Of a stretch of 64,000 bases of DNA, positions 1 to 64,000 are shown one piece after another (positions within the stretch are counted from its first letter, which is position 1; each line of letters starts with the position of its first letter). The notes beneath the pieces are model-generated. The model saw only the letters and a list, made by a program, of their open reading frames with translations. It did no database searches and had not been told where the DNA came from. Made by a program: the position numbers and the translations under genes. The DNA is from an uncultured Candidatus Saccharibacteria bacterium (GTDB taxonomy: Bacteria; Patescibacteriota; Minisyncoccia; Phycocordibacterales; UBA2100), in assembly GCA_964512835.1 (NCBI GenBank), contig CAZELA010000002.1, forward strand, positions 28,603-92,602. Reading direction: 5' to 3'.

Positions 1-1182
1 GTCTTTTCTCTTATCGTGCTCGCGGCGGTCGCAGTACCGTTTACACTGAATGTATTCAAAGGTGGACAGGATCAGACACTCGTCGATAAACAGGAGGTCG
101 CCGAGGACACAAAGTCGCTCAATGCGTACCGAGACGGCACCTCCGCAGAGGCGGCAAAGGCATACGTGGACGGCGTTGATGCGCGCATTCAGGCGGGCAA
201 CATCTCGGATGCAGCGCGGGACTTACTTTTGCTCCGCAAGGCCGGTGTTATGTCGACTGCGCGCGGTGATGCCGAAACCATAAAATCAAACGCAAAGGTT
301 GCAACACAGCTGTTCCGCGATTTCATCAATCGCTCCAACCCCAACACATCAGATCTCTACTTCCGCGATTTCTCGATCGTTGCGCTCACTCGCCTCAACA
401 TGCAGTGCTGCTCGGTCTCGTACGAGATCATGGACGGATCGATTCCGTTGTTCAACACATTTGAACGGTACACCTCGATGGGCTATTCCAAGTCGCTCGC
501 GGCGTTGCTTGCACTCGATGACGCAACGACACAACTCTCTGAAGCCCGAAAGCCGGACATTATGAACCGATTGAACTCGGTGGATATTGCGGCGAAGATC
601 CTGATCGGTTTCAAGGATGAACTGAATGCCGAGACAAAGTCACGCCTATTGCAGGAGCTGAGCGGTGCGATCAACGAGTTCTCGTCGTTGCGACCGCTCA
701 CATTCACTGAGCCGAACGTGATCATGTACGAAGGAGGCAACAAGATGGCGCTTGCATACGATCTCTACAAGTCGAATCAGCCTGATGGTACGTCAGCGTC
801 GGTGAATGCCGCGATTGACCGACAGTATGAGGATGCAGCGGATGCGATCCGCGCCCAGATGAAGGCAGCTGCCGACATCCACGGACTGAACGAGGTGCTG
901 TTCTACAATCAGATCAATTACCTCGAGTCGATCGATCGCCGCTACGGGGATGCAGTCAACATGAAAAAGCACAATGATGCGATCAATACGATCCTCGAGA
1001 TTCTTAAGACGGAACCGACGATCACGAATATCGGACTTCTGTACTTCCCGGGCGCAGCAGAATGGAAGAAGACCAATCCCGACGAAATGAAGAAGCTCAG
1101 CGCATACACGCATTTCATGGATCTCTCCAAAGAAAATGCGGACATCGCGGCATACCTGAAGTCAATAAACGTAACGTGGTAG
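1..1182 (+). CDS. Hypothetical membrane-anchored or extracytoplasmic protein; 5' partial, the frame is open from base 1
   Basis: The ORF 16..1182 stays open upstream to position 1 and encodes a hydrophobic N-terminal segment (VFSLIVLAAVAVPFTLNVF). The rest is hydrophilic and Ala/Asp/Lys-rich. No recognisable family motif. Confidence 0.4.
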   Translation, partial: VFSLIVLAAVAVPFTLNVFKGGQDQTLVDKQEVAEDTKSLNAYRDGTSAEAAKAYVDGVDARIQAGNISDAARDLLLLRKAGVMSTARGDAETIKSNAKVATQLFRDFINRSNPNTSDLYFRDFSIVALTRLNMQCCSVSYEIMDGSIPLFNTFERYTSMGYSKSLAALLALDDATTQLSEARKPDIMNRLNSVDIAAKILIGFKDELNAETKSRLLQELSGAINEFSSLRPLTFTEPNVIMYEGGNKMALAYDLYKSNQPDGTSASVNAAIDRQYEDAADAIRAQMKAAADIHGLNEVLFYNQINYLESIDRRYGDAVNMKKHNDAINTILEILKTEPTITNIGLLYFPGAAEWKKTNPDEMKKLSAYTHFMDLSKENADIAAYLKSINVTW

Positions 1183-1233
1183 TGAGCGGGTAGTATTCCG
1201 AAAAAACGGTCACACAGTGGCCGTTTTTTCATT

Positions 1234-2016
1234 GTGGGATACTATCGTGCAATGAGTCGCAAAGTACGAAAGATCAAGCCGGGACAGACGGTGCTTCTGA
1301 AACAGGGGACCGGCAAGCATAAGGAATTTTGGAACAAGGAATATCAGACGAGCGAGCACCTCGCACTCTCGATGAACGTCTCCGAGGATCTTGAGAAATT
1401 CGCGAACTGGCTGGAGCGGGAATACGGCCGTGCGTACCTGAATCCGGTCGCGCGTATCGTGGATATCGGTACCGGAAACGGTCGCAACATCATTTACATG
1501 TCGAATAACTACGGCATGCACGGTACGGGATACGATATTGCCGAAGTTGCGATCAAGGAGGCCGAGGTCAATAAGGAAGACCTGCCGCTCACGTTCGAGG
1601 TGCGCTCGATGACCGAGCCGCTGCCCGAAAAGGACGGCTCGGTGACACTCGTGCTCGATATGATGTCGTCGCACTTTTTGCGGAAGGCAGAGCGCGAGCG
1701 ATTGCTTGCTGAGATCGTCCGGGTGCTCAAGCCGGGCGGGTGGCTGTTCTTTAAATCGTTCCTCGCGGATGAGGATTTGCATACCAAGCGCCTTCTGAAG
1801 GAAAGCCCTGCAGACGAAGCGGGTGCATATATTCATCCGAAGATCGGGGTGTATGAGTACGCCTGGACCGAAGATGATGCGATTGAGTTTTTCTCGCCGT
1901 ACTTTGATATCAAAAAGATCCAGAAGTCACACAAGCACATAAACAGGGGCAAGATCGGAGAGGAGCGTGCCTGGAAGCGCCGCACCTTCTCGATGTATCT
2001 GCAGAAACTGTCCTGA
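1234..2016 (+). CDS. Class I SAM-dependent methyltransferase
   Basis: Has the glycine-rich SAM-binding motif (VDIGTGNGRN) followed by an acidic loop and LKPGGWLFF, which is typical of the Rossmann methyltransferase fold. Confidence 0.6.
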   Translation: MGYYRAMSRKVRKIKPGQTVLLKQGTGKHKEFWNKEYQTSEHLALSMNVSEDLEKFANWLEREYGRAYLNPVARIVDIGTGNGRNIIYMSNNYGMHGTGYDIAEVAIKEAEVNKEDLPLTFEVRSMTEPLPEKDGSVTLVLDMMSSHFLRKAERERLLAEIVRVLKPGGWLFFKSFLADEDLHTKRLLKESPADEAGAYIHPKIGVYEYAWTEDDAIEFFSPYFDIKKIQKSHKHINRGKIGEERAWKRRTFSMYLQKLS

Positions 2017-2018
2017 GT

Positions 2019-2546
2019 ATGGAGCTGGTTCGACCTGCGGCGGAATATCAGGGCACATTCATGGGCGCGCTCGCGGAATTCCTGAACGCAGAGTCCAACG
2101 ATCGGCGTACCCGCTACGAGCAGTCAGCGGCGGAGATCAATGAGCATGGTTTTGACGGCTATGTGCGCATCGAGTGTTCTCGTGCGCTCGGAGAGAATCT
2201 GCCGGACGGATTCGTCCCTGAAACGACACGGTGGCTCATAGATGATGGTGTGTACATCGGGCGCGTCAACATTCGGCATGAGTTGAACGATCATCTACTG
2301 AAGGAGGGGGGACACGTCGGTTACGATGTGCGGCCGAGTAAGCGTATGCAGGGGTACGGTAGTGCGATGCTTGAACTCGCAATCCCCAAAGTGCGCGAGC
2401 TTGGTATCGATCGCATATTGTTGACCTGCAACGCAAGCAATGTCGGCTCGCGCAAGATCATCGAAAAGAACGGAGGTGTCTTGGAGAATGAAGTAATCGA
2501 TACCGAAAAGGGGACACACAAGCTGCGTTTTTGGATAGAGAAATAA
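2019..2546 (+). CDS. GNAT family N-acetyltransferase
   Basis: Acetyl-CoA binding motif (MQGYGSAML...RKIIEKNGG). Sits 3 bp after the stop of the preceding gene. Confidence 0.55.
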   Translation: MELVRPAAEYQGTFMGALAEFLNAESNDRRTRYEQSAAEINEHGFDGYVRIECSRALGENLPDGFVPETTRWLIDDGVYIGRVNIRHELNDHLLKEGGHVGYDVRPSKRMQGYGSAMLELAIPKVRELGIDRILLTCNASNVGSRKIIEKNGGVLENEVIDTEKGTHKLRFWIEK

Positions 2547-2549
2547 AAA

Positions 2550-2577
2550 AGACGGCCGCAGGATATGCGGCCGTCGT
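2550..2577. terminator. Bidirectional intrinsic terminator hairpin
   Basis: The sequence gacggccgcaggatatgcggccgtc is flanked by A-rich and T-rich tracts and sits between convergent genes. Confidence 0.5.
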
Positions 2578-2599
2578 TCAAGGTTCTGTGCTGCATCGG

Positions 2600-3220
2600 C
2601 TATTGCAGGCGGGTCTTATGCGGCGCGTGATTGCCGTCCGTGACGCCGCCCATGATGACGATCTGTATACCGTCATCGGTCGATAGGAGGCCGCTCTTTG
2701 CCTGCTGCATACGGAGCTCCCGCATCGCGCGCGGGCTCAGGGCAACGACCTCCCAGTGCGACGACATCTGCAGCGAGCCGTACTTCGAGTGCTTCCGCGA
2801 TTCGGAGTACGCACGCATGACTTCGACTGCTATCAGATTGTTGAGCAGCGCCTGCATTTCGTGCAGCGGGTTCATCAGATCGTAGAGACGCGTGTTGTCT
2901 TCGTGGAGCAGTCGCATAGTCTCGTCCGCCTGGACTGCCGCGTAGATCTCGTCCATGGACCGTAGTCCCTCGGGCAGCATCGACTGGATGCGCTCTGCGA
3001 TGGCTTCGCTTTGCGCAAGCAGCGGCTTCAGTTCGGCACTGAGTCCGGACAGGACCACATACAGCCGTTTGATGTGATCCGGCGCCGTTCCGAGTACGGT
3101 GTCGTCGCTTTCCTTTTCGCGGCCGTCGCTGTACGTCTCCGTGATCACAGCACCCGCCATGCGGGACAGGAGGTCATCGAGGACGGTTGTCGGGGTCGGG
3201 GATGCGGTATCGGAGGTCAT
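2600..3220 (-). CDS. Hypothetical protein
   Basis: The ORF 2600..3379 was trimmed to the internal Met (MTSDTASP...). The upstream part of the track ORF has non-protein-like composition. No family recognised. Confidence 0.35.
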   Translation of the reverse strand: MTSDTASPTPTTVLDDLLSRMAGAVITETYSDGREKESDDTVLGTAPDHIKRLYVVLSGLSAELKPLLAQSEAIAERIQSMLPEGLRSMDEIYAAVQADETMRLLHEDNTRLYDLMNPLHEMQALLNNLIAVEVMRAYSESRKHSKYGSLQMSSHWEVVALSPRAMRELRMQQAKSGLLSTDDGIQIVIMGGVTDGNHAPHKTRLQ

Positions 3221-3504
3221 TGCAGGCTCCCTGTGTGTGGTCGATGTACTGGGTCGGATAATGCGACGGCAGAGCATTCGGCGCAAGTGCGGGTTTGACT
3301 TCGCCTCCTCGCTCACGTATATTGCGGAGGCCTCGCAGGAGGCCCTGATTGTTGAATGATTTTGGCTCAACAGAGCCAAAATATCGCAAGAATCCGGGGT
3401 CTAGCAGCGGAGTGTCCATAACCCTGATCGCGAGATCGGGTGCAGGCCTCCCAAAGCATCCTTTTAGGCACCATGACCTCATTAGAAGGAGGTCCTAAAG
3501 ACAC

Positions 3505-3690
3505 ATGGCAAAGACATCAATGATCGTAAAGGCAAACCGCACGCCGAAGTTCTCTTCGCGAACGGTACGCCGATGTTTCAAGTGCGGACGTCCGCGCGGT
3601 TTTATGCGGGACTTTAACCTCTGCCGAATCTGCTTCCGCGAGGAGGCGCTCGAGGGGAATATCCCGGGAGTTAAGAAGTCATCTTGGTAA
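3505..3690 (+). CDS. rpsN: 30S ribosomal protein S14, short zinc-ribbon type (type Z)
   Basis: 61 aa, starts MAKTS..., contains CxxC...CxxC (CFKCGRPRG...CRIC). An AGGAGG ribosome-binding site lies upstream. Confidence 0.9.
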
Positions 3691-3691
3691 T

Positions 3692-4087
3692 ATGGTCACC
3701 GATCCTGTAGCAGATTTCATCACACGCCTCACGAACGCAGGCGCTGTTAAGCACGCGTCGGTCTCCGTACCGTTCTCTTCGTTCAAGCTCGCTATCGCCG
3801 AGAAGCTCAAGGAGGCCGGATACGTGACCGCTATCGAAAAGAAGGGCAAGAAGGTCAAGAAGACCCTCGACGTAACGCTCAAATACAAGACCGACGGTAC
3901 GCACATCATTCAGGGTGTGAAGCGCATCTCGAAGCCGGGACGACGCATGTACAAGGGCGCCGGCGAGATCAACAGCGTGAAGTACGGACATGGTGCGCTT
4001 ATCCTCTCGACCCCGAAGGGTATCAAGACAGACAAAGAGGCCCGCAAAGAGAACATCGGCGGCGAGGCTCTCTTCGAGATCTGGTAA
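3692..4087 (+). CDS. rpsH: 30S ribosomal protein S8
   Basis: N-terminus [13 protein letters not shown] and C-terminus GGEALFEIW are S8-like. Placed in spc-operon order. Confidence 0.9.
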
Positions 4088-4100
4088 ATAACATACGCAT

Positions 4101-4637
4101 ATGTCACGAGTAGGAAAAAAAGAAATAATCATCCCGTCCGGCACCGAAGTCTCGGTGGTTTCGACGGAGCTCATTGTTAAGGGCAAGGGAGGCACGCTCA
4201 AGAAAATGGTGCACCCGGCAGTTACCGTACAGATCGACGGTCAGAACGTAACCGTTAACCCGGCGAACAACTCACGCCTCGCAAAGGCGCTCTGGGGTAC
4301 GTATGCGGCACACGTCCGCAATATGATCTCCGGCGTCAATACGCCGTTCATCAAAAAGCTTCAGATCGAAGGTATCGGTTACAAGGCTGAAATGCAGGGC
4401 CAGAACCTCAAGATGGCACTCGGCTTTTCGCACCCGGTCCTCGTTGCGATCCCGCAGGGCGTCACTGTTCTTGTTGAAAAGAACATTGTCACTGTTTCGG
4501 GAGCAGACAAAGAAGTTGTCGGACAGTTCGCGGCGTCAGTACGCGCGATCAAGAAGCCGGAACCGTACAAGGGTAAGGGCATCCGATACGAAGGCGAAGT
4601 CGTACGCCAGAAGCAGGGTAAGAAGGTAGCGGGATAA
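4101..4637 (+). CDS. rplF: 50S ribosomal protein L6
   Basis: Begins SRVGKKEIIIP... and is 178 aa long. Position between S8 and L18. Confidence 0.9.
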   Translation: MSRVGKKEIIIPSGTEVSVVSTELIVKGKGGTLKKMVHPAVTVQIDGQNVTVNPANNSRLAKALWGTYAAHVRNMISGVNTPFIKKLQIEGIGYKAEMQGQNLKMALGFSHPVLVAIPQGVTVLVEKNIVTVSGADKEVVGQFAASVRAIKKPEPYKGKGIRYEGEVVRQKQGKKVAG

Positions 4638-4646
4638 AACATCAAT

Positions 4647-4991
4647 ATGGCACTCACTAAACGAGAACAGCGAAACCGACGACACAATCGCGTACGCGCG
4701 CGTGTTTCCGGAACAGAACAGCGCCCGCGCCTTTCGATCTACAAGTCGAACACGCGACTCACGGCGCAGATCATCGATGACACCAAGGGCGTAACGCTCG
4801 CGGCGGTATCATCGGCGAACGAGAAGGGAAAGACTCCGAAGGAGCGCGCAGAACAGGCGGCGGCAACGCTCGCAAAGGCTGCGAGCGCAAAGGGAGTCAA
4901 GGCGGTCGTATTCGATCGCGGCGGCTTCCAGTACGTAGGCACTATCAAGGCATTTGCTGATGCGGCACGATCAGCGGGACTAGAATTTTAA
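4647..4991 (+). CDS. rplR: 50S ribosomal protein L18
   Basis: [18 protein letters not shown]...[13 protein letters not shown] is typical of L18. Confidence 0.9.
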
Positions 4992-5001
4992 TCACAATCA
5001 T

Positions 5002-5586
5002 ATGGCAGACGAAACACAGCAGAATACGGACGGAGCACAGGCGGCAGTCGCAGAGCGACCGCAGCGCGGTGCACGAAACGACAATCGCGACCGACGTGGT
5101 GGTCCGGGGGCACGCGGTCCGCGCCGAGGCGGCAATCGCCCGGAGCGCGAACGCTCTGAGTTCGCACAGAAGATGATCGGTATCCGACGAGTAGCCCGAG
5201 TTATGGCAGGCGGACGACGATTCAACTTCTCGGTTGCGATCGTGATCGGGGACAAGAAGGGCCGAGTCGGTGTCGGTGTCGGTAAGGCGGCAGACACACA
5301 GCTCGCCATCGAAAAGGCGACTCGTGCGGCAAAGCGCCACATGATCAATCTGAACCTCACCAAGAACCGCTCGATCAAGCACAATGTCGAGGCAAAGTAC
5401 TGCGCATCGGTGGTCGAGATCCGACCGTCTCCGGGACGCGGACTCGTCGCAGGTTCATCGGTCCGTTCGGTCCTTGAAATGGCCGGTGTCTCGGACGTGA
5501 CGGCAAAATTGCTCTCACGATCGAAGAATCCGATCAACAATGCCCGTGCAGCCATCGCAGCACTCTCATCGGTCTCAATGAAATAA
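5002..5586 (+). CDS. rpsE: 30S ribosomal protein S5 with an Arg/Gly-rich N-terminal extension
   Basis: Core S5 region (IGIRRVARVMAGGRRFNFSVAIVIGDKKGRVGVGVGKA) preceded by an RGG-rich extension. Confidence 0.9.
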   Translation: MADETQQNTDGAQAAVAERPQRGARNDNRDRRGGPGARGPRRGGNRPERERSEFAQKMIGIRRVARVMAGGRRFNFSVAIVIGDKKGRVGVGVGKAADTQLAIEKATRAAKRHMINLNLTKNRSIKHNVEAKYCASVVEIRPSPGRGLVAGSSVRSVLEMAGVSDVTAKLLSRSKNPINNARAAIAALSSVSMK

Positions 5587-5588
5587 GT

Positions 5589-6023
5589 ATGTCTACTCTC
5601 AACCAACTCAAGCGAACAGGAAAGCGACCGTATCGACGCGTCGGACGAGGCCAGGGTTCTACCCGCGGCAAGCAGTCCGGACGCGGAGGTAAGGGGCAGA
5701 CCGCGCGCGCGGGCCACAAGGTGCGCCCGGAGATGCGCGACATCATCAAGAAGCTCCCGAAGCGCCGCGGCTACGGCAAGAACCGAGGCCGAACCGTTAT
5801 CCCGACCCCGCGCGCACGCGCAATCTCGCTCACGAAGATCGATTCGCTCTTCGCGGCAGGGGATGTGACCAAGCAGATGATCGTCGACATGAAACTGGCC
5901 CGAAAGAGCCAGCCGGTAACGATCGTATCCGGAGAAACGTCTAAGAAGTACTCATTCAAGGGTGTCCGTGTGACCGGCTCCGCGAAGGCGGCAGTCGAGA
6001 AGGCGGGAGGCACCATTGCATAG
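5589..6023 (+). CDS. rplO: 50S ribosomal protein L15. It directly follows rpsE, and no L30 gene lies between them.
   Basis: MSTLNQLKRTGKRPYRRVGRGQGS... is an L15 N-terminus. Its start is 3 bp after the rpsE stop. Confidence 0.9.
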   Translation: MSTLNQLKRTGKRPYRRVGRGQGSTRGKQSGRGGKGQTARAGHKVRPEMRDIIKKLPKRRGYGKNRGRTVIPTPRARAISLTKIDSLFAAGDVTKQMIVDMKLARKSQPVTIVSGETSKKYSFKGVRVTGSAKAAVEKAGGTIA

Positions 6024-7302
6024 GCCTATGTTTGAAAACTTTGTACGAAAGGTAAAGCTCGTCTTCGAAGACGAGGGGCTGCGCAGCCGCATCCTCTTCG
6101 TACTCGGTGCGCTCGTGGTGTTCCGTCTGTTGGCGGCCATTCCGGTCCCGGGCATCGATGCGATACAGCTCGAAGCATTCCTCGCGAACAATCAGTTCTT
6201 CGGACTCCTCAACATCTTTTCCGGCGGCGGCTTCTCGAATCTCTCGATCGTGATGCTCGGCGTCGGTCCGTACATCACTGCGTCCATCGTGATGCAGCTG
6301 ATGACGATCCTCGTTCCGCGCTTGAAAGAGATGTATCAGGAAGAGGGAGATGCGGGCCGACAGCGGTTCTCGCAGTACTCGCGTTACCTCGCGGTACCGC
6401 TCTCATTCCTCCAGGCGTTCGCGTTCCTCCTGCTCCTCCAGCAGAACGGCATCGTCCCGACGCTCTCGATCCTCGGTCTCGTCACCAATGTGACCGTCAT
6501 TGCAGCCGGTTCGATTCTCTTGATGTGGCTCGGCGAGTTGATCTCTGAATTTGGTGTCGGTAACGGCGTATCGCTCATTATCTTTGCGGGTATCGTCTCG
6601 CGAATCCCGAGTGACATCTCGCAGACGCTCTTCGCGTTCGATCCGTCGCAGGCTCCGGCCTACCTCGGCTTCCTCGCTGCGGGCGTCGCCATCATGGCGG
6701 GCGTTGTGTACATCACCGAAGCAGAGCGACCGATCCCAGTTACCTATGCGCGCCGTGTTCGCGGTTCCAAGGTGCTCGGCGGAGTGTCCACGTACCTTCC
6801 GCTTCGCGTGAACCAGGCGGGCGTTATTCCGATCATCTTCGCCTTGTCATTCTTGTTGTTCCCGCAGATGATCGCCACGTTCCTCTCACGAGTATCCATT
6901 ACCTGGCTTGCCAACGGCGCGCATGCCGTGGTGACCGGTCTTGCGAACCAGTGGATTTACGGCGGACTCTACTTCTTCTTTGTGGTCGTATTCACGTACT
7001 TCTACACTGCAATTACGTTCGAGCCGCACCAGATCGCGAAGAATCTTCAGAAGAACGGTGCGTTCATTCCGGGCGTCCGTCCCGGTACGACGACCGCGGA
7101 TTACTTGGGCAACATCATCACGCGCATTACGCTCGTAGGGGCATTGTTCCTCGGCTTACTTGCAGTGTTCCCGATCATTCTCCAGGGTCTGACGGGCATC
7201 ACCGCGGTCACGATCGGCGGTACGGCACTCTTGATCGCCGTCTCGGTCATTCTTGACCTCGTCAAAAAGATCGACGCACAGACCTCAATCCGCGAATACT
7301 AG
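6016..7302 (+). CDS. secY: Preprotein translocase subunit SecY
   Basis: 428 aa, about 10 transmembrane helices, conserved SecY segments (GIDA, LNIFSGGGFSNLSIVMLGVGPYITASI). Confidence 0.95.
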   Translation: MHRPMFENFVRKVKLVFEDEGLRSRILFVLGALVVFRLLAAIPVPGIDAIQLEAFLANNQFFGLLNIFSGGGFSNLSIVMLGVGPYITASIVMQLMTILVPRLKEMYQEEGDAGRQRFSQYSRYLAVPLSFLQAFAFLLLLQQNGIVPTLSILGLVTNVTVIAAGSILLMWLGELISEFGVGNGVSLIIFAGIVSRIPSDISQTLFAFDPSQAPAYLGFLAAGVAIMAGVVYITEAERPIPVTYARRVRGSKVLGGVSTYLPLRVNQAGVIPIIFALSFLLFPQMIATFLSRVSITWLANGAHAVVTGLANQWIYGGLYFFFVVVFTYFYTAITFEPHQIAKNLQKNGAFIPGVRPGTTTADYLGNIITRITLVGALFLGLLAVFPIILQGLTGITAVTIGGTALLIAVSVILDLVKKIDAQTSIREY

Positions 7303-7504
7303 GCAGCATCGCGCAGGCATAACCCGCCTACTTCGTTACGGGTACCAAGCCGCACTCTCGCCGTACTTCTTGTACGGGTCGAGATGCGGCTTTTCCCGTG
7401 CCTCGTATTCGGGTCATTCTGCGCTCGCTGCGACGTTAGTCGGGTAATACAAACGCGCGGCAACTCCAGCGGGTTTTTTGTTTGTTTTATGGTACTGTCT
7501 CGTC

Positions 7505-8083
7505 ATGAAGTTGGAGAATGTCGTCATTATTTCCGGCCCCTCGGGAGCAGGAGAGGATTCCATCATCGGAGGCTTGAGCGCCTTCACCACCATCAACCGT
7601 GTAATCACCACCACAACCCGCGACATGCGTCCGGGCGAGAGCAACGGTGCGCCGTACTATTTCATTTCGAACGAGGATTTTCAGAAGAAGATCGACAGTA
7701 ACGAAATGATCGAATGGGCGCAGCAGTACAACGGCAACTACTACGGCGTGACTAAAGAGGAGCTCGAACGCGTGAACGCGCTGCCGGGTATCGGTACGTG
7801 GAAGATCGAATACCAGGGAGTTATGACGGCACAAAAACTCTTTCCCGAGATACTCTCGATATTTATTATGGCGGACTCGCTTGAGATCCTCGCGGAGCGC
7901 ATTCGCTCACGAGGGAATGTATCGGAGGAATTCATTCAGGAGCGAATGGAATATACGAAAGAGTGGCTCAAGCACACCGACATGTACGACTACACCGTCA
8001 TCAATCACCAGGGGAAGCTCGACGAAGCCATCCGCGAGATTGCCGGTATCCTCAAAAAAGAGGGCTACGCGGTGAATATATGA
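7505..8083 (+). CDS. Guanylate kinase-like protein with a degenerate P-loop (GPSGAGEDS; Glu at the invariant Lys position)
   Basis: Guanylate-kinase fold signatures (TTTTRDMRPGESNGAPYYF, NGNYYGV), but the Walker A lysine is replaced. Start trimmed to the Met after the secY terminator. The stop overlaps the next gene in ATGA. Confidence 0.65.
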   Translation: MKLENVVIISGPSGAGEDSIIGGLSAFTTINRVITTTTRDMRPGESNGAPYYFISNEDFQKKIDSNEMIEWAQQYNGNYYGVTKEELERVNALPGIGTWKIEYQGVMTAQKLFPEILSIFIMADSLEILAERIRSRGNVSEEFIQERMEYTKEWLKHTDMYDYTVINHQGKLDEAIREIAGILKKEGYAVNI

Positions 8084-8664
8084 TCGAGAAAAAGGTGGTT
8101 GTGATCGCGGGCCCGTCCGGCAGCGGAAAGAATACCCTCATTCGCGAGATCAAAGCTCGCCACCCGCATACCGCAACGCTCACCACCGTCACCACGCGTC
8201 CGCCGCGAGCCCATGAGGTCAACGGTGAAGACTACTATTTTTATTCGATCGATGAGTTCGATCGAGAGGTTCAGAAGGGCAACATCAAGGGTGAGCGTTA
8301 CGTACCGCTCTTCGGCGGCGTCCACTACGGCATCTATCTGCCTGATCTCCAAAAGAAATTGCAGACCGCGACTGTCGTGTTCGCGCCGGTGGATATAACC
8401 GGTGCCGAATGGCTCAAGAAGAACTACGACGCGCTTACCATTTTCATTACACCCGAGTCCTTCGAGCAGTATCGAGTTCGTATTCATAACCGCTCGCGCG
8501 ATATGAGCCCCCGTGAGTTCGACATGCGCATGAAAATCGCGCGCGAGGAGCTTGGAGTTCATGCGCAGAAGTACGATTACCGTGTGGTGTCCTTCGACGG
8601 GGGGCTCTCGGAGCTGACCGACCAGGTATTGGAAATAATCACAAAAGAAGGCTACACTCTCTAG
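8080..8664 (+). CDS. gmk: Guanylate kinase
   Basis: Intact P-loop GPSGSGKNT, TTRPPRAHEVNGEDYYF, YGI. It is a paralog of the upstream gene. Confidence 0.75.
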   Translation: MIEKKVVVIAGPSGSGKNTLIREIKARHPHTATLTTVTTRPPRAHEVNGEDYYFYSIDEFDREVQKGNIKGERYVPLFGGVHYGIYLPDLQKKLQTATVVFAPVDITGAEWLKKNYDALTIFITPESFEQYRVRIHNRSRDMSPREFDMRMKIAREELGVHAQKYDYRVVSFDGGLSELTDQVLEIITKEGYTL

Positions 8665-8675
8665 GAAATTCATCT

Positions 8676-9266
8676 ATGGATCCCATTACAGTACTGTTTT
8701 TCGGCTCCCAGGGCGCCGGCAAGGGCACGCAAGTGCAGATGCTCATGGATCACCTGAGCAAGCGTGCAGATCGCGGCATTATCCGCATCGACATGGGCCA
8801 GGAGCTCCGCAATCTCCGCGATACGGGCACGCACACCGGAAAGCTTACGGGAAACATTATCGACAACGGTATCCGCATTTTTGATTTCATGGCTATCTAT
8901 CTGCAGACCAAAAAGGTCGCAGACAGTTTCACCGGGGAAGAACACATCATCGCTGACGGTCTTGCGCGCGGCGCGGATCAGACCCGCGGTTTTGACGACA
9001 TGATGCAGTTCTACGGTCGCGAAAAGCATTTTCAGATCATCAATCTTGTTATTAATGACGACACCGCGGTCACACGACTGCTCGCACGCGGTCGCAACGA
9101 CGATACCGAAGAGGCTATCCGACGACGCCTTGCATGGACGAAGACTGATGTTATGCCGCAGATCGACCTGTTGCGAAGCCGCGGACGCGTCGTGCACGAA
9201 ATTGACGGCGAGCCGGACGTGGATACCATCCACAAGAACATTCTTGCCGCGCTCAAGCTCGCATAA
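8676..9266 (+). CDS. adk: Adenylate kinase (short form, no zinc lid)
   Basis: LFFGSQGAGKGTQVQML P-loop, 196 aa, in the canonical position near secY. Confidence 0.85.
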   Translation: MDPITVLFFGSQGAGKGTQVQMLMDHLSKRADRGIIRIDMGQELRNLRDTGTHTGKLTGNIIDNGIRIFDFMAIYLQTKKVADSFTGEEHIIADGLARGADQTRGFDDMMQFYGREKHFQIINLVINDDTAVTRLLARGRNDDTEEAIRRRLAWTKTDVMPQIDLLRSRGRVVHEIDGEPDVDTIHKNILAALKLA

Positions 9267-9272
9267 AATCCT

Positions 9273-10043
9273 ATGATCGCAACCACCGCAGAACAGATCG
9301 AAATATTGCGCGAAGGTGGTCGCCGACTGGCCCGCCACGTCCGCATCATTTCCGAGATGGTGAAGCCGGGTGTTACGTCGGCTGAACTCGAAGCCAAAGC
9401 GCGCGAAATGGTAGAGAAGGACGGCGATGTGCCGGCATTCTTGGGCTACAAGGGTAAGCGCGACGAACAGCCGTACCCGTCGGCGCTCTGCGTCTCCGTG
9501 AACGACGTGATCGTGCACTCGCCGGCCGCAACGAACAATATGCTTATCGAAGAGGGCGATGTCGTATGTATCGACTTCGGCATTCGACACCGCGGATTGT
9601 TCACCGATCATGCACACACGGTCATCGCGGGAGCAACCCATGATCCGGAAGACTTGCGTCTCGTGCGGGGCACACACGAAGCCATGCTCCTCGGTATCGC
9701 AGAAGCGCGTGTCGGCAACACGACCGGCGACATCGGCTACGCAGTGGAACGCTTCGCGAAGAAAAACAAATTCGGATACCCTAAGAATCTTTCGGGACAC
9801 GGCGTGGGGGAGAAAGTCCACGAGGAACCGTATGTGCCGAACTTCGGGGCACCCGGCTCGGGTGATCCGCTTGTCGAAGGTCTGGTGATCGCCATTGAGC
9901 CGATGTTCACCCTGGGTTCCGGCGACTTGTTTGTGGATAAGGACGGGCATTCATACCGCACCAAAGACGGCTCACACGCCGCACACTCCGAACACACGGT
10001 GATCGTTACCGCAGACGGACCGGAGATCCTCACCAAGGAGTAA
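9273..10043 (+). CDS. map: Type I methionine aminopeptidase
   Basis: Pita-bread metalloprotease residues in order (D..D..H..E..E context: CIDFG, HGVGEKVHEEP, IEPM). Confidence 0.9.
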   Translation: MIATTAEQIEILREGGRRLARHVRIISEMVKPGVTSAELEAKAREMVEKDGDVPAFLGYKGKRDEQPYPSALCVSVNDVIVHSPAATNNMLIEEGDVVCIDFGIRHRGLFTDHAHTVIAGATHDPEDLRLVRGTHEAMLLGIAEARVGNTTGDIGYAVERFAKKNKFGYPKNLSGHGVGEKVHEEPYVPNFGAPGSGDPLVEGLVIAIEPMFTLGSGDLFVDKDGHSYRTKDGSHAAHSEHTVIVTADGPEILTKE

Positions 10044-10066
10044 GTATTCAGGGGTATAATCCGCGA

Positions 10067-11353
10067 GTGGCAGACGGAAAGACCGATATTTTGATACTGG
10101 GGAGCGGGGCGCGAGAGCACGCGCTCGCATGGAAGCTCGCACAGTCTCCCCGCGTGGGGACTATCTACGCTGCACCCGGCAATGCCGGCACAGGTTCATT
10201 TTGTAAGAATGTCGACATTCCGGCGACGGACATCCCGCGCCTTGCGGATTTTGCACATCAGCATTCTATCGGTCTGACCGTCGTCGGGCCGGATGAACCG
10301 CTTGCCCTCGGCATAGTCGATCAGTTCAAACGCACCGGATTGCGTATCTTCGGTCCGACGAAAGCGGCCGCGCAGATCGAAAGCTCAAAGGCGTTCGCGA
10401 AGAAGCTGATGCATGAGGCGAAGATACCGACCGCGGCGTACAGCGTATTCACCGATGCGGTACAGGCACAAGGGTACGTGCAGGCCGGGCCGCTCCCGGT
10501 CGTAATCAAGGCAAGCGGTCTTGCGGCCGGCAAAGGCGTTGTCATTGCGCAGACGCATGAAGAGGCGCGTGCGGCGATTGACGACATCATGGTCAAACGC
10601 ATCTTCGGCGATGCCGGCACGTCGGTCGTCGTCGAGGAATTTCTGGAGGGAAATGAGATATCCGTCCATGTCATGACAGACGGCGTTAATTACGCGATAT
10701 TCCCGAGCTCTCAGGACCACAAGCGCATCGGCGAAGGGGACACCGGCAAGAATACCGGCGGCATGGGGGTCATTGCACCCGTGCCCTGGGTGAATTCAGA
10801 TATGATGCTTGCGATCGAGAAGACAATCATCCAACCGCTCATACGGGCCCTCGGTGATCGAGGCATACCGTACCAGGGGGTGCTGTTCCCCGGCATCATG
10901 ATGACGCCCGCAGGTCCGAAGGTTATAGAACTCAATGCGAGGTTCGGTGACCCGGAGTGCCAGACGTACATGCGTATGCTTAACAGCGACCTTATGGATC
11001 TGATCGACGAATGTGTCGACGGCGGCATCGGGACGCATATACCGCGCTGGGATACTGCGGGAACGGTCGGCGTCGTTCTTGCATCGCAGGGCTATCCGGA
11101 TGATTTCCAGACGGGGTTCAAGATAAGCGGCCTCAAGGAGGCGGGTATGAGCGAGAACGTCGTCGTATTCCATGCCGGAACCGTCGCAAACGACGGATTC
11201 TATACCGCCGGCGGTCGGGTACTCACCGTGACCGCGACGGGGTCACCGATCGCAAAAGCACAGGAGCTCGCCTATCGGGCCGTTGAAAAGATAACGTTCG
11301 AGAATAAGTACTACCGTCGCGATATCGGCCAGAAGTCGATTACCGCATCCTAG
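10067..11353 (+). CDS. purD: Phosphoribosylamine--glycine ligase
   Basis: ILILGSGAREHALAWKL N-terminus and an ATP-grasp core. 428 aa. Confidence 0.9.
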   Translation: MADGKTDILILGSGAREHALAWKLAQSPRVGTIYAAPGNAGTGSFCKNVDIPATDIPRLADFAHQHSIGLTVVGPDEPLALGIVDQFKRTGLRIFGPTKAAAQIESSKAFAKKLMHEAKIPTAAYSVFTDAVQAQGYVQAGPLPVVIKASGLAAGKGVVIAQTHEEARAAIDDIMVKRIFGDAGTSVVVEEFLEGNEISVHVMTDGVNYAIFPSSQDHKRIGEGDTGKNTGGMGVIAPVPWVNSDMMLAIEKTIIQPLIRALGDRGIPYQGVLFPGIMMTPAGPKVIELNARFGDPECQTYMRMLNSDLMDLIDECVDGGIGTHIPRWDTAGTVGVVLASQGYPDDFQTGFKISGLKEAGMSENVVVFHAGTVANDGFYTAGGRVLTVTATGSPIAKAQELAYRAVEKITFENKYYRRDIGQKSITAS

Positions 11354-11433
11354 TGTGCGCGGGATGTGCGTCCGATACACACTCGCACGATTACGAACAA
11401 GAGGGACCTGTCACCGCAAGGTATACTTTTTGT

Positions 11434-14241
11434 ATGGAACCGCGGATTCTCAGCGAGCGTATTACGCCGCGCAACAACACCGAGAAATTCAAATCTGCCG
11501 AAGAAGAGCTTGCATACCTGCGCGAGCAGGTGGCACAAAAAGAACGCGAGCTTTCTGTCCAGCCGGGATCGTTCGAAAAGGACCGTATTGCGAAGCGTGA
11601 GATCGCACAGTACGCCGATATTCCGTCTGCGAAGATCCTGCACGAGACCGTCGTCATGCCCGAGCACGAGACCATGCGACAGATCCTGAAGCTCGAGCCC
11701 GAGGCGCATGACAAGCAGCTCGACGGGCTTATTTCTATCGTAGAGACGCAGGGCGTAAAGAACGCGCTCTCGGTCGCCTCGAGGCTCAAGAATCCGCATC
11801 TGGAAGACGATTTTCATCGCCTCCTGGTGCGGTATGTCGCCGAAGGGTTGCCGGATAGCGGCACGGCAGTCGCAGAAAAAGTGAAGCGTGCACTCCACAT
11901 GGTGCTCTTCGAGGTTCGACCTCAGGCTCATGGCGAGAGCGGGGCAAAGGAATCAGGGCAGCAAAGGCTCGAGCACTTGCTCGCGCCGTCGGAGCAACTC
12001 TACGCAGGACTCCTCACGTTTATAGACGGTACGGAGGGATTTTCGCTCGAGATCGCCGTTCCGCAGGGATCCGAGAGCGCAACGCTCTACCTTGCGGTGC
12101 CGCGCGAAAAACGTACGCTCGCAGAACGGCTCATCACGTCGGTCTTTCCGAACGCGACAATTTCAGAGAGTCGCGGCGACTACAACATATTTGATTACGA
12201 GGGATCGCATGCCGCCTCGTATGCCGTGCTCGCGAAGCACCACGCGTTTCCCGTTAAGACTCCGGATATGTTTGAGCACGATCCCATGAACCTCGTGCTG
12301 GCGGCATTTGCCAAGATTGCGAAGCACGGGGAAGGTGCCGCCATCCAGTTGATCGTGGGATCCGAAGGGGATCGTTACAATCACTACTACAAGAAGGTTG
12401 TCCGCGAGCTCGAGAACGGCAAAGAGATCAACGAAGCGCTCAAGGTGCCGGAGACGGAGATTGGTGAGGCGCTGCGCGATGTGGCAAAACACATCTTCTC
12501 GTCATCGCACGAGACACATCAGTCTGCTCATGCGGTTGATAAGGTGGCAATGGACGAAATATCGCGAAAAATGCAGACCCGTGTTGCGCCTGTCGTGGTG
12601 CGTATCGTCGCATCAGCAAAAGTCCCCGCACGCGCGGATGAAATGCTCGCGAATCTCGAATCGGCGCTGAGCCAATTTGATAATCCGAAGGGAAACCATT
12701 TTGAGTTTGAGCGCGTCTCAAGCTGGGGGTTGAATTCGTTTTTGCATGACTACACTTTCCGCTCGTTCAATGCATCGATCGCGCAGCCGCTCTCGCTCGC
12801 CGAACTCAGTGCCATGTTCCATTTCACCGCTGAACGTGTGACGACGTCGCGCGAGCTGAAAAAGTCGCACGGTAAGCAGGCGCCGGCACCAGTCGATATG
12901 GGTACAGAAGGTATTGTGCTCGGAAAGAACCGCTATGGCGCGGATGAGAGCGAGATTCACTTTGCACCCGCAGATCGCCTGCGTCACTGCTACATAATCG
13001 GTCAGACCGGTACCGGTAAGACAGGCTTCATTACGAACATGATCCTGCAGGATATCCGGAACGGGGAAGGGGTCGCGTTCATTGACCCGCACGGGAGTGA
13101 TATTGAGAACATTCTGTCCGCCATACCGGAGGAACGAAAAAAGGACGTCATTTACTTTGACCCGGCGTATTCTGCGATGCCCATGGGGCTCAATATGCTT
13201 GAGTACGACACTTCGAAGCCCGAGATGAAGTCGTTTGTGATCGACGAGGTGTATGGCGTATTTCGCCAGCTTTACTCCGATGTGCCGGAGGCGTTCGGGC
13301 CGATGTTCGAACAGTACTACCGAAACGCGGTACAGCTCGTCGTCGAGGACCCGGCGACCGGCAGCACATTCGTAGAGATTCCCCGTGTATTCGCCGACAA
13401 AGCGTTCCGGGACCTCAAGATCTCCCGCTGCAACAATCCGATCGTCGTGCAATTTTGGCGGAAGATCGCAGAGGCGGCCGAGGGGGATGCGGGGCTCGAG
13501 AGTATTGCGCCATACATCACGAGTAAATTCGACGCCTTTCTTTCCCACGACATCATGCGACCGATCGTTGCGCAGGAGAAGTCCGCGTTTAACTTCCGCG
13601 AGATCATGGATGGAAAAAAGATATTCCTCGCAAACCTGTCGAAGGGGCGTCTTGGTGATAAGAATGCGGCCCTCCTGGGGCTCGTAATCGTGTCGAAGTT
13701 TTTGCAGGCCGCGTTCTCGCGTGCGGACACCCGCGAGGTGCTTCCGCCGCACTACCTGTACATCGATGAGTTCCAGAATTTCGTCACGCCGTCGATTTCG
13801 ACCATTCTCTCTGAGGCCCGAAAATACAAACTTTCACTTACGGTAGCGCACCAGTTCATGGCGCAGCTCGAAGACGAGATCCGTGATGCGGTCATCGGTA
13901 ACGTCGGTACAAAGATCGCGATGCGTGTCGGAACGACCGATGCGGAATTCCTCGAAAAGCAGTTTTTGCCCGAGTTCACCGCCAAAGATCTCGAGCAGCT
14001 CCCGAACCGTACCGGTGTTGCCGCGATGCTTGTGAACGGGGTGCCGGCAAAGCCATTTACGGTGGAGACCCTGCAATTGCCCGAATTCGATCACTCACAT
14101 CTCGAGGAGATTAAACAACAGTCATACGAGCGGTACGGTGTGCCGCGCGAAGCGGTCGAGGCCGAAATACGTCGCAAGTTCGGGTTCGGCACTCAGTCTG
14201 ACGCCCCGGTGCGGAGCCCTATTTCATCCCTCATGAATTAG
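11434..14241 (+). CDS. P-loop ATPase of the TraG/TraD/VirD4 (type IV coupling protein, FtsK-HerA superfamily) type with a roughly 500-aa uncharacterised N-terminal region
   Basis: Walker A YIIGQTGTGKTGF, Walker B LYIDEFQNF and a downstream AHQ motif lie in the C-terminal half. The N-terminal half has no recognisable motif. Start trimmed to Met28 (MEPRIL), which is preceded by a TATACT -10-like box. Confidence 0.55.
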   Translation: MEPRILSERITPRNNTEKFKSAEEELAYLREQVAQKERELSVQPGSFEKDRIAKREIAQYADIPSAKILHETVVMPEHETMRQILKLEPEAHDKQLDGLISIVETQGVKNALSVASRLKNPHLEDDFHRLLVRYVAEGLPDSGTAVAEKVKRALHMVLFEVRPQAHGESGAKESGQQRLEHLLAPSEQLYAGLLTFIDGTEGFSLEIAVPQGSESATLYLAVPREKRTLAERLITSVFPNATISESRGDYNIFDYEGSHAASYAVLAKHHAFPVKTPDMFEHDPMNLVLAAFAKIAKHGEGAAIQLIVGSEGDRYNHYYKKVVRELENGKEINEALKVPETEIGEALRDVAKHIFSSSHETHQSAHAVDKVAMDEISRKMQTRVAPVVVRIVASAKVPARADEMLANLESALSQFDNPKGNHFEFERVSSWGLNSFLHDYTFRSFNASIAQPLSLAELSAMFHFTAERVTTSRELKKSHGKQAPAPVDMGTEGIVLGKNRYGADESEIHFAPADRLRHCYIIGQTGTGKTGFITNMILQDIRNGEGVAFIDPHGSDIENILSAIPEERKKDVIYFDPAYSAMPMGLNMLEYDTSKPEMKSFVIDEVYGVFRQLYSDVPEAFGPMFEQYYRNAVQLVVEDPATGSTFVEIPRVFADKAFRDLKISRCNNPIVVQFWRKIAEAAEGDAGLESIAPYITSKFDAFLSHDIMRPIVAQEKSAFNFREIMDGKKIFLANLSKGRLGDKNAALLGLVIVSKFLQAAFSRADTREVLPPHYLYIDEFQNFVTPSISTILSEARKYKLSLTVAHQFMAQLEDEIRDAVIGNVGTKIAMRVGTTDAEFLEKQFLPEFTAKDLEQLPNRTGVAAMLVNGVPAKPFTVETLQLPEFDHSHLEEIKQQSYERYGVPREAVEAEIRRKFGFGTQSDAPVRSPISSLMN

Positions 14242-14279
14242 GGACTTTCGCTCGGCGGTGTCGCGGGTATACTGGGCCC

Positions 14280-14666
14280 ATGAAGAAATCCTTGCTCGCA
14301 ATCGTGATCGTGCTCGGTGTACTGGTGCCATCATTCGCATCCGCGGATTCATACGGCGTCGAACCGACGCTCGGCCAGCTACTCACACGCATTGCAGCCT
14401 TACAGGCGTTGATTTCCCATGAAGAGATCAATTGTGCCGTGACGGCGACAAAAAGTGCCGTAAAGGTAGGTGAGGTGTTCACGATCGCGTGGGGTTCCTA
14501 TGGAGCAGATGCGAAGTATTCCAACGATCCGCAGAATGCGTATCCGCAAAACGGTGAACAAACGATGCGCATTACTACGCCCGAGGTCAGAACATATCAT
14601 TTTACGTTCTATGGCCCGAATGGTTTGAAGAAGACCTGCGACCAGACGATATCAGTGTCAGCCTAG
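14280..14666 (+). CDS. Small secreted protein (signal peptide, conserved LLxxIxxLQAL motif)
   Basis: Signal peptide MKKSLLAIVIVLGVLVPSFASA, then TLGQLLTRIAALQALI, which resembles the N-terminal module of the two large surface proteins at 40736 and 41957. Confidence 0.5.
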   Translation: MKKSLLAIVIVLGVLVPSFASADSYGVEPTLGQLLTRIAALQALISHEEINCAVTATKSAVKVGEVFTIAWGSYGADAKYSNDPQNAYPQNGEQTMRITTPEVRTYHFTFYGPNGLKKTCDQTISVSA

Positions 14667-14699
14667 AAAACGGCGCTCGCGCGTGCTATATTGCCGCGC

Positions 14700-15308
14700 A
14701 TGAATAACACACATCCGAAGAAGGAACGAACCTTCGTCATGATCAAGCCGGACGGCGTGCAGCGCGCGCTTGTCGGCGAAATTATCAAGCGCTACGAGCG
14801 AACGGGCCTCAAGCTTGTCGGTCTCAAGATCTGCCTCGCGGACGAAAAGAAGCTCTGGGAACACTACGGCAAGGACGACGCGTGGTTCCTCAAAAAGGGT
14901 ACGAAGATCGCGGAGGACAAGAAGGCCAACGGCCTTCCGGTCACGAAGGAGCCGATTGAATACGGAAAAGACATTATCGGTCAGCTCGTGAAGTTTATGA
15001 CGAGCGGCCCGGTTATTCAGATGGTCTGGGAAGGGAATCAGGCAGCAGCCGTCGTCGTAAAGCTCACTGGTACAACGGAACCGGCCACGTCGGATGTGGG
15101 CACGATCCGAGGAGACCTCACCATCGATTCCTACGAAATCGCAGCGGTCGACGATCGCGCAGTCCGAAATCTTATCCACTGCTCGGAGAGCGCAGCAGAA
15201 GCGCAGCGTGAGCTCGGTATCTGGTTCACCGAATCAGAGATCATCAGCTACCGGCAGTTGGCCGAGGAGACGCTCTACGACATCAATCTCGACGGCATCC
15301 TCGAGTAA
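14700..15308 (+). CDS. ndk: Nucleoside diphosphate kinase, long form with an insertion
   Basis: TFVMIKPDGVQRALVGEIIKRYERTGLKLVGLK, and a catalytic His in the NLIHCSES context. About 60 aa longer than the canonical enzyme. Confidence 0.85.
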   Translation: MNNTHPKKERTFVMIKPDGVQRALVGEIIKRYERTGLKLVGLKICLADEKKLWEHYGKDDAWFLKKGTKIAEDKKANGLPVTKEPIEYGKDIIGQLVKFMTSGPVIQMVWEGNQAAAVVVKLTGTTEPATSDVGTIRGDLTIDSYEIAAVDDRAVRNLIHCSESAAEAQRELGIWFTESEIISYRQLAEETLYDINLDGILE

Positions 15309-15375
15309 TAGAAACGAACAGCGAGAAAACCAACGGGCCACTAGCCCGTTGTTTTCATAGAGGTACAATATCGCC

Positions 15376-15669
15376 ATGGCAATGGAATACCTGCATCAAT
15401 CGACGTACGGGCATGTCGGCGGCTTTCATACCGCAAAGCCCATCATGGCTATGGATCGAGATCGGGGACACATTTACGACATCAAGAACGGTGTTGTAGA
15501 TACTTCGAAACCGATATTTGCAATGAAGGGTGATAAGGCGTACGCGACAGACCATCACCCGAATGGACCATCGACCCGAGCAATGTTCCATGTGAAGGGG
15601 GACAAGCTCCACACGACCGTCGACCACCCGTTCCACAGCTCGATCTACGAACTCAAAAAACATCTGTAG
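15376..15669 (+). CDS. Hypothetical small His-rich protein with three internal repeats
   Basis: Repeats of the form KPI(M/F)AM(D/K)..., RAMFHVKGDK...HTT. No family recognised. Confidence 0.3.
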   Translation: MAMEYLHQSTYGHVGGFHTAKPIMAMDRDRGHIYDIKNGVVDTSKPIFAMKGDKAYATDHHPNGPSTRAMFHVKGDKLHTTVDHPFHSSIYELKKHL

Positions 15670-15689
15670 CGTGTTGTAATCGCTTCCCG

Positions 15690-15905
15690 AAAAACGGGAT
15701 TTGCTATACTCACCATCGCGGCAGGTACTAAAACCTGCTTAGTAAAGATAAGGGCGGCCCTCTATACGCGGTCTTCCACTGAGAGTCCCGGTCCTTTGAT
15801 AGGGAATTTCAAACGAAACCGGTGCGGGCTCCCACCTGGACTTCAGAGCCGGGCTTTACTGTATCTGCCGCATCAGAAAACGCCTCCGCACGGAGGCGTT
15901 TTTTG
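15690..15905 (+). ncRNA. Candidate structured leader RNA or small RNA ending in a strong intrinsic terminator
   Basis: About 215 nt non-coding stretch with a -10-like TATACT, several hairpins (gcaggtactaaaacctgc) and a terminal terminator aaaacgcctccgcacggaggcgtttttt directly in front of a membrane-protein gene. Confidence 0.3.
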
Positions 15906-15906
15906 A

Positions 15907-16323
15907 ATGTTAGAATCTAGACTCATGCTCGTTTCCGCATTGACCCGTCGGTACGTGTACGCGGCGACGATTTCGCTTGCGCTCGTTGTCCTCGCCTTTT
16001 CTGTTTGTGATATGCGGTACGAACTTTCGTATCGCATTTGGTGGTGGGATTCACTTGAACATGCCCTCGGGGGCGTATGCATCGGCTTCTTTGCTCTCAC
16101 CGGAATCGAGATCTTGAAGATCCGTCGGCATCGTCTCGCATGGGTCCTCTGTGGGGTACTGGTCGCCGGACTTGCATGGGAGTTGATGGAATACCTGACC
16201 GGACTGACGGATTCTCCGTTTATGAGCTATCCCATGGATTCGCTCAAGGATGTGATACTCGACCTCATGGGCGGATACCTTGCGGCACGTATCGGTCACG
16301 CAATGCACATGATGTACCTATGA
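15907..16323 (+). CDS. Small integral membrane protein (four predicted transmembrane segments, possibly VanZ-like)
   Basis: Hydrophobic segments and a WWWDSLEHALGG motif. The real start may be the internal Met at 15925. Confidence 0.35.
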   Translation: MLESRLMLVSALTRRYVYAATISLALVVLAFSVCDMRYELSYRIWWWDSLEHALGGVCIGFFALTGIEILKIRRHRLAWVLCGVLVAGLAWELMEYLTGLTDSPFMSYPMDSLKDVILDLMGGYLAARIGHAMHMMYL

Positions 16324-17678
16324 CATCGAAGATAACGTTCTACGGGGGCGCGGGTTCCGTGACGGGGGCTAATTTCTTGCTCGACACCGGGACGGCAAAG
16401 ATCCTTGTGGACTGCGGCACGGTCGCGGTAGACCCGTCGCCGCAGGACGCGAACCACGAACCGTTCGGATACGATGTTCGGGCAGTTACGGCACTGATTG
16501 TGACGCACGCGCATGCGGATCATATCGGGCGCATACCGAAACTCGTGCGCGACGGTTTTCATGGTGTGATCTACTCGACCGGTGCCACGCGCGACATCGC
16601 CGAGATCATGTTCGACGATGCGCTCCATATCATGCGCGAAGAAGAGGAAACGACCGGCACTCCGGCACTCTACGATGCCGACGATATCGAGCGCACGATG
16701 GCGCTCTGGAAAACTCATCGATACCACGAACCGTTCCGTATCGGTGATGTCTCGGTTGAGTACGCTGACGCAGGGCATATCCTCGGTTCGGCGCTCATAC
16801 GCATCTCGCGAGGCGGGCGAACCGTCATGTTCACCGGTGACCTCGGTAATACACCCGAGCCGCTCCTGCGCGATACGGAATCTCCGGAGGGGGCGAATTA
16901 CCTGGTCATGGAAAGCGTATACGGTGACCGTTTGCACGAGGAGCGCGATGACCGAAAAGAGGTGCTCCGGAGTGCGATCGAAGATATCCGTGTACGGAAG
17001 GGGACGCTCCTTATACCGTCGTTCTCCGTTGAGCGAACGCAGGTGCTGTTATACGAAATCCACGCGATGCTATCCGACGGTTCCATGGCGCCGATACCGA
17101 TCTATCTGGATTCTCCGCTTGCTGCACGCGTGACGCCGATATTCAGGTCATATGCCGAAGATCTGAATGCGGACGCGCAGGCAATGATGTCGTCCGAAGG
17201 CGACCTGTTCACCTTTGAGGGGCTGACGATCACGAAGAATAAGAACGAATCGAATGCGATCCACAAGGAGCCTGCCCCGAAGGTAATCATAGCGGGGGCG
17301 GGGATGTCTGCGGGCGGCCGCATTCGTGCACACGAGGCGCAGTATCTCGGTGACAAAAATGCGACAGTGCTCTTCGTCGGCTATCAGGCTCCCGGAACGC
17401 TCGGACGACGGCTTCAGGACGGTGCGAACAAGGTGCATATCGACGGCGAATATATTCGGGTGCACGCCTCAATCGCGAGTCTTTCGGGGTATTCCGGTCA
17501 CGCAGACCGTGATCAGCTCATGCAGTTCGTCGAAAATACCGGGGACTCGCTCGAGAAAGTGTTCGTTACGATGGGGGAGACGAAGGCATCGCTCTTTCTC
17601 GCACAGCGCATCACTGATTTTCTCGGTGTAAGTGCATATGTTCCGAAAAAAGCGGAGACACAGACCATCGACTTATAA
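16320..17678 (+). CDS. Metallo-beta-lactamase fold / beta-CASP family RNA-processing hydrolase
   Basis: Start trimmed to MTSKITFYGGAGSVTG. Has the HAHADH zinc motif and a later beta-CASP-like region. 452 aa. Confidence 0.7.
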   Translation: MTSKITFYGGAGSVTGANFLLDTGTAKILVDCGTVAVDPSPQDANHEPFGYDVRAVTALIVTHAHADHIGRIPKLVRDGFHGVIYSTGATRDIAEIMFDDALHIMREEEETTGTPALYDADDIERTMALWKTHRYHEPFRIGDVSVEYADAGHILGSALIRISRGGRTVMFTGDLGNTPEPLLRDTESPEGANYLVMESVYGDRLHEERDDRKEVLRSAIEDIRVRKGTLLIPSFSVERTQVLLYEIHAMLSDGSMAPIPIYLDSPLAARVTPIFRSYAEDLNADAQAMMSSEGDLFTFEGLTITKNKNESNAIHKEPAPKVIIAGAGMSAGGRIRAHEAQYLGDKNATVLFVGYQAPGTLGRRLQDGANKVHIDGEYIRVHASIASLSGYSGHADRDQLMQFVENTGDSLEKVFVTMGETKASLFLAQRITDFLGVSAYVPKKAETQTIDL

Positions 17679-17701
17679 ACTGGTGGTATACTGACTCAAC
17701 A

Positions 17702-18388
17702 ATGATTAAGAAGCGTTTAATGCACCCGAATCACACCGCGGTGCCGCAGAACTTCTGCAGGCTTCCCGATGGGTACGGTGTCGTGAAGATCGGCGTCTCC
17801 GGCGCCGCAGACACGACCTACGCCGGACTCGACGCATTTGAAAAGGCAAAAGAGATCGGCCGCGAAATCGCGCGTCACGGCGCCATCATTACAACCGGTG
17901 CAACAACCGGCTTTCCGCTGTATGCAGCCATGGGAGCAAAAGACGAATGCGGTTTTTCTATAGGATTTTCTCCTGCTGCTACCGAGCGTGAACACGTAGA
18001 GACCTACCAGCTGCCGCTCGATTTCATGGATGTGGTTATGTACACCGGATTCGGGTATTCGGGCCGCGACCTCCTCTTTGTGAGGTCTTCTGACGCAATG
18101 GTCATCGGTCCGGGCCGAATCGGCACTATCAATGAGTTTGCCGTAGCGTTCGAAGATCACCGCCCGATCGGGGTACTTCGCAGCCAGTCCGATACGGATG
18201 AGTTGCTCGAGCTCATCATTGATGCTGCACATCGACCCAATACGAACATAGTATTTGAAACCGACCCGAAAGCGCTCGTTGAGCAGCTCATCGAAAAGGT
18301 CATGAAGATGAAAGAGGGGACCAACCTGGTATTCAACAACCACGACGGATGGTCTGCGACCGGCAAGAACGCCGACGTGATCCTGTAG
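17702..18388 (+). CDS. LOG/TIGR00725-like Rossmann-fold nucleotide-binding protein
   Basis: PGRIGTINEF motif (compare the LOG PGGxGTxxE motif) and a Rossmann-like glycine-rich N-terminus. Confidence 0.5.
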   Translation: MIKKRLMHPNHTAVPQNFCRLPDGYGVVKIGVSGAADTTYAGLDAFEKAKEIGREIARHGAIITTGATTGFPLYAAMGAKDECGFSIGFSPAATEREHVETYQLPLDFMDVVMYTGFGYSGRDLLFVRSSDAMVIGPGRIGTINEFAVAFEDHRPIGVLRSQSDTDELLELIIDAAHRPNTNIVFETDPKALVEQLIEKVMKMKEGTNLVFNNHDGWSATGKNADVIL

Positions 18389-18397
18389 CAGGACAGA

Positions 18398-18429
18398 TCG
18401 AAAAACGACTCCTTTCGGAGTCGTTTTTT
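18398..18429. terminator. Bidirectional intrinsic terminator
   Basis: aaaaacgactcctttcggagtcgtttttt between convergent genes. Confidence 0.6.
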
Positions 18430-18430
18430 G

Positions 18431-18781
18431 TTAGTCTTTCTTGAGGGTGGCTGCGAAGCGGGTGAATGCTTCCGGGTGATCCTTTGCAAGTCCTGCGAGG
18501 GCCTTGCGGTCGATCGTAATGCCGGCGGCTTTTATGGCACCGATGAACTTCGAGTACGACCATCCTGCCTCGCGGGCAGCCGCATTGATGCGGAGGGTGA
18601 ACAGATTGCGGTAGAGGCGCTTCTTGGTGCGTCGATCGCGGAATGCGTGGGTTCCTGCATGAAAGATCGCATCCTTTGCCATGCGCTCCTTGGTTGAGCG
18701 ACCGAAGCGGTAGCCCTTTACCATCTTGAGCGTATTCTTGCGGCGCTTATTTGCTGTGACTCCTCGTTTTACTCGTGCCAT
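18431..18781 (-). CDS. rplT: 50S ribosomal protein L20
   Basis: MARVKRGVTANKRRKNTLKMVKGYRF... Confidence 0.9.
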   Translation of the reverse strand: MARVKRGVTANKRRKNTLKMVKGYRFGRSTKERMAKDAIFHAGTHAFRDRRTKKRLYRNLFTLRINAAAREAGWSYSKFIGAIKAAGITIDRKALAGLAKDHPEAFTRFAATLKKD

Positions 18782-18787
18782 ATATGA

Positions 18788-19000
18788 TTATTCAGTTGAT
18801 TCCTTCTGGGTGTTCGGTGTGCCTGCAAGGAAGCGGGATCGGAGGACGTTCGACATCTTCATGTCGACCGGTCGACCCTTTCGGAGGCGTACGGTAGAAG
18901 AGCGCTTCGCGTTGAAGTGGTTATTACCCGGTGCTCGGGCAACGATCTTACCCTTGCGGGTCACGCGCAGGCGCTTTGTGAATGACTTGTTGGTTTTCAT
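18788..19000 (-). CDS. rpmI: 50S ribosomal protein L35
   Basis: MKTNKSFTKRLRVTRKGKIVARAPGNNHFNAKRS... Confidence 0.85.
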   Translation of the reverse strand: MKTNKSFTKRLRVTRKGKIVARAPGNNHFNAKRSSTVRLRKGRPVDMKMSNVLRSRFLAGTPNTQKESTE

Positions 19001-19006
19001 ACAAAT

Positions 19007-19621
19007 TTAGGCTTCCGCCTCGTCCGGATCCTGATTTACCTCGGTTTTAAGCGCCTTTTGGGAAGGCGCCTTCTTAGAGGCATCTCGTTCCAGCACGACC
19101 GAGAGGCCTTTGGGGCTCTTCTTGATCTCGTCAGCGATTTTATACGATTCGGGGATAATTGCAAGAAACCGCTCTAAACGGTCCTTTAGGAAGTCGAATT
19201 CCATGTATTTGTAGCGACCCCAGAGGAACAGGTCTACCTTGACGCGGTGACCTTCGCGTAGCCAAACCCCGATTTTCGAGGCCTTGATATTCATGTCGTT
19301 GGTGGAGGTTCCGATCTTTACCTGGGCCTCCTTGGTCTCGGTCGGCTTGGTTGCCTTGGACTTAATCTCCTTGTCCTTCTTTTTCTGCTCGTATTTGAAC
19401 TTGCCGTAGTCGGTGATCTTACAGACCGGAGGGTTCGCGTTGGGGGAGATCTCGATAAGGTCGAGGTTGAACTCCTTTGCTTTTGCCATTGCATCGGCAA
19501 ACGAAAGGATGCCGAAGTTTTCTCCTTCGGGGCCGAGTACGCGAACCTCTTTAGCGCGGATGCCTTCGTTCATTCGAACGCGTTCCTTCTCCGCCTGTGA
19601 TGTGTATTTCGTAAAACCCAT
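19007..19621 (-). CDS. infC: Translation initiation factor IF-3 with a Lys-rich C-terminal extension
   Basis: NEGIRAKEVRVLGPEGENFGIL...LDLIEISPNANPPVCKITDYGKFKY. In the usual infC-rpmI-rplT operon order. Confidence 0.85.
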   Translation of the reverse strand: MGFTKYTSQAEKERVRMNEGIRAKEVRVLGPEGENFGILSFADAMAKAKEFNLDLIEISPNANPPVCKITDYGKFKYEQKKKDKEIKSKATKPTETKEAQVKIGTSTNDMNIKASKIGVWLREGHRVKVDLFLWGRYKYMEFDFLKDRLERFLAIIPESYKIADEIKKSPKGLSVVLERDASKKAPSQKALKTEVNQDPDEAEA

Positions 19622-19664
19622 TTGTCGGGGGACTATACCACAGAATTGCGGTGCGCGGCAACGC

Positions 19665-21134
19665 TTAGCGGAGTGCTTTTGTTGTTGTCGCGGTAGAGGT
19701 TGCCGTCTGAACGGTCGCCTTTGATCCGCCGAAAACTCGAATACTGAGCTTTTGCACGAGGGTGAGCAATGTATCGCGCAGCTTTGTCATCAATGTAATA
19801 AGCGTCTTCTGCATCGTTGCGAGGACGGACGATGATGTCGATGACGAGACGGTTGCTTTAGCCTGGTTCTGCTCTCCGAACGTCGCGGTCACATGGATGG
19901 GATCTATCTCGACCGACGTCGATGCGATGGGGCGCTCCTCGTCGTAGATGGTCTCTTTTACGTTCGATCCTTTTGTCGGGTCGTCCGGTGTTTCCGGTTC
20001 GGTGGATTGCGTTTGAGTCGGCGTCGAGGTCGATGTTTGGGTCGATGTTGTGTACCACTCAAATTCTTTTGTCATTAACTGGATCTGTTGCAGGTCAGAA
20101 ATTTGTTTCGTCGCCGTTGCGCTCGTGCTCGACGGTAGGTTGTACGTGTACGGTGCGGGGACTTCAAACGTCGTCGTCGCGGTCGGCCATGTGTAGACGG
20201 GGATATCCGGATAGGTTGGAGTCGTGGGATACGTAGGAGTCGTCGGGGTATTCGATTGGTTGAGCAGCGCAGCAGCCAAGGGAGAGAATTGGGCCGCTGT
20301 CGACATCATCGATGGATTCCACGTGCTCGGAGCAAACGCGCCGGTATTTGAATACGGGATACTCGACTGGTCGCCGGTCCATCCGGTTTGCGGCAAGGGC
20401 TGTTGTTTACCGTTTACCGCGCCTGCCGGTTCGATATGCCACGGCTCGTACTCCATCGGATAGCGTAGGTTGAACTGCGCAAAATTTGTATGGGCCCAGT
20501 TACATGCCGGGATAGTGGACATGCATGACGCTGTGTTCGTCGGGCCGCGCTGCCCGCTAAAGCTCAGGTCGACTGCAAGACCGAAATTATGCTTAGAGCT
20601 GCCCGGTGGTGCGACCGGCGCGCCGCACTTACCGCACGCGATGTATTTATCGTACAGCTGTTTTTGTAGCTCAACGGAACGATAGCCGGAGGCGATCGTG
20701 ATATTTTGTCCGGCCGCATCTGCTGCCTTCAAAAATTTAGAGAGACGGCATGCAAAGTCAGAATTCAATCCGCTGACGGTATCGGGCCTTCCGGTCTTAT
20801 CTTTCGTCTGCAGATACGGGTAGGGATTCGTTTCGCAGCCGCCGTACAGCAGTGCCTTGTCCTTGTCGCAAAACATACCGCTCGACGGAATCAGAGCGCC
20901 CATAGCGAGAAGTCCGGTACGCTCCTCGGGGGTGATCTCGTGGCATCCGGCGAAGATCGCGCTCGCAGTCGGTTCGGCGCTCGCGACTCCGTGAATGCAC
21001 AGGATTCCTACGGCAAACATCGCGATGAGGAGTTTCGCACCTTTGTGCACATGCATGCGGGAAGTATACCGAGTGATTTGCATTCGCGCTTCGCCCGGTG
21101 GGGAGATTAGCGGTCGCTGTGACAGGCTCCCCAC
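19665..21134 (-). CDS. Secreted peptidase M15 (VanY / D-Ala-D-Ala carboxypeptidase-like) with a Thr/Pro-rich low-complexity linker
   Basis: Signal peptide, zinc-binding SSKHNFGLAVDL and EPWHIEP motifs. Low-complexity TPTTPTYPTTPTYP and STQTSTSTPTQTQST stretches. Confidence 0.65.
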   Translation of the reverse strand: MGSLSQRPLISPPGEARMQITRYTSRMHVHKGAKLLIAMFAVGILCIHGVASAEPTASAIFAGCHEITPEERTGLLAMGALIPSSGMFCDKDKALLYGGCETNPYPYLQTKDKTGRPDTVSGLNSDFACRLSKFLKAADAAGQNITIASGYRSVELQKQLYDKYIACGKCGAPVAPPGSSKHNFGLAVDLSFSGQRGPTNTASCMSTIPACNWAHTNFAQFNLRYPMEYEPWHIEPAGAVNGKQQPLPQTGWTGDQSSIPYSNTGAFAPSTWNPSMMSTAAQFSPLAAALLNQSNTPTTPTYPTTPTYPDIPVYTWPTATTTFEVPAPYTYNLPSSTSATATKQISDLQQIQLMTKEFEWYTTSTQTSTSTPTQTQSTEPETPDDPTKGSNVKETIYDEERPIASTSVEIDPIHVTATFGEQNQAKATVSSSTSSSVLATMQKTLITLMTKLRDTLLTLVQKLSIRVFGGSKATVQTATSTATTTKALR

Positions 21135-21676
21135 ATGCCGCGTCCGTTCTGTCGGGCGTCTGCTTCGGATGCCTTAAATTCACCCGCATGGATGTACGGA
21201 TCTTTGTACGTATATTCGCGCGCAAATCCTTCCTGTACCAAATATTGATTGGCGAGCACTCCGCCCGGTGAGGCGTCGGTCGGTACGTATACATATGCGA
21301 GCAGTCGGTCGTACACGTCGTACATGTTTTGCGAGGGGTCAGTCTGAAGCCTGACCATCTTGCCGTCGAGTAATCGGTGTGCGGCAGCGGATGCTTCGGA
21401 GCCGTAACATTCCGCGTGGGTGTAGCGGGTCTCGACCTCGGGGGAGTCGATCCCGATCAGGCGTACCGATACTCGTTTGCCGTTGAGCAGTACGACAATG
21501 GTATCGCCGTCATGTACCTGCATGACTTTATAGAAGCCGTCGAGTTCCGGGATTTGCGGCCGATCGGGAATTCGTACTTCGGCGAGATACGCGGCGATCA
21601 CAACCAGGATAAGCGCAAGGAGCAGTCGCAATCGCGTATGCATGGCTTCAGTATGCCCCGAAACGGGGATGTCCAC
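21107..21676 (-). CDS. Membrane-anchored thermonuclease (SNase-like, micrococcal nuclease family)
   Basis: N-terminal transmembrane helix. SNase region IRLIGIDSPEVETRY...YDRLLAYVYV. Overlaps the downstream M15 peptidase gene by 28 bp. Confidence 0.7.
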   Translation of the reverse strand: MDIPVSGHTEAMHTRLRLLLALILVVIAAYLAEVRIPDRPQIPELDGFYKVMQVHDGDTIVVLLNGKRVSVRLIGIDSPEVETRYTHAECYGSEASAAAHRLLDGKMVRLQTDPSQNMYDVYDRLLAYVYVPTDASPGGVLANQYLVQEGFAREYTYKDPYIHAGEFKASEADARQNGRGMWGACHSDR

Positions 21677-21693
21677 ACCTTCATGGTTGCATC

Positions 21694-21707
21694 AGAACGT
21701 TCGTTCT
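21694..21707. promoter_or_regulatory. Cheo-type LexA box (GAAC-N4-GTTC) in the divergent lexA / nuclease-peptidase intergenic region
   Basis: The sequence aGAACgttcGTTCt lies 15 bp upstream of the lexA start and is followed by a TAATAT -10-like element. Confidence 0.6.
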
Positions 21708-21721
21708 AATATACTTCTGTT

Positions 21722-22300
21722 ATGGAAGACTTCTCACAGTACCGGGATGAAATGGCAAAGTTCTACCGTGCCAACAAGCGGATGCCGTCATTCTCTGAAC
21801 TGATGAAGCTCTGGGACTACAAGACCAAGAGCGCGGTCAACTACAAGCTCGAACAGATGATCGATGCGGGGCTCGTGCGCAAGGACAAGAGCGGCCGCCT
21901 CATTCCGCACAAAATGGAAGACGATGCAGGACTTCCGCTCCTTGGCCTCGTCGAAGCGGGATTTCCGTCGCCGGCCGAAGAAGAGCTGCTCGATGTGCTT
22001 TCGTTCGACGAATATCTCACACCGAACAAAGAATCGAGCTACATCCTGAAGGTAAAAGGGGATTCCATGATTGATGCCGGTATCCGCGAAGGCGACATGG
22101 TCATTGTGGAGCGTCGCTCGTCGTACAAGGTGGGGCAGATTGTCATCGCATCGGTCGACGGCGAGTACACCATGAAGTATCTGCGCAAGAGCGGCGACAA
22201 ACATTATCTGGAGCCGGCGAACGAACGATACAAACCCATCTATCCGAAAGAATCCTTTCGGATCGAGGCGGTCGTTACAGCAGTCGTGCGGAAATATTAA
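21722..22300 (+). CDS. lexA: LexA repressor (S24 peptidase)
   Basis: N-terminal winged-helix region. C-terminal GDSM...KYLRK Ser/Lys dyad context. Confidence 0.85.
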   Translation: MEDFSQYRDEMAKFYRANKRMPSFSELMKLWDYKTKSAVNYKLEQMIDAGLVRKDKSGRLIPHKMEDDAGLPLLGLVEAGFPSPAEEELLDVLSFDEYLTPNKESSYILKVKGDSMIDAGIREGDMVIVERRSSYKVGQIVIASVDGEYTMKYLRKSGDKHYLEPANERYKPIYPKESFRIEAVVTAVVRKY

Positions 22301-22607
22301 TTCACTTCAAACCACAGCACCGTATGAAAAAAATAGATAACTGGCTCTCCATTCAGCGATACGTCGCGCAGGCCTCGCAGATCGTATCCGTTCCCACCAT
22401 GACCAACGTCGAGGTGTGGGGCAAAGTCCGCTCGAAACACGAAACCAGAAAGAACAGACGCTTCCTCGTTCCTCGCATTACAACCATTTAAAAGTTACCA
22501 CCATAAAAACATCCTATGAGAATCTCAATCACACTTACTCCGAAGTTCGCAACGTTTATCCGTCGCCTCTTCCGCGCACATCTCTACGTTCCGACGCGCT
22601 ACGAGGT

Positions 22608-23237
22608 ATGGAACGTGTAGCGAGCCTGAGCAGTAGGGCATTCGCTATCGTCGATGTTGAAACTACGGGTACCGGCCTCAATGATCGCGTCATCGAGATC
22701 GGAATCCTTCGCATCGAGAACGGTGTCTGTGTCGAAACGTTCAAAACTTTTTTAGATCCCGAACAGCCGATTTCTTCGTGGATCACCCGCCTCACCGGCA
22801 TTACAGACTCCGATGTGGAGAGTGCGCCGAGTTTTCTCGATGTGGCAGACCGTGTGGCGCGTTTGCTGCGGGGCGCGATCTTTGTGGCACACAACGCGGC
22901 ATTCGATTACGCGTTCATTAGACAGGAGTTTGCGCGCATCGACCGATTTTTCGAGGCGCGGTGTCTGTGCACCGTGAAGCTCTCGCGCTTGCTCTCTCCG
23001 CGGGCAAAGCGCCACAACCTGTCTGCAGTGATACGTCGACACAAGCTTTCGTGCGAATCGCGTCATCGAGCGTTTGATGATGCGCACGCACTCTGGCAGT
23101 TCATACAGTGGGGTGAGCGGCGGAAGGCGAGAACGCTCGCACATGCTATTGAACGACTTTTACACACCGACCGTACGCAGGAGCGCGTGCACGCACGCCG
23201 ACCTGAGTACTCCGAAGGCGAACAGGTTATTCGATAA
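22608..23237 (+). CDS. DEDDh 3'-5' exonuclease (DnaQ/epsilon-like)
   Basis: Exo I FAIVDVETTG, Exo II AHNAAFDYAF, Exo III H..D. Start trimmed to the Met of MERVASL. Confidence 0.75.
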   Translation: MERVASLSSRAFAIVDVETTGTGLNDRVIEIGILRIENGVCVETFKTFLDPEQPISSWITRLTGITDSDVESAPSFLDVADRVARLLRGAIFVAHNAAFDYAFIRQEFARIDRFFEARCLCTVKLSRLLSPRAKRHNLSAVIRRHKLSCESRHRAFDDAHALWQFIQWGERRKARTLAHAIERLLHTDRTQERVHARRPEYSEGEQVIR

Positions 23238-23249
23238 CACTATGAATCT

Positions 23250-24575
23250 ATGGCATGGGGATCATCCGGTTCGTTTCCGCGCGCAATACTCCACATCGAC
23301 GGGGATTCATTTTTTGCGGCATGCGAAGTGGCGAAGAACCCCAGCCTCCGCGGTAAGCCGGTCATAACAGGCAAAGAGCGAGGCATCGTATCCGCCGCGA
23401 CCTACGAAGCCAAGGCGCGCGGCGTAAAGCGCGGTGTACCGCTGCACGAAGCACTCAAGGCATGCCCCGATGCGATCATCCTGCCGTCGGATTACGAGAC
23501 GTACAGCCTGTTCTCGAATCGCATGTACGAGATCGTGCGCAGGTACACACCAGCAGTCGAGGAATATTCGATCGACGAATGTTTTGCCGATCTGACCGGA
23601 CTGCGCCGTACACTCCGTATGCCGTATCCGAAGATCGCCTTGAAGCTGCAGGAAGAACTTGAGAGTGAGCTCGGGCTCTCGTTCTCGATCGGGGTTGCAC
23701 CCACGAAGGTGCTCGCCAAGGTGGGTTCCAAGTGGAAGAAGCCGCACGGACTCACCATGATTCCGCTCTACGATGTGCATACATTCCTCGCGAAGACGCC
23801 GACTATCGGTGTGTGGGGCATCGGTCCGAACACCGCTGCGTACCTGCAGAAGTTCGGTATCCGCACTGCACTGGATTTTGTGAACCGTGACGAAGCAGAA
23901 GTTCGCGACATGGTTACAAAACCCATCTACGAGATCTGGAGAGAGCTCAAGGGTGAAGTGGTATACGAACTCGACACCGAAGGCCGCGGGTCGTACCAGT
24001 CGATCAGCAAGACCAAAACATTCACGCCACCCTCGAGCGATCCGCGATTCGTTGCGGCGCAACTCTCAAAGAATGTCGAGAATGCGTGCATCAAGGCGCG
24101 CCGCTGGGGTCTCGCCACACCGGAGATATTCTTTTTCCTCAAAACACAGGAATTCAAATACCACGGATGCGAGATCAAGCTCTCGCATCCGACCTGTATC
24201 CCGAACGACATTCTTTCGGCGGTCCGCACCCAATTTCTTCGGGTGTTCAAGAGAGGGACGCAGTACCGCGCTACAGGGATCGTGCTTATGAAATTGCAGG
24301 ACGCGAACAAGACGCAACTCGACCTGTTCGGCTCCGTGCTCAAGACCGAGGCCGCAAAATCGGTATACGAAAGTCTGGATGAGATTGCTGCCAAGTACGG
24401 CAAGCACGCGATATTCCTCGGATCGAGCTTCCATGCAATGAAGCCGCAGATGAGCAAGGTAGCGAACCATTCGCCGATAGCCCGCGAAGAAAAGCCTGCG
24501 CGTCACCGCGAACTGTTCAAGGGAGAAACCGCACGCAGACGACTGGGCGTCGCGTCGCTCGGCGAGGTGAACTAA
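23250..24575 (+). CDS. dinB: DNA polymerase IV (Y-family translesion polymerase)
   Basis: ILHIDGDSFFAACE, SIDECFADLT and a little-finger domain. 441 aa. Confidence 0.9.
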   Translation: MAWGSSGSFPRAILHIDGDSFFAACEVAKNPSLRGKPVITGKERGIVSAATYEAKARGVKRGVPLHEALKACPDAIILPSDYETYSLFSNRMYEIVRRYTPAVEEYSIDECFADLTGLRRTLRMPYPKIALKLQEELESELGLSFSIGVAPTKVLAKVGSKWKKPHGLTMIPLYDVHTFLAKTPTIGVWGIGPNTAAYLQKFGIRTALDFVNRDEAEVRDMVTKPIYEIWRELKGEVVYELDTEGRGSYQSISKTKTFTPPSSDPRFVAAQLSKNVENACIKARRWGLATPEIFFFLKTQEFKYHGCEIKLSHPTCIPNDILSAVRTQFLRVFKRGTQYRATGIVLMKLQDANKTQLDLFGSVLKTEAAKSVYESLDEIAAKYGKHAIFLGSSFHAMKPQMSKVANHSPIAREEKPARHRELFKGETARRRLGVASLGEVN

Positions 24576-24668
24576 ATAACGCACCGATTCATCCACGCTT
24601 CACTGCGTGCCCTCTAAGATTCGACGCGTGTCATTCGACACTCGCTTACCACTAACCACACAACGCAT

Positions 24669-24878
24669 ATGGCAGATACAGTTATTAACTCACCAGCGCG
24701 CAATGAGGATTCGAGTGCGCTCGGCTGGGTCGTCTCACTCATCGTGGTCCTCGCGGTCATTGTGGCCGGGTTCGTATGGGTCCGTAGCGACGCGGGAGTT
24801 CCGAATACAGGCTCGGGTACGAACATAAACATCGAGACACCCTCGATGGATACGGGTGCAGGAACGCCCGCTCAATAG
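24669..24878 (+). CDS. Small single-pass membrane protein. Paralog of the gene at 28887..29108.
   Basis: MADTVINSPARNEDSSALGWVVSLIVVLAVIVAGFVWV...TNINIETP, compared with MADTIVNTPAPSNDSGAAGWMVAIIILLAVLAGGFYVY...TNINVTVP. Confidence 0.5.
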   Translation: MADTVINSPARNEDSSALGWVVSLIVVLAVIVAGFVWVRSDAGVPNTGSGTNINIETPSMDTGAGTPAQ

Positions 24879-24885
24879 AAAAAAC

Positions 24886-24913
24886 AGCAAAAAGCCGGCT
24901 CCTTGTGAGCCGG
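24886..24913 (+). terminator. Intrinsic terminator
   Basis: aaaagccggctccttgtgagccggctttt. Confidence 0.6.
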
Positions 24914-24938
24914 CTTTTGCGTGTAATACTGTCGGCAT

Positions 24939-25637
24939 ATGCAGAGGATCTTCGTCGTGCTCGTGTTTTTGGCCGCCCTTTCGGGTGTCCTCTGGTTCGC
25001 GCTCACGCAGGATACGGGGTCTATAACGATCCCGGGCGGGGTACCGGAGACGGTCGGATCCACCACCGAGCCATCCGCGACCCCGAGCAATATGAATGTG
25101 AGCGAGGAGACGGCGGCGTACAAGATCGATATCGATTATCGGCTGTTCGGTATTCCCGCTGTGGATTCGCACGTCGAAGCGGAAATTCAAAAAGCCGTTG
25201 CCGCATTCAAGAAAGATGCCGCCAATTTTGACCCGGCCGTAGAATCGAGGCCGTACACGTTCAGCGGTGAGGTTGCCGACGTGTACTCGGGCGGCGATAT
25301 CGTGAGCGAGCGCATCAACTTGTACCAGGACACCGGCGGGGCGCACGGCATGCCCATCGTGCTCACGCTGAACTATGATGCCAAGACCGGCGAGACCATC
25401 ACGCTTGATAGGGCCCTCGCGCTCACCGGACACTCGCTGAGCGATGTAGCTGCGCAGGCGCTCGCGCAACTCAAGCAGGAATTCGGCGACTCGGTATTCA
25501 CCGAGGGAGCGGCACCGAAACCCGAGAACTACGCGACGTTCCTCGTAACGCCGTACAATGTGACGTTCATATTCCAGGCGTATCAGGTGGTCGCCTACGC
25601 TGCGGGCATGCCCGAGGTAAAATTCTCGCGCCAGTAA
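24939..25637 (+). CDS. Secreted or membrane-anchored hypothetical protein (DUF3298/DUF4163-like)
   Basis: N-terminal hydrophobic anchor. No catalytic motif recognised. Confidence 0.35.
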   Translation: MQRIFVVLVFLAALSGVLWFALTQDTGSITIPGGVPETVGSTTEPSATPSNMNVSEETAAYKIDIDYRLFGIPAVDSHVEAEIQKAVAAFKKDAANFDPAVESRPYTFSGEVADVYSGGDIVSERINLYQDTGGAHGMPIVLTLNYDAKTGETITLDRALALTGHSLSDVAAQALAQLKQEFGDSVFTEGAAPKPENYATFLVTPYNVTFIFQAYQVVAYAAGMPEVKFSRQ

Positions 25638-25638
25638 T

Positions 25639-26466
25639 ATGAAATTTTTTGAAACGATCCGAGCTTCGTTCATGGATCCGCAGTTCTACGCGGGTATGCG
25701 CGAGCGCTCATGGAGCGACGCGGCAAAGTACTACCTCGTGATCGCGTTCATTGTGATCTTTGCCTATGCCGCGCCGGTGTGGGGGCTGCTTCTTACGGTG
25801 AAGCCGGAACTCGTCGACACCATCGTTGCGGTGTACCCCGAGAACCTCGAGGTTACCCTGGCGGATGGCGCGATGAGTATCAATCAACCGCTCCCGTTCA
25901 GCATCAAGAACACGTGGACCAAGGAATTGCCGGAGAATCTTGTTGTATTCGACACGGGAAACGACGAGTACACGCCTCGTTCGCTCGATGAGGCAAAGGC
26001 GGTCGTGCTCTTCAAGCGCACGTTCGCCGTAGTGCAGGGGGACTCAAGCGGTGCGCGTGAACAGCGTGTGTTCGACTACGGGACCTCGACGGGGACCTCG
26101 ACGCTGCATAAGTCCGACATCACGGGAGTTGCCGAAAAAATCAAACCATACGTTCGTCCGGTGGCACTCATCGGTGGAGCGTTCCTGTTCACGCTCATCG
26201 TTGTGCTCGGCGGCGTCGTGATGCTCGTGTATCACCTGATCTATACGCTGCTCGTGGCACTGCTCGTGTTCGTGTACTTCAAATTGAGCAAACGAGATGA
26301 AACATATGCGACCTCGTACACAACCGCATTGTTCGCCAGTTTGCCGGTCGCGATCATCGCAGGATTCATCGGCCCGTTCGGGGGACTGCCGTCGTTCATC
26401 TACACAGCGCTCGTGCTGCTGATCGTTATCGTGAACACATCGCGCAGCACCCGCACGACGCCGTAA
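25639..26466 (+). CDS. Hypothetical polytopic membrane protein
   Basis: Several hydrophobic segments. Its start abuts the stop of the preceding gene. Confidence 0.35.
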   Translation: MKFFETIRASFMDPQFYAGMRERSWSDAAKYYLVIAFIVIFAYAAPVWGLLLTVKPELVDTIVAVYPENLEVTLADGAMSINQPLPFSIKNTWTKELPENLVVFDTGNDEYTPRSLDEAKAVVLFKRTFAVVQGDSSGAREQRVFDYGTSTGTSTLHKSDITGVAEKIKPYVRPVALIGGAFLFTLIVVLGGVVMLVYHLIYTLLVALLVFVYFKLSKRDETYATSYTTALFASLPVAIIAGFIGPFGGLPSFIYTALVLLIVIVNTSRSTRTTP

Positions 26467-26484
26467 AACAGATCAGGTCGGAGC

Positions 26485-26865
26485 TCACACTCCGACCTGC
26501 ATTCGTTTGGCCCAATCGATGTAGAGCCACGCCACCCGGATGTCTTTGGCCGCTTTCCGTACGAAGCGTCGGTCCAACCGATCGTGCTCCCGCACGCGAG
26601 CGTTCCATAATCGATCGAAGTCGCCCGCGATGACGAGTGCATAAAAATGGTACGCCTCCATGTTGCCGCGTGTGTGATTGCACTTTTCACACGCAGCCAC
26701 AAGATTGTCCCACGTCGTTTCTCCGCCGAAGACCCGCGGTATCACATGATCGCGCGTGACGGATGTATCGCAGTGAATATCGAACGTCATGTGCACGGAG
26801 CAGTAGCAACAGCGATGGTTTTGCGCCTCGGAGAGGCGCATGAGCACGGCATCGACCTTGCGCAT
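26485..26865 (-). CDS. HNH endonuclease
   Basis: CCYC...H...DHVIPRVFGG...NLVAACEKCNHTRGN, a zinc-finger HNH motif. Confidence 0.7.
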   Translation of the reverse strand: MRKVDAVLMRLSEAQNHRCCYCSVHMTFDIHCDTSVTRDHVIPRVFGGETTWDNLVAACEKCNHTRGNMEAYHFYALVIAGDFDRLWNARVREHDRLDRRFVRKAAKDIRVAWLYIDWAKRMQVGV

Positions 26866-26962
26866 GGAGCCTCCACAGGGGGTGTCTGTGATTTTTATAG
26901 CAAACTGGCGTCGATTGAAAAGTGGATAGCAAAAGCGGCGCCGAAGGCGCCGCTACGGGGAC

Positions 26963-27313
26963 CTAGTCCCATTTGTACATCTCGTCCCGGATCTTCTTGA
27001 GTTCTGCGATGATCGCAGGGTCGGTAATGCGCACGAATCGCGGCACCGGTTTACCGTCGACGATCGCGGGTTCGTAGAACATCTGCAACGGGCGCACATC
27101 GATCATGCCGTGTTGATACACGAAGGCGGGGTAGAGCGGTCGGTAGACCTGCATGAACTGATCTTCCGGTCGGCAATCGTCTTCGGTGTGGCAACCGACG
27201 GCGTCGATGAAATACGCGTAGTTGTTGATCGGGCCGTTCGGGTCGTGTTTGTAGTGGTAGTAGTAGCCGCGTTCGGGCATCCGGGTCGGCGGTTGTAGAT
27301 CGCGTCCTGCCAT
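26963..27313 (-). CDS. Hypothetical protein
   Basis: 116 aa, Tyr/His-rich N-terminus. No family recognised. Confidence 0.3.
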   Translation of the reverse strand: MAGRDLQPPTRMPERGYYYHYKHDPNGPINNYAYFIDAVGCHTEDDCRPEDQFMQVYRPLYPAFVYQHGMIDVRPLQMFYEPAIVDGKPVPRFVRITDPAIIAELKKIRDEMYKWD

Positions 27314-27414
27314 ATCGTTGACTCCTGTTTGTCGGTCCTCAGAATAGCACTCAGGTCGGCGCTCCAGGGTGGATAAGTCCCATCGGCGTATAAATAATCA
27401 TCCATACTCTGTAT

Positions 27415-28635
27415 ATGATCCTTCTCTCGCTTATTTCCTACGTCCTCGTACAGACGCTGGGGTTATTCATCGCATTCGCGGCAGCTGCGGTGCTTTTGTA
27501 TATGATTCTGCGGCGGTTTCATTCTCGAGCTATCACACTTACGTTGTGTGCGGTGTTCATCGGTATATCAATATTCTTTTACGTACCGAACGGTTTACCC
27601 AGCGGCTTTGAGTACGCCGCGTATCGCGCTACGTACGGACCCGCCGGAAAACCGTCCCTCCCATTCTGGAATGTCATCGCTTTCTTCCGGCACTTCAATG
27701 CATTTGAGCGTGTAGCTGATATCGCACACGACCCGAATCAGGTCGGAGAGCCGATCGCGCGGACCGCGACCAGCACCGTGCATGTCGACATTGTGGCAAA
27801 AGAAGTCATCTCTGAACTCGCGCCGGGTGTGTATCAGAATTTTTGGACCTACAACGGCACGGTGCCCGGCCCGATGGTGCGTGTGCGCGTAGGTGACACC
27901 GTCGTTGTAACGCTGAAGAACGATGAGTCGAGCCTCCACCCGCACACCATAGATTTCCACGCGGTCATCGGACCCGGAGGGGGAGCGGCGGTGCTGCTTG
28001 CGAATCCGGGCGAGACGAAAACGCTCACGTTCACCGCACTGCATCCGGGGCTGTTCGTATACCACTGCGCAGCGCAGAATCCTGCGGTGCACATGGCGCA
28101 TGGCCAGTACGGATTGATCCTTGTCGAACCGGAGACACCGTTGCCGCCGGTCGATCACGAGTACTACGTGATGCAGGGTGAGTTCTACACCACCGGAACG
28201 CTCGGCCAAAAAGGACTGCAAATATTCGATTCAAAAGCGATGCTCGACGGTATTCCGAATTACGTTGTGTTCAACGGCAGAACCGGCGCACTCGCCAAGA
28301 GTCTCAATGCGAAGTCAGGCGAAACCGTGCGCTTCTACGTGGGTAACGGCGGAGTAAATCTGATCTCGTCGTTCCACATCATCGGGACCGTGTTCGATCG
28401 CGTGTGGCAGGAAGGCTCGATCACAAGTCCGCCCGTCACCAACGTGCAAACAACACTCGTTCCGGCAGGTGGTTCAACAGTGGTTGACCTGACGCTGCGG
28501 GTACCGGGGAATTTTGTCCTCGTTGATCACGCGCTCGCGCGCGTAGACAAAGGTGCGTGGGGCGTGCTGCACGTCACCGGCGATCCTGAGCCCGGAGTAT
28601 TCCAGGGCCAAGCGCAGGAGATGAAAGGACACTAG
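27415..28635 (+). CDS. nirK: Copper-containing nitrite reductase (NirK, two-domain multicopper oxidase) with an N-terminal membrane anchor
   Basis: Two N-terminal transmembrane helices. Type 1 and type 2 copper-ligand motifs HTIDFHAV...GGG, LHPGLFVYHCA, HMAHGQYGLILVEP. Confidence 0.8.
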   Translation: MILLSLISYVLVQTLGLFIAFAAAAVLLYMILRRFHSRAITLTLCAVFIGISIFFYVPNGLPSGFEYAAYRATYGPAGKPSLPFWNVIAFFRHFNAFERVADIAHDPNQVGEPIARTATSTVHVDIVAKEVISELAPGVYQNFWTYNGTVPGPMVRVRVGDTVVVTLKNDESSLHPHTIDFHAVIGPGGGAAVLLANPGETKTLTFTALHPGLFVYHCAAQNPAVHMAHGQYGLILVEPETPLPPVDHEYYVMQGEFYTTGTLGQKGLQIFDSKAMLDGIPNYVVFNGRTGALAKSLNAKSGETVRFYVGNGGVNLISSFHIIGTVFDRVWQEGSITSPPVTNVQTTLVPAGGSTVVDLTLRVPGNFVLVDHALARVDKGAWGVLHVTGDPEPGVFQGQAQEMKGH

Positions 28636-28859
28636 CGGCTCTTGAAACGTTCTGCGATTTTTTTCTCGCGGGCACGCTGCTCGGCTGCCAGTTTTTTCTC
28701 GCGTCGGTGTTGCGAGAGCTTTGCGGCGGCATTCGTCGCACCGATGCCGGTAAGCATCGCGAGTCCGTATATAAGGAGTCGTACGAGCAGCCAGACGAAG
28801 GGCATACGACCATTGTAGCCCACCGTCTTCATGGGCTGTTCATTACGCAAGCGCCACAA
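28632..28859 (-). CDS. Small membrane protein
   Basis: One transmembrane helix (FVWLLVRLLIYGLAMLTGIG) and a basic C-terminus. Confidence 0.3.
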   Translation of the reverse strand: MWRLRNEQPMKTVGYNGRMPFVWLLVRLLIYGLAMLTGIGATNAAAKLSQHRREKKLAAEQRAREKKIAERFKSR

Positions 28860-28886
28860 TGGCGGATTATCGATAACATCAGATCT

Positions 28887-29108
28887 ATGGCAGACACAAT
28901 CGTAAATACACCGGCACCAAGCAATGACAGCGGCGCAGCAGGATGGATGGTAGCGATCATTATCCTCCTCGCGGTTCTCGCAGGCGGATTTTATGTCTAT
29001 CGCTATGGCATTGGCCGCGCACCTGCACCTGACACAACGAACATTAATGTAACCGTCCCAAATCCGCTCGGCGGAGGGGGAGCTCCCGAAGGAGGCGCAG
29101 CGCAGTAA
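28887..29108 (+). CDS. Small single-pass membrane protein. Paralog of the gene at 24669..24878.
   Basis: See the paralog comparison above. Followed by a terminator. Confidence 0.5.
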   Translation: MADTIVNTPAPSNDSGAAGWMVAIIILLAVLAGGFYVYRYGIGRAPAPDTTNINVTVPNPLGGGGAPEGGAAQ

Positions 29109-29157
29109 CGTGTACTACGTGGCGCGCCTCACATTCCCGTCATTCGAATAACAGAAC

Positions 29158-29197
29158 AGCCCCGAAGCGATAGCTTCGGGGCTGACTATTTTTTGTG
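29158..29197. terminator. Bidirectional terminator shared by the small membrane gene and ssrA
   Basis: gccccgaagcgatagcttcggggc followed by tgactatttttt. Confidence 0.6.
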
Positions 29198-29585
29198 GAG
29201 GTGCGGGGAATTGAACCCCGGTCCAGAAAATGATTCACAGTCGTATCTACACGGCGTAGGGCATTCGATGTGTTTGAGTGCCGCGCGTTAAGAATGCACA
29301 AGATCGCGCAACACCGGACTCTCTTTCTTTAGGTCTGTGGTCGGAGTGAACCAAAGACCGGATCTGATGTTTATGACGTTCGGTAGCGCGCTATCAGATA
29401 CGCAACGCGCGAACGGTCGCCTGGCTTACGCGAGGACGAAGCCGAGATCCTTCATCTGAATCGGTGAAAGAGTCCCCCCTGCAGTTTTGTTTGCAGTTAG
29501 AATTTGGAACTTTTTAGGAAGTGTCCCACTTCCGCCATGCACAAAAGTAAACTGAATTTCCTGTCGAAGCCGATCACCCCCCACC
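29194..29585 (-). ncRNA. ssrA: tmRNA (SsrA)
   Basis: The reverse complement begins GGGGGGTGATCGGCTTCGACAGG and ends GGACCGGGGTTCAATTCCCCGCACCTCCACA, a tRNA-like 3' end with no encoded CCA. The internal tag reading frame ends ...QMKDLGFVLA-TAA. Adjacent to smpB. Confidence 0.8.
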
Positions 29586-29700
29586 CACGAGCATCTTGCG
29601 ATGCTCACGGGTGGGGACCGGTCGGAAACAGTGTTTGAGTATCGGAACGTGGCGCCGAGTCCCACACAGAGTGGGGGACTCGGCGATTCACTTGAATGAT

Positions 29701-30000
29701 CTATTTGCGCAGGTCGACGTACGGTCCGCGAAAGCGGTCGATTTCCATGTTCCTGCCGTTGGTCTTGTCGGCAACGGCAACAATGTCGTCGAACGACACC
29801 TCGTTGGTGAAGCTCTGATGACCGAAGCCGAAACACACGAGCGTCGAGCGCAATTTCTCGCACACACCGACGACCGATCCTTCATGGACGCGTCCGGTCA
29901 GCGGCTCGATGCCGTGTGACGTGTCGACATTGAACAGTACGTGCTTGCCGTTGAGGTACGCGGTGTTGAGCGCATTCTCGCGGGTAATCCTCTCGGACAT
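29701..30000 (-). CDS. Hypothetical protein
   Basis: 99 aa, no motif recognised. Confidence 0.3.
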   Translation of the reverse strand: MSERITRENALNTAYLNGKHVLFNVDTSHGIEPLTGRVHEGSVVGVCEKLRSTLVCFGFGHQSFTNEVSFDDIVAVADKTNGRNMEIDRFRGPYVDLRK

Positions 30001-30046
30001 GTGGAATGCTCCTTTGATTGTTCCACGTTCCGATACTCAATCGTAT

Positions 30047-30493
30047 TTATGATTCTTTTTTCAAAGAGCGGCGCATCCTGATGTCTTCCTCGCGCTTTTG
30101 AATCGTCTGCCGTTTATCTCCGTGCTTCTTGCCACGGGCGATCGCGATGGAGAGCTTCAAGTTACGTCCTTTATTATACACTGAAAGTGGTACCACTGTC
30201 AAACCTTTTTCGGATTCAGCGCCGCGAATATGGTCGATTTCTTTGCTGTTCAAGAGCAATCGGCGTGATCGCTCGGCGTCATACGTCTTCGGAGCGTTAG
30301 CCGGCTGCCACGCAGGGATGGTCGCGCCCACCAAGTACGCTTCGCCGCCGCGCGCCACAACGCGCGAACCCTTGAGCGAGCCCAAACCCGCGCGCAGCGA
30401 GCGGACTTCGTATCCGAACAATTCCAAGCCGGCCTCGATAGTTTCGAGGATCTGGTAGTCGAATCCGACGCGTTTATTCTCTATCAGCGACAT
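30047..30493 (-). CDS. smpB: SsrA-binding protein SmpB
   Basis: Start trimmed to MSLIENKRVGFDYQILE. GYEVRSLRAG...LVGATI, and a basic C-terminal tail. Confidence 0.85.
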   Translation of the reverse strand: MSLIENKRVGFDYQILETIEAGLELFGYEVRSLRAGLGSLKGSRVVARGGEAYLVGATIPAWQPANAPKTYDAERSRRLLLNSKEIDHIRGAESEKGLTVVPLSVYNKGRNLKLSIAIARGKKHGDKRQTIQKREEDIRMRRSLKKES

Positions 30494-30597
30494 CCGCATA
30501 CTATATAGTACGGAGGTCCAAAAAGACCACTTGGGGGCGTGTGAGCCCGAGGTCATATTTCTTTCATAAAGGGCTCGTTACTGTATACTCTCCCGAT

Positions 30598-32511
30598 ATG
30601 GCAAACCCCGAAAAGAATAAAAAACAGAAAGAAAAAGCCCCCGAAGGGCCGAATCTGTTCACGCAACTCGCGGTCGCGTTCGCGGTATTTCTTGTTATCA
30701 CGATCGGCTATTCATTCGCGCGTCAGTACGTGCTGAAGCCCGATGTAAACGTGCCGCTTTCACAGATCGCGGCTGACATCACGAACGGTTCCGTAAAGTC
30801 GCTTGTGGTGCAGGGCGACAAGATCATAGCGACCTACGGCGACGAATCCGTAAAGAACTCGCGCAAAGAGGCCGAAGCATCGCTCGTAGAAACCCTTGCC
30901 GCATACAGCATTCCGGCGGAGGCGCTCGCTGCGGTAAAGATCGATATTCAGGATGAGAGCGGTTTCCGTTTCTGGTTCCTCACGCTCGCGCCGATTCTTG
31001 TACCCGCACTGCTCTTGTTCGGTGTCATTTGGTATCTCTCGAGACAGCTGAAGGGGGGAGGTATGCAGGCGTTCTCGTTCGGACGCTCGATGGCGCGACT
31101 CATGCGTCCGGAAGACGCGCAGAAGGTCACGTTCGCCGATGTCGCGGGCGCCAAGGAAGCAAAAGTAGAACTGACCGAGATCGTCGACTTTTTGAAAAAT
31201 CCTAAGAAATTTATCCAGATCGGCGCACGCATCCCGAAGGGAGTACTGCTTATGGGTTCTCCGGGTACGGGCAAAACATTACTCGCGCGCGCAGTTGCGG
31301 GTGAAGCAGGCGTGCCGTTCTTCTCGATATCCGGTTCTGAATTTGTGGAAATGTTCGTGGGTGTGGGAGCCTCACGTGTGCGCGATCTGTTCCAGACTGC
31401 AAAGAAATCCGCACCGGCGATTATTTTCATGGACGAGATCGACGCGGTTGGCCGCGTTCGCGGGTCCGGTGTCGGCGGGGGAAACGACGAGCGCGAACAG
31501 ACACTCAACCAGATCCTCGTGGAAATGGACGGCTTCGAGCCGAATGAGTCGGTGATCGTAATGGCAGCCACCAACCGACCCGATGTACTCGACCCCGCGC
31601 TCTTGCGACCGGGACGATTCGATCGTCGTGTCACGATCGATCCGCCGGATCGCAAAGACCGCGAAGACATTCTTACAATCCACGCACGCAAGAAGCCGCT
31701 CGGACCGGATGTAAAGATCGCCGTGATCGCGGAGCGCACGCCCGGTTTCTCGGGTGCGGACCTCGCAAATCTCATGAACGAAGCAGCGATCCTCGCCGCA
31801 CGCGAAGATCGCAAAGAGATTACGCAGTACGACCTCATTCGTTCGATCGAAAAAGTCATGCTCGGTCCCGAACGACGCTCGCATGTGCTCAATAAAATGG
31901 AGAAGGAAATTACCGCGTACCACGAAGCGGGACACGCGCTCGTCGCTTCCGTTTTGCCGTATGCGGATCCGGTGCACAAGATCTCGATCATCAGTCGCGG
32001 TCGCGCTGCCGGCTACACGCTCAAGCTCCCGCTTGAAGAGCGCAAAATGCAGTCACGAAAAGAGTTCCTCGACGATATCGCGGTCAGCCTCGGCGGCTTC
32101 GTTGCCGAGAAGCTCGTATACGACGACGTGACGACCGGCGCATCGAACGACCTGCAGGTACTCACGAATCTTGCGCGCAACATGGTCGCTCGGTGGGGTA
32201 TGTCGGAAAAGATGGGCCCCATCGCATTTGCGGCTTCCGCACAGCGCGCACTGTTCGGTGAAGGGGTTGATAGCGAAGTCTCCGAAGAGGTTGCATCGCA
32301 CATCGACGAAGAAGTGAAAAAGATCATCACCGGTGCGCATCATGTCGCGACCGACGTAATCACCAAACACCGCAAGGTACTCGACGCAATCGCAAAGCGC
32401 CTCATGGAGGTCGAGACGATCGAACGCGAAGAATTCGAGCAGATGCTCGTGCTGCACGGCATTGCTCCGAAGAAAAAGGAAGACCTGGAGCTCGTAGGGC
32501 TCGCACAATAA
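30598..32511 (+). CDS. ftsH: ATP-dependent zinc metalloprotease FtsH
   Basis: N-terminal transmembrane pair, AAA Walker [12 protein letters not shown] region, HEAGH zinc motif. Confidence 0.95.
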
Positions 32512-32513
32512 AA

Positions 32514-32546
32514 GAAGATCACCGGCCGAAAGGTCGGTGATCTCGT
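32514..32546. terminator. Bidirectional terminator
   Basis: aagatcaccggccgaaaggtcggtgatct. Confidence 0.55.
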
Positions 32547-32559
32547 TGTGGGGCAGTCG

Positions 32560-32790
32560 TTAACCGCCGCCGCATCCGCCGGAAGGCGAGGGCATGCATT
32601 TGCCTTTGCGCAATCCGCGGATGTATTTGTGCGCCGGCATGCCCATAATGCGTGTCGTTTTCGACCGCACACTGATTGTGTGGCACGTCTGTGTGCCGTA
32701 CTGATCGGTCGAGCAAAACGTGCGCGTGACTGCAGAGGCATCCGCAGCTGCGATGAAACAGAAGACGATGGCGTATGTGATGCAACGCAT
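32560..32790 (-). CDS. Small secreted Cys/Gly-rich peptide (76 aa)
   Basis: AGGAG ribosome-binding site 6 nt upstream of the ATG. Signal peptide MRCITYAIVFCFIAAADASA. Four Cys in the mature part and a GGCGGG tail. Confidence 0.35.
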   Translation of the reverse strand: MRCITYAIVFCFIAAADASAVTRTFCSTDQYGTQTCHTISVRSKTTRIMGMPAHKYIRGLRKGKCMPSPSGGCGGG

Positions 32791-32897
32791 TCGATGCTCC
32801 TCGGGTATGTGACGATGGCCGAACCGTTCACATCCGACCACATATAGACACTTATCGCAAGTCGAACGGTGAGGTAGGCTCGCGGGAGCCAGTTCAC

Positions 32898-34322
32898 ATG
32901 GTTGGAGGTGATGCTATGCTTTTGCGCATGATGAAATACGTGACGATCTCAGGACTGATCGCGACCCATGATAAAAAGCCGTTCCACGGCACGATCCGGA
33001 TCGACAGAAAGACCGGTCTCATCACGAGAGTCACCAAGAAACTTGATCGGAAAGCCGATCACTTCTATACGGATGACTTTGTGATCTTTGCGGGATTCTC
33101 CGATATTCACATCCATGCTCGCGAAGATAAAACCGAAGCTCAGTGCTACAAGGAGGACTACTCGACCGCATCCGACGCGGCGCTCCACGGCGGTGTCGTG
33201 TGTGCGTGCGCAATGCCGAATACGCCGGAAACGGTCGTGACGTTGTCGCGGTTTACGTGGCATCGCAACCGTATCCGAGCGCTCAACAAGCCCGTCACGA
33301 TGCTGAATTATCTGGGTATCGACAAGAATACAAAGCCCATCGGTAAGCCCGGTGAGCATATGTACAAGTTGTACTTCGGAAAATCCGTCGGCGACCTGAC
33401 GGTCACGTACGGCGAAGAGCTCGAAGAAATTCTGGCTCGCTACAAAGGGCACTACATATCGTTCCATGTCGAGTACGAACCGATCGTGCAGGCGTCTCTC
33501 TCGGGCAAAACGCACAGCGATCGCCGGCCGGTCGCAGCGGTCAACGAAGGATTGCGCATCCTGCTCCCGCTCATCAAGAAGTACAAGATCAAGGCGAAAC
33601 TCTGCCATTGGTCGACCGGCGGCAAGAGTTTCGAGATGATCACCGAGTATAGAAAACAGGGATGCGACATCGTGCTCGAGGTCTCTCCGTTGCATCTGTT
33701 GTTCGACACATCCATGACCGACGAGGATCCGGAGTTGTGGACGAAGATACAAATGAACCCCGCGATCCAAGCCCCCGAGCATCGCAAAGCGCTCATACGG
33801 GGACTGAAAGACGGATTCATTCAATTCATCGCCACGGACCACGCGCCGCACACGGAAGAAGAAAAGTTCTCGGCCTTCAAAAAGTACATGTCCGAATACG
33901 GCGGTACGGATCCCATCGAGACTGCGGCGAATATCAAGCGCAAGGACACGGCGCTGTTCCGTAAGATCTGCGAAGAAAATAACCACTCAGGTGCACCGTG
34001 GCTCGATACCTACGGGCTCGTGTGTACGTGGCTGATGAAAGTGCACGCATTCACGCCGCAGGATATTGCCCGAGTGTCGGCATACCTGCCCGGTGCGTTC
34101 GTGAACCGATTCCTGAAAACGCAGTTTCCGAAACAGAACTTCGGCAAAGGGTTCGGCCAGATCAAACAGGGATTTGTGGGATCGCTTACGGTCCTGAATG
34201 TGAAAACCGAGACAACGGTACGACGCGAAGACCTGAAGACGAAAGTCAGGTGGTCCGCGCTCGAGGGCCGTGCTCTGCCTGGTGCAGTTGCGGCAGTGTT
34301 CGTGCGGGGAAGCAAGTACTAA
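32898..34322 (+). CDS. pyrC: Dihydroorotase-like cyclic amidohydrolase
   Basis: DIHIHARED, MPNTPE, ATDHAPH metal-ligand motifs. Start uncertain among Mets at 32898 to 32931. Confidence 0.65.
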   Translation: MVGGDAMLLRMMKYVTISGLIATHDKKPFHGTIRIDRKTGLITRVTKKLDRKADHFYTDDFVIFAGFSDIHIHAREDKTEAQCYKEDYSTASDAALHGGVVCACAMPNTPETVVTLSRFTWHRNRIRALNKPVTMLNYLGIDKNTKPIGKPGEHMYKLYFGKSVGDLTVTYGEELEEILARYKGHYISFHVEYEPIVQASLSGKTHSDRRPVAAVNEGLRILLPLIKKYKIKAKLCHWSTGGKSFEMITEYRKQGCDIVLEVSPLHLLFDTSMTDEDPELWTKIQMNPAIQAPEHRKALIRGLKDGFIQFIATDHAPHTEEEKFSAFKKYMSEYGGTDPIETAANIKRKDTALFRKICEENNHSGAPWLDTYGLVCTWLMKVHAFTPQDIARVSAYLPGAFVNRFLKTQFPKQNFGKGFGQIKQGFVGSLTVLNVKTETTVRREDLKTKVRWSALEGRALPGAVAAVFVRGSKY

Positions 34323-34387
34323 CGACGCTCATTGACGGGGAGCATGCCGAGGTGGCATGCTCCCCGCAGTCTTTGGAGGAAGAGGTA

Positions 34388-34984
34388 ATGCCTGACTATT
34401 ACTACTATGCCGCAACGGCCCTGACACTGGTCGCGGCGTTCGTGATTCGTAGCTTCTACGACCTTCGGTATCCGTTCCGGGGTAAGGAATGCACGATCGG
34501 CAAAGAACAGGTGTACGCGAACGTATTCGGTGCCTCGTCGTGTATCGGATTCTTGGCACTGTTTTGGTGGGTAGATGAGCTGCACATGGGGCTGCGACCC
34601 TTTGCGGATGCGCTTGTTCGGAGTGTCGGCGTCGCCGTTGCGGTCTGCTCGGCGATTATGATGACCTGGCCGCGTGTTCAGCGAGGACGAAGAGAATTCT
34701 GGGGAGGGCCGAAAGTCGAGCCTGAGTGGTTTGTGGCACATGTGCTGACGACAACAGGGGCGTATCGGATGATTCGTCACCCGTACTATCTGGGCGTCAT
34801 ACTCACCACGGTTGCGACGAGCCTCACCGCAGCGAGCTACGCGGTCTGTATCATTCCGCTCGTGAGTTACTTTGTGATGCGCAACAGCGCGATCGAAGAG
34901 GAGCGGCTGCTCACGCGCACCTACGGTGATTCGTATCGGGAGTACGCAAGCAGATCGTGGCGGCTTATTCCGCTGATCGACTGA
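34388..34984 (+). CDS. Isoprenylcysteine carboxyl methyltransferase (ICMT/PEMT) family membrane methyltransferase
   Basis: Start trimmed to MPDYYYYAA. C-terminal RHPYYLGVIL...EEERL signature. Confidence 0.6.
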   Translation: MPDYYYYAATALTLVAAFVIRSFYDLRYPFRGKECTIGKEQVYANVFGASSCIGFLALFWWVDELHMGLRPFADALVRSVGVAVAVCSAIMMTWPRVQRGRREFWGGPKVEPEWFVAHVLTTTGAYRMIRHPYYLGVILTTVATSLTAASYAVCIIPLVSYFVMRNSAIEEERLLTRTYGDSYREYASRSWRLIPLID

Positions 34985-35001
34985 TCATAGAGAGGGAACA
35001 G

Positions 35002-35412
35002 ATGGACGAGTACGTCGTCGAACTGTTCCGTTTTCTGGAACAGTACGAACCGATGCGATTTTTGGGAGCGAGCGGAGTATCGGGCGCGGTGTTTGCGAGC
35101 GTGTACTTTCCCCTGCAGTGGTTTACTCGCGTGCATTACCGCAAGAGTCTGTACATTGCGTTCGTGCCGTCGCTCATCGTGGGCTTCCTGCTGCACAAAT
35201 ATTTCACGTTCCGCGTTCACGGAGAACACTGGGTGTGGCTGCAGATGTCGCTCTACACGATCAAGCGCTTCGTGTTCATACGCATAAATGAGTATGTGCT
35301 GATACGGCTCGTCGAGCGGCACGGCTTCAACACGACGGTCGGGCAGATCGTGGTGGCAGTTGCCGGATTTGCCCTCAATTACCTCGTCACGAAACTGATC
35401 TTTAGTATCTAA
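35002..35412 (+). CDS. GtrA-family membrane protein
   Basis: FLGASGVSGAVFASVYFPL and four transmembrane segments typical of GtrA. Confidence 0.55.
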   Translation: MDEYVVELFRFLEQYEPMRFLGASGVSGAVFASVYFPLQWFTRVHYRKSLYIAFVPSLIVGFLLHKYFTFRVHGEHWVWLQMSLYTIKRFVFIRINEYVLIRLVERHGFNTTVGQIVVAVAGFALNYLVTKLIFSI

Positions 35413-35440
35413 ACCCCGGCCGCGTGCCGGGGTTTTCGCT

Positions 35441-36616
35441 TTGGTATACTTCGCAGCCATGGCCACACCCAACAAGAACAAGCTTACTAAGCAGGCATTA
35501 GCACTCCACAAAAAGATCGGCGGCAAGATCCGCATTGTCCCCGCTGTGCCCGTTCGTAATCGCGCCGACCTTTCGCTCGTGTATACGCCCGGCGTCGGTT
35601 ACGTATCAAGTCACGTGGCAAAGAATCCGAAAAGTGCCCGCGAGCTCACGATGAAGGGTCGCATGATCGCGGTCGTCTCCGACGGATCTGCAGTACTTGG
35701 CTTAGGAAATATCGGCGCACTTGGTGCGCTCCCGGTCATGGAGGGCAAGGCGGCACTCTTTAAGACATTCGCTGATGTTGATGCGGTGCCGATCGTGCTC
35801 GATACGCAAGATGCCGATGAGATCGTGGAGACGGTCATCCGCATTGCTCCGGGGTTTGGTGGTATCAATCTCGAAGACATCGCGGCGCCGAAATGTTTCG
35901 AGATCGAACAGCGACTCATCGAGGCGCTTGATATCCCGGTCATGCACGACGATCAGCACGGTACGGCGATTGTGGTACTTGCCGGCCTTATTAATGCGAT
36001 GAAGGTCGTCAAAAAAGATATTCAGAAATCACGCATCGTCGTTGCGGGTGTAGGGGCCGCCGGCGTGGCGACCATGCGACTCATCAAAAAATACGCGCCC
36101 AAGGCCGTGATATTCGCGGTGGATAGCCAGGGAATTGTGGGGCACAGTCGCATCGATCTCAATGCGACGAAGGCGGCACTTCTTTCCGACGGCATCATCG
36201 ACGGCTCGCTCGAAGGGTCTCTCGGGGTTGCGCTCACGGGGAGCGATGCGTTTCTTGGTGTTTCGCAGCCCGGCGTTATTACCGCCGAGATGATCAAGAC
36301 TATGCGCAAAGACGCAATCGTATTTGCTATGGCGAATCCGACTCCGGAGATCATGCCCGACGAAGCCAAGAAGGGCGGGGCGGCGGTCATTGCGACCGGG
36401 CGCTCGGATTTCCCGAATCAGATCAACAACTCGCTCGCATTCCCGGGAGTCTTTCGCGGGGCGCTCGACAACAAGGTGCGCAAAATAACCGACGACATGA
36501 AAATAAAGGCGGCCAAAGCAATCGCGGCATTCGTAAAGAAACCGACGGCAACCAAGATTGTTCCCGACATGTTCGACAAGGCCGTACCGAAGGCGGTGGC
36601 GAAATCCATCAAATAA
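35441..36616 (+). CDS. NAD(P)-dependent malic enzyme (short form)
   Basis: LSLVYTPGVGYVS, AVVSDGSAVLGLGNIG, GINLEDI, VVAGVGAAG. Confidence 0.85.
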   Translation: MVYFAAMATPNKNKLTKQALALHKKIGGKIRIVPAVPVRNRADLSLVYTPGVGYVSSHVAKNPKSARELTMKGRMIAVVSDGSAVLGLGNIGALGALPVMEGKAALFKTFADVDAVPIVLDTQDADEIVETVIRIAPGFGGINLEDIAAPKCFEIEQRLIEALDIPVMHDDQHGTAIVVLAGLINAMKVVKKDIQKSRIVVAGVGAAGVATMRLIKKYAPKAVIFAVDSQGIVGHSRIDLNATKAALLSDGIIDGSLEGSLGVALTGSDAFLGVSQPGVITAEMIKTMRKDAIVFAMANPTPEIMPDEAKKGGAAVIATGRSDFPNQINNSLAFPGVFRGALDNKVRKITDDMKIKAAKAIAAFVKKPTATKIVPDMFDKAVPKAVAKSIK

Positions 36617-36634
36617 GGCGTGTACAATTGAGCC

Positions 36635-36856
36635 ATGGACGTAAAACAACTCGAACAGAAGCTCCGACTGGAAAGTGATCTGCTGGCAAAGAACGAGCAG
36701 GAGCTTTTAATGCTCATGCGCAAGGTCAACGATCTGAAGCGCAAGATCCCGGAAGGGAAGCGCAAAGTGGAGGGTCTCAAGCGTGACATGCTTGCGCAGG
36801 CTGCTCTCACGCGTCGTCGGCAGACGGCGGCAGAGCAGGGCAAGAACACTACCTGA
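36635..36856 (+). CDS. Small coiled-coil protein
   Basis: Lys/Glu/Leu heptad-like composition. 73 aa. Confidence 0.3.
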   Translation: MDVKQLEQKLRLESDLLAKNEQELLMLMRKVNDLKRKIPEGKRKVEGLKRDMLAQAALTRRRQTAAEQGKNTT

Positions 36857-36864
36857 GTTCCTCT

Positions 36865-38301
36865 ATGAAGCCGGCAGATGCTCCGCACGAGTCACACCTC
36901 TGGAAACGGTTGTGTCTGGTTCTTCCCGTCGTGGCACTCGTCGTGTTGTTATACGGTCTCGGATCAAGACCGTTCCTTGATTACGACGAAGCGATCTATG
37001 CGCGCGTCATGGACGATACTGCCCGGTCCGGACAGTCGGTGACGCTGATCTCTGATGGGGCTGCTTTTTACGATAAGCCGCCGCTTTATTTTTGGCTCGG
37101 CATGGCGGCTCGCGGGATGTTCGGATCCGCGGAGTTTGCGTATAGGCTTCCGTCTGCGCTTGCAGGCGTAGTATGTGTCGTGCTCGTTATGCTCATCGCG
37201 TTTGAGATTAATAGGCGCTACCGCACCGCGTGGATCGCAGGGGTCGTTCTTTTGACAACGCCGCTTATTTTCGATGCCGCGCGTCAGGTGCGTATCGACG
37301 TGTTGTTGACTGCGGGTATATTGTTTTCGTTCTACGCTTTTTTGAAGGGTTTGAAAAAGCCCGCATGGTTCTTAGGAGTAGGAGTCGGCATGGCAGTCGG
37401 ACTTTTGACAAAAAATGTGGTCGGACTCTTTTCAGTATTTCCGATCCTTGTGTGGGCTTTTGTGCACCGTCAGTACGCCTGGTTGCGCGCACCGTATTTT
37501 TGGATGTCGATGGCATTGTTTCTTGTCCTTGCCGCGCCGTGGCATGTCGTCGAGACATATCTGTACGGCAGGACATTTTGGGACAATTATCTCGTGTTCC
37601 ATGTTCTTGAGCGCTTCGCCTCGAACGTGAACGGGGGATCGGCTCGCGGTCCGGGGTATTACGTGCATTTTTTGGCGACCTTCGCGTTTCCCTGGATATG
37701 GATCAGTGCCATATGCGCTGCGGCACTGTACCGGATACGCCGCGATGCACGGTCGTATGTACAACCGGTACTGGCAATCGGCGGTTCAGTGTGCGCATTA
37801 GCCGGTATTTTTTTCGTGGCAGAGTCGAAACTGCTGCACTACATGATCCCTGCGCTCGCGTTCCTTGCGGTATTTATTGCGCTTTCGTATGAGTCACTCT
37901 ACGCCGCATTGCCCCGACGAAGAGATCTGCTGAATATGCTACTTATCGGTGCCGTGCTTCTGGGGATCGCGGGTACGGCATATGTAGGCTCCCGGTCTGT
38001 GCGCGACCTGTGGATCGAGGACACGCTCGCGGAGAATGAATATCAGATCGGCACCATGATACGAAACAGTTCCGATGATTTGCCTGTGTTCACGTTCCAA
38101 TATCCGTATCTGGATACGATCCGGTATTACAGCGGCAAGACGTTGCAACAAATGTCTGACGGTGCCGAGCTCGGTGATCCTTTTTTCCTGGTTATTCGCA
38201 CTGAGTTGTATGTCAGGGATCCGTTTCCGGCCGAGCTTGCCTCACATTTGACCGTGCTGTATCAGGGTCAGGCGACAACGCTCCTGAAGTTCACCCCATA
38301 A
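36865..38301 (+). CDS. GT39/ArnT-like glycosyltransferase (dolichyl-phosphate-mannose-protein mannosyltransferase fold)
   Basis: DYDEAIYARV...DKPPLYFWL and about 12 transmembrane helices. Confidence 0.6.
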   Translation: MKPADAPHESHLWKRLCLVLPVVALVVLLYGLGSRPFLDYDEAIYARVMDDTARSGQSVTLISDGAAFYDKPPLYFWLGMAARGMFGSAEFAYRLPSALAGVVCVVLVMLIAFEINRRYRTAWIAGVVLLTTPLIFDAARQVRIDVLLTAGILFSFYAFLKGLKKPAWFLGVGVGMAVGLLTKNVVGLFSVFPILVWAFVHRQYAWLRAPYFWMSMALFLVLAAPWHVVETYLYGRTFWDNYLVFHVLERFASNVNGGSARGPGYYVHFLATFAFPWIWISAICAAALYRIRRDARSYVQPVLAIGGSVCALAGIFFVAESKLLHYMIPALAFLAVFIALSYESLYAALPRRRDLLNMLLIGAVLLGIAGTAYVGSRSVRDLWIEDTLAENEYQIGTMIRNSSDDLPVFTFQYPYLDTIRYYSGKTLQQMSDGAELGDPFFLVIRTELYVRDPFPAELASHLTVLYQGQATTLLKFTP

Positions 38302-38306
38302 AACAG

Positions 38307-38334
38307 AACGGCCGTCGCAAGACGGCCGTTGTTT
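38307..38334. terminator. Bidirectional terminator
   Basis: aacggccgtcgcaagacggccgttgttt. Confidence 0.55.
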
Positions 38335-38917
38335 ACATTGTGCGCACTGCTTCAAACAGCGTGCGGAGCGCATCGCTCGTGATGAAAGGATCGCTCGATA
38401 CAAAGAACTCGCTCATGTCGCCGCCGACCTGTCGTGAGTAGATTGCCGCCTGCATGACCATCTCGAGCTTATCGAGTTCCTTGACGAGACGGGCCTCCGG
38501 CGTGTCTCCGCGTTCGTATTCCTCCCACAGTTCGAGATAGATCGAATCGGGGAAGTCAGATAGGAGTTCGGTGATCGCTTCACGTTCCGCGATCTTTCGC
38601 GCTTTTCGTTCCTCAGGATCTGTGACGTATTTGTCGCCATCCTTGATCTCGCCGAGCTCGTGGATGAGCGTCATGGTGACGACCTTGTTCCTGTCGAGTT
38701 CGGGGAAGTGCGTGTCGCACACAAATAGTGCGAGTATCGCCATGCCGAAGATGTGCTCGGCAACGCTCTCGCACTGCTCGGGAGGGATATCGCGCCCCTT
38801 TTTCAGCCATCCCTGCCGGTACAACTGCTTCAGATGATTTACCTGAAAGTAGAGTCGGATTAGGGGGTCGACCCCTTCGGGTAGAAACCACGACGGATTC
38901 GTATTCTTTTTCCGCAT
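38333..38917 (-). CDS. HD-domain phosphohydrolase (YfbR-like)
   Basis: SVAEHIFGMAILAL, HELGEIKDGD. Start trimmed to MRKKNT, which is preceded by a GGAGG ribosome-binding site. Confidence 0.65.
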   Translation of the reverse strand: MRKKNTNPSWFLPEGVDPLIRLYFQVNHLKQLYRQGWLKKGRDIPPEQCESVAEHIFGMAILALFVCDTHFPELDRNKVVTMTLIHELGEIKDGDKYVTDPEERKARKIAEREAITELLSDFPDSIYLELWEEYERGDTPEARLVKELDKLEMVMQAAIYSRQVGGDMSEFFVSSDPFITSDALRTLFEAVRTM

Positions 38918-38957
38918 CGGAATGCCTCCGTGAACTGGCCGCATAGTACACGACTGT

Positions 38958-38985
38958 TTGTCGGAACCAAACAACGGCCTATAAT
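38958..38985 (+). promoter_or_regulatory. Putative sigma70-type promoter of tRNA-Ile
   Basis: TTGTCG, then a 16-bp spacer, then TATAAT about 9 bp before the tRNA 5' end. Confidence 0.4.
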
Positions 38986-38994
38986 GCGCCCACA

Positions 38995-39068
38995 CCGCCC
39001 TTAGCTCAGTTGGTTAGAGCATCGAGCTTATACCTCGAGGGTCCTTGGTTCGAGTCCAAGAGGGCGGA
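38995..39068 (+). tRNA. tRNA-Ile with anticodon UAU, no encoded CCA
   Basis: Cloverleaf by eye. Acceptor CCGCCCT/AGGGCGG, D-arm GCTCAGTTGGTTAGAGC, anticodon loop CTTATAC, T-arm CTTGGTTCGAGTCCAAG. Confidence 0.65.
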
Positions 39069-39106
39069 CATAAAATTGTTCCAATTTTCTGTCCGCCCTC
39101 TTGGAC
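39054..39106. repeat. Perfect 17-bp inverted repeat (extended hairpin) that includes the tRNA-Ile T-stem and acceptor 3' strand
   Basis: gtccaagagggcggaca ... tgtccgccctcttggac separated by a 19-nt loop that is itself palindromic (aaaattg..caatttt). Confidence 0.7.
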
Positions 39107-39131
39107 GGGAAAGGGGTCGGGAAAACACCTG

Positions 39132-39173
39132 TTTTCCCGTGGAGGAAGGTTGGGAAAACCGTGGGTTTCCCAG
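39132..39173. repeat. 42-bp direct repeat, copy 1
   Basis: ttttcccgtggaggaaggttgggaaaaccgtgggtttcccag. Confidence 0.7.
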
Positions 39174-39195
39174 GAGACCTAGTGGGCGGACCTGA

Positions 39196-39225
39196 TTCAA
39201 AAACGGCACCTGCGTGCCGTTTTTG
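39196..39225. terminator. Bidirectional intrinsic terminator inside a longer 22-bp imperfect palindrome
   Basis: aaaaacggcacctgcgtgccgttttt. Confidence 0.6.
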
Positions 39226-39329
39226 ATTACAGGTCCGAGCCGGAGCGATGTCGCCAAAGCTTTGGCGACCGCGAGGCGGGGGCTGCGACCGAGGTGAGCG
39301 GCGGCGAGCCGAGAGTTGTTGCCGACAAA

Positions 39330-39371
39330 TTTTCCCGTGGAGGAGGGTTGGGAAAATCGTGGGTTTCCCAG
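39330..39371. repeat. 42-bp direct repeat, copy 2 (two mismatches)
   Basis: ttttcccgtggaggagggttgggaaaatcgtgggtttcccag. Confidence 0.7.
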
Positions 39372-39482
39372 TACTCCTCGTAAGCCGACAAATCTCGCGC
39401 AGACATTCTGGATTGACGCAGCCCCATCGCTCTTGTATTAAAGCAATGGTTACCTGCAATAGTCGCTCAAAGGAGAAGGACA

Positions 39483-40121
39483 ATGAAGGGCTTTTTCGAC
39501 CGCTTCAGTCGCACTGCACCACCGCCTGCACCGCCGCCGATTCCGGCCGCGACACCGGCCGAGAACGACTTCGCCGCCGCGTGGCAGCGGTTCCTCGGTT
39601 TCGGCGTCGACCGCGATGACCTGTTGCAGGTCCTCGAGGAGTCGCCGTTTGAGCCTCGGCTGCGCGAATATGCGGCGCGCACGCTGATCGACCGCTATCG
39701 CGATGATCTCACGATCGCAGAGCTCAATACGATCATCGTGTACACGTCGTACGCCTCGGTGAGTGTCGAAGCCGGCAATCTTGTCATGGAGCGTGCGACA
39801 AGCAAGGACGACCTCGGTCAGGTGATGCTCAGCGTGAAGTCCCTGCGGGTGCGGGCCGCGCACATTGTGCTCGCATCGAACCCCGGGACGCATGAGCTCG
39901 TGCGGTGTCTCGATATTCCCGAAGTCGCCGACGAAGCGCTGGAGCGCTTGCTCTCGCCGAAAACGCCTCGTTCAACACTCTTGCATCTGATCCGGTTTCA
40001 GAGACGCTTTGCGCCGGCGATCCGAGAGTATCTCGAGGCGAACGGCCGGCGCGCGGACTTTACGCCGCATATGGCCGGGGCACTGAAACTGCTCGCCGAA
40101 TCGCCGCACACGGACTACTAG
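39483..40121 (+). CDS. Hypothetical protein with a Pro/Ala-rich N-terminus
   Basis: A GGAGAAGGA ribosome-binding site upstream. No family recognised. Confidence 0.35.
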   Translation: MKGFFDRFSRTAPPPAPPPIPAATPAENDFAAAWQRFLGFGVDRDDLLQVLEESPFEPRLREYAARTLIDRYRDDLTIAELNTIIVYTSYASVSVEAGNLVMERATSKDDLGQVMLSVKSLRVRAAHIVLASNPGTHELVRCLDIPEVADEALERLLSPKTPRSTLLHLIRFQRRFAPAIREYLEANGRRADFTPHMAGALKLLAESPHTDY

Positions 40122-40208
40122 CGGTCCGTACATGTTGTCGAAAACCCCGGTTCGCCCGGGGTTTTTGTTTTTTTACGACATGTGTTGCGGCCATGCTATC
40201 TTCTCTCC

Positions 40209-40688
40209 ATGGCCCACATCCACGACAAGATCGATTTCTGCGTCGAGGTGTTCATTGTGAACAACGGGCGTGTTTTGTTGCGCATGCACGACAAGCACAA
40301 GATCTGGCTCTCCGTCGGCGGTCACGTTGAGCTCGACGAAGACTTCAATCAGGCGGCTATCCGGGAGGTCAAAGAAGAAGTGGGTCTCGATATTACGCTC
40401 TGGGACTCCCGTAAATGGCCAGAGAATTCCGACGAACACTACAAAGAACTGATCCCGCCGCTCTCAATGGGCAGGCATCCGTCGGCAACTGCCGAGAAAC
40501 CCGCACACGAACACGTCGTGGCTGTCTATGTAGGGATTGCAGAGAGTGATGCGGTCACCATTCAGTACGAAGGGGACCGAAGCGACGAGTGGCGGTGGTT
40601 CACACGCGAAGAGCTCGACTCTGTCGATCTACGCACGAACGTCCGGAATTACGCGATCTTCGCGCTCGAGACGCTCGGGCACGCCTAG
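40209..40688 (+). CDS. NUDIX hydrolase
   Basis: Nudix box GGHVELDEDFNQAAIREVKEEVGL. Confidence 0.8.
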   Translation: MAHIHDKIDFCVEVFIVNNGRVLLRMHDKHKIWLSVGGHVELDEDFNQAAIREVKEEVGLDITLWDSRKWPENSDEHYKELIPPLSMGRHPSATAEKPAHEHVVAVYVGIAESDAVTIQYEGDRSDEWRWFTREELDSVDLRTNVRNYAIFALETLGHA

Positions 40689-40735
40689 TGTGGATTCCCG
40701 GATTTCCTTCGCGTGGGCCGTGCGACAATGAGTCC

Positions 40736-41848
40736 ATGAAATTCGGCGTCCGCGTCATTATCGCGTCGATACTCCTTGCGCCGGTGTTCGCGAGTGCGCA
40801 GTCGACGAGCGACCTCACGTCTCAGGCAGAAACGCTTTTGAAACAGATACAACAGCTCCAGGCGCAGCTTGGCGGCGGTAGTGCAACGGGCGGAGTGGCC
40901 GGTGCGTGTTATAGCGGCGGTCCGCTCAAGCCGGGTGCAAGCGGTGCGTCCGTATCCGCATTGCAACAATTTCTCGCAGCAGATCCCTCGGTGTATCCCG
41001 AGGCAAAAGTGACCGGCTACTATGGCGCACTCACACAAAAGGCCGTGCAGCGCTTTCAGGTAAAGAACGACATCGTTACATCCGGAACTCCGTCAACCAC
41101 CGGCTACGGGTCTGTCGGGCCGCGTACCGTTGCGGTCATGGCGGCAGCCTGCGGGGGAGCGTCCGACTCATCGGGGGATCCCGTCGTCGGCGGATTCATT
41201 AAAGTGTCACCCGTCGAAGGAAGCGCCCCGCTTACGGTGAATGTGGAGGTGACGATCAATACCGTCAAATCATGCCTGCCCGCTACGTACTCGCTCTCGT
41301 GGGGAGATAATTCACTCCCGTTCACCATCTCGGTACCGGCCGGCAAGTGCGATGTTGTCGCACAAACGTACACGCATCTCTACACGCTCGGAGGTGAATA
41401 CAACGTCACGCTCTCCTCGGGTCAGCATCAAACGACTTCAAAGGTTACCGTTTCGGGTAACGGATCGATCATGACCTCGGGCACGATGGACACGAATTTT
41501 GCGGGCGGTAGTGCGTCCACAGGGGGATCGACGACAGGAGGATCGTCTACGGGCGGTTCGTCCACCGGCGGACAGGTTGTCTCGGGCGCACTCGCTATTT
41601 CAATGAGCAGTAACTCTTTCTCGCCCGGCAACATAACGGTTACGAGCGGTACGCGGGTTACCTGGACTAATACCGACTCGATGCCGCACACCGTGACCGC
41701 AGACAACGGCAGCTATAACAGCGGGGCAATGTCTCCGGGACAGACGTATGCCCTCACGTTCACGGCAAAGGGCGAATACACCTATTATTGTGCGATCCAC
41801 GGTGCAAAAGGCGGTATCGGCATGTCCGGCAAAATTACCGTTCAGTAA
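40736..41848 (+). CDS. Secreted protein with an N-terminal peptidoglycan-binding (PG_binding_1-like) domain and a C-terminal type-1 copper cupredoxin (plastocyanin/azurin-like) domain
   Basis: Signal peptide MKFGVRVIIASILLAPVFASA. PG-binding region LKPGASGASVSALQQFLAAD...GYYGALTQKAVQRFQ. C-terminal copper ligands MPHTV ... YYCAIHGAKGGIGM. Confidence 0.65.
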   Translation: MKFGVRVIIASILLAPVFASAQSTSDLTSQAETLLKQIQQLQAQLGGGSATGGVAGACYSGGPLKPGASGASVSALQQFLAADPSVYPEAKVTGYYGALTQKAVQRFQVKNDIVTSGTPSTTGYGSVGPRTVAVMAAACGGASDSSGDPVVGGFIKVSPVEGSAPLTVNVEVTINTVKSCLPATYSLSWGDNSLPFTISVPAGKCDVVAQTYTHLYTLGGEYNVTLSSGQHQTTSKVTVSGNGSIMTSGTMDTNFAGGSASTGGSTTGGSSTGGSSTGGQVVSGALAISMSSNSFSPGNITVTSGTRVTWTNTDSMPHTVTADNGSYNSGAMSPGQTYALTFTAKGEYTYYCAIHGAKGGIGMSGKITVQ

Positions 41849-41956
41849 AACGTCTTCGTGAAGGGCGCTGTGCTATCCCCATCGACGAAATGGGTGTTTC
41901 AAGTCGCCCGTGCGACGATGAACGTATATTTATTCGAATCAGGAAGCTTTTTATCT

Positions 41957-44900
41957 ATGCGAAATCTCTATAAGACCATTGCAGTAATCGCGCTGCTCCT
42001 CTCTCCGACTGTTGTAACCGCACAAACGGTCGACGTGAGCGCACTACTTGCGCAGATCAAAGCATTGCAGGCGCAGATCGCGACGGCCGCCGGCGGGAGC
42101 ACGAACGCACCTGCAACCACGCCGTCGCAGGGAAGCGGCGGAAATTGCGTCCAGCTTGATACGAATCTCCAAAAGGGTGATTCGGGTGACGACGTGAAAG
42201 ATCTGCAGAACTTCCTCATTGCAGAAGGTCTTCTTGATTCGAACGCGACCGGGTTCTTCGGTACGCTCTCCGAAACAGCCGTCAAAGAATGGCAAGGCTC
42301 GCACGGCATCACGCCGCTCGGCATCGTTGGTCCCGCGACCCGTGCTGCGATGGCAAACTGCGGCGGCATATCGAACTCATCCTCAGGGCCGACCATCGTC
42401 TCGAATCAGTGCCCGGTCATTCAAAAGCCTGCTAACTGCGAAAACGCAGTATCGGTCCAGCTCAACGGGTGTACCGTCGGCTGGCAGTGTTCCGTCGCCC
42501 AGCTTCCTGTCGAAACATTCTCCGCAACACCGACAACCGGTCCTGTTCCGCTTGTGGTCCGCTTTTCCGGCGTCGTGACCAGTGCGGATGCCGGCTTCTG
42601 CAAGGGCAACTTCTGCGCTGCGACGCTCGTGTTCGGAGACGGTACGACCGGCGCGGTGCCGCTGCCGAATACCGAGGGCGCGAGTGTGACCTACCAGGTC
42701 AATCACACCTATCAGACAGGCGGAAACTACGTTGCTAACTTGTATCAGGGTGCCGCAGGCAGCGGTGCGCCTCTTGTCGGTAACGGCATTACGATCACGC
42801 CGATCGCGAAACCGGTCGTCGTGCCCACAGGGCCTGCGATCTCGGTCACACCGAATTTCGGCAATGCGCCGCTTCCGGTCACAATCAATGTCACAGGCGT
42901 CACGTCTGCACTTAATTTGTCCGTCGAATTCGGAGACGGCACATTCTCGAGTGTTCAACCGATGGGAAGTAGCTTCGGTGTGACGCACACGTACACCGGC
43001 TCGGGATCGTTCACTGCAAAACTCCGCCGCACGAACGGAACGGGTGATACCTGCGTAAGTGCGCAGTGCCCGATTCTCTCGTCGGCTGCGGTCTCGGTGA
43101 CCGGCGGTCAGGCTGCGTCGGCATCGCTCGTCGCAAATCCGGCCATCGGTCTTGCGCCGCTTCCGGTCACGTTCTTCCTCAACGGCGCGAGCGCATCGTA
43201 TCCCGGGGGTGTCATTCTTGATTTTGGAGACGGCACGACCGAGATGGTCTGCTTGGCGAATGCGTTGTGCGCACAAAAAACGACGACGCACACCTATGCG
43301 ACGGCAGGCACGTTTAACGTGCAGCTTGTTGCGCAAAGCGCAGGCGGTACAACCATCCTGAAAACGGCAACAGTTACGGCGAGCTCGCAGCAGGCGACAG
43401 CGCTTACGGTGTCACCTGCGTCCGGCCCTGCGCCGCTCGATGTAACCTTCACGGCGCATGGCGGTAACCAGCTCTACGTGAACGGCGTCATTCTCAAATA
43501 TGGTGACGGCACGAGCGAAACATTCTGTAACCCGAATGAGCTGTGCGGACAAAAGACAAAGACACACAAGTACACGGACGGCTCTCAGTTCAGTGCGCAG
43601 CTCATCGGCCTGAACGCCGGCTCCGCAAGTACGACGATCGGCACCGCGTCGGTAAACGTGACAGGCGGTCCGTCGAAGATCAAGGTAACCGGCCCGACGG
43701 GTGTCATTCGCAAAGGGGAGTCCGCTTCGATTTCGTGGCAGATCCTGGGTACGAAGCCGAACTCCGGCACGATCTCATTCGATCTCTACACACAGGCGGG
43801 TACCCGCGTCGGAACGATTCTCGCAATCACCAACTACTCGAGCGGTAGCGCAACATGGAAAGTCCCGAGTTCGGCAGACAAGAACTGCTCCGCAACACAG
43901 CCGAACGGTCTGTGCGGTGTGCTCTTGCAGCCGGGCATGTATCGCATCACTGCGAGTGCGTCGAATATGTCGACGAATCCCGAGATCTCCTCTGAGGCGA
44001 CCTTCGAGATCAAGGACGAGATCGTGCAGCCGGGCGGATTCACCATCTCGATCACGCCGTCTTCCGGTGAGCCAGGTAAGCCGATGTCGATTAAGTACCG
44101 CGTCGCGAACCCGCCGGCGAATTCCGGTGTAGCGCTCTGGATGGTACGACCCGACGGAAGCAACGCAGCGCTCATTTCGGGCCGACTCGAGGCGGATAAA
44201 GAACAGAGCACATTCCCATGGGAAGCGGGCGCAACCCAAAACTGCGTCGCCGCGCTCTTCAATCCGAATATCGTGTGCAATCAGTCGCTTGCGCCGATCG
44301 CCACGGGCACCTTCCACATCCTGGGTAAGGTGTATGCACCGTTTGACGGAAAGTACATCGATGACTCTGCGGTGACCATTCACGCGGTCGCAACAAGTAC
44401 TGCGTTCACGATCAAAACCCCCGGAACCGGTTCATCCTGTGTCGTTCTGACATCCAACCTTGGCCCGGGCGACACCGATGCAACGACCGGAGGCGATGTG
44501 AGCGTTCTGCAGAAGTTCCTTGCCGAAGACAGCGAGATCTATCCGGAGGGCATCGTGAATGGTGTATACGGTAATGCGACGCGCCGCGCGGTTGAAAGAC
44601 TCCAGGCATCGAAGGGTATCGTGTCGTCGGGTTCCCCCGAGACGAACGGATACGGTGCGGTCGGTCCGTCCACGCGCGCTGCGATTGCTGCAAGCTGCAC
44701 ATCGAATGCGTCGTATCTTTTTACGGCAACGCCGCTCACCGGCCGTCAGCCGCTTCAGGTAACATTCAGCGCCAAGATACCGACAACTGCAGATACGTAC
44801 TACAACGTCGACTTCGGTGACGGCACGAGCGGTCCGCTTGATCAGACGGTCGGATCCAACAAGACCGCGAAACACACGTACACAACGACCGGCACCTACA

Positions 44901-46315
44901 TCGCGCGCCTCTTGGTGCAGCGTGTCGTGTGCAGCTCCGAGACGAACTGTGTTTCGGATCCGGCGATCAACGGCGGAACAGTGACGGTGAAGGTAACGAA
45001 CATCAATACGCCTCCTCCGCAGTCATGTGCAGATATTACACATACGCTCGGCAGCGAAGATAAGGACGCGACTACCGGCGGTGATGTATCGCGACTGCAG
45101 CAGTTCCTGGCCGCGAACCCCGCGTTCTATCCTGAGGGATTGGTGACGGGCTTCTTCGGCACAGCGACATCAAAAGCGGTCGGACGATACCAGGCAGCCA
45201 ACGGCATTAGCCAGACAGGCACTGTCGGTCCGGTCACGCTTGCCGCAATGCAGTGTAAGAAGACACCTACGAACGACGGTCCGCTTGTTGCCACGCCGTC
45301 AGACGGTACGGCACCACTCTCCGTCCGCTTCACCACCAATAAGGCCGTAGCTACCGGAAGCTACCGCATCAACTTCGGCGACGGTCAGTCACAGTGGCTT
45401 ACCGCATCATCCGTAACGCATATCTATCCGGCAGCCGGTTCGTACACTGCAGAATTGGTGCAGTCGATCGGTAACTGCTTCGGTCTGCCGCAGGATGCGC
45501 TCGAAATCTGCGAGATCGGGTATGCGACGGTGATCGCAACAAAGACCATTACCGTGGCGCAGCAGGCAACACTGTCCGTCTATGTGGCACCCGCAAGCCT
45601 GGCCAACGGTGCAAATCTGGCAGTCACATGGTCTACGACGAATGCGCCGGCAAATTCCAAAGTCCGTCTCGAGGTGTACCGTGATGGTGCGACCGAGGCG
45701 ACAAGCAATAACGACCAGGGTATCGCGGCAGACGCATCCGCGCTCGGCGTGAACGGTACGTACAACTGGACGACACCGTCTGCAACCCGACCGATCGTTG
45801 CCGACGCGGGTCACGGAGGATTTGCGCTCTCACCGGGTACCTACCACATTACTGCGCGTCTCTACACGGGAGACACATGCTGGGGCTACTGTGCGACGGT
45901 GCCGACACGCACGGTCAATGCGATTGCAAAATCGACGAGCTTCACGGTCACTCAGGGAACCGGAGGCACCGGGAGTACCGGTGGCGGAGCGGTCGCGGGA
46001 CAGGTGAAGTGTGACAACAATACCGAGGCGTGGGACGAAAAGATTGTGCTTACATTCCAGAATGCTGCAACTGCGGAGTACAAGTTCCCGATCGGGAATC
46101 CGCACCAGACCATCCAGGCAGACTTCCCGGCGGCCCCGATTTCGGGAACAACCTACCACGGCGTCGCGAACTTCCTCGACTGGCAGCCGAACACGCAGCG
46201 CATCGCAGGTCAGACATCGAAAAGTCTGACCATCCAGTCGCAAAATACTGCGACCGGATTGATGGCAGGGTATCTCCAGTACAACGACTTCACGTGTGTT
46301 GTGACCTGGAACTAA
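41957..46315 (+). CDS. Giant (1453 aa) secreted cell-surface protein with three peptidoglycan-binding domains and at least six PKD-like repeats
   Basis: Signal peptide MRNLYKTIAVIALLLSPTVVTAQT. Its N-terminal module is homologous to the preceding gene. PKD signature (V/L/I)xFGDGT occurs six times. Three PG-binding-like segments (LQNFLIAEGLL, LQKFLAEDSEIYPEG, LQQFLAANPAFYPEG). Confidence 0.65.
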   Translation: MRNLYKTIAVIALLLSPTVVTAQTVDVSALLAQIKALQAQIATAAGGSTNAPATTPSQGSGGNCVQLDTNLQKGDSGDDVKDLQNFLIAEGLLDSNATGFFGTLSETAVKEWQGSHGITPLGIVGPATRAAMANCGGISNSSSGPTIVSNQCPVIQKPANCENAVSVQLNGCTVGWQCSVAQLPVETFSATPTTGPVPLVVRFSGVVTSADAGFCKGNFCAATLVFGDGTTGAVPLPNTEGASVTYQVNHTYQTGGNYVANLYQGAAGSGAPLVGNGITITPIAKPVVVPTGPAISVTPNFGNAPLPVTINVTGVTSALNLSVEFGDGTFSSVQPMGSSFGVTHTYTGSGSFTAKLRRTNGTGDTCVSAQCPILSSAAVSVTGGQAASASLVANPAIGLAPLPVTFFLNGASASYPGGVILDFGDGTTEMVCLANALCAQKTTTHTYATAGTFNVQLVAQSAGGTTILKTATVTASSQQATALTVSPASGPAPLDVTFTAHGGNQLYVNGVILKYGDGTSETFCNPNELCGQKTKTHKYTDGSQFSAQLIGLNAGSASTTIGTASVNVTGGPSKIKVTGPTGVIRKGESASISWQILGTKPNSGTISFDLYTQAGTRVGTILAITNYSSGSATWKVPSSADKNCSATQPNGLCGVLLQPGMYRITASASNMSTNPEISSEATFEIKDEIVQPGGFTISITPSSGEPGKPMSIKYRVANPPANSGVALWMVRPDGSNAALISGRLEADKEQSTFPWEAGATQNCVAALFNPNIVCNQSLAPIATGTFHILGKVYAPFDGKYIDDSAVTIHAVATSTAFTIKTPGTGSSCVVLTSNLGPGDTDATTGGDVSVLQKFLAEDSEIYPEGIVNGVYGNATRRAVERLQASKGIVSSGSPETNGYGAVGPSTRAAIAASCTSNASYLFTATPLTGRQPLQVTFSAKIPTTADTYYNVDFGDGTSGPLDQTVGSNKTAKHTYTTTGTYIARLLVQRVVCSSETNCVSDPAINGGTVTVKVTNINTPPPQSCADITHTLGSEDKDATTGGDVSRLQQFLAANPAFYPEGLVTGFFGTATSKAVGRYQAANGISQTGTVGPVTLAAMQCKKTPTNDGPLVATPSDGTAPLSVRFTTNKAVATGSYRINFGDGQSQWLTASSVTHIYPAAGSYTAELVQSIGNCFGLPQDALEICEIGYATVIATKTITVAQQATLSVYVAPASLANGANLAVTWSTTNAPANSKVRLEVYRDGATEATSNNDQGIAADASALGVNGTYNWTTPSATRPIVADAGHGGFALSPGTYHITARLYTGDTCWGYCATVPTRTVNAIAKSTSFTVTQGTGGTGSTGGGAVAGQVKCDNNTEAWDEKIVLTFQNAATAEYKFPIGNPHQTIQADFPAAPISGTTYHGVANFLDWQPNTQRIAGQTSKSLTIQSQNTATGLMAGYLQYNDFTCVVTWN

Positions 46316-46327
46316 ACTGCTGACACA

Positions 46328-48490
46328 TCACTCTGAATGATGGAGTGCAGAAGCGCTCGCCACACGATCGGCGAGCGCTTTGTGTTTGGAGAGTGTCGGG
46401 TCGCCCGCAACGATCGCGACCGCCTCTTCGCGGGCGGCCTGAATAAGCTTCACGTTCTTCAGCGCCTCCATACCGAGATCCGACACACCCCATTGTTTGC
46501 GACCGAAGAGGTCTCCCGCGCCGCGAGTTGCCAAGTCGCTTTCTGCTAGTTTGAAACCGTCGGACGACTGTTCGAGTGCTTTGAGGCGCTTGATCGATGC
46601 TTCGCTCTTGCTCTCCGGCAGAAGAAAGCAGAACGGGGGATGGGACGAGCGCATCACGCGACCCCGGAGCTGATGCAATTGCGCGAGACCGAACCGCTCC
46701 GCTCCTTCGATGAGGATAACGGTCGCATTCGGCACATTTACGCCCACCTCGACGACCGATGTCGCAACGAGAATATCGATGTCTCCGTCGGTGAATTCCT
46801 TCATCACCGCGTCTTTCTCGGCGGGCTTCATTGCGCCATGCAACAGACCGACTGTGTATTCGGGAAAAATATCGCTCTGCAAACGCTTCGCCTCGGCTTT
46901 TGCAGATTTGGCCATGAGCGCGTTCTCTTTTTCAGGATCCGGCTCATCGATACGCGGGCAGATCACGTACGCTTGGCGACCCTTGGCGAGTTCTTCGTCG
47001 ATCGACTTGTACGCGATATTTCGTTCCGTGTTCTTCAGGAGCTTCGTGGTGATCTTGGCACGGCCGGGCGGGAGCTCGTCGAGAACGGAGAGATCAAGGT
47101 CGCCGTACATGGTAAGAGCGAGCGTGCGGGGGATAGGAGTGGCGGTCATTGAAAGGAAGTGCGGTGCCGCGTCACCCTTGTGGGCAAGCGCGCGGCGCTG
47201 AGCCGTCCCGAACCGGTGCTGTTCGTCGACGATCGCGAGTGCGAGGTGTTGAAACTTTACTGATTTTTGAATAAGTGCGTGAGTGCCCACCACCATAGCG
47301 ATTTCACCGCTCGCGACCCATTTCAAAAGCTGCGCTCGGGATATATCCGTCGGCTGTCCGCGTTTCACTTTTGAAGGAAATTTCTTGCAGCCGGAACCGG
47401 TGATGAGTCCGATGTTGATCGGAAGATCCTTGAAGTACTCGACGAAGGTTTGAAAGTGTTGCTGTGCCAAGATTTCCGTCGGTGCCATATAGGCGACCTG
47501 CAAGGTACCCGAAAGGCGGTTCGGCGGGCGCGAAGTGACAACGGTATATGCTGCGACGGCTGCAACCATGGTCTTGCCGGCGCCGACATCTCCCTCGAGC
47601 AATCGTGCCATCGGGTGCGAGCCGTCGAAATCATTGAGAATCTCTTTGATCGCCCGCGCCTGAGCACCGGTAGGCGGGTACGGCGCCCCCGCAAGAAATC
47701 GTGCGGACAATGCGGCGCTGTCCTTGATGGGAAACGAGGATTGCGCATCATTTACAGCACGTTCCTGTGCGCGGACAATCTGCAGTGCAAATATTTCTTC
47801 GAAGGCAAAGCGTTTACGGGCGGCTTCGGCGTGCGGTTCCTTCTCGGGAGAGTGGATCCACACAAGGGCGGTCTGGATATCCGGCAGGTTATAGCGCTTT
47901 CGAACGAAATCGGGAATCGGGTCAACGAGCGCATCGAGGACGCCGTGGGACAGCGCACGTTCGATTGCGTGGCGAAACCAGAGCGACGTGATGCCGCGAC
48001 TCTCCGGATACACTGCGAAGATTGCGGGAGCAGACACAGTGTTGTCGTCCTCGGCTTGGAACAAGCCCTCGGGCATCGCACCGGGCGGCAGGATCTCGAC
48101 CTCGGGATTTGCTATGTACGGCTTGCCTGAAGCACCGGTGACGGTGCCGGAGAGTTTAACCATGCTTCCCTCGGGAATGTACGATTTTATATACGGTTGG
48201 TTGAACCACATGAGGGATACTTTGCCGGACGCGTCCTCGAACGTGCCGACTGTCGCGTTTCGACGGCTCTTCCACAGCTTTTTTGCCTTGAGTCCGGTCA
48301 CGGTGCCGAAGAGCGTAACTTTTGTCCCCGCGATGACGTCTCGGGCGCGTGCTGAGGTTCCCGCGTGCTCATATCGGGCGGGGAAGTGACGCAGGAGCTG
48401 TTCGACGGTTCGGATTCCGAGTCGTTTGAGGGCGGAGAGTTGAACCGGCGTGAGTCGGAAGTGCGATGTGATCGCGTCGGTCGGATTCAT
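46328..48490 (-). CDS. recG: ATP-dependent DNA helicase RecG
   Basis: N-terminal wedge domain, helicase motifs GDVGAGKT, DEQHRFG, QLHQLRGRVMRS. 720 aa. Confidence 0.9.
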   Translation of the reverse strand: MNPTDAITSHFRLTPVQLSALKRLGIRTVEQLLRHFPARYEHAGTSARARDVIAGTKVTLFGTVTGLKAKKLWKSRRNATVGTFEDASGKVSLMWFNQPYIKSYIPEGSMVKLSGTVTGASGKPYIANPEVEILPPGAMPEGLFQAEDDNTVSAPAIFAVYPESRGITSLWFRHAIERALSHGVLDALVDPIPDFVRKRYNLPDIQTALVWIHSPEKEPHAEAARKRFAFEEIFALQIVRAQERAVNDAQSSFPIKDSAALSARFLAGAPYPPTGAQARAIKEILNDFDGSHPMARLLEGDVGAGKTMVAAVAAYTVVTSRPPNRLSGTLQVAYMAPTEILAQQHFQTFVEYFKDLPINIGLITGSGCKKFPSKVKRGQPTDISRAQLLKWVASGEIAMVVGTHALIQKSVKFQHLALAIVDEQHRFGTAQRRALAHKGDAAPHFLSMTATPIPRTLALTMYGDLDLSVLDELPPGRAKITTKLLKNTERNIAYKSIDEELAKGRQAYVICPRIDEPDPEKENALMAKSAKAEAKRLQSDIFPEYTVGLLHGAMKPAEKDAVMKEFTDGDIDILVATSVVEVGVNVPNATVILIEGAERFGLAQLHQLRGRVMRSSHPPFCFLLPESKSEASIKRLKALEQSSDGFKLAESDLATRGAGDLFGRKQWGVSDLGMEALKNVKLIQAAREEAVAIVAGDPTLSKHKALADRVASASALHHSE

Positions 48491-48602
48491 AGCCAGATGA
48501 TACTAGGCTTTCGGTTATACACACGTATCGCGCCCCGAGCTTGAAAACGGAAAAAGCGCAGGTAAGATGGGGCTGTTTATAAGTCACATTTGTACATTTG
48601 GA

Positions 48603-48764
48603 TATGGACGAGGAGCGTGAAGAAGATAAGGACACCGATGCCGACGTGAGTGACGAAAGCCTCGACGGGATCCTCGACGAAGAGCTCGATGAAGACGAAG
48701 AGAGCGACGAAGAGATGACCGACGAATTCGGCAACCCCAAGGACGACGAAAAGACCTGGGAATA
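48603..48764 (+). CDS. Possible small highly acidic protein (53 aa)
   Basis: ATG-initiated frame MDEEREEDKDTDADVSDESLDGILDEELDEDEESDEEMTDEFGNP... It is not in the ORF track because it is under 60 aa. Confidence 0.2.
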
Positions 48765-48834
48765 GTCCCGGATCGAACAAGTGAGCCGCGGCACCGCGGC
48801 TTTTTTGTTGCGCCGTGTGTGGCATACTTTAGGT

Positions 48835-49170
48835 ATGCATATGATTCTGCGTTTTCTCGGAACTGCTGCCGCCGTCTACCTGACGGTCAATATTGTGCAG
48901 GGCGTCACGATCTCGGGCGGCTGGGTAACAACGCTTTTGGTGGCGCTCGTGTGGAGTGTTATCACGATGGTTATCCGACCGGTGCTGCAGCTGCTTACGC
49001 TGCCGATTACGATCGTAACGCTCGGGCTGTTCTCGTTCATTCTCAACGCAGTGTTGTTCTGGGCGATGACACTCATTGTCCCGCAGTTTGAGGTTGCCGG
49101 ATTTTTCCCGGCACTCCTCGGAGCGATCGTATTGTCGATCCTCACGTGGCTCATCCAAAAAGTGTTTTAG
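48835..49170 (+). CDS. DUF360 / phage-holin-4-like small membrane protein
   Basis: Start trimmed to MHMILRFLGTAAAVYLTVNIVQGV. Four transmembrane segments. Confidence 0.5.
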   Translation: MHMILRFLGTAAAVYLTVNIVQGVTISGGWVTTLLVALVWSVITMVIRPVLQLLTLPITIVTLGLFSFILNAVLFWAMTLIVPQFEVAGFFPALLGAIVLSILTWLIQKVF

Positions 49171-49173
49171 CAC

Positions 49174-49560
49174 TTACGAAAGAATGCGTTCGACCTCGGC
49201 AACGAGCTGCGAGGGAAGGTGATCCGATTTGAGCAGGTACGCATCCGCCCCGAGTTCGGCAACGCGTGTAATGACCCCGTCGGCACCTGCATTCGTGAGC
49301 GCGATCATTCGTGCGCCCGGGGCAAGGTGTTCCTGTTTGATGGTCTCGAGGAACTCGAAGCCGCTCTTGCCGTCGGGCATGGTTATGTCAAACAGGATCG
49401 CGTCGGGTCTGATACCGCTTCGAAGTGCCGTAAGCGCGGTGTCGGCATCGCGGCATGTCACAACAACAAAGCCTGCCTGTTCGAAGGCGAGGCGGTACAT
49501 ATCGAGCAGGAACCGTTCGTCGTCGAGCATGAGAACCGTCTTTTTGGTCGGGGAATCCAT
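49174..49560 (-). CDS. Single-domain response regulator (CheY-like receiver)
   Basis: LMLDDE...D(phospho-acceptor)...T...K spacing. Paralog of the genes at 50065 and 62574. Confidence 0.75.
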   Translation of the reverse strand: MDSPTKKTVLMLDDERFLLDMYRLAFEQAGFVVVTCRDADTALTALRSGIRPDAILFDITMPDGKSGFEFLETIKQEHLAPGARMIALTNAGADGVITRVAELGADAYLLKSDHLPSQLVAEVERILS

Positions 49561-49648
49561 ATAGAAACGATACCCTGCAAATGAGGGCCTGGGGAGTATG
49601 ACGTGATTCCGCACGGTGGACATGGTAAGGTAGAGCGCGTACCAAAAC

Positions 49649-49735
49649 GGAGAGGTGCCAGAGCGGTCGAATGGAGCACACTGCTAATGTGTTGAGCGGG
49701 AAACCGTTCCGAGGGTTCGAATCCCTCCCTCTCCG
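49649..49735 (+). tRNA. tRNA-Ser (anticodon GCU), long variable arm, no encoded CCA
   Basis: GGAGAGG acceptor, 3-bp D-stem, anticodon loop CTGCTAA, variable arm TGAGCGGGAAACCGTTCC, T-arm GAGGGTTCGAATCCCTC. Confidence 0.8.
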
Positions 49736-49747
49736 CAATTACAAAAA

Positions 49748-49774
49748 CGCGCCCGCTAGGGCGCTTTTTTGTTT
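49748..49774 (+). terminator. Intrinsic terminator after tRNA-Ser
   Basis: gcgcccgctagggcgctttttt. Confidence 0.6.
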
Positions 49775-49775
49775 G

Positions 49776-50070
49776 CGGAGAGGAGGAGAGTGCGGGGCAC
49801 TCTCCGTGAGGGATTCGAAAGGTTTTGCGCGGGGCCCGTTAGTAAACGGGCTCGCAAAACCAGGCCCGAGAAACTTCTTGAGCGGCGGCGAAAGAAGTGT
49901 TCTTGGGCGCATCCCTCCCTCTGATTCGCAGGCGAGCGTTCCCGTGACCACGCGGGGATGGGCGAGCGTGGTCAGGAGGAGAAAAAGTGTGGCGACACTT
50001 TTTTGAGCGCTTGACCGAATCCCTCCCTCCGTACGGCGAAAGAAATGTTCTTGGGCGAATCCCTCTATTT
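49776..50070. repeat. Cluster of degenerate partial copies of the tRNA-Ser 5' and 3' ends, plus a 39-bp direct repeat. Interpreted as putative att-site or integration scars.
   Basis: ggagagg...gagggattcgaaagg (49780..49825). catccctccctctgattcg (49917..49935). cgaatccctccctccgtacgg (50008..50028). ggcgaaagaa(g/a)tgttcttgggcg(c/a)atccctc occurs twice (49887..49925 and 50033..50068). Confidence 0.6.
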
Positions 50071-50457
50071 CTTCCCCTCAATCAGACCTTTCACCGCTTC
50101 CACAAGGTCGGTGGGCGAGAGCTGCGACTTCACGAAGTGGCCGGTGGCTCCCAGATCCATTACTCGCCGGGTGTCTTCCTCTTTTGATTCGTTGGTGAGT
50201 GCCACCATGATCGACCTCGGAGCAAGCGCTTCTCTTTTTACGGTCTCGATGAACTCGAACCCGCTTATGTCGCCCATGTTTATATCAAACAATATGATGT
50301 CGGGCGTCGCGCCGCCTTTCAATGCTGCAATCGCGCTCGTCGGAGACGTAAATGACTGCGTTTGATATCCGGCATCTTGTAATCCTTTCTCGTACAGGTC
50401 GAGCAGTAGCCGCTCGTCATCGAGCAGCATTACGGAAACAGGTTTGAGATCGTTCAT
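50065..50457 (-). CDS. Single-domain response regulator (CheY-like)
   Basis: MNDLKPVSVMLLDDE..., paralog of the gene at 49174..49560. Confidence 0.75.
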   Translation of the reverse strand: MNDLKPVSVMLLDDERLLLDLYEKGLQDAGYQTQSFTSPTSAIAALKGGATPDIILFDINMGDISGFEFIETVKREALAPRSIMVALTNESKEEDTRRVMDLGATGHFVKSQLSPTDLVEAVKGLIEGKK

Positions 50458-50486
50458 ACGTTATGATGATGTCATAGTACGCCGAA

Positions 50487-51407
50487 ATGTGGCAATTGCG
50501 AGTGATAAACTTGAACAAAATGAAACCGGCCCCATTCGTTGCTTCAGTAGTGCTCCTCGTTGCCGGGGTCGTCATGTACCTACTCACGCGCGGCGCCGAT
50601 ATCCCTGTCTTACATCCGTCGGGTCCGATAGCCCTCGCGGAGTATCGCGTGATCCTTGTTACATTCCTCCTTTCCGCGCTCATCATCGTGCCCGTTTTCT
50701 TTTTGCTGTTCTTTTTTTCGTGGCGATATCGGGCCCAAGGTCCGGATACACAGAAACATCATCATCCGACCTGGGATCATGAGAACGCAGCCGTCGAATT
50801 TCTCTGGTGGCTTATACCGGCAGGGATCATCGGCGTCCTGTCGGTCGTCGCATGGCAGAGTTCGCATGCGCTTGATCCATATGTGCGTATACCGGGGGAA
50901 CGCACAGTCGAGGTGCAGGTCGTGGCTCTGCAGTGGAAGTGGTTGTTCATATATCCCGAACTCGGTCTCGCATCGGTCAATGAGCTTGTTATTCCGGTAG
51001 GAACGCCGGTTCATTTTTCGCTCACCGGGGATGCGCCGATCAATTCTTTTTGGATACCCAGTCTCGGCGGACAGATCATGGTCATGCAGGGTATGCAGAC
51101 GCAGCTGAACCTGCTTGCTTCAGAGGCGGGCACGTTCGAGGGGTGGTCGGGTAATCTCTCCGGCAGGGGATTTTCAAAGATGATGTTCAAGGTGCGAGCG
51201 CTTCCGACGGATCAATACGAATCCTGGGTTGAGCGGGCGCAGCACGACACGACCACTCCGCTGAACGCGGAAAACTACGTGTCGCTTTCCGCGCCGACTG
51301 AGGGACATTCCGTTACGTATTATTATCCGGTGGATCCTGACTTGTATACTTCGATCCATACCAAATACATGAGCGCGCCGGTCGCTGAGCATAGTCATTC
51401 GATATGA
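50487..51407 (+). CDS. cyoA: Quinol oxidase subunit II (CyoA-like; the CuA ligand Cys residues are absent)
   Basis: Signal or transmembrane N-terminus. The region ELVIPVGTPVHFSLTGDAPINSFWIPSLGGQIMVMQGMQTQLNL resembles the E. coli CyoA core. No CxExC CuA motif. Start may be the Met at 50520. Confidence 0.75.
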   Translation: MWQLRVINLNKMKPAPFVASVVLLVAGVVMYLLTRGADIPVLHPSGPIALAEYRVILVTFLLSALIIVPVFFLLFFFSWRYRAQGPDTQKHHHPTWDHENAAVEFLWWLIPAGIIGVLSVVAWQSSHALDPYVRIPGERTVEVQVVALQWKWLFIYPELGLASVNELVIPVGTPVHFSLTGDAPINSFWIPSLGGQIMVMQGMQTQLNLLASEAGTFEGWSGNLSGRGFSKMMFKVRALPTDQYESWVERAQHDTTTPLNAENYVSLSAPTEGHSVTYYYPVDPDLYTSIHTKYMSAPVAEHSHSI

Positions 51408-53371
51408 GCCTGCAGTCCATTCTCTTCGGAAAGCTTTCTCTCGACGTGTTCCCGCACGATATTGTCGCGATCGGCGGGGTCGTATTCATGCTCACGTGTT
51501 CGCTCATCGTTCTCGCGCTGATATCCCGTGGTCACCTGTGGGCATATCTCTGGAAGGAATGGCTCACATCGCTCGATGCAAAGAAGATCGGCATGATGTA
51601 CATCGCAGTGTCCCTTGTCATGTTGGTGCGAGGGCTTGCCGACGTACTGCTTATGCGTACGCAGCAGGCGCTCTCCGTCGGCGCGTCCAACGGCATACTC
51701 GACCCGTCGCATTTCCAGCAGGTATTCACGGCGCACGGCACGATCATGATCTTCTTCGTGGCGATGGGTGTGATGTTCGGTCTCATAAACCTCATCGTGC
51801 CGCTCCAGATCGGCGCCCGTGACGTCGCGTTTCCGTTCCTGAACTCCGTCAGCTTCTGGCTATTCGCGTTCGGGGCACTCCTGGTGAATGTGTCGCTTGT
51901 CCTCGGCGATTTTTCCACCGCGGGCTGGCTTGCATATCCGCCGCTGTCCGGGATTGAGTTTAGTCCGAACTCCGGCGTCGACTACTGGATATGGAGCCTT
52001 CAGATAAGCGGATTGGGTAGTCTGCTCTCAGGTGTCAATTTCATCACAACAATCGTCACAAAGCGCGCGACCGGTATGACGTACATGCGGCTGCCTATGT
52101 TTGTATGGACGGTCTTGGGCTCAATGGTTCTTGTTGTGGTCGTGTTTCCGATTCTCACGGTCACGCTTTCGCTCCTGAGTCTCGATCGCACACTGGGAAT
52201 GCACTTTTTCACTGCGGAGCTTGGCGGCAACATGATGATGTATGTGAATCTGATATGGGCGTGGGGACATCCCGAGGTGTACATTTTGATCCTGCCTGCG
52301 TTCGGAATCTTCTCGGAAATCGTGCCGGTGTTCTCCGGCAAAAAACTCGCCGGATACCGTTCGATGGTGTTTTCTGTGATCGCGATCGGATTTTTGTCGT
52401 TCCTCGTCTGGCTACATCACTTTTTCACCATGGGTGCGGGTGCGAACGTTAATGCATTCTTCGGGATCATGACTGCGGTTATTGCAGTGCCGACCGGGGT
52501 AAAAATATTCAACTGGATCTTCACGATGTATCGCGGCCGCATTCGGCTTGTGAATGCGATGCAATGGTTCATGGGATTCACGGTGCTTTTCACGATCGGG
52601 GGAGTGACGGGTGTTGTGCTGTCACAGCCGCCTGCTGATTTTCAGTTGCACAACACGCTGTTCCTCGTCGCACACTTTCACAACATGATCGTCAGTGGTG
52701 TGTTGTTCGGATACTTTGCGGGGATCACGTTCTGGTTCCCGAAATTCTTCGGTTTCAGACTCAACGAGCGTATCGGCTCGTGGGCCATCTGGTCGTGGAT
52801 CGTTGGGTTCGTGCTTGCGTTCATGCCGCTCTACATTCTCGGGTTCATGGGCGCGACACGTCGCCTCGACCATTACGATGCCTCGCTCGGTTGGCAGGGA
52901 TTGTTCATTGTGGCGGGTGTGGGTGCGCTCATTATTGCGCTCGGATTCGTATTGCAGCTCGTGCAGCTGTGGGTGAGCGTGCGTGACCGCCGCACGACGC
53001 GTGATACAACAGGTGATCCGTGGGATGGCCGGTCGCTCGAGTGGAGCACTGTCTCTCCGCCGCCCGTGTACAACTTTGCGGTGCTGCCGGTTGTTCATGC
53101 GCGTGATCAGTTTTGGGTAACCAAAGAAGGGGGTGTGCGGCAGGAGCAGCACTACACCGATATCATCATGCCCAAGAACTCCGCACTCGGTATCGGGATC
53201 GCTGCCTGTGCGTTCCTGTTCGGTTTCGGCGTGGTCTGGCACATCGTGTGGATGATCTCGCTCGGCGTCCTCGCCGGTATCGCACTGTTTACGCATCGCA
53301 TGTACCTCGAAGAGAGCGATACGGAATATGTCATCCCCGCAGAAACAGTGCGTCGCATGGAAACACTATGA
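51404..53371 (+). CDS. cyoB: Heme-copper quinol oxidase subunit I
   Basis: WAWGHPEVYILILPAFGIFSEIV and conserved His ligands. 655 aa, overlaps cyoA by 4 bp. Confidence 0.9.
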   Translation: MSLQSILFGKLSLDVFPHDIVAIGGVVFMLTCSLIVLALISRGHLWAYLWKEWLTSLDAKKIGMMYIAVSLVMLVRGLADVLLMRTQQALSVGASNGILDPSHFQQVFTAHGTIMIFFVAMGVMFGLINLIVPLQIGARDVAFPFLNSVSFWLFAFGALLVNVSLVLGDFSTAGWLAYPPLSGIEFSPNSGVDYWIWSLQISGLGSLLSGVNFITTIVTKRATGMTYMRLPMFVWTVLGSMVLVVVVFPILTVTLSLLSLDRTLGMHFFTAELGGNMMMYVNLIWAWGHPEVYILILPAFGIFSEIVPVFSGKKLAGYRSMVFSVIAIGFLSFLVWLHHFFTMGAGANVNAFFGIMTAVIAVPTGVKIFNWIFTMYRGRIRLVNAMQWFMGFTVLFTIGGVTGVVLSQPPADFQLHNTLFLVAHFHNMIVSGVLFGYFAGITFWFPKFFGFRLNERIGSWAIWSWIVGFVLAFMPLYILGFMGATRRLDHYDASLGWQGLFIVAGVGALIIALGFVLQLVQLWVSVRDRRTTRDTTGDPWDGRSLEWSTVSPPPVYNFAVLPVVHARDQFWVTKEGGVRQEQHYTDIIMPKNSALGIGIAACAFLFGFGVVWHIVWMISLGVLAGIALFTHRMYLEESDTEYVIPAETVRRMETL

Positions 53372-53952
53372 GTACGACACCGGTGCACACGGACGGACAC
53401 GAGGATCGTACGAGTTTGTACGGATTCTGGATATACCTGATGACGGATTTCATGCTGTTTGCAGCACTATTTTCCGTATTCATTGTGCTGCGGGGCAACA
53501 TTTTTGCATCCGGTCCTGGTGTGTTCTTTGATCTGCGGTCAGTGCTAGCTGAAACGCTCATACTCCTCACGAGTTCGTTCACATGCGGTCTGTTCTTATT
53601 GAGTGCTCGGGCAGGGCACGACCGTGCGGTCCTTACATGGATGTACATCACGGTTCTTCTCGGCGCGGCGTTCTTGTGTATCGAGATCGCCGAGTTCCGC
53701 GACCTCATCAATGCGGGCATGGGTCCGCAGTCGAGCGGGTTTTTCTCCGCGTTCTTTACGTTGGTCGGGACCCACGGTCTGCATATTCTCGCCGGTCTCA
53801 TTTGGATGGTGTCGCTCGCGGCAGCGATCGTACAGCGCGGACTCACGCCATCGAACATGCGTAAGCTTGTTCTGTTGAGTATGTTCTGGCACTTCCTTGA
53901 TATCGTCTGGATATTCATTTTCACTATCGTGTATCTCATCGCGATCGTATGA
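53368..53952 (+). CDS. cyoC: Quinol oxidase subunit III
   Basis: Start MSTTPVHTDGHEDRTSLYGFWIYLMTDFMLFAALF. Five transmembrane helices. ATGA overlap with cyoB. Confidence 0.8.
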   Translation: MSTTPVHTDGHEDRTSLYGFWIYLMTDFMLFAALFSVFIVLRGNIFASGPGVFFDLRSVLAETLILLTSSFTCGLFLLSARAGHDRAVLTWMYITVLLGAAFLCIEIAEFRDLINAGMGPQSSGFFSAFFTLVGTHGLHILAGLIWMVSLAAAIVQRGLTPSNMRKLVLLSMFWHFLDIVWIFIFTIVYLIAIV

Positions 53953-54341
53953 CAAACCACAAAGACTATTTCGGAGAGGTGGGAGTATGGCACAAGGGTG
54001 CGCGGCATCTTGAGCGTACCTATGTGCTCGGATTTCTGTTTTCGCTGATCCTTACGCTTACCGCGTACACCGTCAGCGTGTACCACATCGTCCCGAAGAC
54101 CGTACTCATTCCGATGCTGCTTGTTCTCGCCTGTCTGCAGTTCATGACCCAAGTGCTCGGGTTTCTCCATGTGAGCGGCGCTCCGGCATCACGGGATCGG
54201 TTGATAGCGCTTCTATACTGCACGGTGCTCGCGCTCGTTCTCGTTGTGGGCTCCATGTGGATCATGATGAATCTGCAGTCACGCATGATGACCGACGCCG
54301 GCACGCAGGAACGCTACATGATGAAAGAGCGGGGTATATAA
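53949..54341 (+). CDS. cyoD: Quinol oxidase subunit IV
   Basis: 130 aa, three transmembrane segments. Position in the operon. Confidence 0.65.
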   Translation: MTNHKDYFGEVGVWHKGARHLERTYVLGFLFSLILTLTAYTVSVYHIVPKTVLIPMLLVLACLQFMTQVLGFLHVSGAPASRDRLIALLYCTVLALVLVVGSMWIMMNLQSRMMTDAGTQERYMMKERGI

Positions 54342-54343
54342 CT

Positions 54344-55192
54344 ATGCTCCGCGACTACTACCGGCTCGCGAAACCGGGGATTGTATACGGGAACCTTCTG
54401 ACCGTTGTTGCAGGATTTCTCTTTGCGTCGCACGCTGCACCGCACCCGATTCTGCTTTCTGCGCTCGTGGTCGGCATGGCCCTCGTCATCGGAGGTTCGT
54501 GTGTACTCAATAATGTTTTTGACCGCGACATCGATGCGCACATGAGCCGGACGAAACTGCGTGCAACCGTGACCGGCACGATTACTGTCACGAGATCTCT
54601 CGCGTACGGCATCGTGCTCATGGTTCTCGGTCTCGTGATCCTCGTGCTGTATACGAATATGCTTACAACCGCTGTTGCGGCCGCCGGTGTGCTTGCGTAT
54701 GTCGGTGTCTATACGCCGCTTAAACGTGTGACCCGAATACATACTCTGATAGGAAGTATTGCAGGGGCGGTTCCGATACTTGCGGGCTACGCCGCATGCG
54801 CGAACGAAATAGGTGCGACCGGCATGCTGCTGTTTCTCATCATGATGCTCTGGCAGATGCCGCATTTTTACGCGATCGCGATATACCGCGCCTCCGACTA
54901 CGCGGCCGCCGGTGTGCCGACGCTGCTCTCAGAGGCAGGAATCAGCGCAACAAAGACCGCAGTACTCGTCTACATTGCGTCGTTCGGTCTGGCACAGGCG
55001 TCCCTATTCGTGATCGGCGCGACCGGGTATGTGTACTTTGTCGTAACCTCGGCGTTTGCCATATCGTGGTTTGTTCGGGCACTTCGCGCATCCGCTGACG
55101 ACGTGCAGTGGGCGAGGGGACTGTTCGGATTTTCGCTCCGCGTATTGATCGCGCTCTCTGCGGCGCTCGCGTTCTCGTCGCTTCTTCCGTGA
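54344..55192 (+). CDS. cyoE: Protoheme IX farnesyltransferase (heme O synthase)
   Basis: MLRDYYRLAKPGIVYGNLLTVVAGFLFAS... UbiA-family motif NNVFDRDIDAHMSRTKLR. Confidence 0.85.
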   Translation: MLRDYYRLAKPGIVYGNLLTVVAGFLFASHAAPHPILLSALVVGMALVIGGSCVLNNVFDRDIDAHMSRTKLRATVTGTITVTRSLAYGIVLMVLGLVILVLYTNMLTTAVAAAGVLAYVGVYTPLKRVTRIHTLIGSIAGAVPILAGYAACANEIGATGMLLFLIMMLWQMPHFYAIAIYRASDYAAAGVPTLLSEAGISATKTAVLVYIASFGLAQASLFVIGATGYVYFVVTSAFAISWFVRALRASADDVQWARGLFGFSLRVLIALSAALAFSSLLP

Positions 55193-55262
55193 CCGATGAA
55201 AGGGTTGCATACCGGTTTTTCATGTGTACTATGTTCGTATATACGAACAAATATGGGACTGT

Positions 55263-55670
55263 ATGGCACTTACCGCGACTAAAGAAGACTATTTACGTGC
55301 GATCTACCGACTCCAGGAAGACGGCGCGCCCCAGGTGCGTGCGATTGACCTTGCTGCAAAACTGAACCTGAGTCGCTCGACCGTATCGGAGCGGCTCCAA
55401 GAGCTCTCGCGCCAGCGCCTGGTGAATTCGCCGAAATACGGCGCGGTATCGCTCACCAAAAAGGGTAATGAAATAGCAGCAAATCTCACCCGCAAGCACC
55501 GGCTTGTAGAGGTGTTCCTGATAAAGATTCTGGGCATGAAACCGTCCGAGGTGCATGAAGAGGCGCACGCTCTTGAACACGCACTCAGCGATACGGTGGC
55601 GGCACGGCTCGAGAAACTGCTCGGATCACCCACGACAGATCCGCACGGCAGGCACATTCCGAAACAGTGA
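55263..55670 (+). CDS. mntR: DtxR/MntR-family metal-dependent transcriptional regulator
   Basis: EDYLRAIYRLQEDG...VSERLQEL helix-turn-helix and a metal-binding His/Glu cluster (HEEAHALEH). Confidence 0.75.
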   Translation: MALTATKEDYLRAIYRLQEDGAPQVRAIDLAAKLNLSRSTVSERLQELSRQRLVNSPKYGAVSLTKKGNEIAANLTRKHRLVEVFLIKILGMKPSEVHEEAHALEHALSDTVAARLEKLLGSPTTDPHGRHIPKQ

Positions 55671-55671
55671 T

Positions 55672-56973
55672 ATGAATACACCTACCAAATCGCTCTCTGA
55701 AGTTCATCGAACCGTTGATGTTCCGAAGACGGCGTCCTTCATTAAAAAACTCATCGCTTTTTCCGGTCCCGGATATTTGGTCGCAGTCGGGTACATGGAT
55801 CCGGGGAACTGGGCGACCGATCTTGCCGGCGGATCGCAGTTCGGTTACGCGCTCCTGTTTGTGATTGCGTGTTCGAGTGTGATCGCGATGATCCTGCAGC
55901 ATCTCGCCGCAAAGGTGGGTATCGTGACGGGGCGCGATCTCGCGCAGTTGTGCCGCGAGTCCTACTCACGACCGGTCAGTCTGCTTCTGTGGATCTCTGC
56001 AGAGCTCATGATCATTGCCTGCGATCTTGCGGAGGTGATCGGGTCGGCGATCGCACTCAATCTACTCTTTGGTATCCCGCTTGCCCTTGGCATCATCATC
56101 ACGGCGGCGGACGTATTACTGCTTCTTCTGCTACAGAACAAAGGCTTCCGCTATCTTGAGGCGCTCATCATGGTTCTGATTGCGACCATCGTCGCATGCT
56201 TCAGTTACGAACTCGCACTCTCTCACCCCATGATCGGACCCATGCTTGCCGGGTTCATACCGACTACGCAGCTGTTTACGAACACCGAAATGCTGTTCAT
56301 TGCACTCGGCATCATCGGTGCCACGGTTATGCCGCATAATCTCTTCATTCACTCATCCGTCGTGCAGACACGACGGTACGAAGAGGACGAGGAGGGGAAG
56401 CGGGAGGCGGTCAAATTCGCGACGATCGATTCTATGATTGCGCTTACAATCGCGTTCTTTGTGAATGCGGCGATTCTGATCGTTGCGGCGGCGGCTTTCT
56501 ACGCAACGGGAAATACGGATGTGACGGAGATACAGGATGCATACCATCTCCTCGCACCCGTACTCGGTGTGTCATTTGCGGGGATATTGTTCGGCGTGGC
56601 GCTCCTCGCGGCAGGGCAGAACTCGACCATCACAGGGACGCTCGCCGGGCAGATCATCATGGAGGGATTCTTGAACTGGCGCATCGCACCGTGGCTACGC
56701 CGCATCATCACGCGGCTTATCGCCATCGTCCCTGCACTCGCGGTGATTCTGTTTTTCCAGGACTACGGCTTGGGCAAATTGCTTGTACTGAGTCAGGTAA
56801 TACTCAGTCTCCAGCTGCCATTCATTGTTATCCCGTTGGTCAGGTTTTCGGGCGATTGGGGACTGATGGGACCGTTCACAAACGGTCGCATGCTCGCGTC
56901 GGTCTCCTGCGGGATCGCCGCGATCCTGGTGGTTCTCAACGGGTGGCTCATCTATTCGGCAATCGTTCTCTAG
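55672..56973 (+). CDS. mntH: NRAMP-family divalent metal (Mn2+/Fe2+) transporter
   Basis: GPGYLVAVGYMDPGNWATDLAGGSQFGY signature. 11 to 12 transmembrane helices. Confidence 0.85.
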   Translation: MNTPTKSLSEVHRTVDVPKTASFIKKLIAFSGPGYLVAVGYMDPGNWATDLAGGSQFGYALLFVIACSSVIAMILQHLAAKVGIVTGRDLAQLCRESYSRPVSLLLWISAELMIIACDLAEVIGSAIALNLLFGIPLALGIIITAADVLLLLLLQNKGFRYLEALIMVLIATIVACFSYELALSHPMIGPMLAGFIPTTQLFTNTEMLFIALGIIGATVMPHNLFIHSSVVQTRRYEEDEEGKREAVKFATIDSMIALTIAFFVNAAILIVAAAAFYATGNTDVTEIQDAYHLLAPVLGVSFAGILFGVALLAAGQNSTITGTLAGQIIMEGFLNWRIAPWLRRIITRLIAIVPALAVILFFQDYGLGKLLVLSQVILSLQLPFIVIPLVRFSGDWGLMGPFTNGRMLASVSCGIAAILVVLNGWLIYSAIVL

Positions 56974-57629
56974 GCTCGCGCAAGCGCAAGCAACGTAACA
57001 TGTGCACCCGCCTCTCGAAGCGGTGCGCCTGCATGCACAAGTGTGGCACCGGTCGTCGCAACGTCGTCTATTACGTACACATACGCATCTCGTACAAGAT
57101 CGGGATCGGACACTGCAAATGCGCCGGCGACATTCGACAGGCGTGCGGCTCGAACCAGTTTCGTCTGCTGTCGGGTCGGGCGCGAACGTTCGAGTACGGG
57201 AGAGGCTATGCGCGAGAGCGTGCCGTTCTTGAATTCATCGGGCAGCGCGTCAGTAACGAGGCCGATCTGGTTGTAGCCGCGGTCGCGGCGGCGTTTGGCG
57301 TCGAGCGGTACCGGTATAAGCAGTACCGGTTTCTGCGAGAACAGTTTTTTTGATGCGATGTCTTCCCGCAGAAACTCTGCGAGTGCGACCGAGAGCAGGT
57401 GTGCGCTTCGAGTCGAGCGGTCATACTTGAGCGACTGGATAGGGTCCTTCAGGTTGTTGTACGTGCCGAGCGTCGTGACTTCCTGTCCGAGCATGGTGTG
57501 CGTCTCAGCGGCCAGGACGAGGTCCTCGGGCTTGAGGTCCTCTGCGCGTATGCGGCGCTCGCTTCGGGGGAGGATCAGGTCGAGGACGGAGCTCAGTATC
57601 TTTGTCGTGCGGTACAGCAAGGCGTCCAT
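56970..57629 (-). CDS. comFC: ComF family protein (ComFC, phosphoribosyltransferase fold)
   Basis: C-terminal PRTase motif VYVIDDVATTGATL. 219 aa. Confidence 0.7.
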   Translation of the reverse strand: MDALLYRTTKILSSVLDLILPRSERRIRAEDLKPEDLVLAAETHTMLGQEVTTLGTYNNLKDPIQSLKYDRSTRSAHLLSVALAEFLREDIASKKLFSQKPVLLIPVPLDAKRRRDRGYNQIGLVTDALPDEFKNGTLSRIASPVLERSRPTRQQTKLVRAARLSNVAGAFAVSDPDLVRDAYVYVIDDVATTGATLVHAGAPLREAGAHVTLLALARA

Positions 57630-57664
57630 CAGGGCATCATACCCGTGTGATACAGTTTTTCTAC

Positions 57665-57994
57665 ATGAACGATCTCACGCAAAAACACTGTGTGCCGTGC
57701 GAAGGGGGAGCATTACCGCTTATGCGCGATGAATCCGCGAGACTGCTCGAACAAACACCTGACTGGACCATCGCTCCTGATGGACTGAGTCTGTCCAGAA
57801 CCTTCACGTTCAAAAATTTCGTCGATGCAATGGCGTTCGCGAACCAGATCACTCCGATCGCGGAAGCAGAAGGTCATCATCCCGACCTGTCGATCGGGTG
57901 GGGGAAGGTGTCGGTCGTGCTTATGACGCACGCAATCGGCGGTTTGTCGGAGAATGACTTTATTCTTGCTGCAAAGATAAACGAAATCCCGTAA
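57665..57994 (+). CDS. 4a-hydroxytetrahydrobiopterin dehydratase (PCD/DCoH)
   Basis: EGHHPD motif. 109 aa. Confidence 0.75.
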   Translation: MNDLTQKHCVPCEGGALPLMRDESARLLEQTPDWTIAPDGLSLSRTFTFKNFVDAMAFANQITPIAEAEGHHPDLSIGWGKVSVVLMTHAIGGLSENDFILAAKINEIP

Positions 57995-58046
57995 ATATTC
58001 TTTTGTTGAGCCGTCATGAGGGATGACGATGCTATAATTAAGCGTC

Positions 58047-59189
58047 ATGGCCTTTTCTTTAGGCGGTTTTCTCAAGAACCTTACTCCGAGCGCGGGTGAA
58101 GGAAGCGTGCTGGGTATCGATATCGGTGCCTCGTCGGCAAAAGTGGTGCAACTCCGCATATCGCGCGGCATGGCGGTGCTGGAAACATACGGTGAAATTG
58201 CGCTCGGTCCCTATGCGCAGCAGCCGATCGGCAAAGTGGTGCGGCTTCCTCCTGAAAAGATCGCTGAAGCGTTGACCGACCTCATGAAGGAGGCGAATGT
58301 GACCGCAAAAACCGCCGGCCTCTCGGTACCGTTCTCGTCGAGTCTTGTTTCAGTTATCGATCTGCCGAAAGTCGATGCCGAATCTCTGAAGCGCATCATT
58401 CCGATCGAGGCGCGTAAGTACATCCCGGTACCGGTCTCCGAAGTTTCGCTCGATTGGTTCGTGCTGCCACCTGACCCCGGACAGGACAGTGCGTTCGATC
58501 AGCTACAGGAAAAGTCCGGTCTGCGAAAGCAGGGACAGGAGGTTTTGCTCGTAGCGATCACGAATTCGATTTTGAACGATTCGCGCGTGGTCATGGAGAC
58601 GGCAGGCGTGAATGCGTCATTCTATGAGATCGAGATATTCAGTTCGATCCGCAGCTCGTCAGGCCACGGTATCGCGCCGATACTCGTGGTAGACCTCGGT
58701 GCTGCAACAACAAAGATGTATATCGTCGAGCGCGGGGTTGTGCGCATGACACACTCGCTCTCGCTCGGCGGTCAGCATATGACCGAGCAGCTCGGGCGAA
58801 CGCTGGGGTGGGAATTTGAAAAATCAGAGCGTATCAAACGCGAACGCGGCCTCATCGATTCGAGTGTGTACTCGATGAGTGAGAACGACCGCATCAAGGA
58901 AGCGTTGTTATCAACACTGTCCCGCGTCTTTTCCGAAGTTAATCGGGTACTATTAAGTTACGGGCAGCGCTACAACAAGAATGTGGCGAGCGTCATTTTA
59001 ACCGGTGGCGGCGCTTCGCTTCCCGGAATTTCCGATATTGCAAAGTCTTCACTGAATGCGCAGGTGAGTATTGCCGACCCGTTCGCGCGCACGGAGGCAC
59101 CGGCCTTCCTCTCCAAGGTGTTGAAGGAGATCGGTCCCGGTTTTTCGGTCTCTGTCGGACTCGCGCTCCGCACGCTCAAGGGCTCATAA
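58047..59189 (+). CDS. pilM: Type IV pilus assembly protein PilM (actin-like ATPase fold)
   Basis: LGIDIGASSAKVVQL N-terminus. 380 aa. A TATAAT -10 box lies 7 bp upstream. Confidence 0.8.
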   Translation: MAFSLGGFLKNLTPSAGEGSVLGIDIGASSAKVVQLRISRGMAVLETYGEIALGPYAQQPIGKVVRLPPEKIAEALTDLMKEANVTAKTAGLSVPFSSSLVSVIDLPKVDAESLKRIIPIEARKYIPVPVSEVSLDWFVLPPDPGQDSAFDQLQEKSGLRKQGQEVLLVAITNSILNDSRVVMETAGVNASFYEIEIFSSIRSSSGHGIAPILVVDLGAATTKMYIVERGVVRMTHSLSLGGQHMTEQLGRTLGWEFEKSERIKRERGLIDSSVYSMSENDRIKEALLSTLSRVFSEVNRVLLSYGQRYNKNVASVILTGGGASLPGISDIAKSSLNAQVSIADPFARTEAPAFLSKVLKEIGPGFSVSVGLALRTLKGS

Positions 59190-59192
59190 CGT

Positions 59193-59909
59193 ATGGATTC
59201 ACCTAATCAATCATCGTTCATTCCTCAGGACGCGGCGTCGTTGTCCGGCTCATCTTCACGCGTGCGTCAGCAGGGCGGTTTGTCGGATCTTATTCTATTG
59301 CTGACGATCGTGATGTTCGTAGCTTCGATAGCGCTCGCAGGGTCCGTGTTTTTGTATGAAGAATACCTGCGCACAAGCGCCGCGAACAAGGTGGATCAGC
59401 TTCAGCGCGCAAAGGATGCATTCGAGCCGTCGCTCATTCACACGCTGACGCGACTCGACGACCGTATGCATGTGGCAGACCAACTGCTTGCGGCACACGT
59501 CGCGCCGACGGCGTTCTTCCAGATCCTGCAACAGGCGTCGCTCCAGACGATCGAATTCAAATCACTCGATTTTGATGCGCAGGATCCGCAGCGCATCACC
59601 ATTAAAATGACCGGGCTCGCGCAGAGTGTGAATTCGATCGCGCTCCAGGCGGACTTGTTCTCGAAAAACGGCACGATAACCAACCCGATCTTCTCGGATA
59701 TCAACCGACAGTTCGACGGCGTGCACTTCAACCTGACAGCGCTCGTGAATCCGACCTCGCTCAACTTCGTGCGTCTCGTAAACGGGCTCAACGATGCTGA
59801 GCGTCCGCAAACTGACCCGTCCGCTGCGCAGCAGCAACAGGTGCCGCAGGAACCGGACCCGTTCGGAGCGGGCGCTCCGCCACAGGGACAGCCGGCACCG
59901 AACCAATAA
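59193..59909 (+). CDS. pilN: Type IV pilus assembly protein PilN-like
   Basis: Single N-terminal transmembrane segment, coiled region, Gln/Pro-rich tail. Operon position. Confidence 0.6.
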   Translation: MDSPNQSSFIPQDAASLSGSSSRVRQQGGLSDLILLLTIVMFVASIALAGSVFLYEEYLRTSAANKVDQLQRAKDAFEPSLIHTLTRLDDRMHVADQLLAAHVAPTAFFQILQQASLQTIEFKSLDFDAQDPQRITIKMTGLAQSVNSIALQADLFSKNGTITNPIFSDINRQFDGVHFNLTALVNPTSLNFVRLVNGLNDAERPQTDPSAAQQQQVPQEPDPFGAGAPPQGQPAPNQ

Positions 59910-59911
59910 AT

Positions 59912-60481
59912 ATGGCTAAAACGATCATTTCATTCGTAGGAATCATTGCCGCCTTCGGTATATTCTTCTTTTATACAAAGCCGACCTATGATTCCGCGCA
60001 GGGGGAGCGTGCAAAGATCGCCGAGTACGACGCCGCACTCGTGAAGGCAAACGAGCTCCAGGAACGCAAACAAGCACTCCTGAAAAAGTACAACGACTTC
60101 TCTCCGGAAGATAAAGACCGACTTCAGAAGTTGCTTCCGGATCACGTAGACAACGTGCGCCTCATTCTGGATCTCGACAATATCGCTTCGCGTCGCGGCA
60201 TGGCCATGCAGAACGTCGTCGTTTCGACGCCGGGCGCAGGTCAGACGGCGCAGACTGCGGTCGGTACCATCAGCTCTTCAAAGCAGAAGTACGACGTGCT
60301 TACGACGAAGTTCTCCACCACGGGCACCTATACACAGTTCCAGCAGCTGATAACCGATCTGGAAACCTCGCTTCGTATCGTCGATATTTCAACGCTCAAG
60401 GTCTCGAAGAACGATCTGTACTCGAACGGTGAACCGCTGTTCTCCTACGAGGTGAGCTTACGCACGTACTGGCTGAAATAA
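59912..60481 (+). CDS. pilO: Type IV pilus assembly protein PilO-like
   Basis: Single N-terminal transmembrane segment followed by a coiled-coil. Operon position. Confidence 0.55.
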   Translation: MAKTIISFVGIIAAFGIFFFYTKPTYDSAQGERAKIAEYDAALVKANELQERKQALLKKYNDFSPEDKDRLQKLLPDHVDNVRLILDLDNIASRRGMAMQNVVVSTPGAGQTAQTAVGTISSSKQKYDVLTTKFSTTGTYTQFQQLITDLETSLRIVDISTLKVSKNDLYSNGEPLFSYEVSLRTYWLK

Positions 60482-60483
60482 TT

Positions 60484-60867
60484 ATGCAGTGGATCAAAAA
60501 GAACATGCTATTGATAGGGATACTCGTCATCGTCATCGTCGGCGGTGTGTGGTACGGCATGTCGGGCGGTGGGGTACAGGAGGGGCCGTTGCTCACCACA
60601 GACGTTGTGAATGACAGCGGTTCACCGACTGAAGACACTGTCGATCGCGACCTGGTGGAAACGCTACTCACGCTCCGCGCAATCACGCTCTCGGGGACGA
60701 TATTCAACGACCCGGCATTCAAGGCACTGCAGGATTTTGGTACCACCATCGTCCCGGAGCCCGTCGGTCGCTCAAATCCGTTCGCTCCGGTCGGTAACGC
60801 TCAACAGGGAAGAGATAGCAACATCCAACAAACCCAACCTCAGACACAGGGCGGCCCCCGACGCTAA
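60484..60867 (+). CDS. Pilus-assembly-associated membrane protein (PilP-like?)
   Basis: N-terminal transmembrane helix, 127 aa. Position between pilO and pilB. Confidence 0.35.
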   Translation: MQWIKKNMLLIGILVIVIVGGVWYGMSGGGVQEGPLLTTDVVNDSGSPTEDTVDRDLVETLLTLRAITLSGTIFNDPAFKALQDFGTTIVPEPVGRSNPFAPVGNAQQGRDSNIQQTQPQTQGGPRR

Positions 60868-60872
60868 CGCGT

Positions 60873-62570
60873 ATGGCAAATCCTGCATTGACGGCGTCCG
60901 GTATCGAAGGGCGCACGCTCGGAGACGCGAAGGTCCCGTACGAAGTGTTGCGCGCAATCCCACAGGAGAGCGCCGAGCACTATCAAATCGCGCCGCTTTC
61001 GATTGTCGACGATGTGCTCGAGGTCGGTATGGTGAATCCCGACTCAATCGAAGCGATCGACGCGCTGAACTTTATTTCCCGAACGAGCGGACTGCCGTTC
61101 AAGGTGTTCAGCATTTCCCGCGAGGATTTCGACAAAGTGCTCACGATGTACCGCGGTCTCCGCGGGGAAGTTGAACAGGCGATAACAGACCTTGCGACGG
61201 AAGGGCCGACTCCGACCGAGGTCGCGTCGACGAAGACCAACGACGACGGTCTCGCCCCGCTCGATCTCGAAGATCCGAATCTTTCAAAGTCGCTCCTCAA
61301 TAAAGACCGGAACATTCAGGAAGATGCGCCTGCTATCAAGATCGTTTCGACGCTCCTGCGCTACGCAATCGACGGCAAGGCGTCCGACGTCCATATTGAA
61401 CCGTTGCCGAGCGGTGTTCGTGTCCGGTACCGAGTAGACGGCGAACTGCATACGAGCGTGGTGCTTCCGATTGCGACACACCGAGCGATTGTCGCACGCA
61501 TCAAAGTGCTTTCATCCATTCGACTCGACGAGCGACGTAAGCCGCAGGACGGACGATTTTCTGCGACGATCGACGGGCGTCAGATCGACTTTCGTGTCTC
61601 AACATTCCCGTCGTACAACGGCGAAAAGATCGTGATGCGTATTCTTGACCGCGAACAGGGCTTCATTCCGCTCGATCAGATCGGTCTGACACCCCGCAAT
61701 CTCGAGATCATGCGACGCGCGATAGCCCGACCGCATGGTCTGATCCTGATCTCAGGTCCGACCGGTTCCGGTAAGTCGACGACATTGTATTCAATGCTCT
61801 CGGAGCTGGATCGTGAACACAAAAATATTCTCTCGCTCGAAGATCCGATCGAGTACTTCGTCGAGGGCATCATTCAGTCCCAGGTGCACCCGGAAATCGG
61901 GTACACGTTTGCCTCCGGTCTCAGAACGACACTGCGTCAGGACCCCGACGTGATCATGGTGGGAGAAATCCGAGACGGCGAAACCGCGAAGCTTGCGATT
62001 CAGGCGGCGCTCACGGGTCACTTGGTACTCTCGACGATTCACACCAACGATGCAGTCGGTACCATTCCGCGTCTGATCGACATGGGTGTGGAGCCGTACC
62101 TGATCTCTCCGGTACTTGTCGCGTCGATCGCGCAGCGACTCGTGCGGCGTTTCTGCGACGGTGCGGCGCAGGAAACTCCGATAACCGAGAGTGCGAAATC
62201 ATTGATCCAGAGCGAAATGTCCTCGTTGCCCGAAAAATACCGATTCCCGGTAAAAGATACCGTGTACGAAGCGGTGCGAACGCCGACATGTCCGACCGGT
62301 ATGCACGGACGACTCGCCGTATTCGAAGTGCTTGAAATGTCGCCGAAGCTCGAGAACGTGGTCCTGAAGAACCCTGTCGAATCAAAACTGTGGGAGGTTG
62401 CGCGCGCAGAGGGTATGCTTACGATGCGCGAAGATGCGATCCAGAAGGTGTTCGAGAAAAAAGTCCCGTTCTCGGAGATCAACAACCTCTCATCTCTCAT
62501 GCTTGCGAACGACGCGGAGACCGAAAAGGAGCTTAAGACCGACGTCGGGGCGGAAGCCTCGGCAGCATAA
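60873..62570 (+). CDS. pilB: Type IV pilus assembly ATPase PilB (GspE family)
   Basis: Walker A ISGPTGSGKSTTLYS. Asp box, His box, and a tetracysteine-like region (CPTGMHG). Confidence 0.9.
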   Translation: MANPALTASGIEGRTLGDAKVPYEVLRAIPQESAEHYQIAPLSIVDDVLEVGMVNPDSIEAIDALNFISRTSGLPFKVFSISREDFDKVLTMYRGLRGEVEQAITDLATEGPTPTEVASTKTNDDGLAPLDLEDPNLSKSLLNKDRNIQEDAPAIKIVSTLLRYAIDGKASDVHIEPLPSGVRVRYRVDGELHTSVVLPIATHRAIVARIKVLSSIRLDERRKPQDGRFSATIDGRQIDFRVSTFPSYNGEKIVMRILDREQGFIPLDQIGLTPRNLEIMRRAIARPHGLILISGPTGSGKSTTLYSMLSELDREHKNILSLEDPIEYFVEGIIQSQVHPEIGYTFASGLRTTLRQDPDVIMVGEIRDGETAKLAIQAALTGHLVLSTIHTNDAVGTIPRLIDMGVEPYLISPVLVASIAQRLVRRFCDGAAQETPITESAKSLIQSEMSSLPEKYRFPVKDTVYEAVRTPTCPTGMHGRLAVFEVLEMSPKLENVVLKNPVESKLWEVARAEGMLTMREDAIQKVFEKKVPFSEINNLSSLMLANDAETEKELKTDVGAEASAA

Positions 62571-62573
62571 ACC

Positions 62574-62972
62574 ATGACGACTGCACCGCATCAGATTATT
62601 CTGCTCGTCGACGACGACGCTTTTTTGCTGCAGATGTACAGCATGAAGTTCAAAAGTGAGGGATTTGAAGTGCACACGAGCACATCTGCACTCGACGCTG
62701 TGGAGCAATTGCGCCACGGACTGTCGCCTGATGCGATTGCCTTTGATATCACCATGCCGGTACACGACGGGTTCTTTCTGCTAGAAACGATCCGGACCGA
62801 GAAGCTGGTGCCGCATGCCAAAAAGATCGCGCTCACGAATCAGCAGAGCGAACAGGAGAAGGCAAAGGCGATCGAACTTGGCGCGGACCAGTACATCATC
62901 AAAGCGACGATGATACCGTCGGAAGTTGTCAACACGGTACGCGCTGCTCTTTCAGGTGATATCACGTCATAA
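62574..62972 (+). CDS. Single-domain response regulator (PilH/CheY-like)
   Basis: ILLVDDDAFLL...D...T...K. A third paralog of the receivers at 49174 and 50065. Confidence 0.75.
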   Translation: MTTAPHQIILLVDDDAFLLQMYSMKFKSEGFEVHTSTSALDAVEQLRHGLSPDAIAFDITMPVHDGFFLLETIRTEKLVPHAKKIALTNQQSEQEKAKAIELGADQYIIKATMIPSEVVNTVRAALSGDITS

Positions 62973-62978
62973 TGTACC

Positions 62979-64000
62979 TATGGCAACCGACTACGCTGCG
63001 CAACTGAAAAAGTACATCAACGTCGTGATCCACGAAGGTGCATCCGACCTCCATTTCTCCACAGGTGCGCATCCGACTGTTCGTGTTGCGGGTTCGCTTG
63101 CACCGATGCTCAAAGAGGAAGTCCTGACAGCGGAAGACACGCGCGGGTTCGCCCATGTGCTGCTTTCTCCCGAACAGGAGAAACGGTTTCTCGTGTCGCA
63201 GGAAATGGACTTTGCATACGAAGCGGAAGACGGGATCCGTTTTCGCGGTAACTGCTTCGTGCAACGCGGGTCAATTTCGATCGCACTCCGTCTCATCCCA
63301 AAACAGATCCGGCCGCTCTCTGAGCTGAACGTGCCAGATATCATCGCATCGTTTGCGAGGCGTTCGCAGGGATTTTTCCTTGTGGTCGGTCCGGTGGGGC
63401 AGGGTAAGACCACCACGCTTGCGGCACTCATCGAGCTCATCAACACGGAGCGCATGGAACACATCGTTACGATCGAGGATCCGATCGAGTACATCTTTGA
63501 GCCCAAGCAGTCACTCATCGATCAGCGCGAGGTGCATATCGATACAAAAGACTTTACGACGGCGCTCACATCGGCATTCCGTCAGGACATCGACGTGCTG
63601 CTCGTCGGAGAAATGCGCGATGCAGATACTATGGCTGCTGCGGTCACTGCGGCAGAAACCGGCCACCTCGTGTTCTCGACGCTGCACACCAACAACGCGG
63701 CGCAGACGATCGACCGAATCATCGATATTTTTCCGCCAGGCCAGCAGGATCAGATCCGATTGCAGTTGGCGGCATCGCTTGCCGGCATTTTCTCGCAGCG
63801 CCTCGTGCCGCGAGTTTCCGGCGGGCTCATCCCTGCGTGCGAACTCCTCATAAATACAAAGGCTGTCTCCAATCTTATCCGCGAGAAGCGCACACACGAG
63901 ATCAATACCGTCATCGAGACGTCGTCGACCGAAGGCATGATCGACATGAACCGGTCGCTCGCAGAGCTCGTTGCCCGCGGCGAGATCACGACAGAGACGG
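62979..64000 (+). CDS. pilT: Twitching motility ATPase PilT (3' partial, runs off the window)
   Basis: VVGPVGQGKTTTLAALI Walker A, IEDPIEY, LVGEMRD. The frame is open to the window end. Confidence 0.85.

Follow-up and report, generated by a model that had tools for sequence, protein, structure and literature searches.

The stretch of DNA analysed here (the window, 64,000 nucleotides) contains, at positions 27415–28635 of the forward strand, an open reading frame that begins with ATG and encodes a protein of 406 amino acids, with the stop codon lying within these coordinates. The protein passed the curated NirK equivalog model TIGR02376, scoring 307.1 bits (cutoff 296.3) in a match that spans residues 100–400, and Pfam assigned only generic multicopper-oxidase domains to its core, namely Cu-oxidase_3, Cu-oxidase_2 and Cu-oxidase. 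Pfam, the ligand columns and Foldseek delimit a catalytic core of two cupredoxin domains at residues 101–406 (27715–28635, forward strand). Its best solved relative was 6THE, the core of the four-domain NiR of Bradyrhizobium ORS375 (E = 1.2e-96), and further matches in the PDB were the cores of RpNiR, HdNiR and AniA, the E values of all four lying between 1e-96 and 1e-88. We built an AlphaFold2 model of the monomer on 65 homologues (pTM 0.75), with pLDDT mostly 85–98 in the core and below 50 at residues 1–11 and 58–83. Foldseek aligned the modelled core to 6THE over 299 columns, with a TM-score of 0.91 normalised to the target. Sequence identity was 45–51% over residues about 100–400 for 6THE, RpNiR (3ZIY, Ralstonia pickettii), Neisseria AniA (1KBV) and Hyphomicrobium HdNiR (2DV6), all of which share the fold (TM-scores of 0.85–0.91 normalised to the target), the type-2 copper, AspCAT and HisCAT. 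Since the classical class I enzymes AxNiR and AcNiR are only 27–31% identical to the protein, we group it with the AniA/RpNiR-type cores. An identical protein was called on 14 contigs. No Shine-Dalgarno sequence was evident before the ATG, a scan for promoters and terminators gave a match count not above the shuffled expectation, and Rfam found nothing associated with nirK, its sole matches being a tmRNA and two tRNAs.

We mapped the copper ligands through HMMER alignment to 6THE and 6QPT, together with MAFFT alignments, and read each ligand column in a set of 121 sequences comprising the protein itself and the 120 closest 90%-identity clusters. The type-1 copper is liganded by His177, Cys218 and His226, with Gln231 in the axial position, and the type-2 copper by the His triad H182, H217 and H372, the last of which would be contributed by the neighbouring subunit. 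AspCAT is D180, HisCAT is H321 and IleCAT is Ile323. H177, D180, H182, H217, C218, H321 and H372 were invariant in 121 of the 121 sequences, H226 was present in 120 (the sole exception has Met in place of this second type-1 His) and I323 in 119; the same residues, H226 and I323 included, were kept in all 79 loci examined. The type-2 triad, whose absence on full alignment had been named as grounds for rejecting the gene, is thus complete. The initial annotation had described the copper-ligand motifs as canonical, and this holds for the type-2 triad and for the His, Cys and His of the type-1 site, which lie in the motifs HPHTIDFHAV (starting at residue 175), FVYHCA (residue 214) and HMAHGQYG (residue 226). 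The third of these is, however, non-canonical, because the axial position is occupied by Gln231 instead of Met. Where 6THE and RpNiR read H-I-A-N-G-M-Y-G, the protein reads H-M-A-H-G-Q-Y-G, and the axial Met and the Asn at the +3 position that are common to 6THE, RpNiR, AniA and HdNiR are replaced by Gln231 and His229. Judged from its sequence, 27415–28635 is a genuine and intact nirK, and the gene is native to a CPR genome.

The axial Gln is encoded by a CAG codon at 28105–28107 (forward strand), as read from the codon itself and from the ligand column. Of the 121 sequences, 103 have Gln in this column and the remaining 18 have Met. Among species-representative genomes, Gln was found only in L007–L010, at 72–90% identity to our protein. 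The deeper CPR NirKs (57–61% identity) carry axial Met, with one Leu, and the 61 non-CPR relatives carry Met (57 sequences) or Leu (4 sequences). In a neighbour-joining tree of core residues 105–397 from 136 CPR and 61 non-CPR sequences, the 104 CPR sequences with Gln, many of them from independent sequence clusters, fell into one subclade with zero exceptions, at identities to our protein down to 66%. The confinement of Gln to a single clade of this size and depth argues that the residue has been kept by selection. A wider census of 150 representatives of 50%-identity clusters, taken from 1.84 billion proteins, was dominated by Met (137), with Gln and Leu at 5 each, Ala at 2 and Thr at 1; among the Gln cases, P0128 reached furthest into the N-terminal region of our protein, and has a hydrophobic N-terminus of its own. 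To go from the ATG of Met to the CAG or CAA of Gln takes two substitutions; Leu, encoded by TTG in L021, is a conceivable intermediate. Four residues, V165, F181, L194 and A196, co-vary with the Gln clade, and F181 sits in the sensing loop between AspCAT and the type-2 His. The pattern in the sequences fits a single ancient replacement by Gln that was selectively retained.

A natural His2-Cys-Gln type-1 copper was first described in TsNirK of Thermus scotoductus SA-01 (6HBE; Opperman et al., 2019, PMC6400189), an active enzyme, which indicates that an axial Met is not strictly defining for NirK. No other natural NirK of characterised structure shares this type-1 site with our protein. Unlike our protein, however, it has SerCAT, ValCAT, a Cys-to-His spacing of 10 and an extra C-terminal cupredoxin domain, whereas the CPR protein has Asp180 in the H-T-I-D-F-H loop, Ile, a spacing of 8, and ends at residue 406 without an extra domain. 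On account of these differences, we regard the Gln of the CPR protein as independent of that of TsNirK, and the protein as not of the TsNirK type. In the literature on Gln-ligated natural NirKs, in which the papers on CPR were covered by their main text, we found the TsNirK paper alone and no later report. The Gln-ligated clade thus appears not to have been described before, and constitutes a modest addition.

The region that precedes the catalytic core consists of a predicted membrane hairpin (residues 1–64; 27415–27606, forward strand), delimited by hydropathy, AlphaFold2 and conservation, and a conserved linker (residues 65–100; 27607–27714, forward strand), recognised by its invariant residues and by an AlphaFold2 helix at 83–94. 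Kyte-Doolittle analysis showed two hydrophobic segments, at about residues 1–35 and 37–62, and AlphaFold2 placed helices at about 2–33 (TM1) and 38–64 (TM2) with a turn of four residues between them. Across 65 homologues, G16, A20, A24, F48, G50, P58 and P62 were invariant in the hairpin, as were Y74, G75, P76, L82, P83, F84 and F90 in the linker, which bears the motifs YGP (74–76) and LPF (82–84). The mean frequency of the major residue was 0.66–0.76 in the N-terminal region, compared to 0.81 in the core. Conservation of the hairpin at the protein level extended to every CPR homologue, including those of only about 57% identity, in agreement with the earlier assignment of two N-terminal transmembrane helices in place of a cleavable signal peptide. 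Full-length matches came from Patescibacteria MAGs only, and proteins from other phyla matched from about residue 97 onwards. In the non-CPR homologues the core follows an ordinary leader of the signal or lipoprotein type, and extra cytochrome or cupredoxin domains are found in many of them; in the solved relatives 6THE, RpNiR, AniA and HdNiR, either a lipid anchor or a fused cytochrome c or cupredoxin domain takes the place of the hairpin. The query peptides that served as search patterns for relatives included FWNVIAFF. A search for the membrane module on other proteins, with residues 1–110 as the query, collected just 14 candidates, returned 2 short fragments and missed even the full-length family, and therefore carries no weight. 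All positive charges of the hairpin lie in the loop between the helices, R33-R34-F-H-S-R38 (RRFHSR). Positively charged loops lie on the cytoplasmic side of the membrane (the positive-inside rule), which suggests that both termini of the hairpin, and hence the catalytic domain, would be outside the cell.

The genome that carries this gene is of a Kaiserbacteria-like CPR/Patescibacteria type. In the ribosomal protein cluster S8-L6-L18-S5-L15-SecY, S5 (5002–5586) is followed directly by L15 (5589–6023), and no L30 gene lies between them. A missing L30 is a hallmark of the CPR. Together with the type IV pilus genes, and with homologues that bear Kaiserbacteria, Paceibacterota or Parcubacteria names (these being the few named homologues of NirK and of the cupredoxin described below), this bears out the CPR-like character assigned to the genome earlier. 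The window also encodes a 1485-residue PG-binding/PKD protein and an Nramp protein, and tmRNA and SmpB lie just downstream of nirK.

Two further features of the window had been linked to nirK, and both are present. The first is a secreted protein of 370 amino acids at 40736–41848 (forward strand; alternative start 40589), which has a signal peptide, a PG_binding_1 domain (PF01471) and a C-terminal plastocyanin-like domain (PF00127) with a His/Cys/His/Met site, and corresponds to the wall-tethered cupredoxin noted previously. An identical protein is labelled ‘plastocyanin’ by JGI, the family includes proteins with Kaiserbacteria names, and it is conserved in the same lineages as nirK. The second is a cyoABCDE-like operon for a haem-copper quinol oxidase at 50487–55192 (forward strand), with COX2 and COX_ARM, COX1, COX3, COX4_pro and UbiA domains in Pfam and a complete cyoABCDE gene order, which would fit the bo3 oxidase assigned earlier. 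CyoA (242.5 bits against 266.2) and CyoB (989.8 against 1020.35) were the best NCBIfam matches, both slightly below their cutoffs. The longest contig listed for each of NirK, CyoB and the cupredoxin was 377,295 bp. We compared the ORFs of 18 CPR loci with 28 genes of the window, and found no gene consistently adjacent to nirK across the 18; neighbours were common only to the nearest relatives, L007 and L009. This lack of a shared neighbourhood indicates that nirK is a stand-alone gene and not part of a functional cluster. Within the 64 kb window, we found no cupredoxin-reducing enzyme, complex III, NDH or NO reductase.

The presence of nirK in such genomes has been published. Danczak et al. 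(2017, Microbiome 5:112; PMC5581439) reported nirK in Kaiserbacteria and Harrisonbacteria bins, each with a cupredoxin, stated that the copper ligands were conserved, and discussed roles in detoxification, symbiosis and the proton-motive force. A later study (Adv Sci 2025; PMC12931201) found nirK in >140 MAGs from >50 Patescibacteriota lineages, and reported a plastocyanin-like donor and the absence of complex III; a cupredoxin was found in every nirK-bearing CPR bin of the two studies. Further papers note that CPR bacteria carry nirK and genes for cytochrome o oxidase, and describe these organisms as adapted to oxic conditions. The gene at 27415–28635 resembles the CPR NirK clade of PMC5581439 and PMC12931201 in its family, its Kaiserbacteria-type lineage, its stand-alone position, the co-occurring cupredoxin and the lack of complex III, and one of our loci (L018) comes from a genome of genus C7867-001, which is named in PMC12931201. 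The gene is therefore not rare, and its central point was already in print. The initial annotation, right on the identity of the gene, overstated both its rarity, in holding that nirK had only occasionally been reported in such lineages, and the firmness of the copper-based electron sink. The main text of PMC5581439 and PMC12931201 mentions neither a transmembrane anchor nor a substitution of the axial ligand, and the conserved hairpin, like the Gln clade, appears not to have been described before; it too is a modest addition. The 136 CPR NirKs were monophyletic against the 61 non-CPR relatives in the neighbour-joining tree. This monophyly agrees with the separate CPR clade of Danczak et al. 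(2017; PMC5581439).

Taken together, the locus is best explained as encoding a functional, NO-forming NirK of the CPR clade that is anchored by a hairpin, fed by a cupredoxin, tuned by an axial Gln and vertically inherited, and we consider this reading likely as a whole. The uncleaved helical hairpin would hold the enzyme on the outer face of the cytoplasmic membrane, with the N-terminus outside, the RRFHSR loop inside and the catalytic domain outside, an arrangement that would suit a cell without a periplasm. From what is known of the family and from the predicted topology, the enzyme would form the usual homotrimer, tethered by six helices per trimer. An electron would enter at the type-1 copper (His177, Cys218, His226 and axial Gln231) and cross the Cys218-His217 bridge to reach the type-2 copper (His182, His217 and His372 of the neighbour), where nitrite would be reduced to NO with protons delivered via Asp180 and His321. 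The wall-bound plastocyanin-like protein, whose gene lies 12 kb downstream, is most likely the immediate donor; we infer this role from the co-occurrence of the two proteins in the literature and from the contig that they share.

An axial Gln makes a type-1 copper site more tetrahedral and lowers its reduction potential. Such a ligand is present in plant stellacyanins and in the Met150Gln mutant of AcNiR that Kataoka et al. reportedly engineered in 2003. The mutant is a product of the laboratory and the stellacyanins are single-domain plant proteins, whereas the Gln of the CPR clade is natural, stably inherited and accompanied by co-varying residues. By analogy with the stellacyanins and with Met-to-Gln mutants, Gln231 most likely creates a stellacyanin-like site and lowers the potential of the type-1 copper. 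A lower potential would make the step from type-1 to type-2 copper more favourable and would suit a lower-potential supply of electrons, which in turn fits an organism whose lineage is reported to be without complex III. If Gln does lower the potential, the cupredoxin with its His/Cys/His/Met site may be a thermodynamically poor donor. The physiological role is most likely that of an electron sink that does not conserve energy, or nitrite removal, and consumption of the NO would depend on a partner organism. Of the copper-based extracytoplasmic electron sink suggested earlier, the pairing of NirK with the cupredoxin is plausible, and had already been proposed. The link to the bo3 oxidase found no support, given the lack of synteny and of a cupredoxin reductase in the window. 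The Cyo enzyme is a quinol-oxidising O2 reductase.

Several other explanations were weighed against this one. Translation from an internal Met30 would turn the N-terminus into a classical signal peptide (MILRRFHSR and the hydrophobic stretch that follows), yielding a secreted protein or one anchored by a single helix. Met30, the RRFHSR motif and the hydrophobic stretch do resemble a signal peptide, and a clear ribosome-binding site is absent before either ATG, but residues 1–32 are conserved at the protein level down to 57% identity, which rules this form out, and we accord it very little probability. In most homologues the ORF starts at the position corresponding to residue 1, and relatives show Ile, Leu or Val in place of Met30; as the internal Met is not conserved, we take the long form to be the one translated. 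The possibility that nirK came from mis-binning, a chimeric assembly or a very recent transfer from a denitrifier might draw on an HNH endonuclease gene about 550 bp upstream, whose codon usage is atypical, and on a short contig (L002) in which a foreign cyo operon adjoins the nirK block. L002 was rejected as evidence of a linkage between nirK and cyo, for its cyoC, cyoD and cyoE are only 33–55% identical to those of the window and the join is intergenic; the contig is either chimeric or a strain variant. Against such an origin, five independent contigs from other samples or assemblies (L001 and L003–L006) were 99.9–100% identical to and collinear with the window over 18000–38635. The GC content was even along the window (0.53–0.59), and both the GC of nirK (0.568, z = +0.21) and its GC3 (0.666, z = −0.26) lay within 0.3 sd of the window genes; its codon usage correlated with that of the other 31 genes at 0.79, a mid-to-high rank. 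A discontinuity in GC of the kind that would betray mis-binning was therefore not seen, and collinearity and composition effectively refute chimerism and recent transfer. The nearest non-CPR sequences are 50–56% identical and have no N-terminal module, and the CPR clade is monophyletic. We consider a foreign origin barely conceivable, and nirK would instead have been inherited vertically within Paceibacteria, with no recent acquisition.

A role other than nitrite reduction, either as an oxidase that reduces O2 or in copper handling, might be read from the generic multicopper-oxidase domains that are all that Pfam shows, and would not be out of place in an organism that has an O2 reductase and belongs to a group described as oxic-adapted. 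This is highly improbable, however: the protein passed the TIGR02376 equivalog, AspCAT, HisCAT and the mononuclear type-2 triad are invariant and IleCAT nearly so (119 of 121), the His pairs that form the trinuclear cluster of true multicopper oxidases are absent from the protein, and the Gln-bearing TsNirK reduces nitrite (PMC6400189). A further alternative concerns the source of electrons. The Gln-bearing NirK could be fed by a route of lower potential, for example through a partner in the membrane that binds the hairpin and linker, in which case the N-terminal module would be the point of electron input. [quoted passage not shown] The hairpin, however, has no conserved ligands for a redox cofactor, the conservation of Gly and Ala in its helices fits simple helix packing, and no candidate partner was found beside nirK. 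Moreover, the anchor is also present in the deeper CPR NirKs that have axial Met, indicating that anchor and Gln are not coupled. We regard such a docking route as unlikely, and retain the cupredoxin-fed, hairpin-anchored NirK as the preferred reading.

As nirK together with a cupredoxin is already established in Parcubacteria and Kaiserbacteria, the preferred reading adds little to the biology of the CPR. A more far-reaching proposal, which we think rather improbable, is that the Kaiserbacteria-type NirKs form a natural, species-rich lineage of two-domain enzymes, canonical in their other catalytic residues, whose stellacyanin-like His2-Cys-Gln type-1 site is tuned low for an unconventional, complex III-free chain, with the donor docking on the hairpin and linker. 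If true, this would make them a distinct respiratory or electron-disposal module of the CPR, beyond an anchored copy of an ordinary NirK. The two-helix anchor would explain how a cell without a periplasm keeps an enzyme that is normally periplasmic. The clade of 104 Gln sequences, in which AspCAT is kept, offers a natural series for the tuning of the axial ligand in NirK, and the Met-bearing sister sequences and the one Leu-bearing sequence in the same clade would aid such a comparison. The Gln clade also sharpens the question of where NirK draws its electrons in CPR cells that are without complex III.

In the copper nitrite reductase NirK (window 27415–28635, + strand), His229 (window 28099–28101), three residues beyond the second histidine ligand of the type-1 copper, is invariant within the CPR (Patescibacteria-type) clade, whereas other NirKs mostly carry Asn at this +3 position. 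Four further residues, V165, F181, L194 and A196, change in step with the switch from Met to Gln at the type-1 copper axial position, and F181 lies within the sensing loop. The C-terminal dipeptide, Gly405-His406 (window 28627–28632), is invariant in 65 CPR NirKs, and Gly-His is likewise present at the aligned position of 6THE, the solved four-domain nitrite reductase of Bradyrhizobium ORS375. Conservation of this dipeptide hints that the C-terminal His serves a function that has been retained.

Directly upstream of nirK are two genes on the minus strand, encoding an HNH endonuclease (window 26485–26865) and a DUF1653 protein (window 26963–27313). Codon usage was tested for 32 genes, and that of the HNH gene was the most atypical (r = 0.47). 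This gene is also missing from the other CPR nirK loci and may therefore be a mobile insertion. A nirK block identical to that of the window, matching it from 24580 onward, was present on L002, a 7-kb contig from a different sample. Here, a different cyoC/D/E set (L002:1–2566; GC 0.595) lies directly upstream of the block, joining it exactly after the dinB stop codon, and its proteins share 33–55% identity with their counterparts in the window. Either the L002 contig is a chimera, or it comes from a strain whose gene content differs.

Downstream of nirK, by ∼560 bp, a tmRNA (window 29193–29581, − strand; 128 bits) adjoins smpB (window 30047–30556, − strand). A bidirectional, GC-rich, terminator-like hairpin of 12 bp (window 29157–29184) separates the tmRNA from a gene for a 73-aa protein. 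ORFs called at window 29426–30000, which overlap or flank the tmRNA, are probably spurious.

CyoA and CyoB (window 50487–53371, + strand) matched cytochrome o ubiquinol oxidase models best, scoring just under the equivalog cutoffs (242.5 against 266.2 bits for CyoA, and 989.8 against 1020.35 bits for CyoB). Judged by these scores, the predicted product is a divergent bo3-type oxidase, in a lineage for which quinone synthesis is not expected. Just upstream of the operon are a tRNA (window 49649–49735, + strand) and a stand-alone response-regulator receiver protein (window 49174–49623, − strand), with no partner kinase seen nearby.

A 962-aa protein (window 11353–14241, + strand) with weak matches to TraG/TrwB coupling proteins and HerA-like ATPases could be a component of type IV secretion or DNA transfer. 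A type IV pilus assembly cluster (window 58047–62570, + strand) encodes PilM, a PilO-like protein and a PilB/T2SSE ATPase; such clusters are typical of episymbiotic CPR bacteria.

The wall-binding cupredoxin gene (window 40736–41848, + strand) is immediately followed by that of a 1485-aa protein with PG_binding_1 and PKD domains (window 41858–46315). Many cupredoxin homologues, of 450–650 aa, have PKD domains fused into one chain, and domain content is thus variable within the wall-binding cupredoxin family.

Follow-up and report, generated by a model that had tools for sequence, protein, structure and literature searches.

The repeats and palindromes behind the tRNA-Ile(UAU) gene in the window (the whole stretch of DNA analyzed here, 64,000 nucleotides) are, on comparative sequence grounds, copies of a conserved, foldable and uncatalogued non-coding element. 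The 400-bp flank was shown to consist of one intact copy (39184–39334), one probable decayed copy (39070–39191) and a duplication, R1/R2. Within the searches done, the element is matched to no catalogued RNA family or mobile element. We read it, with about an even chance of being right, as a non-autonomous element that is spread by recombination and acts as a folded single strand. The tRNA gene itself, with its genomic UAU anticodon, apparently represents the usual means by which a very large class of uncultured bacteria decodes AUA.

The tRNA-Ile(UAU) gene and the reading of AUA

ARAGORN assigned 38995–39069 to a tRNA-Ile with anticodon tat at position 35, and the Rfam tRNA model scored 69.4 bits at 38995–39068. 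The UAU anticodon of the original prediction is correct, and AUA codons are really used in the 47 window ORFs (148/17,191, 14% of the Ile codons). The gene (38995–39068, forward strand) has a C1:G72 pair, A73 and C74 and no encoded CCA, and it starts 10 nt downstream of a promoter-like site on the same strand, TTGTCG-16-TATAAT (38958–38985).

The anticodon was not found to be peculiar to this genome. An exact 25-mer of the anticodon arm detected the same gene in more than 119 species representatives of Patescibacteria, which points to the normal AUA decoder of the clade, and the C1:G72 pair was present in 82 of 111 tRNA-Ile(UAU) genes of Patescibacteria. Judged from this distribution, Paceibacteria (CPR bacteria) apparently rely on tRNA-Ile(UAU) as a rule to decode AUA. 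Within the 64-kb window, to which the search of this genome was confined, neither an SGGxDS PP-loop ORF nor a CAU tRNA was found. AUA decoding without TilS by a genomic-UAU tRNA-Ile has been described in Mycoplasma mobile, Bifidobacterium and Neorickettsia (PMC3575796). The present case is similar to the Mycoplasma mobile type in that a bacterial tRNA-Ile has a genomic TAT anticodon and AUA is regularly used, but it differs in being the rule for a whole CPR class and in the mostly unusual C1:G72 pair. We found no published report of UAU-based AUA decoding in the phylum Patescibacteria and no description of lysidine in the literature on these bacteria. CPR bacteria may offer a natural test case for the discrimination of AUA from AUG without lysidine.

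Repeats and element copies in the window

The 3′ end of the tRNA (39054–39070, GTCCAAGAGGGCGGACA) was found exactly inverted at 39090–39106, as originally predicted, and the inverted arms reach 30 nt with 90% complementarity (39049–39078/39082–39111). The long hairpin so formed (39049–39111, forward strand) consists of the tRNA 3′ end (T), a small apical hairpin and the antisense arm T′ (39090–39106). Folding of the tRNA together with this hairpin (38995–39112) gave −59.8 kcal/mol (z −6.8), and in the predicted minimum-energy structure the 17-bp hairpin would displace the acceptor and T arms. The predicted competition with the tRNA fold is real in the model, but it reflects a general trait of the element family, its antisense arm, and is not tRNA-specific.

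The two 42-nt direct repeats (39132–39173 and 39330–39371) lie 198 nt apart, as predicted, and are identical at 40 of 42 positions; none of 100 shuffles gave such a match. Their similarity reaches 60 nt at 85%, so that R1 covers 39132–39191, and R2 is followed by GCCGACAAAT, a repeat of 39321–39330, the two together covering 39330–39393 (both on the forward strand). A tail homologous to the R2 region is also found 3′ of the element in the relative L256. The suggestion that the 42-nt repeat might be a dispersed element or a family signature was rejected, with only two copies in the window. Its hairpin motif was seen at this organism's locus only among 249 loci, besides one stray, unrelated match, and R1/R2 is thus a local duplication around the element. 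A template/variable repeat pair of a DGR was also tried and rejected, since neither the changes between R1 and R2 (A>G, C>T) nor those between duplicates at a topA-like site are adenine-specific.

Between the direct repeats, TCAAAAACGGCAC-CTGC-GTGCCGTTTTTGA (39197–39226) is paired at 13 of 13 positions and is enclosed by an outer pairing, GGACCTG/CAGGTCC. The original prediction of a bidirectional terminator inside a palindrome holds as far as this paired stem is concerned, but the stem is helix H1 of the element. Its GC-rich part, CGGCAC-CTGC-GTGCCG, is followed by TTTTTG (39197–39232) and was not listed by a consensus terminator scan, presumably owing to pairing between the T run and an A run lying upstream. 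The additional perfect palindrome, GTCGCCAAAG/CTTTGGCGAC, is present at 39250–39269 and forms the tip of helix P2. The density of symmetric elements that had seemed unusual is far above chance: hairpins of the form GGGAAAAY-N4-GKTTTCCC occur three times in the region and nowhere else in the 64 kb, compared to 0.03 expected, and 39069–39400 has a strong predicted structure (z −6.1).

The intact copy (39184–39334, forward strand) is of the canonical type B. It matched a covariance model of 12 relatives with 98.2 bits (E 1.5e-24) and was aligned with 11 relatives. In helix P1/H1 (39188–39236) GGAC of the tRNA-end copy pairs with GTCC, and the terminator-like stem inside it has a conserved C-CTGC-G loop at 39209–39214, of which CTGC is seen again in relatives. 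In P2 (39237–39282) GAG-C-CGG, with N at 39240, pairs with GAG-G-CGGGG, with N′ at 39276; inside lie a variable hairpin and the GGA/GA internal loop. P3 (39282–39326) is formed by GCUGCGAC and GUUGUUGCC with an inner hairpin and is followed by GAC, identical to the final 3 nt of the tRNA-end copy.

The preceding 122 nt (39070–39191, forward strand) are absent in the relatives L256 and L082 and are probably a decayed older copy, as suggested by the arms and one motif. This stretch contains T′, then GGGGTCG followed by a hairpin at 39119–39138, a second hairpin at 39152–39171 and, at 39174–39191, a degenerate copy of the tRNA end in sense orientation (GAGACCTAGTGGGCGGAC, 15/18), which forms a direct repeat with the tRNA 3′ part (GAGTCCAAGAGGGCGGAC). 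The same covariance model matched only the first hairpin here, with 9 bits.

A promoter-like site of the downstream 212-aa gene, TTGACG-17-TATTAA (39413–39441, forward strand; ATG at 39483), was read by eye and was not listed by the promoter scan; a similar TTGAC...TATTAA motif lies upstream of this gene in L256 and L251. Since a promoter-like site of the gene itself is retained 3′ of the element, in the relatives too, the proposal of a regulatory RNA for it is unlikely. It is scarcely credible that the region is an operator or leader of this gene, with GGGAAAAC-N4-GTTTTCCC palindromes binding a putative dimeric regulator. The clustering of three similar 20-bp palindromes, with none elsewhere in the window and one about 45 nt upstream of the promoter-like site, would fit such an operator, but the stretch from the tRNA to the intact element contains two of the three, and the hairpins are confined to the locus of this lineage and one unrelated locus. 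Besides, they are missing in L256 and L251, which retain the gene and the promoter-like motif, and the L004 allele described below loses one palindrome with the promoter untouched.

Core, arms and distribution of the element family

The conserved element measures 100–150 nt and has a core of about 75–100 nt with three helices: H1, a hairpin in which the CTGC loop is common; P2, CGGAG...GAG-N′-CGGGG, enclosing a variable hairpin and a GGA/GA internal loop; and P3, UCGCRNA...UNYGUGAC around an AU-rich hairpin. The helices covary strongly, with G·U pairs kept on the tRNA strand. Among 113 further copies 96.9% of the cells were paired, compared to 78% after shuffling and 30–50% with the partners slid, and 444 double-sided changes were counted, compared to 125 in the shuffles. 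Helix 1 showed compensatory changes at all 6 pairs, and the N/N′ pair of P2 occurred as CG (46), GC (29), AU (20) and UA (6). A G·U pair is invariant at one position (105/108), and GU, GC and AU alternate at another; on the other strand these would read C·A.

The outer arms are not conserved in sequence. They reproduce the 3′ end of the gene in front, T′ as an exact antisense and T2 as a sense copy, which explains the 17-nt inverted tRNA end in the window. Since the arms copy the gene end, T and T′ can form a long hairpin with it, and pairing of T′ with T2 can give the core a closed, multi-branched shape resembling a tRNA. An antisense copy, at least 8 nt long, of the own tRNA end was present in 46 of 76 copies, compared to 8.7% with other tRNAs, and a sense copy of this length likewise in 46 of 76 (3.8% with other tRNAs), reaching at least 15 nt in 26. 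In minimal copies T′ is reduced to 4–5 nt and still matches its neighbor (GTCC/GGAC, GTGC/GCAC, GTGA/TCAC, GTGG/CCAC). Where acceptor pairs are not Watson-Crick, T′ complements the 3′ strand (6 cases) and was never found to be solely a copy of the 5′ strand. A tRNA pseudogene with deleted arms was rejected, as T′ is the complement of the 3′ strand including T-loop and discriminator and not a copy of the 5′ strand.

A core-only pattern search of metagenomes gave at least 120 loci, and 76 of 124 core matches lie 37–334 nt behind a tRNA or tmRNA on the same strand. The element was found behind tRNAs with at least 35 anticodons, behind tmRNA and behind a few other gene ends in Paceibacteria, always on the strand of the gene it follows, except that 5S rRNA fragments carry copies on the antisense strand. 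A divergent type A copy (49737–49925, forward strand) lies in the window behind tRNA-Ser(GCU) (49649–49736). It consists of a terminator hairpin, T′a (49776–49787), H1 (49788–49806), T′b (49807–49820, GTGAGGGATTCGAA), a two-hairpin core and T2 (49909–49922), and its predicted fold (MFE −84.6 kcal/mol, z −6.9) has a closing helix, H1, a T-like helix and two hairpins.

The position and conservation of the copies bear on the main rival to a mobile element, namely a host cis-acting RNA module, which we regard as possible though well short of probable. Such a module would be a co-transcribed 3′ trailer of tRNA and tmRNA operons with a modeled tRNA-like multi-branch fold, in which T′a:T2 would form an 'acceptor' helix and T′b:T2 a 'T' helix besides H1, P2 and P3, with T/T′ and T′/T2 as alternatives; it may act in 3′-end formation, in trailer removal (e.g., by RNase P, Z or III) or in protection from exonucleases. 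Strand and position always match the upstream gene, purifying selection on the core is strong, its helices covarying and its G·U pairs being conserved, the predicted folds are very stable, and the copies are old without intragenomic bursts. If only perfect stems are counted, a strict criterion, 45 of 76 copies lack a terminator-like hairpin between tRNA and core and are thus probably co-transcribed with the tRNA, several have one after T2, and in L184 and L151 the element follows the last tRNA of a cluster. Moreover, most tRNA genes of the clade have no encoded CCA and therefore need 3′ processing. If the element were a processing signal, it would be a phylum-specific way to make tRNA 3′ ends with minimal RNase sets. 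However, the element was found behind only roughly 17 of 119 tRNA-Ile(UAU) genes (about 15%), is gained and lost among relatives and was not detected behind the tmRNA of the window. A strong terminator-like hairpin stands upstream of the core in 31 of 76 copies, and some copies are located within fragments of genes, downstream of protein genes or, in the case of 5S fragments, on the antisense strand. Decay of the arms is frequent, and an exact antisense copy would misfold the tRNA.

Searches for known relatives of the element gave no match. Rfam 15 showed none for the element in the window region at E up to 10 or in seven canonical copies at E up to 1, and the scan proposed originally, run with gathering thresholds and E-values, returned only the tRNA and chance microRNA-like matches on the long hairpin. 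A search of 2.9 million viral contigs for the core motif and the R repeat was negative. When 3,475 ORFs from 239 loci were clustered all against all, no recurrent protein near the element emerged (the largest cluster covered 6 of 120 loci), no transposase, integrase or reverse transcriptase was tied to it, and no ORF was found inside it. We found no description of structured RNAs or elements downstream of tRNAs in the literature on Patescibacteria; the paper on tRNA introns of these bacteria deals with group I introns in the anticodon loop.

Turnover, mode of spread and known systems

Relatives at 68–73% amino-acid identity differ in the presence of the element: L251 is without it and L256 has one directly after the tRNA, whereas in the window it sits after the tRNA-end copy. 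Tandem arrays of the element occur, and some copies are embedded in duplicated pieces of 5S rRNA or of tRNA 5′ halves. One copy lies after a topA-like 3′ end, the duplicate of which differs mostly by synonymous changes. In the assembly of strain L004 exactly the 198 bp between R1 and R2 are missing, the intact copy with them, which could be an assembly collapse of the repeat. L004 was rejected as an ancestral empty site: R1 and R2 differ at 2 of 42 positions and yet the L004 flanks are identical to those of other assemblies over about 400 nt, so the duplication is older than the split of L004. The likeness of cores within a contig (median 0.66) is close to that between contigs (0.63), and no phylogenetic signal by contig or tRNA type was found, same-anticodon copies being no more alike than others. 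This leaves no trace of recent transposition bursts.

The remains of a small mobile element at the tRNA were the closest of the original guesses, but the region is made up of copies belonging to a large conserved family, which occurs behind tRNAs of every specificity. As a non-autonomous element spread by recombination, it would dwell at the ends of highly conserved genes and be propagated or rearranged by recombination, with the folded tRNA-sense single strand, RNA or single-stranded DNA, as the acting form. The complementarity of T′ to the gene end, together with joining at a fixed 3′ boundary behind GTGAC, would place it beside a duplicated gene end and so leave the host gene intact. The window repeats, made by the element, would serve as recombination substrates, with the 198-bp deletion in L004 as a possible case. 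The writing of T′ and T2 and the mobility are steps that we infer. Against this reading, the bursts of active MITEs or REPs are missing, no transposase, integrase or reverse transcriptase is linked, and the survival over long times of 100–200-nt elements, with a core under purifying selection, in very small genomes suits a host function equally well or better. There are also the 45 copies lacking a terminator-like hairpin before the core. Besides, the model matched the presumed decayed copy in its first hairpin only, and the L004 deletion may be the collapse mentioned above. If mobile, the element shows how the best-conserved genes of very small genomes can be colonized with no enzyme gene linked to the colonizer. 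It breaks assemblies, gives rise to deletion alleles and can cause errors when tRNAs and att sites are annotated in CPR MAGs.

The arms also suggest a guide-bearing mobile RNA or single-stranded DNA, intron- or bridge-like, in which T′ would be an internal guide to the target gene end and a core of about 75 nt would join strands behind GTGAC or recruit a trans-acting enzyme. We consider this reading quite improbable. T′ always matches its neighbor, even in the minimal copies, T2 begins right after the fixed 3′ boundary, in the window and in L202 another element stands behind the tRNA-end copy itself, and in two related lineages the element lies after different GGGCGGAC sites. On the other hand, no ribozyme family was matched, no enzyme gene is linked, there are no recent copies, and reverse splicing would not predict duplicated flanks; short complementarity may come from hairpin selection and long complementarity from template-switch palindrome extension. 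That the family is a new class of guide-bearing mobile nucleic acid, with a core of about 75–100 nt and no protein gene, targeted by T′ to the 3′ ends of conserved genes, above all of tRNAs and tmRNA, and joined at the invariant GTGAC, is likewise unlikely; if true, the element would itself encode its target specificity, as group II introns and bridge RNAs do, on a far smaller, unrelated scaffold.

Compared to REP/BIME, ERIC, Correia/NEMIS, RUP, BOX and MITEs, the element is similarly short, ORF-less, multi-copy and hairpin-rich, lies just downstream of genes in their orientation and is prone to cause duplications and deletions. It differs from these bacterial non-coding repeats in the three-helix core with covariation and fixed G·U pairs, in the arms that copy the neighboring gene's end in antisense and sense, and in copies that diverge within a genome as much as between genomes. 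With MITEs it shares multiple copies without an ORF, but conserved terminal inverted repeats are replaced by arms that differ per copy and match the neighboring gene, and the flanking repeats are not of one length, measuring 3 nt (type B), 10–21 nt (type A) or about 70 nt (topA-like site). REP/BIME are imperfect palindromes of 20–40 nt with a GTAG or CGTC head and near-identical copies within a genome; the element has a three-helix core of 75–100 nt and a within-contig identity of 0.66.

Islands of tyrosine integrases are flanked by a duplicated tRNA 3′ part that leaves the tRNA intact, and tmRNA is also a target. The element resembles them in this duplication, often from the T-loop or anticodon loop, with a tRNA 3′-part direct repeat at both insert ends in 46 of 76 family members, in the intact tRNA and in the targeting of tmRNA. 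It differs in an insert of 100–250 nt without ORF or integrase, in the dozens of tRNAs used where islands have one per lineage, and in the internal antisense target copy and structured core. It is very doubtful that the copies are CIME-like leftovers of such islands, in which attL/attR tRNA-end repeats would flank an attP-arm remnant with the cargo lost. Repeats of the tRNA or tmRNA 3′ part from the T-loop flank many copies, L024, L045 and L065 have duplicated tRNA 3′ halves, and in L120 about 1.1 kb with a 124-aa ORF lies between the tRNA and the element plus repeat. At least 35 tRNAs and the non-tRNA sites would, however, demand dozens of integrase specificities with one shared arm, no integrase recurs nearby, att sites have no internal antisense target copy, and the core shows RNA-type covariation and strand-specific G·U pairs.

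Group IIC introns insert directly behind terminator hairpins and are oriented like the gene upstream, group II introns have at least 600 nt and a known catalytic core, and the bridge RNA of the IS110 family is encoded beside a recombinase gene. The element shares short target complementarity with group IIC introns and IS110 bridge RNAs, but these do not duplicate the target end. It is unmatched by Rfam models of group I and II introns and self-cleaving ribozymes, the upstream tRNA is complete, and no recurring ORF that could be an adjacent DEDD recombinase was found near the copies. Group II introns have been reported absent from Patescibacteria (PMC13011429). By analogy only, the element may be compared to MALAT1 mascRNA-type signals and integron attC sites, where function is strand-specific and it is the shape, not the sequence, of a tRNA-like or hairpin fold behind a gene product that is recognized.

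The tRNA-Ile(UAU) gene and AUA decoding

The anticodon of the tRNA-Ile gene at 38995–39068 was called as TAT by both ARAGORN and Rfam, so the UAU reading of the original prediction holds. The gene has a good promoter-like site that stops 10 nt short of it, and its neighbours in the window (G+C about 56%) encode an HD-domain protein, a NUDIX protein, a PMT-type glycosyltransferase, malic enzyme, cupredoxin/PG-binding proteins, tmRNA and SmpB. AUA codons occur at 8.6 per 1000 in the window. An exact 25-mer of the anticodon arm was found in at least 119 species representatives, and the labels among the matches listed were nearly all Patescibacteria/Paceibacteria (Kaiser-, Zambryski-, Nomura-, Taylorbacteria and others), with a few Gammaproteobacteria. 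Because the same arm recurs in so many species, the UAU tRNA appears to be the ordinary AUA decoder of the clade. C1:G72, an unusual pair for a bacterial elongator tRNA, was found at the start of 82 of 111 tRNA-Ile(UAU) genes (the window gene and loci L011–L129 from other assemblies) and may be relevant to tRNA identity or RNase P processing. All 111 genes carried A73-C74; CCA was encoded in only 15.

In Mycoplasma mobile, AUA is known to be read by a UAU tRNA that is unmodified, and the same strategy has been inferred for Bifidobacterium and Neorickettsia (PMC3575796). A literature search returned no paper tying it to Patescibacteria, whose tRNA-Ile(UAU) would represent a new, clade-wide case of an already known decoding strategy. 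At four loci (L024, L035, L045, and L065), the intact gene is followed after a few dozen nt by a duplicate of the tRNA-Ile(UAU) 3′ half, from the anticodon loop on. Integrase-type recombination classically leaves such a footprint; the duplicate in L024 has another acceptor type than the functional gene.

An element family with arms copied from the neighbouring gene

In several relatives, sequence homologous to window 39184–39334 was found directly behind the tRNA. A covariance model (model R1) was built on an alignment of twelve such sequences; compensatory changes occur in 18 of the 27 pairs of its consensus. The model gave one strong match in the window, 39184–39334 (98 bits; E-values are rough owing to a shortened calibration), and also detected copies behind tmRNA and tRNA-Ser genes within tRNA-Ile loci. 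The Infernal scan suggested with the original prediction matched the window copy to no Rfam family, and no Rfam family matched seven canonical copies either.

All the evidence comes from comparative sequence analysis of metagenome assemblies. A scan with a core-only motif, blind to the flanks, gave at least 120 metagenome loci, a lower bound like the other scan counts, which sample only the subfamily bearing the chosen motif. Among 124 listed matches, 76 sit 37–334 nt downstream of a tRNA or tmRNA on the same strand, and the tRNAs ahead of the copies represent at least 35 anticodons. Most other matches lay at contig edges, behind tmRNAs missed by ARAGORN, after protein genes, or in duplicated 5S rRNA (antisense) or tRNA 5′-half fragments; three spurious coding matches were visible (L141, L221, and L237). 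The core-motif scan found no element in viral contigs, and no recurrent neighbouring protein was present around the copies.

When 113 further copies were aligned to the model, standard pairs filled 96.9% of cells compared to 78% in shuffles and 30–50% with slid partners, and double-sided changes numbered 444 against 125 expected; fitting the alignment to the model somewhat inflates pairing, an effect to which the slid controls and the diversity of pair types are robust. The central pair of core helix P2 was CG in 46, GC in 29, AU in 20 and UA in 6 copies. At two positions of helix P3, G.U was present in 105/108 and 46/108 sequences, and these conserved G.U pairs mean that the structure is read from a single strand in tRNA sense, whether of RNA or of DNA.

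The full layout (type A), exemplified by copies at tRNA-Met, -His, -Lys, -Glu, -Thr and -Gly, starts at the gene end (T), often followed by a terminator-like hairpin. An antisense arm (T′) comes in two parts around helix H1, which often has a CTGC loop: T′a complements the acceptor 3′ strand, the discriminator and C74, and T′b the T-loop and the T-stem 3′ strand (...GGGATTCGAA). P2 and P3 follow, the latter with GTGAC at its end, and then T2, which repeats the gene end in sense orientation from the T-loop on (CGAATCC...). The window copy belongs to a minimal form (type B), which consists of T, H1, a T′ of 4–5 nt, P2, P3 and GTGAC; the final 3 nt of the tRNA come next. Type A accounted for 43 of 75 copies and type B for 10, the remainder being mostly type A with a mismatch.

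An antisense copy of at least 8 nt of the element's own tRNA was found in 46/76 elements, compared to 8.7% with mismatched tRNAs; the corresponding figures for a sense copy were 46/76 and 3.8%, with at least 15 nt in 26 elements. Where the acceptor stem contains a G.U or mismatch, T′ complements the 3′ strand in six cases and never represents the 5′ strand alone, so the arm is templated on the 3′ end of the gene; on the same observation T′ was rejected as a tRNA pseudogene.

Some copies occupied gene fragments: partial antisense 5S rRNA fragments (L143, L153, L203, and L134), or duplicated tRNA 5′ fragments that precede the intact gene by a few dozen nt, with the element placed at the D-loop or the anticodon loop (L170, L183, L189, and L223). 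At three loci (L157, L180, and L218), the element (about 150 nt around the core) follows a topA-like gene, the last ~70 nt of which recur behind the element and still code for the same zinc-finger peptide. Most differences between this duplicate and the functional copy are synonymous, and the duplicate therefore looks like a displaced 3′ end that stems from another lineage.

Copies in the window and in close relatives

The symmetric features originally predicted behind the tRNA were all recovered, and the layout of the element accounts for several of them. The inverted tRNA end, 17 nt at 39054–39070 exactly inverted at 39090–39106 within 30-nt arms that are 90% complementary, is the T/T′ pair; an in-silico fold of tRNA plus hairpin favours the 17-bp hairpin (−59.8 kcal/mol, z −6.8), in agreement with the proposed competition with the acceptor and T arms. 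In the intact copy, the terminator-like hairpin at 39197–39226 (originally described as a bidirectional terminator inside a palindrome of roughly 22 bp) corresponds to H1/P1 and has the C-CTGC-G loop of the family, and the perfect 20-nt palindrome at 39250–39269 is the variable P2 tip. The type B end, GCCGAC, lies at 39321–39326. The region 39069–39400 folds 6 standard deviations better than shuffles.

The 42-nt direct repeats R1 and R2 (39132–39173 and 39330–39371), which flank the intact copy, are identical at 40/42 positions, a match seen in none of the shuffles, and their similarity reaches 60 nt at 85%. In L004, one of six near-identical assemblies (L004:3910–4278 compared to window 39174–39371), exactly the 198 bp between the repeats are missing, and the intact element with them. 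Since R1 and R2 differ at 2/42 positions yet the L004 flanks are identical, the gap would be either a recent deletion or an assembly collapse; an ancestral empty site was rejected on these grounds.

In the related locus L256 (downstream protein with 73% amino-acid identity), the element lies directly behind the tRNA and is followed by ...GGGTTTCCCAGATCTCCTAGTGGTCGAAC and a promoter-like motif, and in L251 (68%) the element is absent; a small hairpin and a remnant of T′ are all that is present. The window differs by 122 extra nt (39070–39191) that include T′, a GGGGTCG-hairpin and a 15/18 tRNA-end copy; the covariance model matches only the first hairpin of this stretch, which we infer to be a decayed older copy. 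The intact element follows the tRNA-end copy, not the tRNA itself, and a further copy behind T2 was found at other loci too (L202). Five assemblies of one relative (L251–L255) stop 35 or ~150 nt upstream of the homologue of the 212-aa gene, within the tRNA/element region, which suggests repeat-induced assembly breaks. In one strain-level assembly (L003:1–4360), five small unannotated ORFs with FGE-sulfatase and thymidylate-kinase-like genes replace the PMT and malic-enzyme genes past the HD-domain gene, a rearrangement or insertion adjoining the tRNA locus.

A divergent copy is present at 49737–49925 behind tRNA-Ser(GCU). It has a terminator hairpin, an antisense arm whose two parts are separated by a hairpin, a two-hairpin core with the GAGCGGCGGCGA loop of canonical copies and the sense copy CATCCCTCCCTCT, and its predicted fold (−84.6 kcal/mol, z −6.9) exactly matches the family scheme. 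Model R1 barely detects it (8.9 bits), and the family is therefore larger than the model detects. The flank of the window tmRNA (29195–29581, minus strand; long tag ANKTAGGTLSPIQMKDLGFVLA) contains no element copy and has an ordinary terminator; copies behind tmRNA were found in other Paceibacteria (L013, L190, L208, and L245).

Possible mode of action and comparison with known systems

Orientation and position of the element are tied to gene ends, and it is associated with duplicated gene ends. Among relatives it has been gained, lost or differently placed, and tandem arrays and identical tandem duplicates occur. Our preferred reading, to which we give about an even chance, is a non-autonomous element that would colonise the ends of highly conserved genes, be moved or rearranged by recombination and act as a folded single strand, T′ pairing with the gene end and joining taking place at the end of GTGAC. 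The arms could equally have originated by template-switch extension of two hairpins, with T as the template of T′ (across the terminator) and T′ as that of T2 (across the core). Copies on the same contig are as diverged as those on different contigs (0.66 vs. 0.63) and copies at the same anticodon are no more alike than others, both of which count against mobility. The copies are old, and their strand and position are always those of the upstream gene, as expected of the main rival, a host 3′-end module of stable-RNA operons; most of the tRNA genes also lack an encoded CCA, and a strict terminator-like hairpin ahead of the core is absent in 45/76. We consider such a module possible but rather unlikely, as such a hairpin does precede the core in 31/76, copies occur within gene fragments, and presence is patchy (about 17/119 tRNA-Ile loci among the matches listed). 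Operator sites and a guide-bearing mobile RNA are lesser rivals to the recombining non-autonomous element.

Integrase att remnants are a further lesser rival: as at tRNA-targeting islands, the 3′ part of the tRNA is duplicated at the element, but it has no integrase and dozens of different targets. From introns, ribozymes and bridge RNAs it differs in having neither a model match nor an adjacent enzyme gene. What sets the element apart is a conserved, covarying core closed by arms that reproduce the end of the adjacent gene, one in antisense and one in sense; literature and database searches returned no counterpart to this, and we know of none. A categorically new, guide-bearing mobile nucleic acid nevertheless seems improbable. 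Like REP/MITE-type repeats, the element is short, ORF-less, hairpin-rich and located after genes, whereas it is without their conserved terminal repeats and fixed target duplication; it is best grouped, as an unfamiliar variant, with the gene-end-associated non-coding repeats already known.

Follow-up and report, generated by a model that had tools for sequence, protein, structure and literature searches.

A predicted wall-held cupredoxin with a peptidoglycan-binding domain and a long linker in Patescibacteria

Monoderm bacteria have no outer membrane to hold small soluble electron carriers, and the known solutions to this problem are a lipid anchor, a transmembrane (TM) anchor or fusion to an enzyme. 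Auracyanin, sulfocyanin and Neisseria Laz are membrane-anchored cupredoxins, and pseudoazurin and azurin are the classical electron donors to the copper nitrite reductase NirK. Patescibacteria are regarded as monoderm. Halocyanin carries a lipid anchor (PMC3387779). The respiratory capacity of Patescibacteria is debated; of 4645 Patescibacteria MAGs, no more than about 140 are reported to have nirK (PMC12931201), every nirK-bearing CPR bin is reported to contain a cupredoxin (Danczak 2017, PMC5581439), and a cupredoxin has already been proposed as NirK donor in Parcubacteria, in schemes where a "plastocyanin", either free or in the periplasm, takes electrons from an unknown donor and passes them to NirK (PMC5581439; PMC12931201).

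Here we describe a secreted protein of 370 aa, encoded in a stretch of 64,000 nucleotides that was analysed as a whole (the window), in which a cupredoxin domain is joined on one chain to a domain predicted to bind peptidoglycan. Literature on Parcubacteria, Patescibacteria and CPR yielded no description of a cupredoxin or plastocyanin fused to a peptidoglycan-binding domain, in line with the earlier note, which knew of none.

Gene, domain architecture and predicted copper site

The coordinates that had been read for the open reading frame proved exact (Table 1), and a protein identical to its product was found on JGI metagenome contigs and on a 377-kb NCBI contig. A longer gene model starting from GTG at 40589 was rejected, because it would overlap a NUDIX gene and because in 19 of 19 orthologs the alignment begins at the signal peptide that follows the ATG start. 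The motif RTGCGACAAT, followed by 6–7 nt and ATG, also lies upstream of the orthologs in loci L007, L009 and L010, and "CDN..M" is read in over-extended open reading frames of many homologs. Judged from its sequence, GTGCGACAAT may drive transcription of the cupredoxin gene into a leaderless mRNA; a generic scan for sigma-70 promoters and terminators gave no match around the start of the gene, and none for a terminator in the gap to the giant gene downstream.

Table 1. Coordinates of the features of the cupredoxin gene, its downstream neighbour and NirK within the window
Feature	Position	Strand	Basis or remark
Copper nitrite reductase NirK, 406 aa	27415..28635	+	Pfam; PDB 6the E 1e-96
GTGCGACAAT, extended -10-like motif	40720..40729	+	Ends 6 nt before the ATG of the 40736 CDS
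CDS of the 370-aa PG-binding/PKD-like/cupredoxin protein	40736..41848	+	370 codons + TAA
Sec-type signal peptide, aa 1-21, MKFGVRVIIASILLAPVFASA before Q	40736..40798	+	Read from sequence; conserved in orthologs; predicted cleavage
Conserved amphipathic helix, aa 25-45, ending in LLKQIQQLQAQL	40808..40870	+	AF2 helix 25-45; conserved in orthologs
PG_binding_1 domain, aa 58-139	40907..41152	+	Pfam, PDB 1lbu match, AF2
PKD/Ig-like beta-sandwich, putative spacer, aa 150-242	41183..41461	+	Pfam PKD_4 sub-threshold; AF2 all-beta
Predicted disordered Gly/Ser/Thr-rich linker (leash), aa 243-282	41462..41581	+	pLDDT 27-42
Plastocyanin/amicyanin-like cupredoxin, aa 283-370	41582..41845	+	Pfam, NCBIfam, PDB phmmer, Foldseek
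Predicted type-1 Cu ligand His318	codon 41687-41689	+	
Predicted type-1 Cu ligand Cys352	codon 41789-41791	+	
Predicted type-1 Cu ligand His355	codon 41798-41800	+	
Predicted type-1 Cu ligand Met363	codon 41822-41824	+	
GTGCGACGAT motif of the giant 1452-aa neighbour gene	41910		
Secreted protein of 1452 aa, 3 PG_binding_1 and at least 4 PKD domains	41957..46315	+	Conserved downstream neighbour

The N-terminal half had been read as a PG_binding_1-like domain behind a signal peptide, and both parts were borne out; this half is not a single domain, as it also holds an amphipathic helix, a PKD-like domain and a linker. The signal peptide, with its predicted cleavage between ASA and Q, is the sole hydrophobic segment of the protein and has neither a lipobox Cys nor a twin-Arg motif, and a search of the protein sequence for another anchor found no lipobox, C-terminal TM segment or LPXTG motif. 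The helix that follows is common to other PGB-PKD surface proteins, since it also starts the giant neighbour and the homologs made of PGB and PKD domains only. The PG_binding_1 domain, bracketed by conserved Cys58 and Cys139, matched PF01471 over residues 69–119 (E 1.5e-6, 28.8 bits against a Pfam cutoff of 23), PDB 1lbu (E 0.004) and a SleB model (E 2e-4), and AF2 predicted its helices 71–81, 98–110 and 129–137 (pLDDT about 90) as a three-helix bundle. Residues 150–242, with conserved Cys180 and Cys205, were called PKD-like and not a PKD member because PKD_4 scored below threshold (17.6 bits against 27, E 0.004), despite the all-beta prediction and the matches of their HMM to the PKD repeats of the 1452-aa protein (E 3e-4 to 5e-3); the PKD domain models considered were PF18911 and PF00801. 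The linker contains 12 G, 9 S and 8 T among its 40 residues. In the AF2 model as a whole, linkers of low confidence connect three folded domains, and across 20 orthologs (50–76% identity) the folded domains are conserved alike at 67–71% (mean of 71% for the PG_binding_1 domain), against 42% for the linker, which varies in length.

The C-terminal domain carries the complete type-1 Cu ligand set that had been claimed for it, with all four residues kept in 20/20 orthologs, although the ligand spacing is C-x2-H-x7-M instead of the Cys-x2-His-x8-Met first noted. Copper-bind (PF00127, residues 293–370, E 6.4e-13, 49.4 bits against 21.2) and Cupredoxin_1 (E 6e-8, 33.1 bits against 27) scored above their Pfam thresholds, as did PG_binding_1. 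Against the PDB, phmmer matched the domain to 9cck (E 1.6e-12) and to plastocyanin 1bxu (E 7e-12); in both alignments its ligands coincide with those of the matched protein, for 9cck in the cupredoxin domain. The predicted structure has a plastocyanin-like fold (Foldseek against 1bxu: TM 0.82, rmsd 2.0 A, 36% identity) and groups with plastocyanin and amicyanin, with moderate confidence in the Cu-ligand loop (pLDDT about 67). The NCBIfam equivalog or subfamily cutoffs for plastocyanin (TIGR02656, 52 against 87.85), amicyanin (TIGR02657, 40.8 against 110.2) and halocyanin (TIGR03102, 34.6 against 93.8) were not reached; by these profiles, the domain is a member of none of the three named subfamilies.

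Conserved locus, homologs and NirK

The cupredoxin gene is part of a conserved backbone with the order SmpB, FtsH, malic enzyme, cupredoxin gene, PGB/PKD protein and RecG, which has neither NirK nor Cyo nearby in 7 of the 9 other loci examined. Its pairing with the giant PGB/PKD gene recurs in L007, L009, L010, L092, L093 and L094, and these two surface genes share 55–68% identity across loci versus 81–92% for their neighbours, indicating faster evolution. A redox role for the giant protein was considered and found unsupported, as its sequence lacks CxxCH and C..H motifs and heme or Cu motifs in general. The neighbouring terminal oxidase was also rejected as an acceptor for the cupredoxin, because its CyoA subunit (50487-51407) has a COX_ARM motif and is without the cysteines of a CuA site, which identifies the enzyme as a quinol oxidase. 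A bc1-type complex was not found in the 64-kb window.

Among the 120 best homologs, 102 have the cupredoxin and the PG-binding domain on one chain, with six or more domain orders represented; a further 17 of the 120, like the 1452-aa neighbour, have the module of signal peptide, helix, PGB and PKD domains without a cupredoxin. Proteins with an N-terminal cupredoxin fill the same syntenic slot as the gene described here, pointing to rearrangement of the domain order in place. His-Cys-His-Met is retained in 87 of 110 related cupredoxin domains, and Gln replaces Met in 9 more (96 with His-Cys-His plus Met or Gln), while about 12 have lost Cys or His with the architecture kept, so that the cupredoxin fold can persist without copper. 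The recurrence of the fusion in so many orders, together with the retention of the ligands, argues for selection on both the domain combination and Cu binding. Named homologs are Patescibacteria (Kaiserbacteria, Parcubacteria, Paceibacterota), and their automatic database names already show the cupredoxin and PG-binding parts, the JGI name of this protein being "plastocyanin". The novelty implied earlier thus concerns papers and not databases, where the architecture is abundant under such names, and the design of a cupredoxin with a predicted wall anchor is common in the ultra-small Patescibacteria and, apparently, undescribed in papers.

NirK is encoded 12.1 kb upstream, close to the 12 kb given in the earlier note, yet no functional weight can be placed on this distance: the interval is filled by genes with housekeeping functions, among them tmRNA, FtsH and malic enzyme, there is no operon, and the backbone persists without NirK. 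The N-terminus of NirK has two TM helices (1–35 and 37–62) with an RRFHSR loop between them, which predicts an extracytoplasmic position for its catalytic domain. The rest of the protein is a two-domain core only and the cupredoxin is a separate gene, so this is not a cupredoxin-fused NirK of the HdNIR or 9CCK type. The axial residue of its T1Cu site is Gln231, in place of Met. Such a ligand should lower the T1 potential of NirK, and transfer from a Met-ligated cupredoxin could be less favourable.

Proposed function and rival explanations

We suggest, with moderate confidence, that this secreted surface protein of a Kaiserbacteria-like Patescibacterium serves to retain a blue-copper carrier of single electrons at the wall of the cell. 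The protein would be exported by Sec and its signal peptide then cleaved, and the three-helix bundle, to judge from its family, would bind peptidoglycan non-covalently. The PKD-like Ig domain could act as a rigid spacer, and the predicted-disordered linker of about 40 residues (contour length about 14 nm) would let the C-terminal cupredoxin swing between partners. Given its invariant ligands and its fold, the cupredoxin would bind one Cu via His318, Cys352, His355 and Met363 and cycle between Cu(I) and Cu(II), with the membrane-anchored, outward-facing NirK as a plausible electron acceptor in this genome. The Pfam match is modest, and another polymer or the wall of another cell could be the target of the PG_binding_1 domain. 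The wall-tethered cupredoxin of the earlier note stands as far as both domains lie on one chain behind a signal peptide (from Pfam and the orthologs, with no other anchor found), and the binding of Cu and peptidoglycan remains predicted.

A carrier leashed to peptidoglycan would add a fourth solution to the three known ones. Its anchoring, its reach of some nanometres and its conservation independent of NirK would imply another model of the chain than a free or periplasmic carrier, and other partners to seek. For blue-copper biochemistry, the family also provides natural material: circular permutations of anchor and cargo, and axial-ligand variants (Met, Gln and lost sites).

It is unlikely that the protein is a dedicated physiological donor to NirK and that wall-tethering evolved for that purpose, even though pseudoazurin and azurin have this role in established systems, cupredoxin domains fused to NirK-like enzymes (9cck, 6hbe) are among the solved structures nearest in sequence, and both genes lie on a single contig in the window as in L009. 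The reported presence of a cupredoxin in all nirK-bearing CPR bins (PMC5581439) would likewise fit such a role. However, NirK is found at only 2 of the 8 distinct cupredoxin loci with enough upstream sequence; in L007, L010, L094, L095, L096 and L097 no NirK lies within 10 kb on either side of the cupredoxin gene, and L094 has a DUF305 gene at the syntenic site where L009 has NirK. An HMM search of the other Patescibacteria NirK loci found a cupredoxin within 10 kb at 0/19, the conserved neighbour in 14 of them being an ArsR-like regulator; the HMM was built from close orthologs and still detected the distant NirK-fused cupredoxins of L031 and L075, so the search was sensitive enough. Between the window and L009, NirK is 88% identical and the cupredoxin protein 65%, and the separation of the two genes by housekeeping genes and the rarity of nirK among Patescibacteria MAGs also speak against a dedicated partnership. 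The genomic association with nirK that had been suggested was not upheld at the level of these loci, so that the link to NirK is plausible with no support from gene linkage. As the backbone is also present where neither NirK nor an oxidase is nearby, NirK is probably one partner and not the reason for the protein's existence, that is, a possible and not an obligatory acceptor for a wall-retained cupredoxin.

The likelihood falls somewhat further for a non-redox surface protein, whose cupredoxin would be a structural or adhesive Ig-like module on the PGB-PKD scaffold, or a Cu-sequestering or Cu-delivery site for the maturation of extracytoplasmic cuproenzymes. The homologs with the scaffold only, the related domains that lost Cys or His and the fast evolution of the surface genes would agree with such a role, but the full ligand set in all orthologs and in most related domains and a cupredoxin conserved as much as its anchor argue against it, and the known copper chaperones built on a cupredoxin-like fold have different sets of ligands. 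We regard as doubtful in higher degree the broader proposal that PGB-PKD-cupredoxin proteins form, throughout the Kaiserbacteria-like Patescibacteria, a core component of extracytoplasmic electron transfer, with a fixed chromosomal position irrespective of a nearby NirK or oxidase. Held in the wall, they would carry electrons to or from external partners such as host surface redox proteins and soluble or mineral oxidants; if true, organisms regarded as obligate fermenters would gain an unrecognised wall-based redox interface. Very improbable is a host-directed role, in which the PG-binding domains would bind the host cell wall, while host or environmental redox partners would give electrons to the cupredoxin or take them from it. 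Patescibacteria are largely episymbionts (PMC12931201), and the pairing of the gene with a giant, fast-evolving, adhesin-like multi-PGB/PKD protein and its retention in the core backbone regardless of NirK would suit this role, but no multihaem or other conduit proteins were found near the cupredoxin gene, and a VanY-type carboxypeptidase (19665-21134) indicates that the organism has its own wall metabolism, which makes binding to its own wall the simpler reading.

Comparison with known systems

The protein shares with plastocyanin (Synechococcus 1BXU) and amicyanin (Paracoccus 1AAC) the Greek-key cupredoxin fold and the order His/Cys/His/Met of the ligands. Its ligand loop is longer, with C-x2-H-x7-M and a Gly-rich HGxxGGxGM, whereas the corresponding spacing is x4 in plastocyanin and x2 in amicyanin. 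Both of these are free 10-kDa carriers; here the cupredoxin lies at the C-terminal end of a 370-aa chain with several domains and a predicted wall anchor. Pseudoazurin and azurin, as type-1 Cu single-electron carriers, are the proposed functional analogues, but the sequence similarity is weak (E 0.006-0.06 for pseudoazurin), and they are soluble periplasmic proteins of diderms without anchor domains.

The best PDB matches in sequence and structure are the NirK-fused cupredoxins of the Nitrosopumilus maritimus MCO (9CCK; Foldseek E 1.7e-9), Thermus scotoductus NirK (6HBE) and Hyphomicrobium HdNIR (2DV6), which are likewise tethered near their acceptor and do not diffuse freely. Their tether is a covalent fusion to the enzyme, whereas here the fusion is to a wall anchor, and NirK is separate, TM-anchored and encoded 12 kb away. 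The "putative cupredoxin" or "pcy" of Parcubacteria (Danczak 2017, PMC5581439; Adv Sci 2025, PMC12931201) comes from the same phylum with the same proposed role as NirK donor, and it may belong to the same family; it is presented as periplasmic or single-domain with PG-binding and PKD domains unmentioned, whereas the protein here has a PG-binding and a PKD-like domain. The three-helix PG_binding_1 module is the same as in the Streptomyces Zn D-Ala-D-Ala carboxypeptidase (1LBU) and SleB, in which the cargo is a peptidoglycan hydrolase; here there is no hydrolase domain and the cargo is a putative redox copper domain. Finally, halocyanin, auracyanin, sulfocyanin and Neisseria Laz solve the same problem of keeping a small carrier from diffusing away, by means of a lipid or TM-helix membrane anchor, whereas the protein described here would do so with a PG-binding domain, an Ig-like spacer and a long linker.

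Domain anatomy and proposed retention

The cell-wall-tethered cupredoxin claimed in the earlier note corresponds to precisely one ORF, 40736-41848 (+), of 370 codons plus TAA. A longer reading from a GTG at 40589 was unsupported because it overlaps the upstream NUDIX gene and in every ortholog the alignment begins at the signal peptide encoded from the ATG. Both proposed domains were recovered by the Pfam search suggested there: Copper-bind (PF00127) matched residues 293-370 (E 6.4e-13; 49.4 bits, gathering score 21.2), Cupredoxin_1 also matched (E 6e-8), and PG_binding_1 (PGB) matched residues 69-119 (E 1.5e-6, 28.8 bits against 23) behind the claimed signal peptide, with a sub-threshold PKD_4 match at residues 164-229 (E 0.004). 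The NCBIfam plastocyanin, amicyanin and halocyanin models all matched, yet well under their cutoffs, so that the protein is a cupredoxin outside all of these named subfamilies. The PDB sequence that matched best was 9cck, a multicopper oxidase of Nitrosopumilus maritimus, in its C-terminal cupredoxin domain (E 1.6e-12). A plastocyanin of Synechococcus, 1bxu, matched with the copper ligands aligned (E 7e-12), and residues 58-119 matched 1lbu, a Streptomyces Zn carboxypeptidase, in its PG-binding domain (E 0.004).

The anatomy was derived from the sequence and an AlphaFold2 model based on a 20-sequence alignment (mean pLDDT 68, domains 70-90). By homology, the copper ligands are His318, Cys352, His355 and Met363, spaced C-x2-H-x7-M, so that the Cys-x2-His...Met pattern read earlier stands with one residue fewer than the eight counted before Met. 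In a Foldseek comparison with the PDB, the C-terminal domain of the predicted model fell among plastocyanins and amicyanins (1bxu: TM 0.82, target-normalised; rmsd 2.0 A over 93 columns; 36% identity), and the predicted fold and ligand homology are as would be expected for a cupredoxin. The signal peptide is the sole hydrophobic segment and no LPXTG motif was found in the protein, so that the PG-binding domain is its sole recognisable retention device.

Features of the cupredoxin protein (residues) and of its surroundings (window nucleotides)
Feature	Position	Remarks
Sec signal peptide (ASA/Q)	residues 1-21	without lipobox, without twin-arginine
Conserved amphipathic helix	residues 25-45	
PG_binding_1 three-helix bundle	residues 58-139	flanked by conserved Cys58 and Cys139
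PKD-like domain, all-beta	residues 150-242	conserved Cys180 and Cys205
Gly/Ser/Thr-rich linker	residues 243-282	pLDDT 27-42
Cupredoxin domain	residues 283-370	
TraG/VirD4-like coupling-protein homolog (962 aa) and type IV pilus set (PilM, PilO, PilB-like T2SSE-family ATPase)	11353-14241, 58047-62570	
NirK	27415-28635	12.1 kb upstream of the cupredoxin gene
tmRNA	29193-29581 (-)	Rfam 128 bits; between NirK and smpB
tRNA-Ile, anticodon TAT	38995-39069	ARAGORN; Rfam tRNA 69 bits
Giant secreted PGB/PKD protein	41957-46315	
cyoA-cyoB-cyoC-like cluster and UbiA-family (haem O synthase-like) gene	50487-55192	

Recurrence of the copper site and the anchor

A search over 5.8 billion proteins gave 370 relatives, the named ones belonging to Candidatus Kaiserbacteria, Parcubacteria, Paceibacterota or 'Patescibacteria group', and the protein recurs unchanged on a contig of 377 kb at NCBI and in JGI metagenome contigs. 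In 20 orthologs (50-76% identity), the four copper ligands and four cysteines were invariant or nearly so, and the three folded domains were equally conserved (67-71% mean identity), with a linker of variable length and 42% identity. When the best 120 of the 370 matches were classified with domain HMMs built from the 20-ortholog alignment, 102 had a cupredoxin and a PG-binding domain in a single chain; the domains came in at least six orders, among them cupredoxin-PGB-PKD(2-4) (74), PGB-PKD-cupredoxin (20), PGB-PKD-cupredoxin-PKD (4), cupredoxin-PGB-PKD-cupredoxin-PKD (3) and PGB-PKD-PKD-cupredoxin (1); 17 were PGB-PKD proteins without cupredoxin. The long His-Cys-His-Met loop was found in 54 of the 110 cupredoxin domains of these best matches, the short amicyanin-like C-x2-H-x2-M loop in 33 and an axial Gln in nine, and about 12 had lost Cys or His. 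From these counts, the pairing of copper site and PG-binding anchor is recurrent and mostly under selection. The minority of degenerate copies shows that the scaffold is able to persist without copper.

In roughly one tenth of the related cupredoxin domains, the copper Cys is replaced by Asp or Ser and/or His by Tyr, Asp or Asn, with the cupredoxin-PGB-PKD architecture retained (P0035, P0067, P0069, P0077, P0096, P0112, P0119 and the first domains of P0026 and P0032). Three proteins have two cupredoxin domains, the first being ligand-less in two (P0026 and P0032).

Genomic neighbourhood

Nine further loci were compared, six with the domain order of the window (L007, L009, L010, L092, L093, L094) and three with an N-terminal cupredoxin (L095-L097, L095 being from the complete 859-kb Kaiserbacteria genome CP066682.1). 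Wherever the flank sufficed, the slot was the same, SmpB, FtsH, several genes and malic enzyme preceding the cupredoxin protein, so that proteins of differing domain order are positional orthologs. A second PGB/PKD protein usually comes next on the 3' side; flank permitting, RecG in opposite orientation and then a small holin_4_2-like gene follow. In the window and the six same-order loci, the 3' partner is always a PGB/PKD protein of ~1,350-1,470 aa that contains three PG_binding_1 domains and several (at least four) PKD domains; no haem or copper motifs were found in the giant protein of the window. Among same-order loci, identity is 61-74% for the cupredoxin protein and 55-68% for the giant protein, whereas malic enzyme reaches 86-92% and RecG 81-88%; both surface genes thus evolve much faster than their neighbours, and the giant protein is possibly an adhesin.

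A motif, RTGCGACAAT, is conserved 6-7 nt 5' of the cupredoxin ATG in four genomes with cupredoxin proteins of just ~62-65% identity (sites of this type: window 40720-40738 and 41910-41919; L007 ~9986; L009 upstream of 10001; L010 10048 and 11200). A variant, GTGCGACGAT, lies ~38 nt 5' of the giant gene, and the 'CDN..M' of over-extended ORFs in many homologs is the motif translated. It is not general to the genes of the window and looks like either an extended -10 box of leaderless mRNA or a regulatory site common to these surface genes. The tmRNA has a long predicted tag, ANKTAGGTLSPIQMKDLGFVLA. The tRNA-Ile of the window has the anticodon TAT; AUA is decoded in most bacteria by a lysidine-modified CAT tRNA. 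The TraG/VirD4-like protein and type IV pilus set are typical of Patescibacteria surface machinery.

The nearby oxidase of this Patescibacteria genome is a quinol oxidase of the bo3 type, its subunit II (CyoA) having a COX_ARM motif but no CuA cysteines; it was therefore rejected as electron acceptor of the cupredoxin. Like NirK, the cyo cluster is present in L009 and absent at the equivalent position in other related loci, and thus looks like an accessory insertion. No bc1-type complex or other candidate electron donor was visible within the 64-kb window.

An outward-facing catalytic domain is predicted for NirK, whose two N-terminal TM helices are joined by a positively charged loop; the NirK core shares 50-55% identity with enzymes of the AniA/RpNiR type. 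At the syntenic point after the DUF1653 gene, L009 has NirK (641-1861) and L094 a DUF305/DUF4142 gene (1652-2038), marking a variable insertion point beside the tmRNA/smpB locus. At 14 of 19 other Patescibacteria NirK loci (L017-L028, L030, L058), an ArsR/HTH-like ORF of ~120 aa lies 7-48 nt upstream of a Met-type NirK and adjoins a divergently oriented ATP-cone ribonucleotide reductase, suggesting a dedicated nirK regulator rather than a respiratory operon. The T1Cu axial ligand at NirK codon 231 (28105-28107) is Gln (AHGQYG), as in L009 and L012-L015, a type restricted to the subclade of the window (at least 72% identity); Met (xxGMYG) occurs in solved NirK relatives and 13 of 14 other Patescibacteria NirKs examined, L026 having Leu. 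Gln in the axial position should lower the T1 potential, and bears on which donor could reduce NirK.

Possible electron transfer partner and comparison with known cupredoxins

A functional link between cupredoxin and NirK has already been proposed: a putative cupredoxin was reported in every nirK-bearing CPR bin and drawn as a periplasmic shuttle (Danczak et al. 2017, PMC5581439), and a 2025 survey, which found nirK in only ~140 of 4645 genomes, described a plastocyanin of a 'single cupredoxin domain' that passes electrons to NirK in the genera OLB19 and C7867-001 (PMC12931201). Neither mentions a PG-binding or PKD domain. The nirK gene does lie about 12 kb away as the earlier note claimed; however, the functional weight given to this proximity is not borne out, the linkage being weak, with housekeeping genes between and NirK missing from most related loci. 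Among loci with sufficient upstream sequence, NirK, like the downstream cyoAB oxidase, occurred only in the window and L009; NirK and Cyo were both missing from the 10-kb surroundings in L007, L010 and L095-L097, and no cupredoxin lay within 10 kb at any of the 19 other Patescibacteria NirK loci, which come from species-representative genomes. That the protein is a dedicated NirK donor is thus unlikely. A role outside redox chemistry, whether structural, adhesive or in copper handling, seems quite unlikely, a host-directed one very unlikely.

We lean, if only somewhat, towards a wall-retained electron carrier with a non-exclusive partner. Beyond the domain composition, ligand conservation, predicted fold, disordered linker, lack of another anchor, recurrent domain combination and synteny established by computation, the signal peptide would be cleaved after export, the PG-binding domain would hold peptidoglycan non-covalently, copper would be loaded outside the cell, and single electrons could be shuttled within reach of the ~40-residue leash, with NirK as acceptor in genomes possessing it.

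The earlier note did not recall such a fusion being described, which holds for the literature, where searches for a cupredoxin or plastocyanin fused to a PG-binding domain, also for Parcubacteria, Patescibacteria and CPR, found no description, and not for databases, in which the architecture is already abundant. Automatic names display both parts (e.g. JGI 'plastocyanin/peptidoglycan hydrolase-like protein with peptidoglycan-binding domain'), so that the design is unremarked rather than hidden. The protein is unexceptional within the known families of cupredoxins and of PG_binding_1 proteins; the novelty is the retention mode of the cupredoxin. Auracyanin, sulfocyanin and Laz are cupredoxins with lipid or TM anchors. 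Halocyanin is likewise an anchored cupredoxin (cited in PMC3387779). Whereas known anchored cupredoxins use a lipid or TM anchor, the protein of the window has a PG-binding domain, and whereas in 9cck, 6hbe and 2dv6 the cupredoxin is fused to its own enzyme, here it is fused to a PG-binding anchor.
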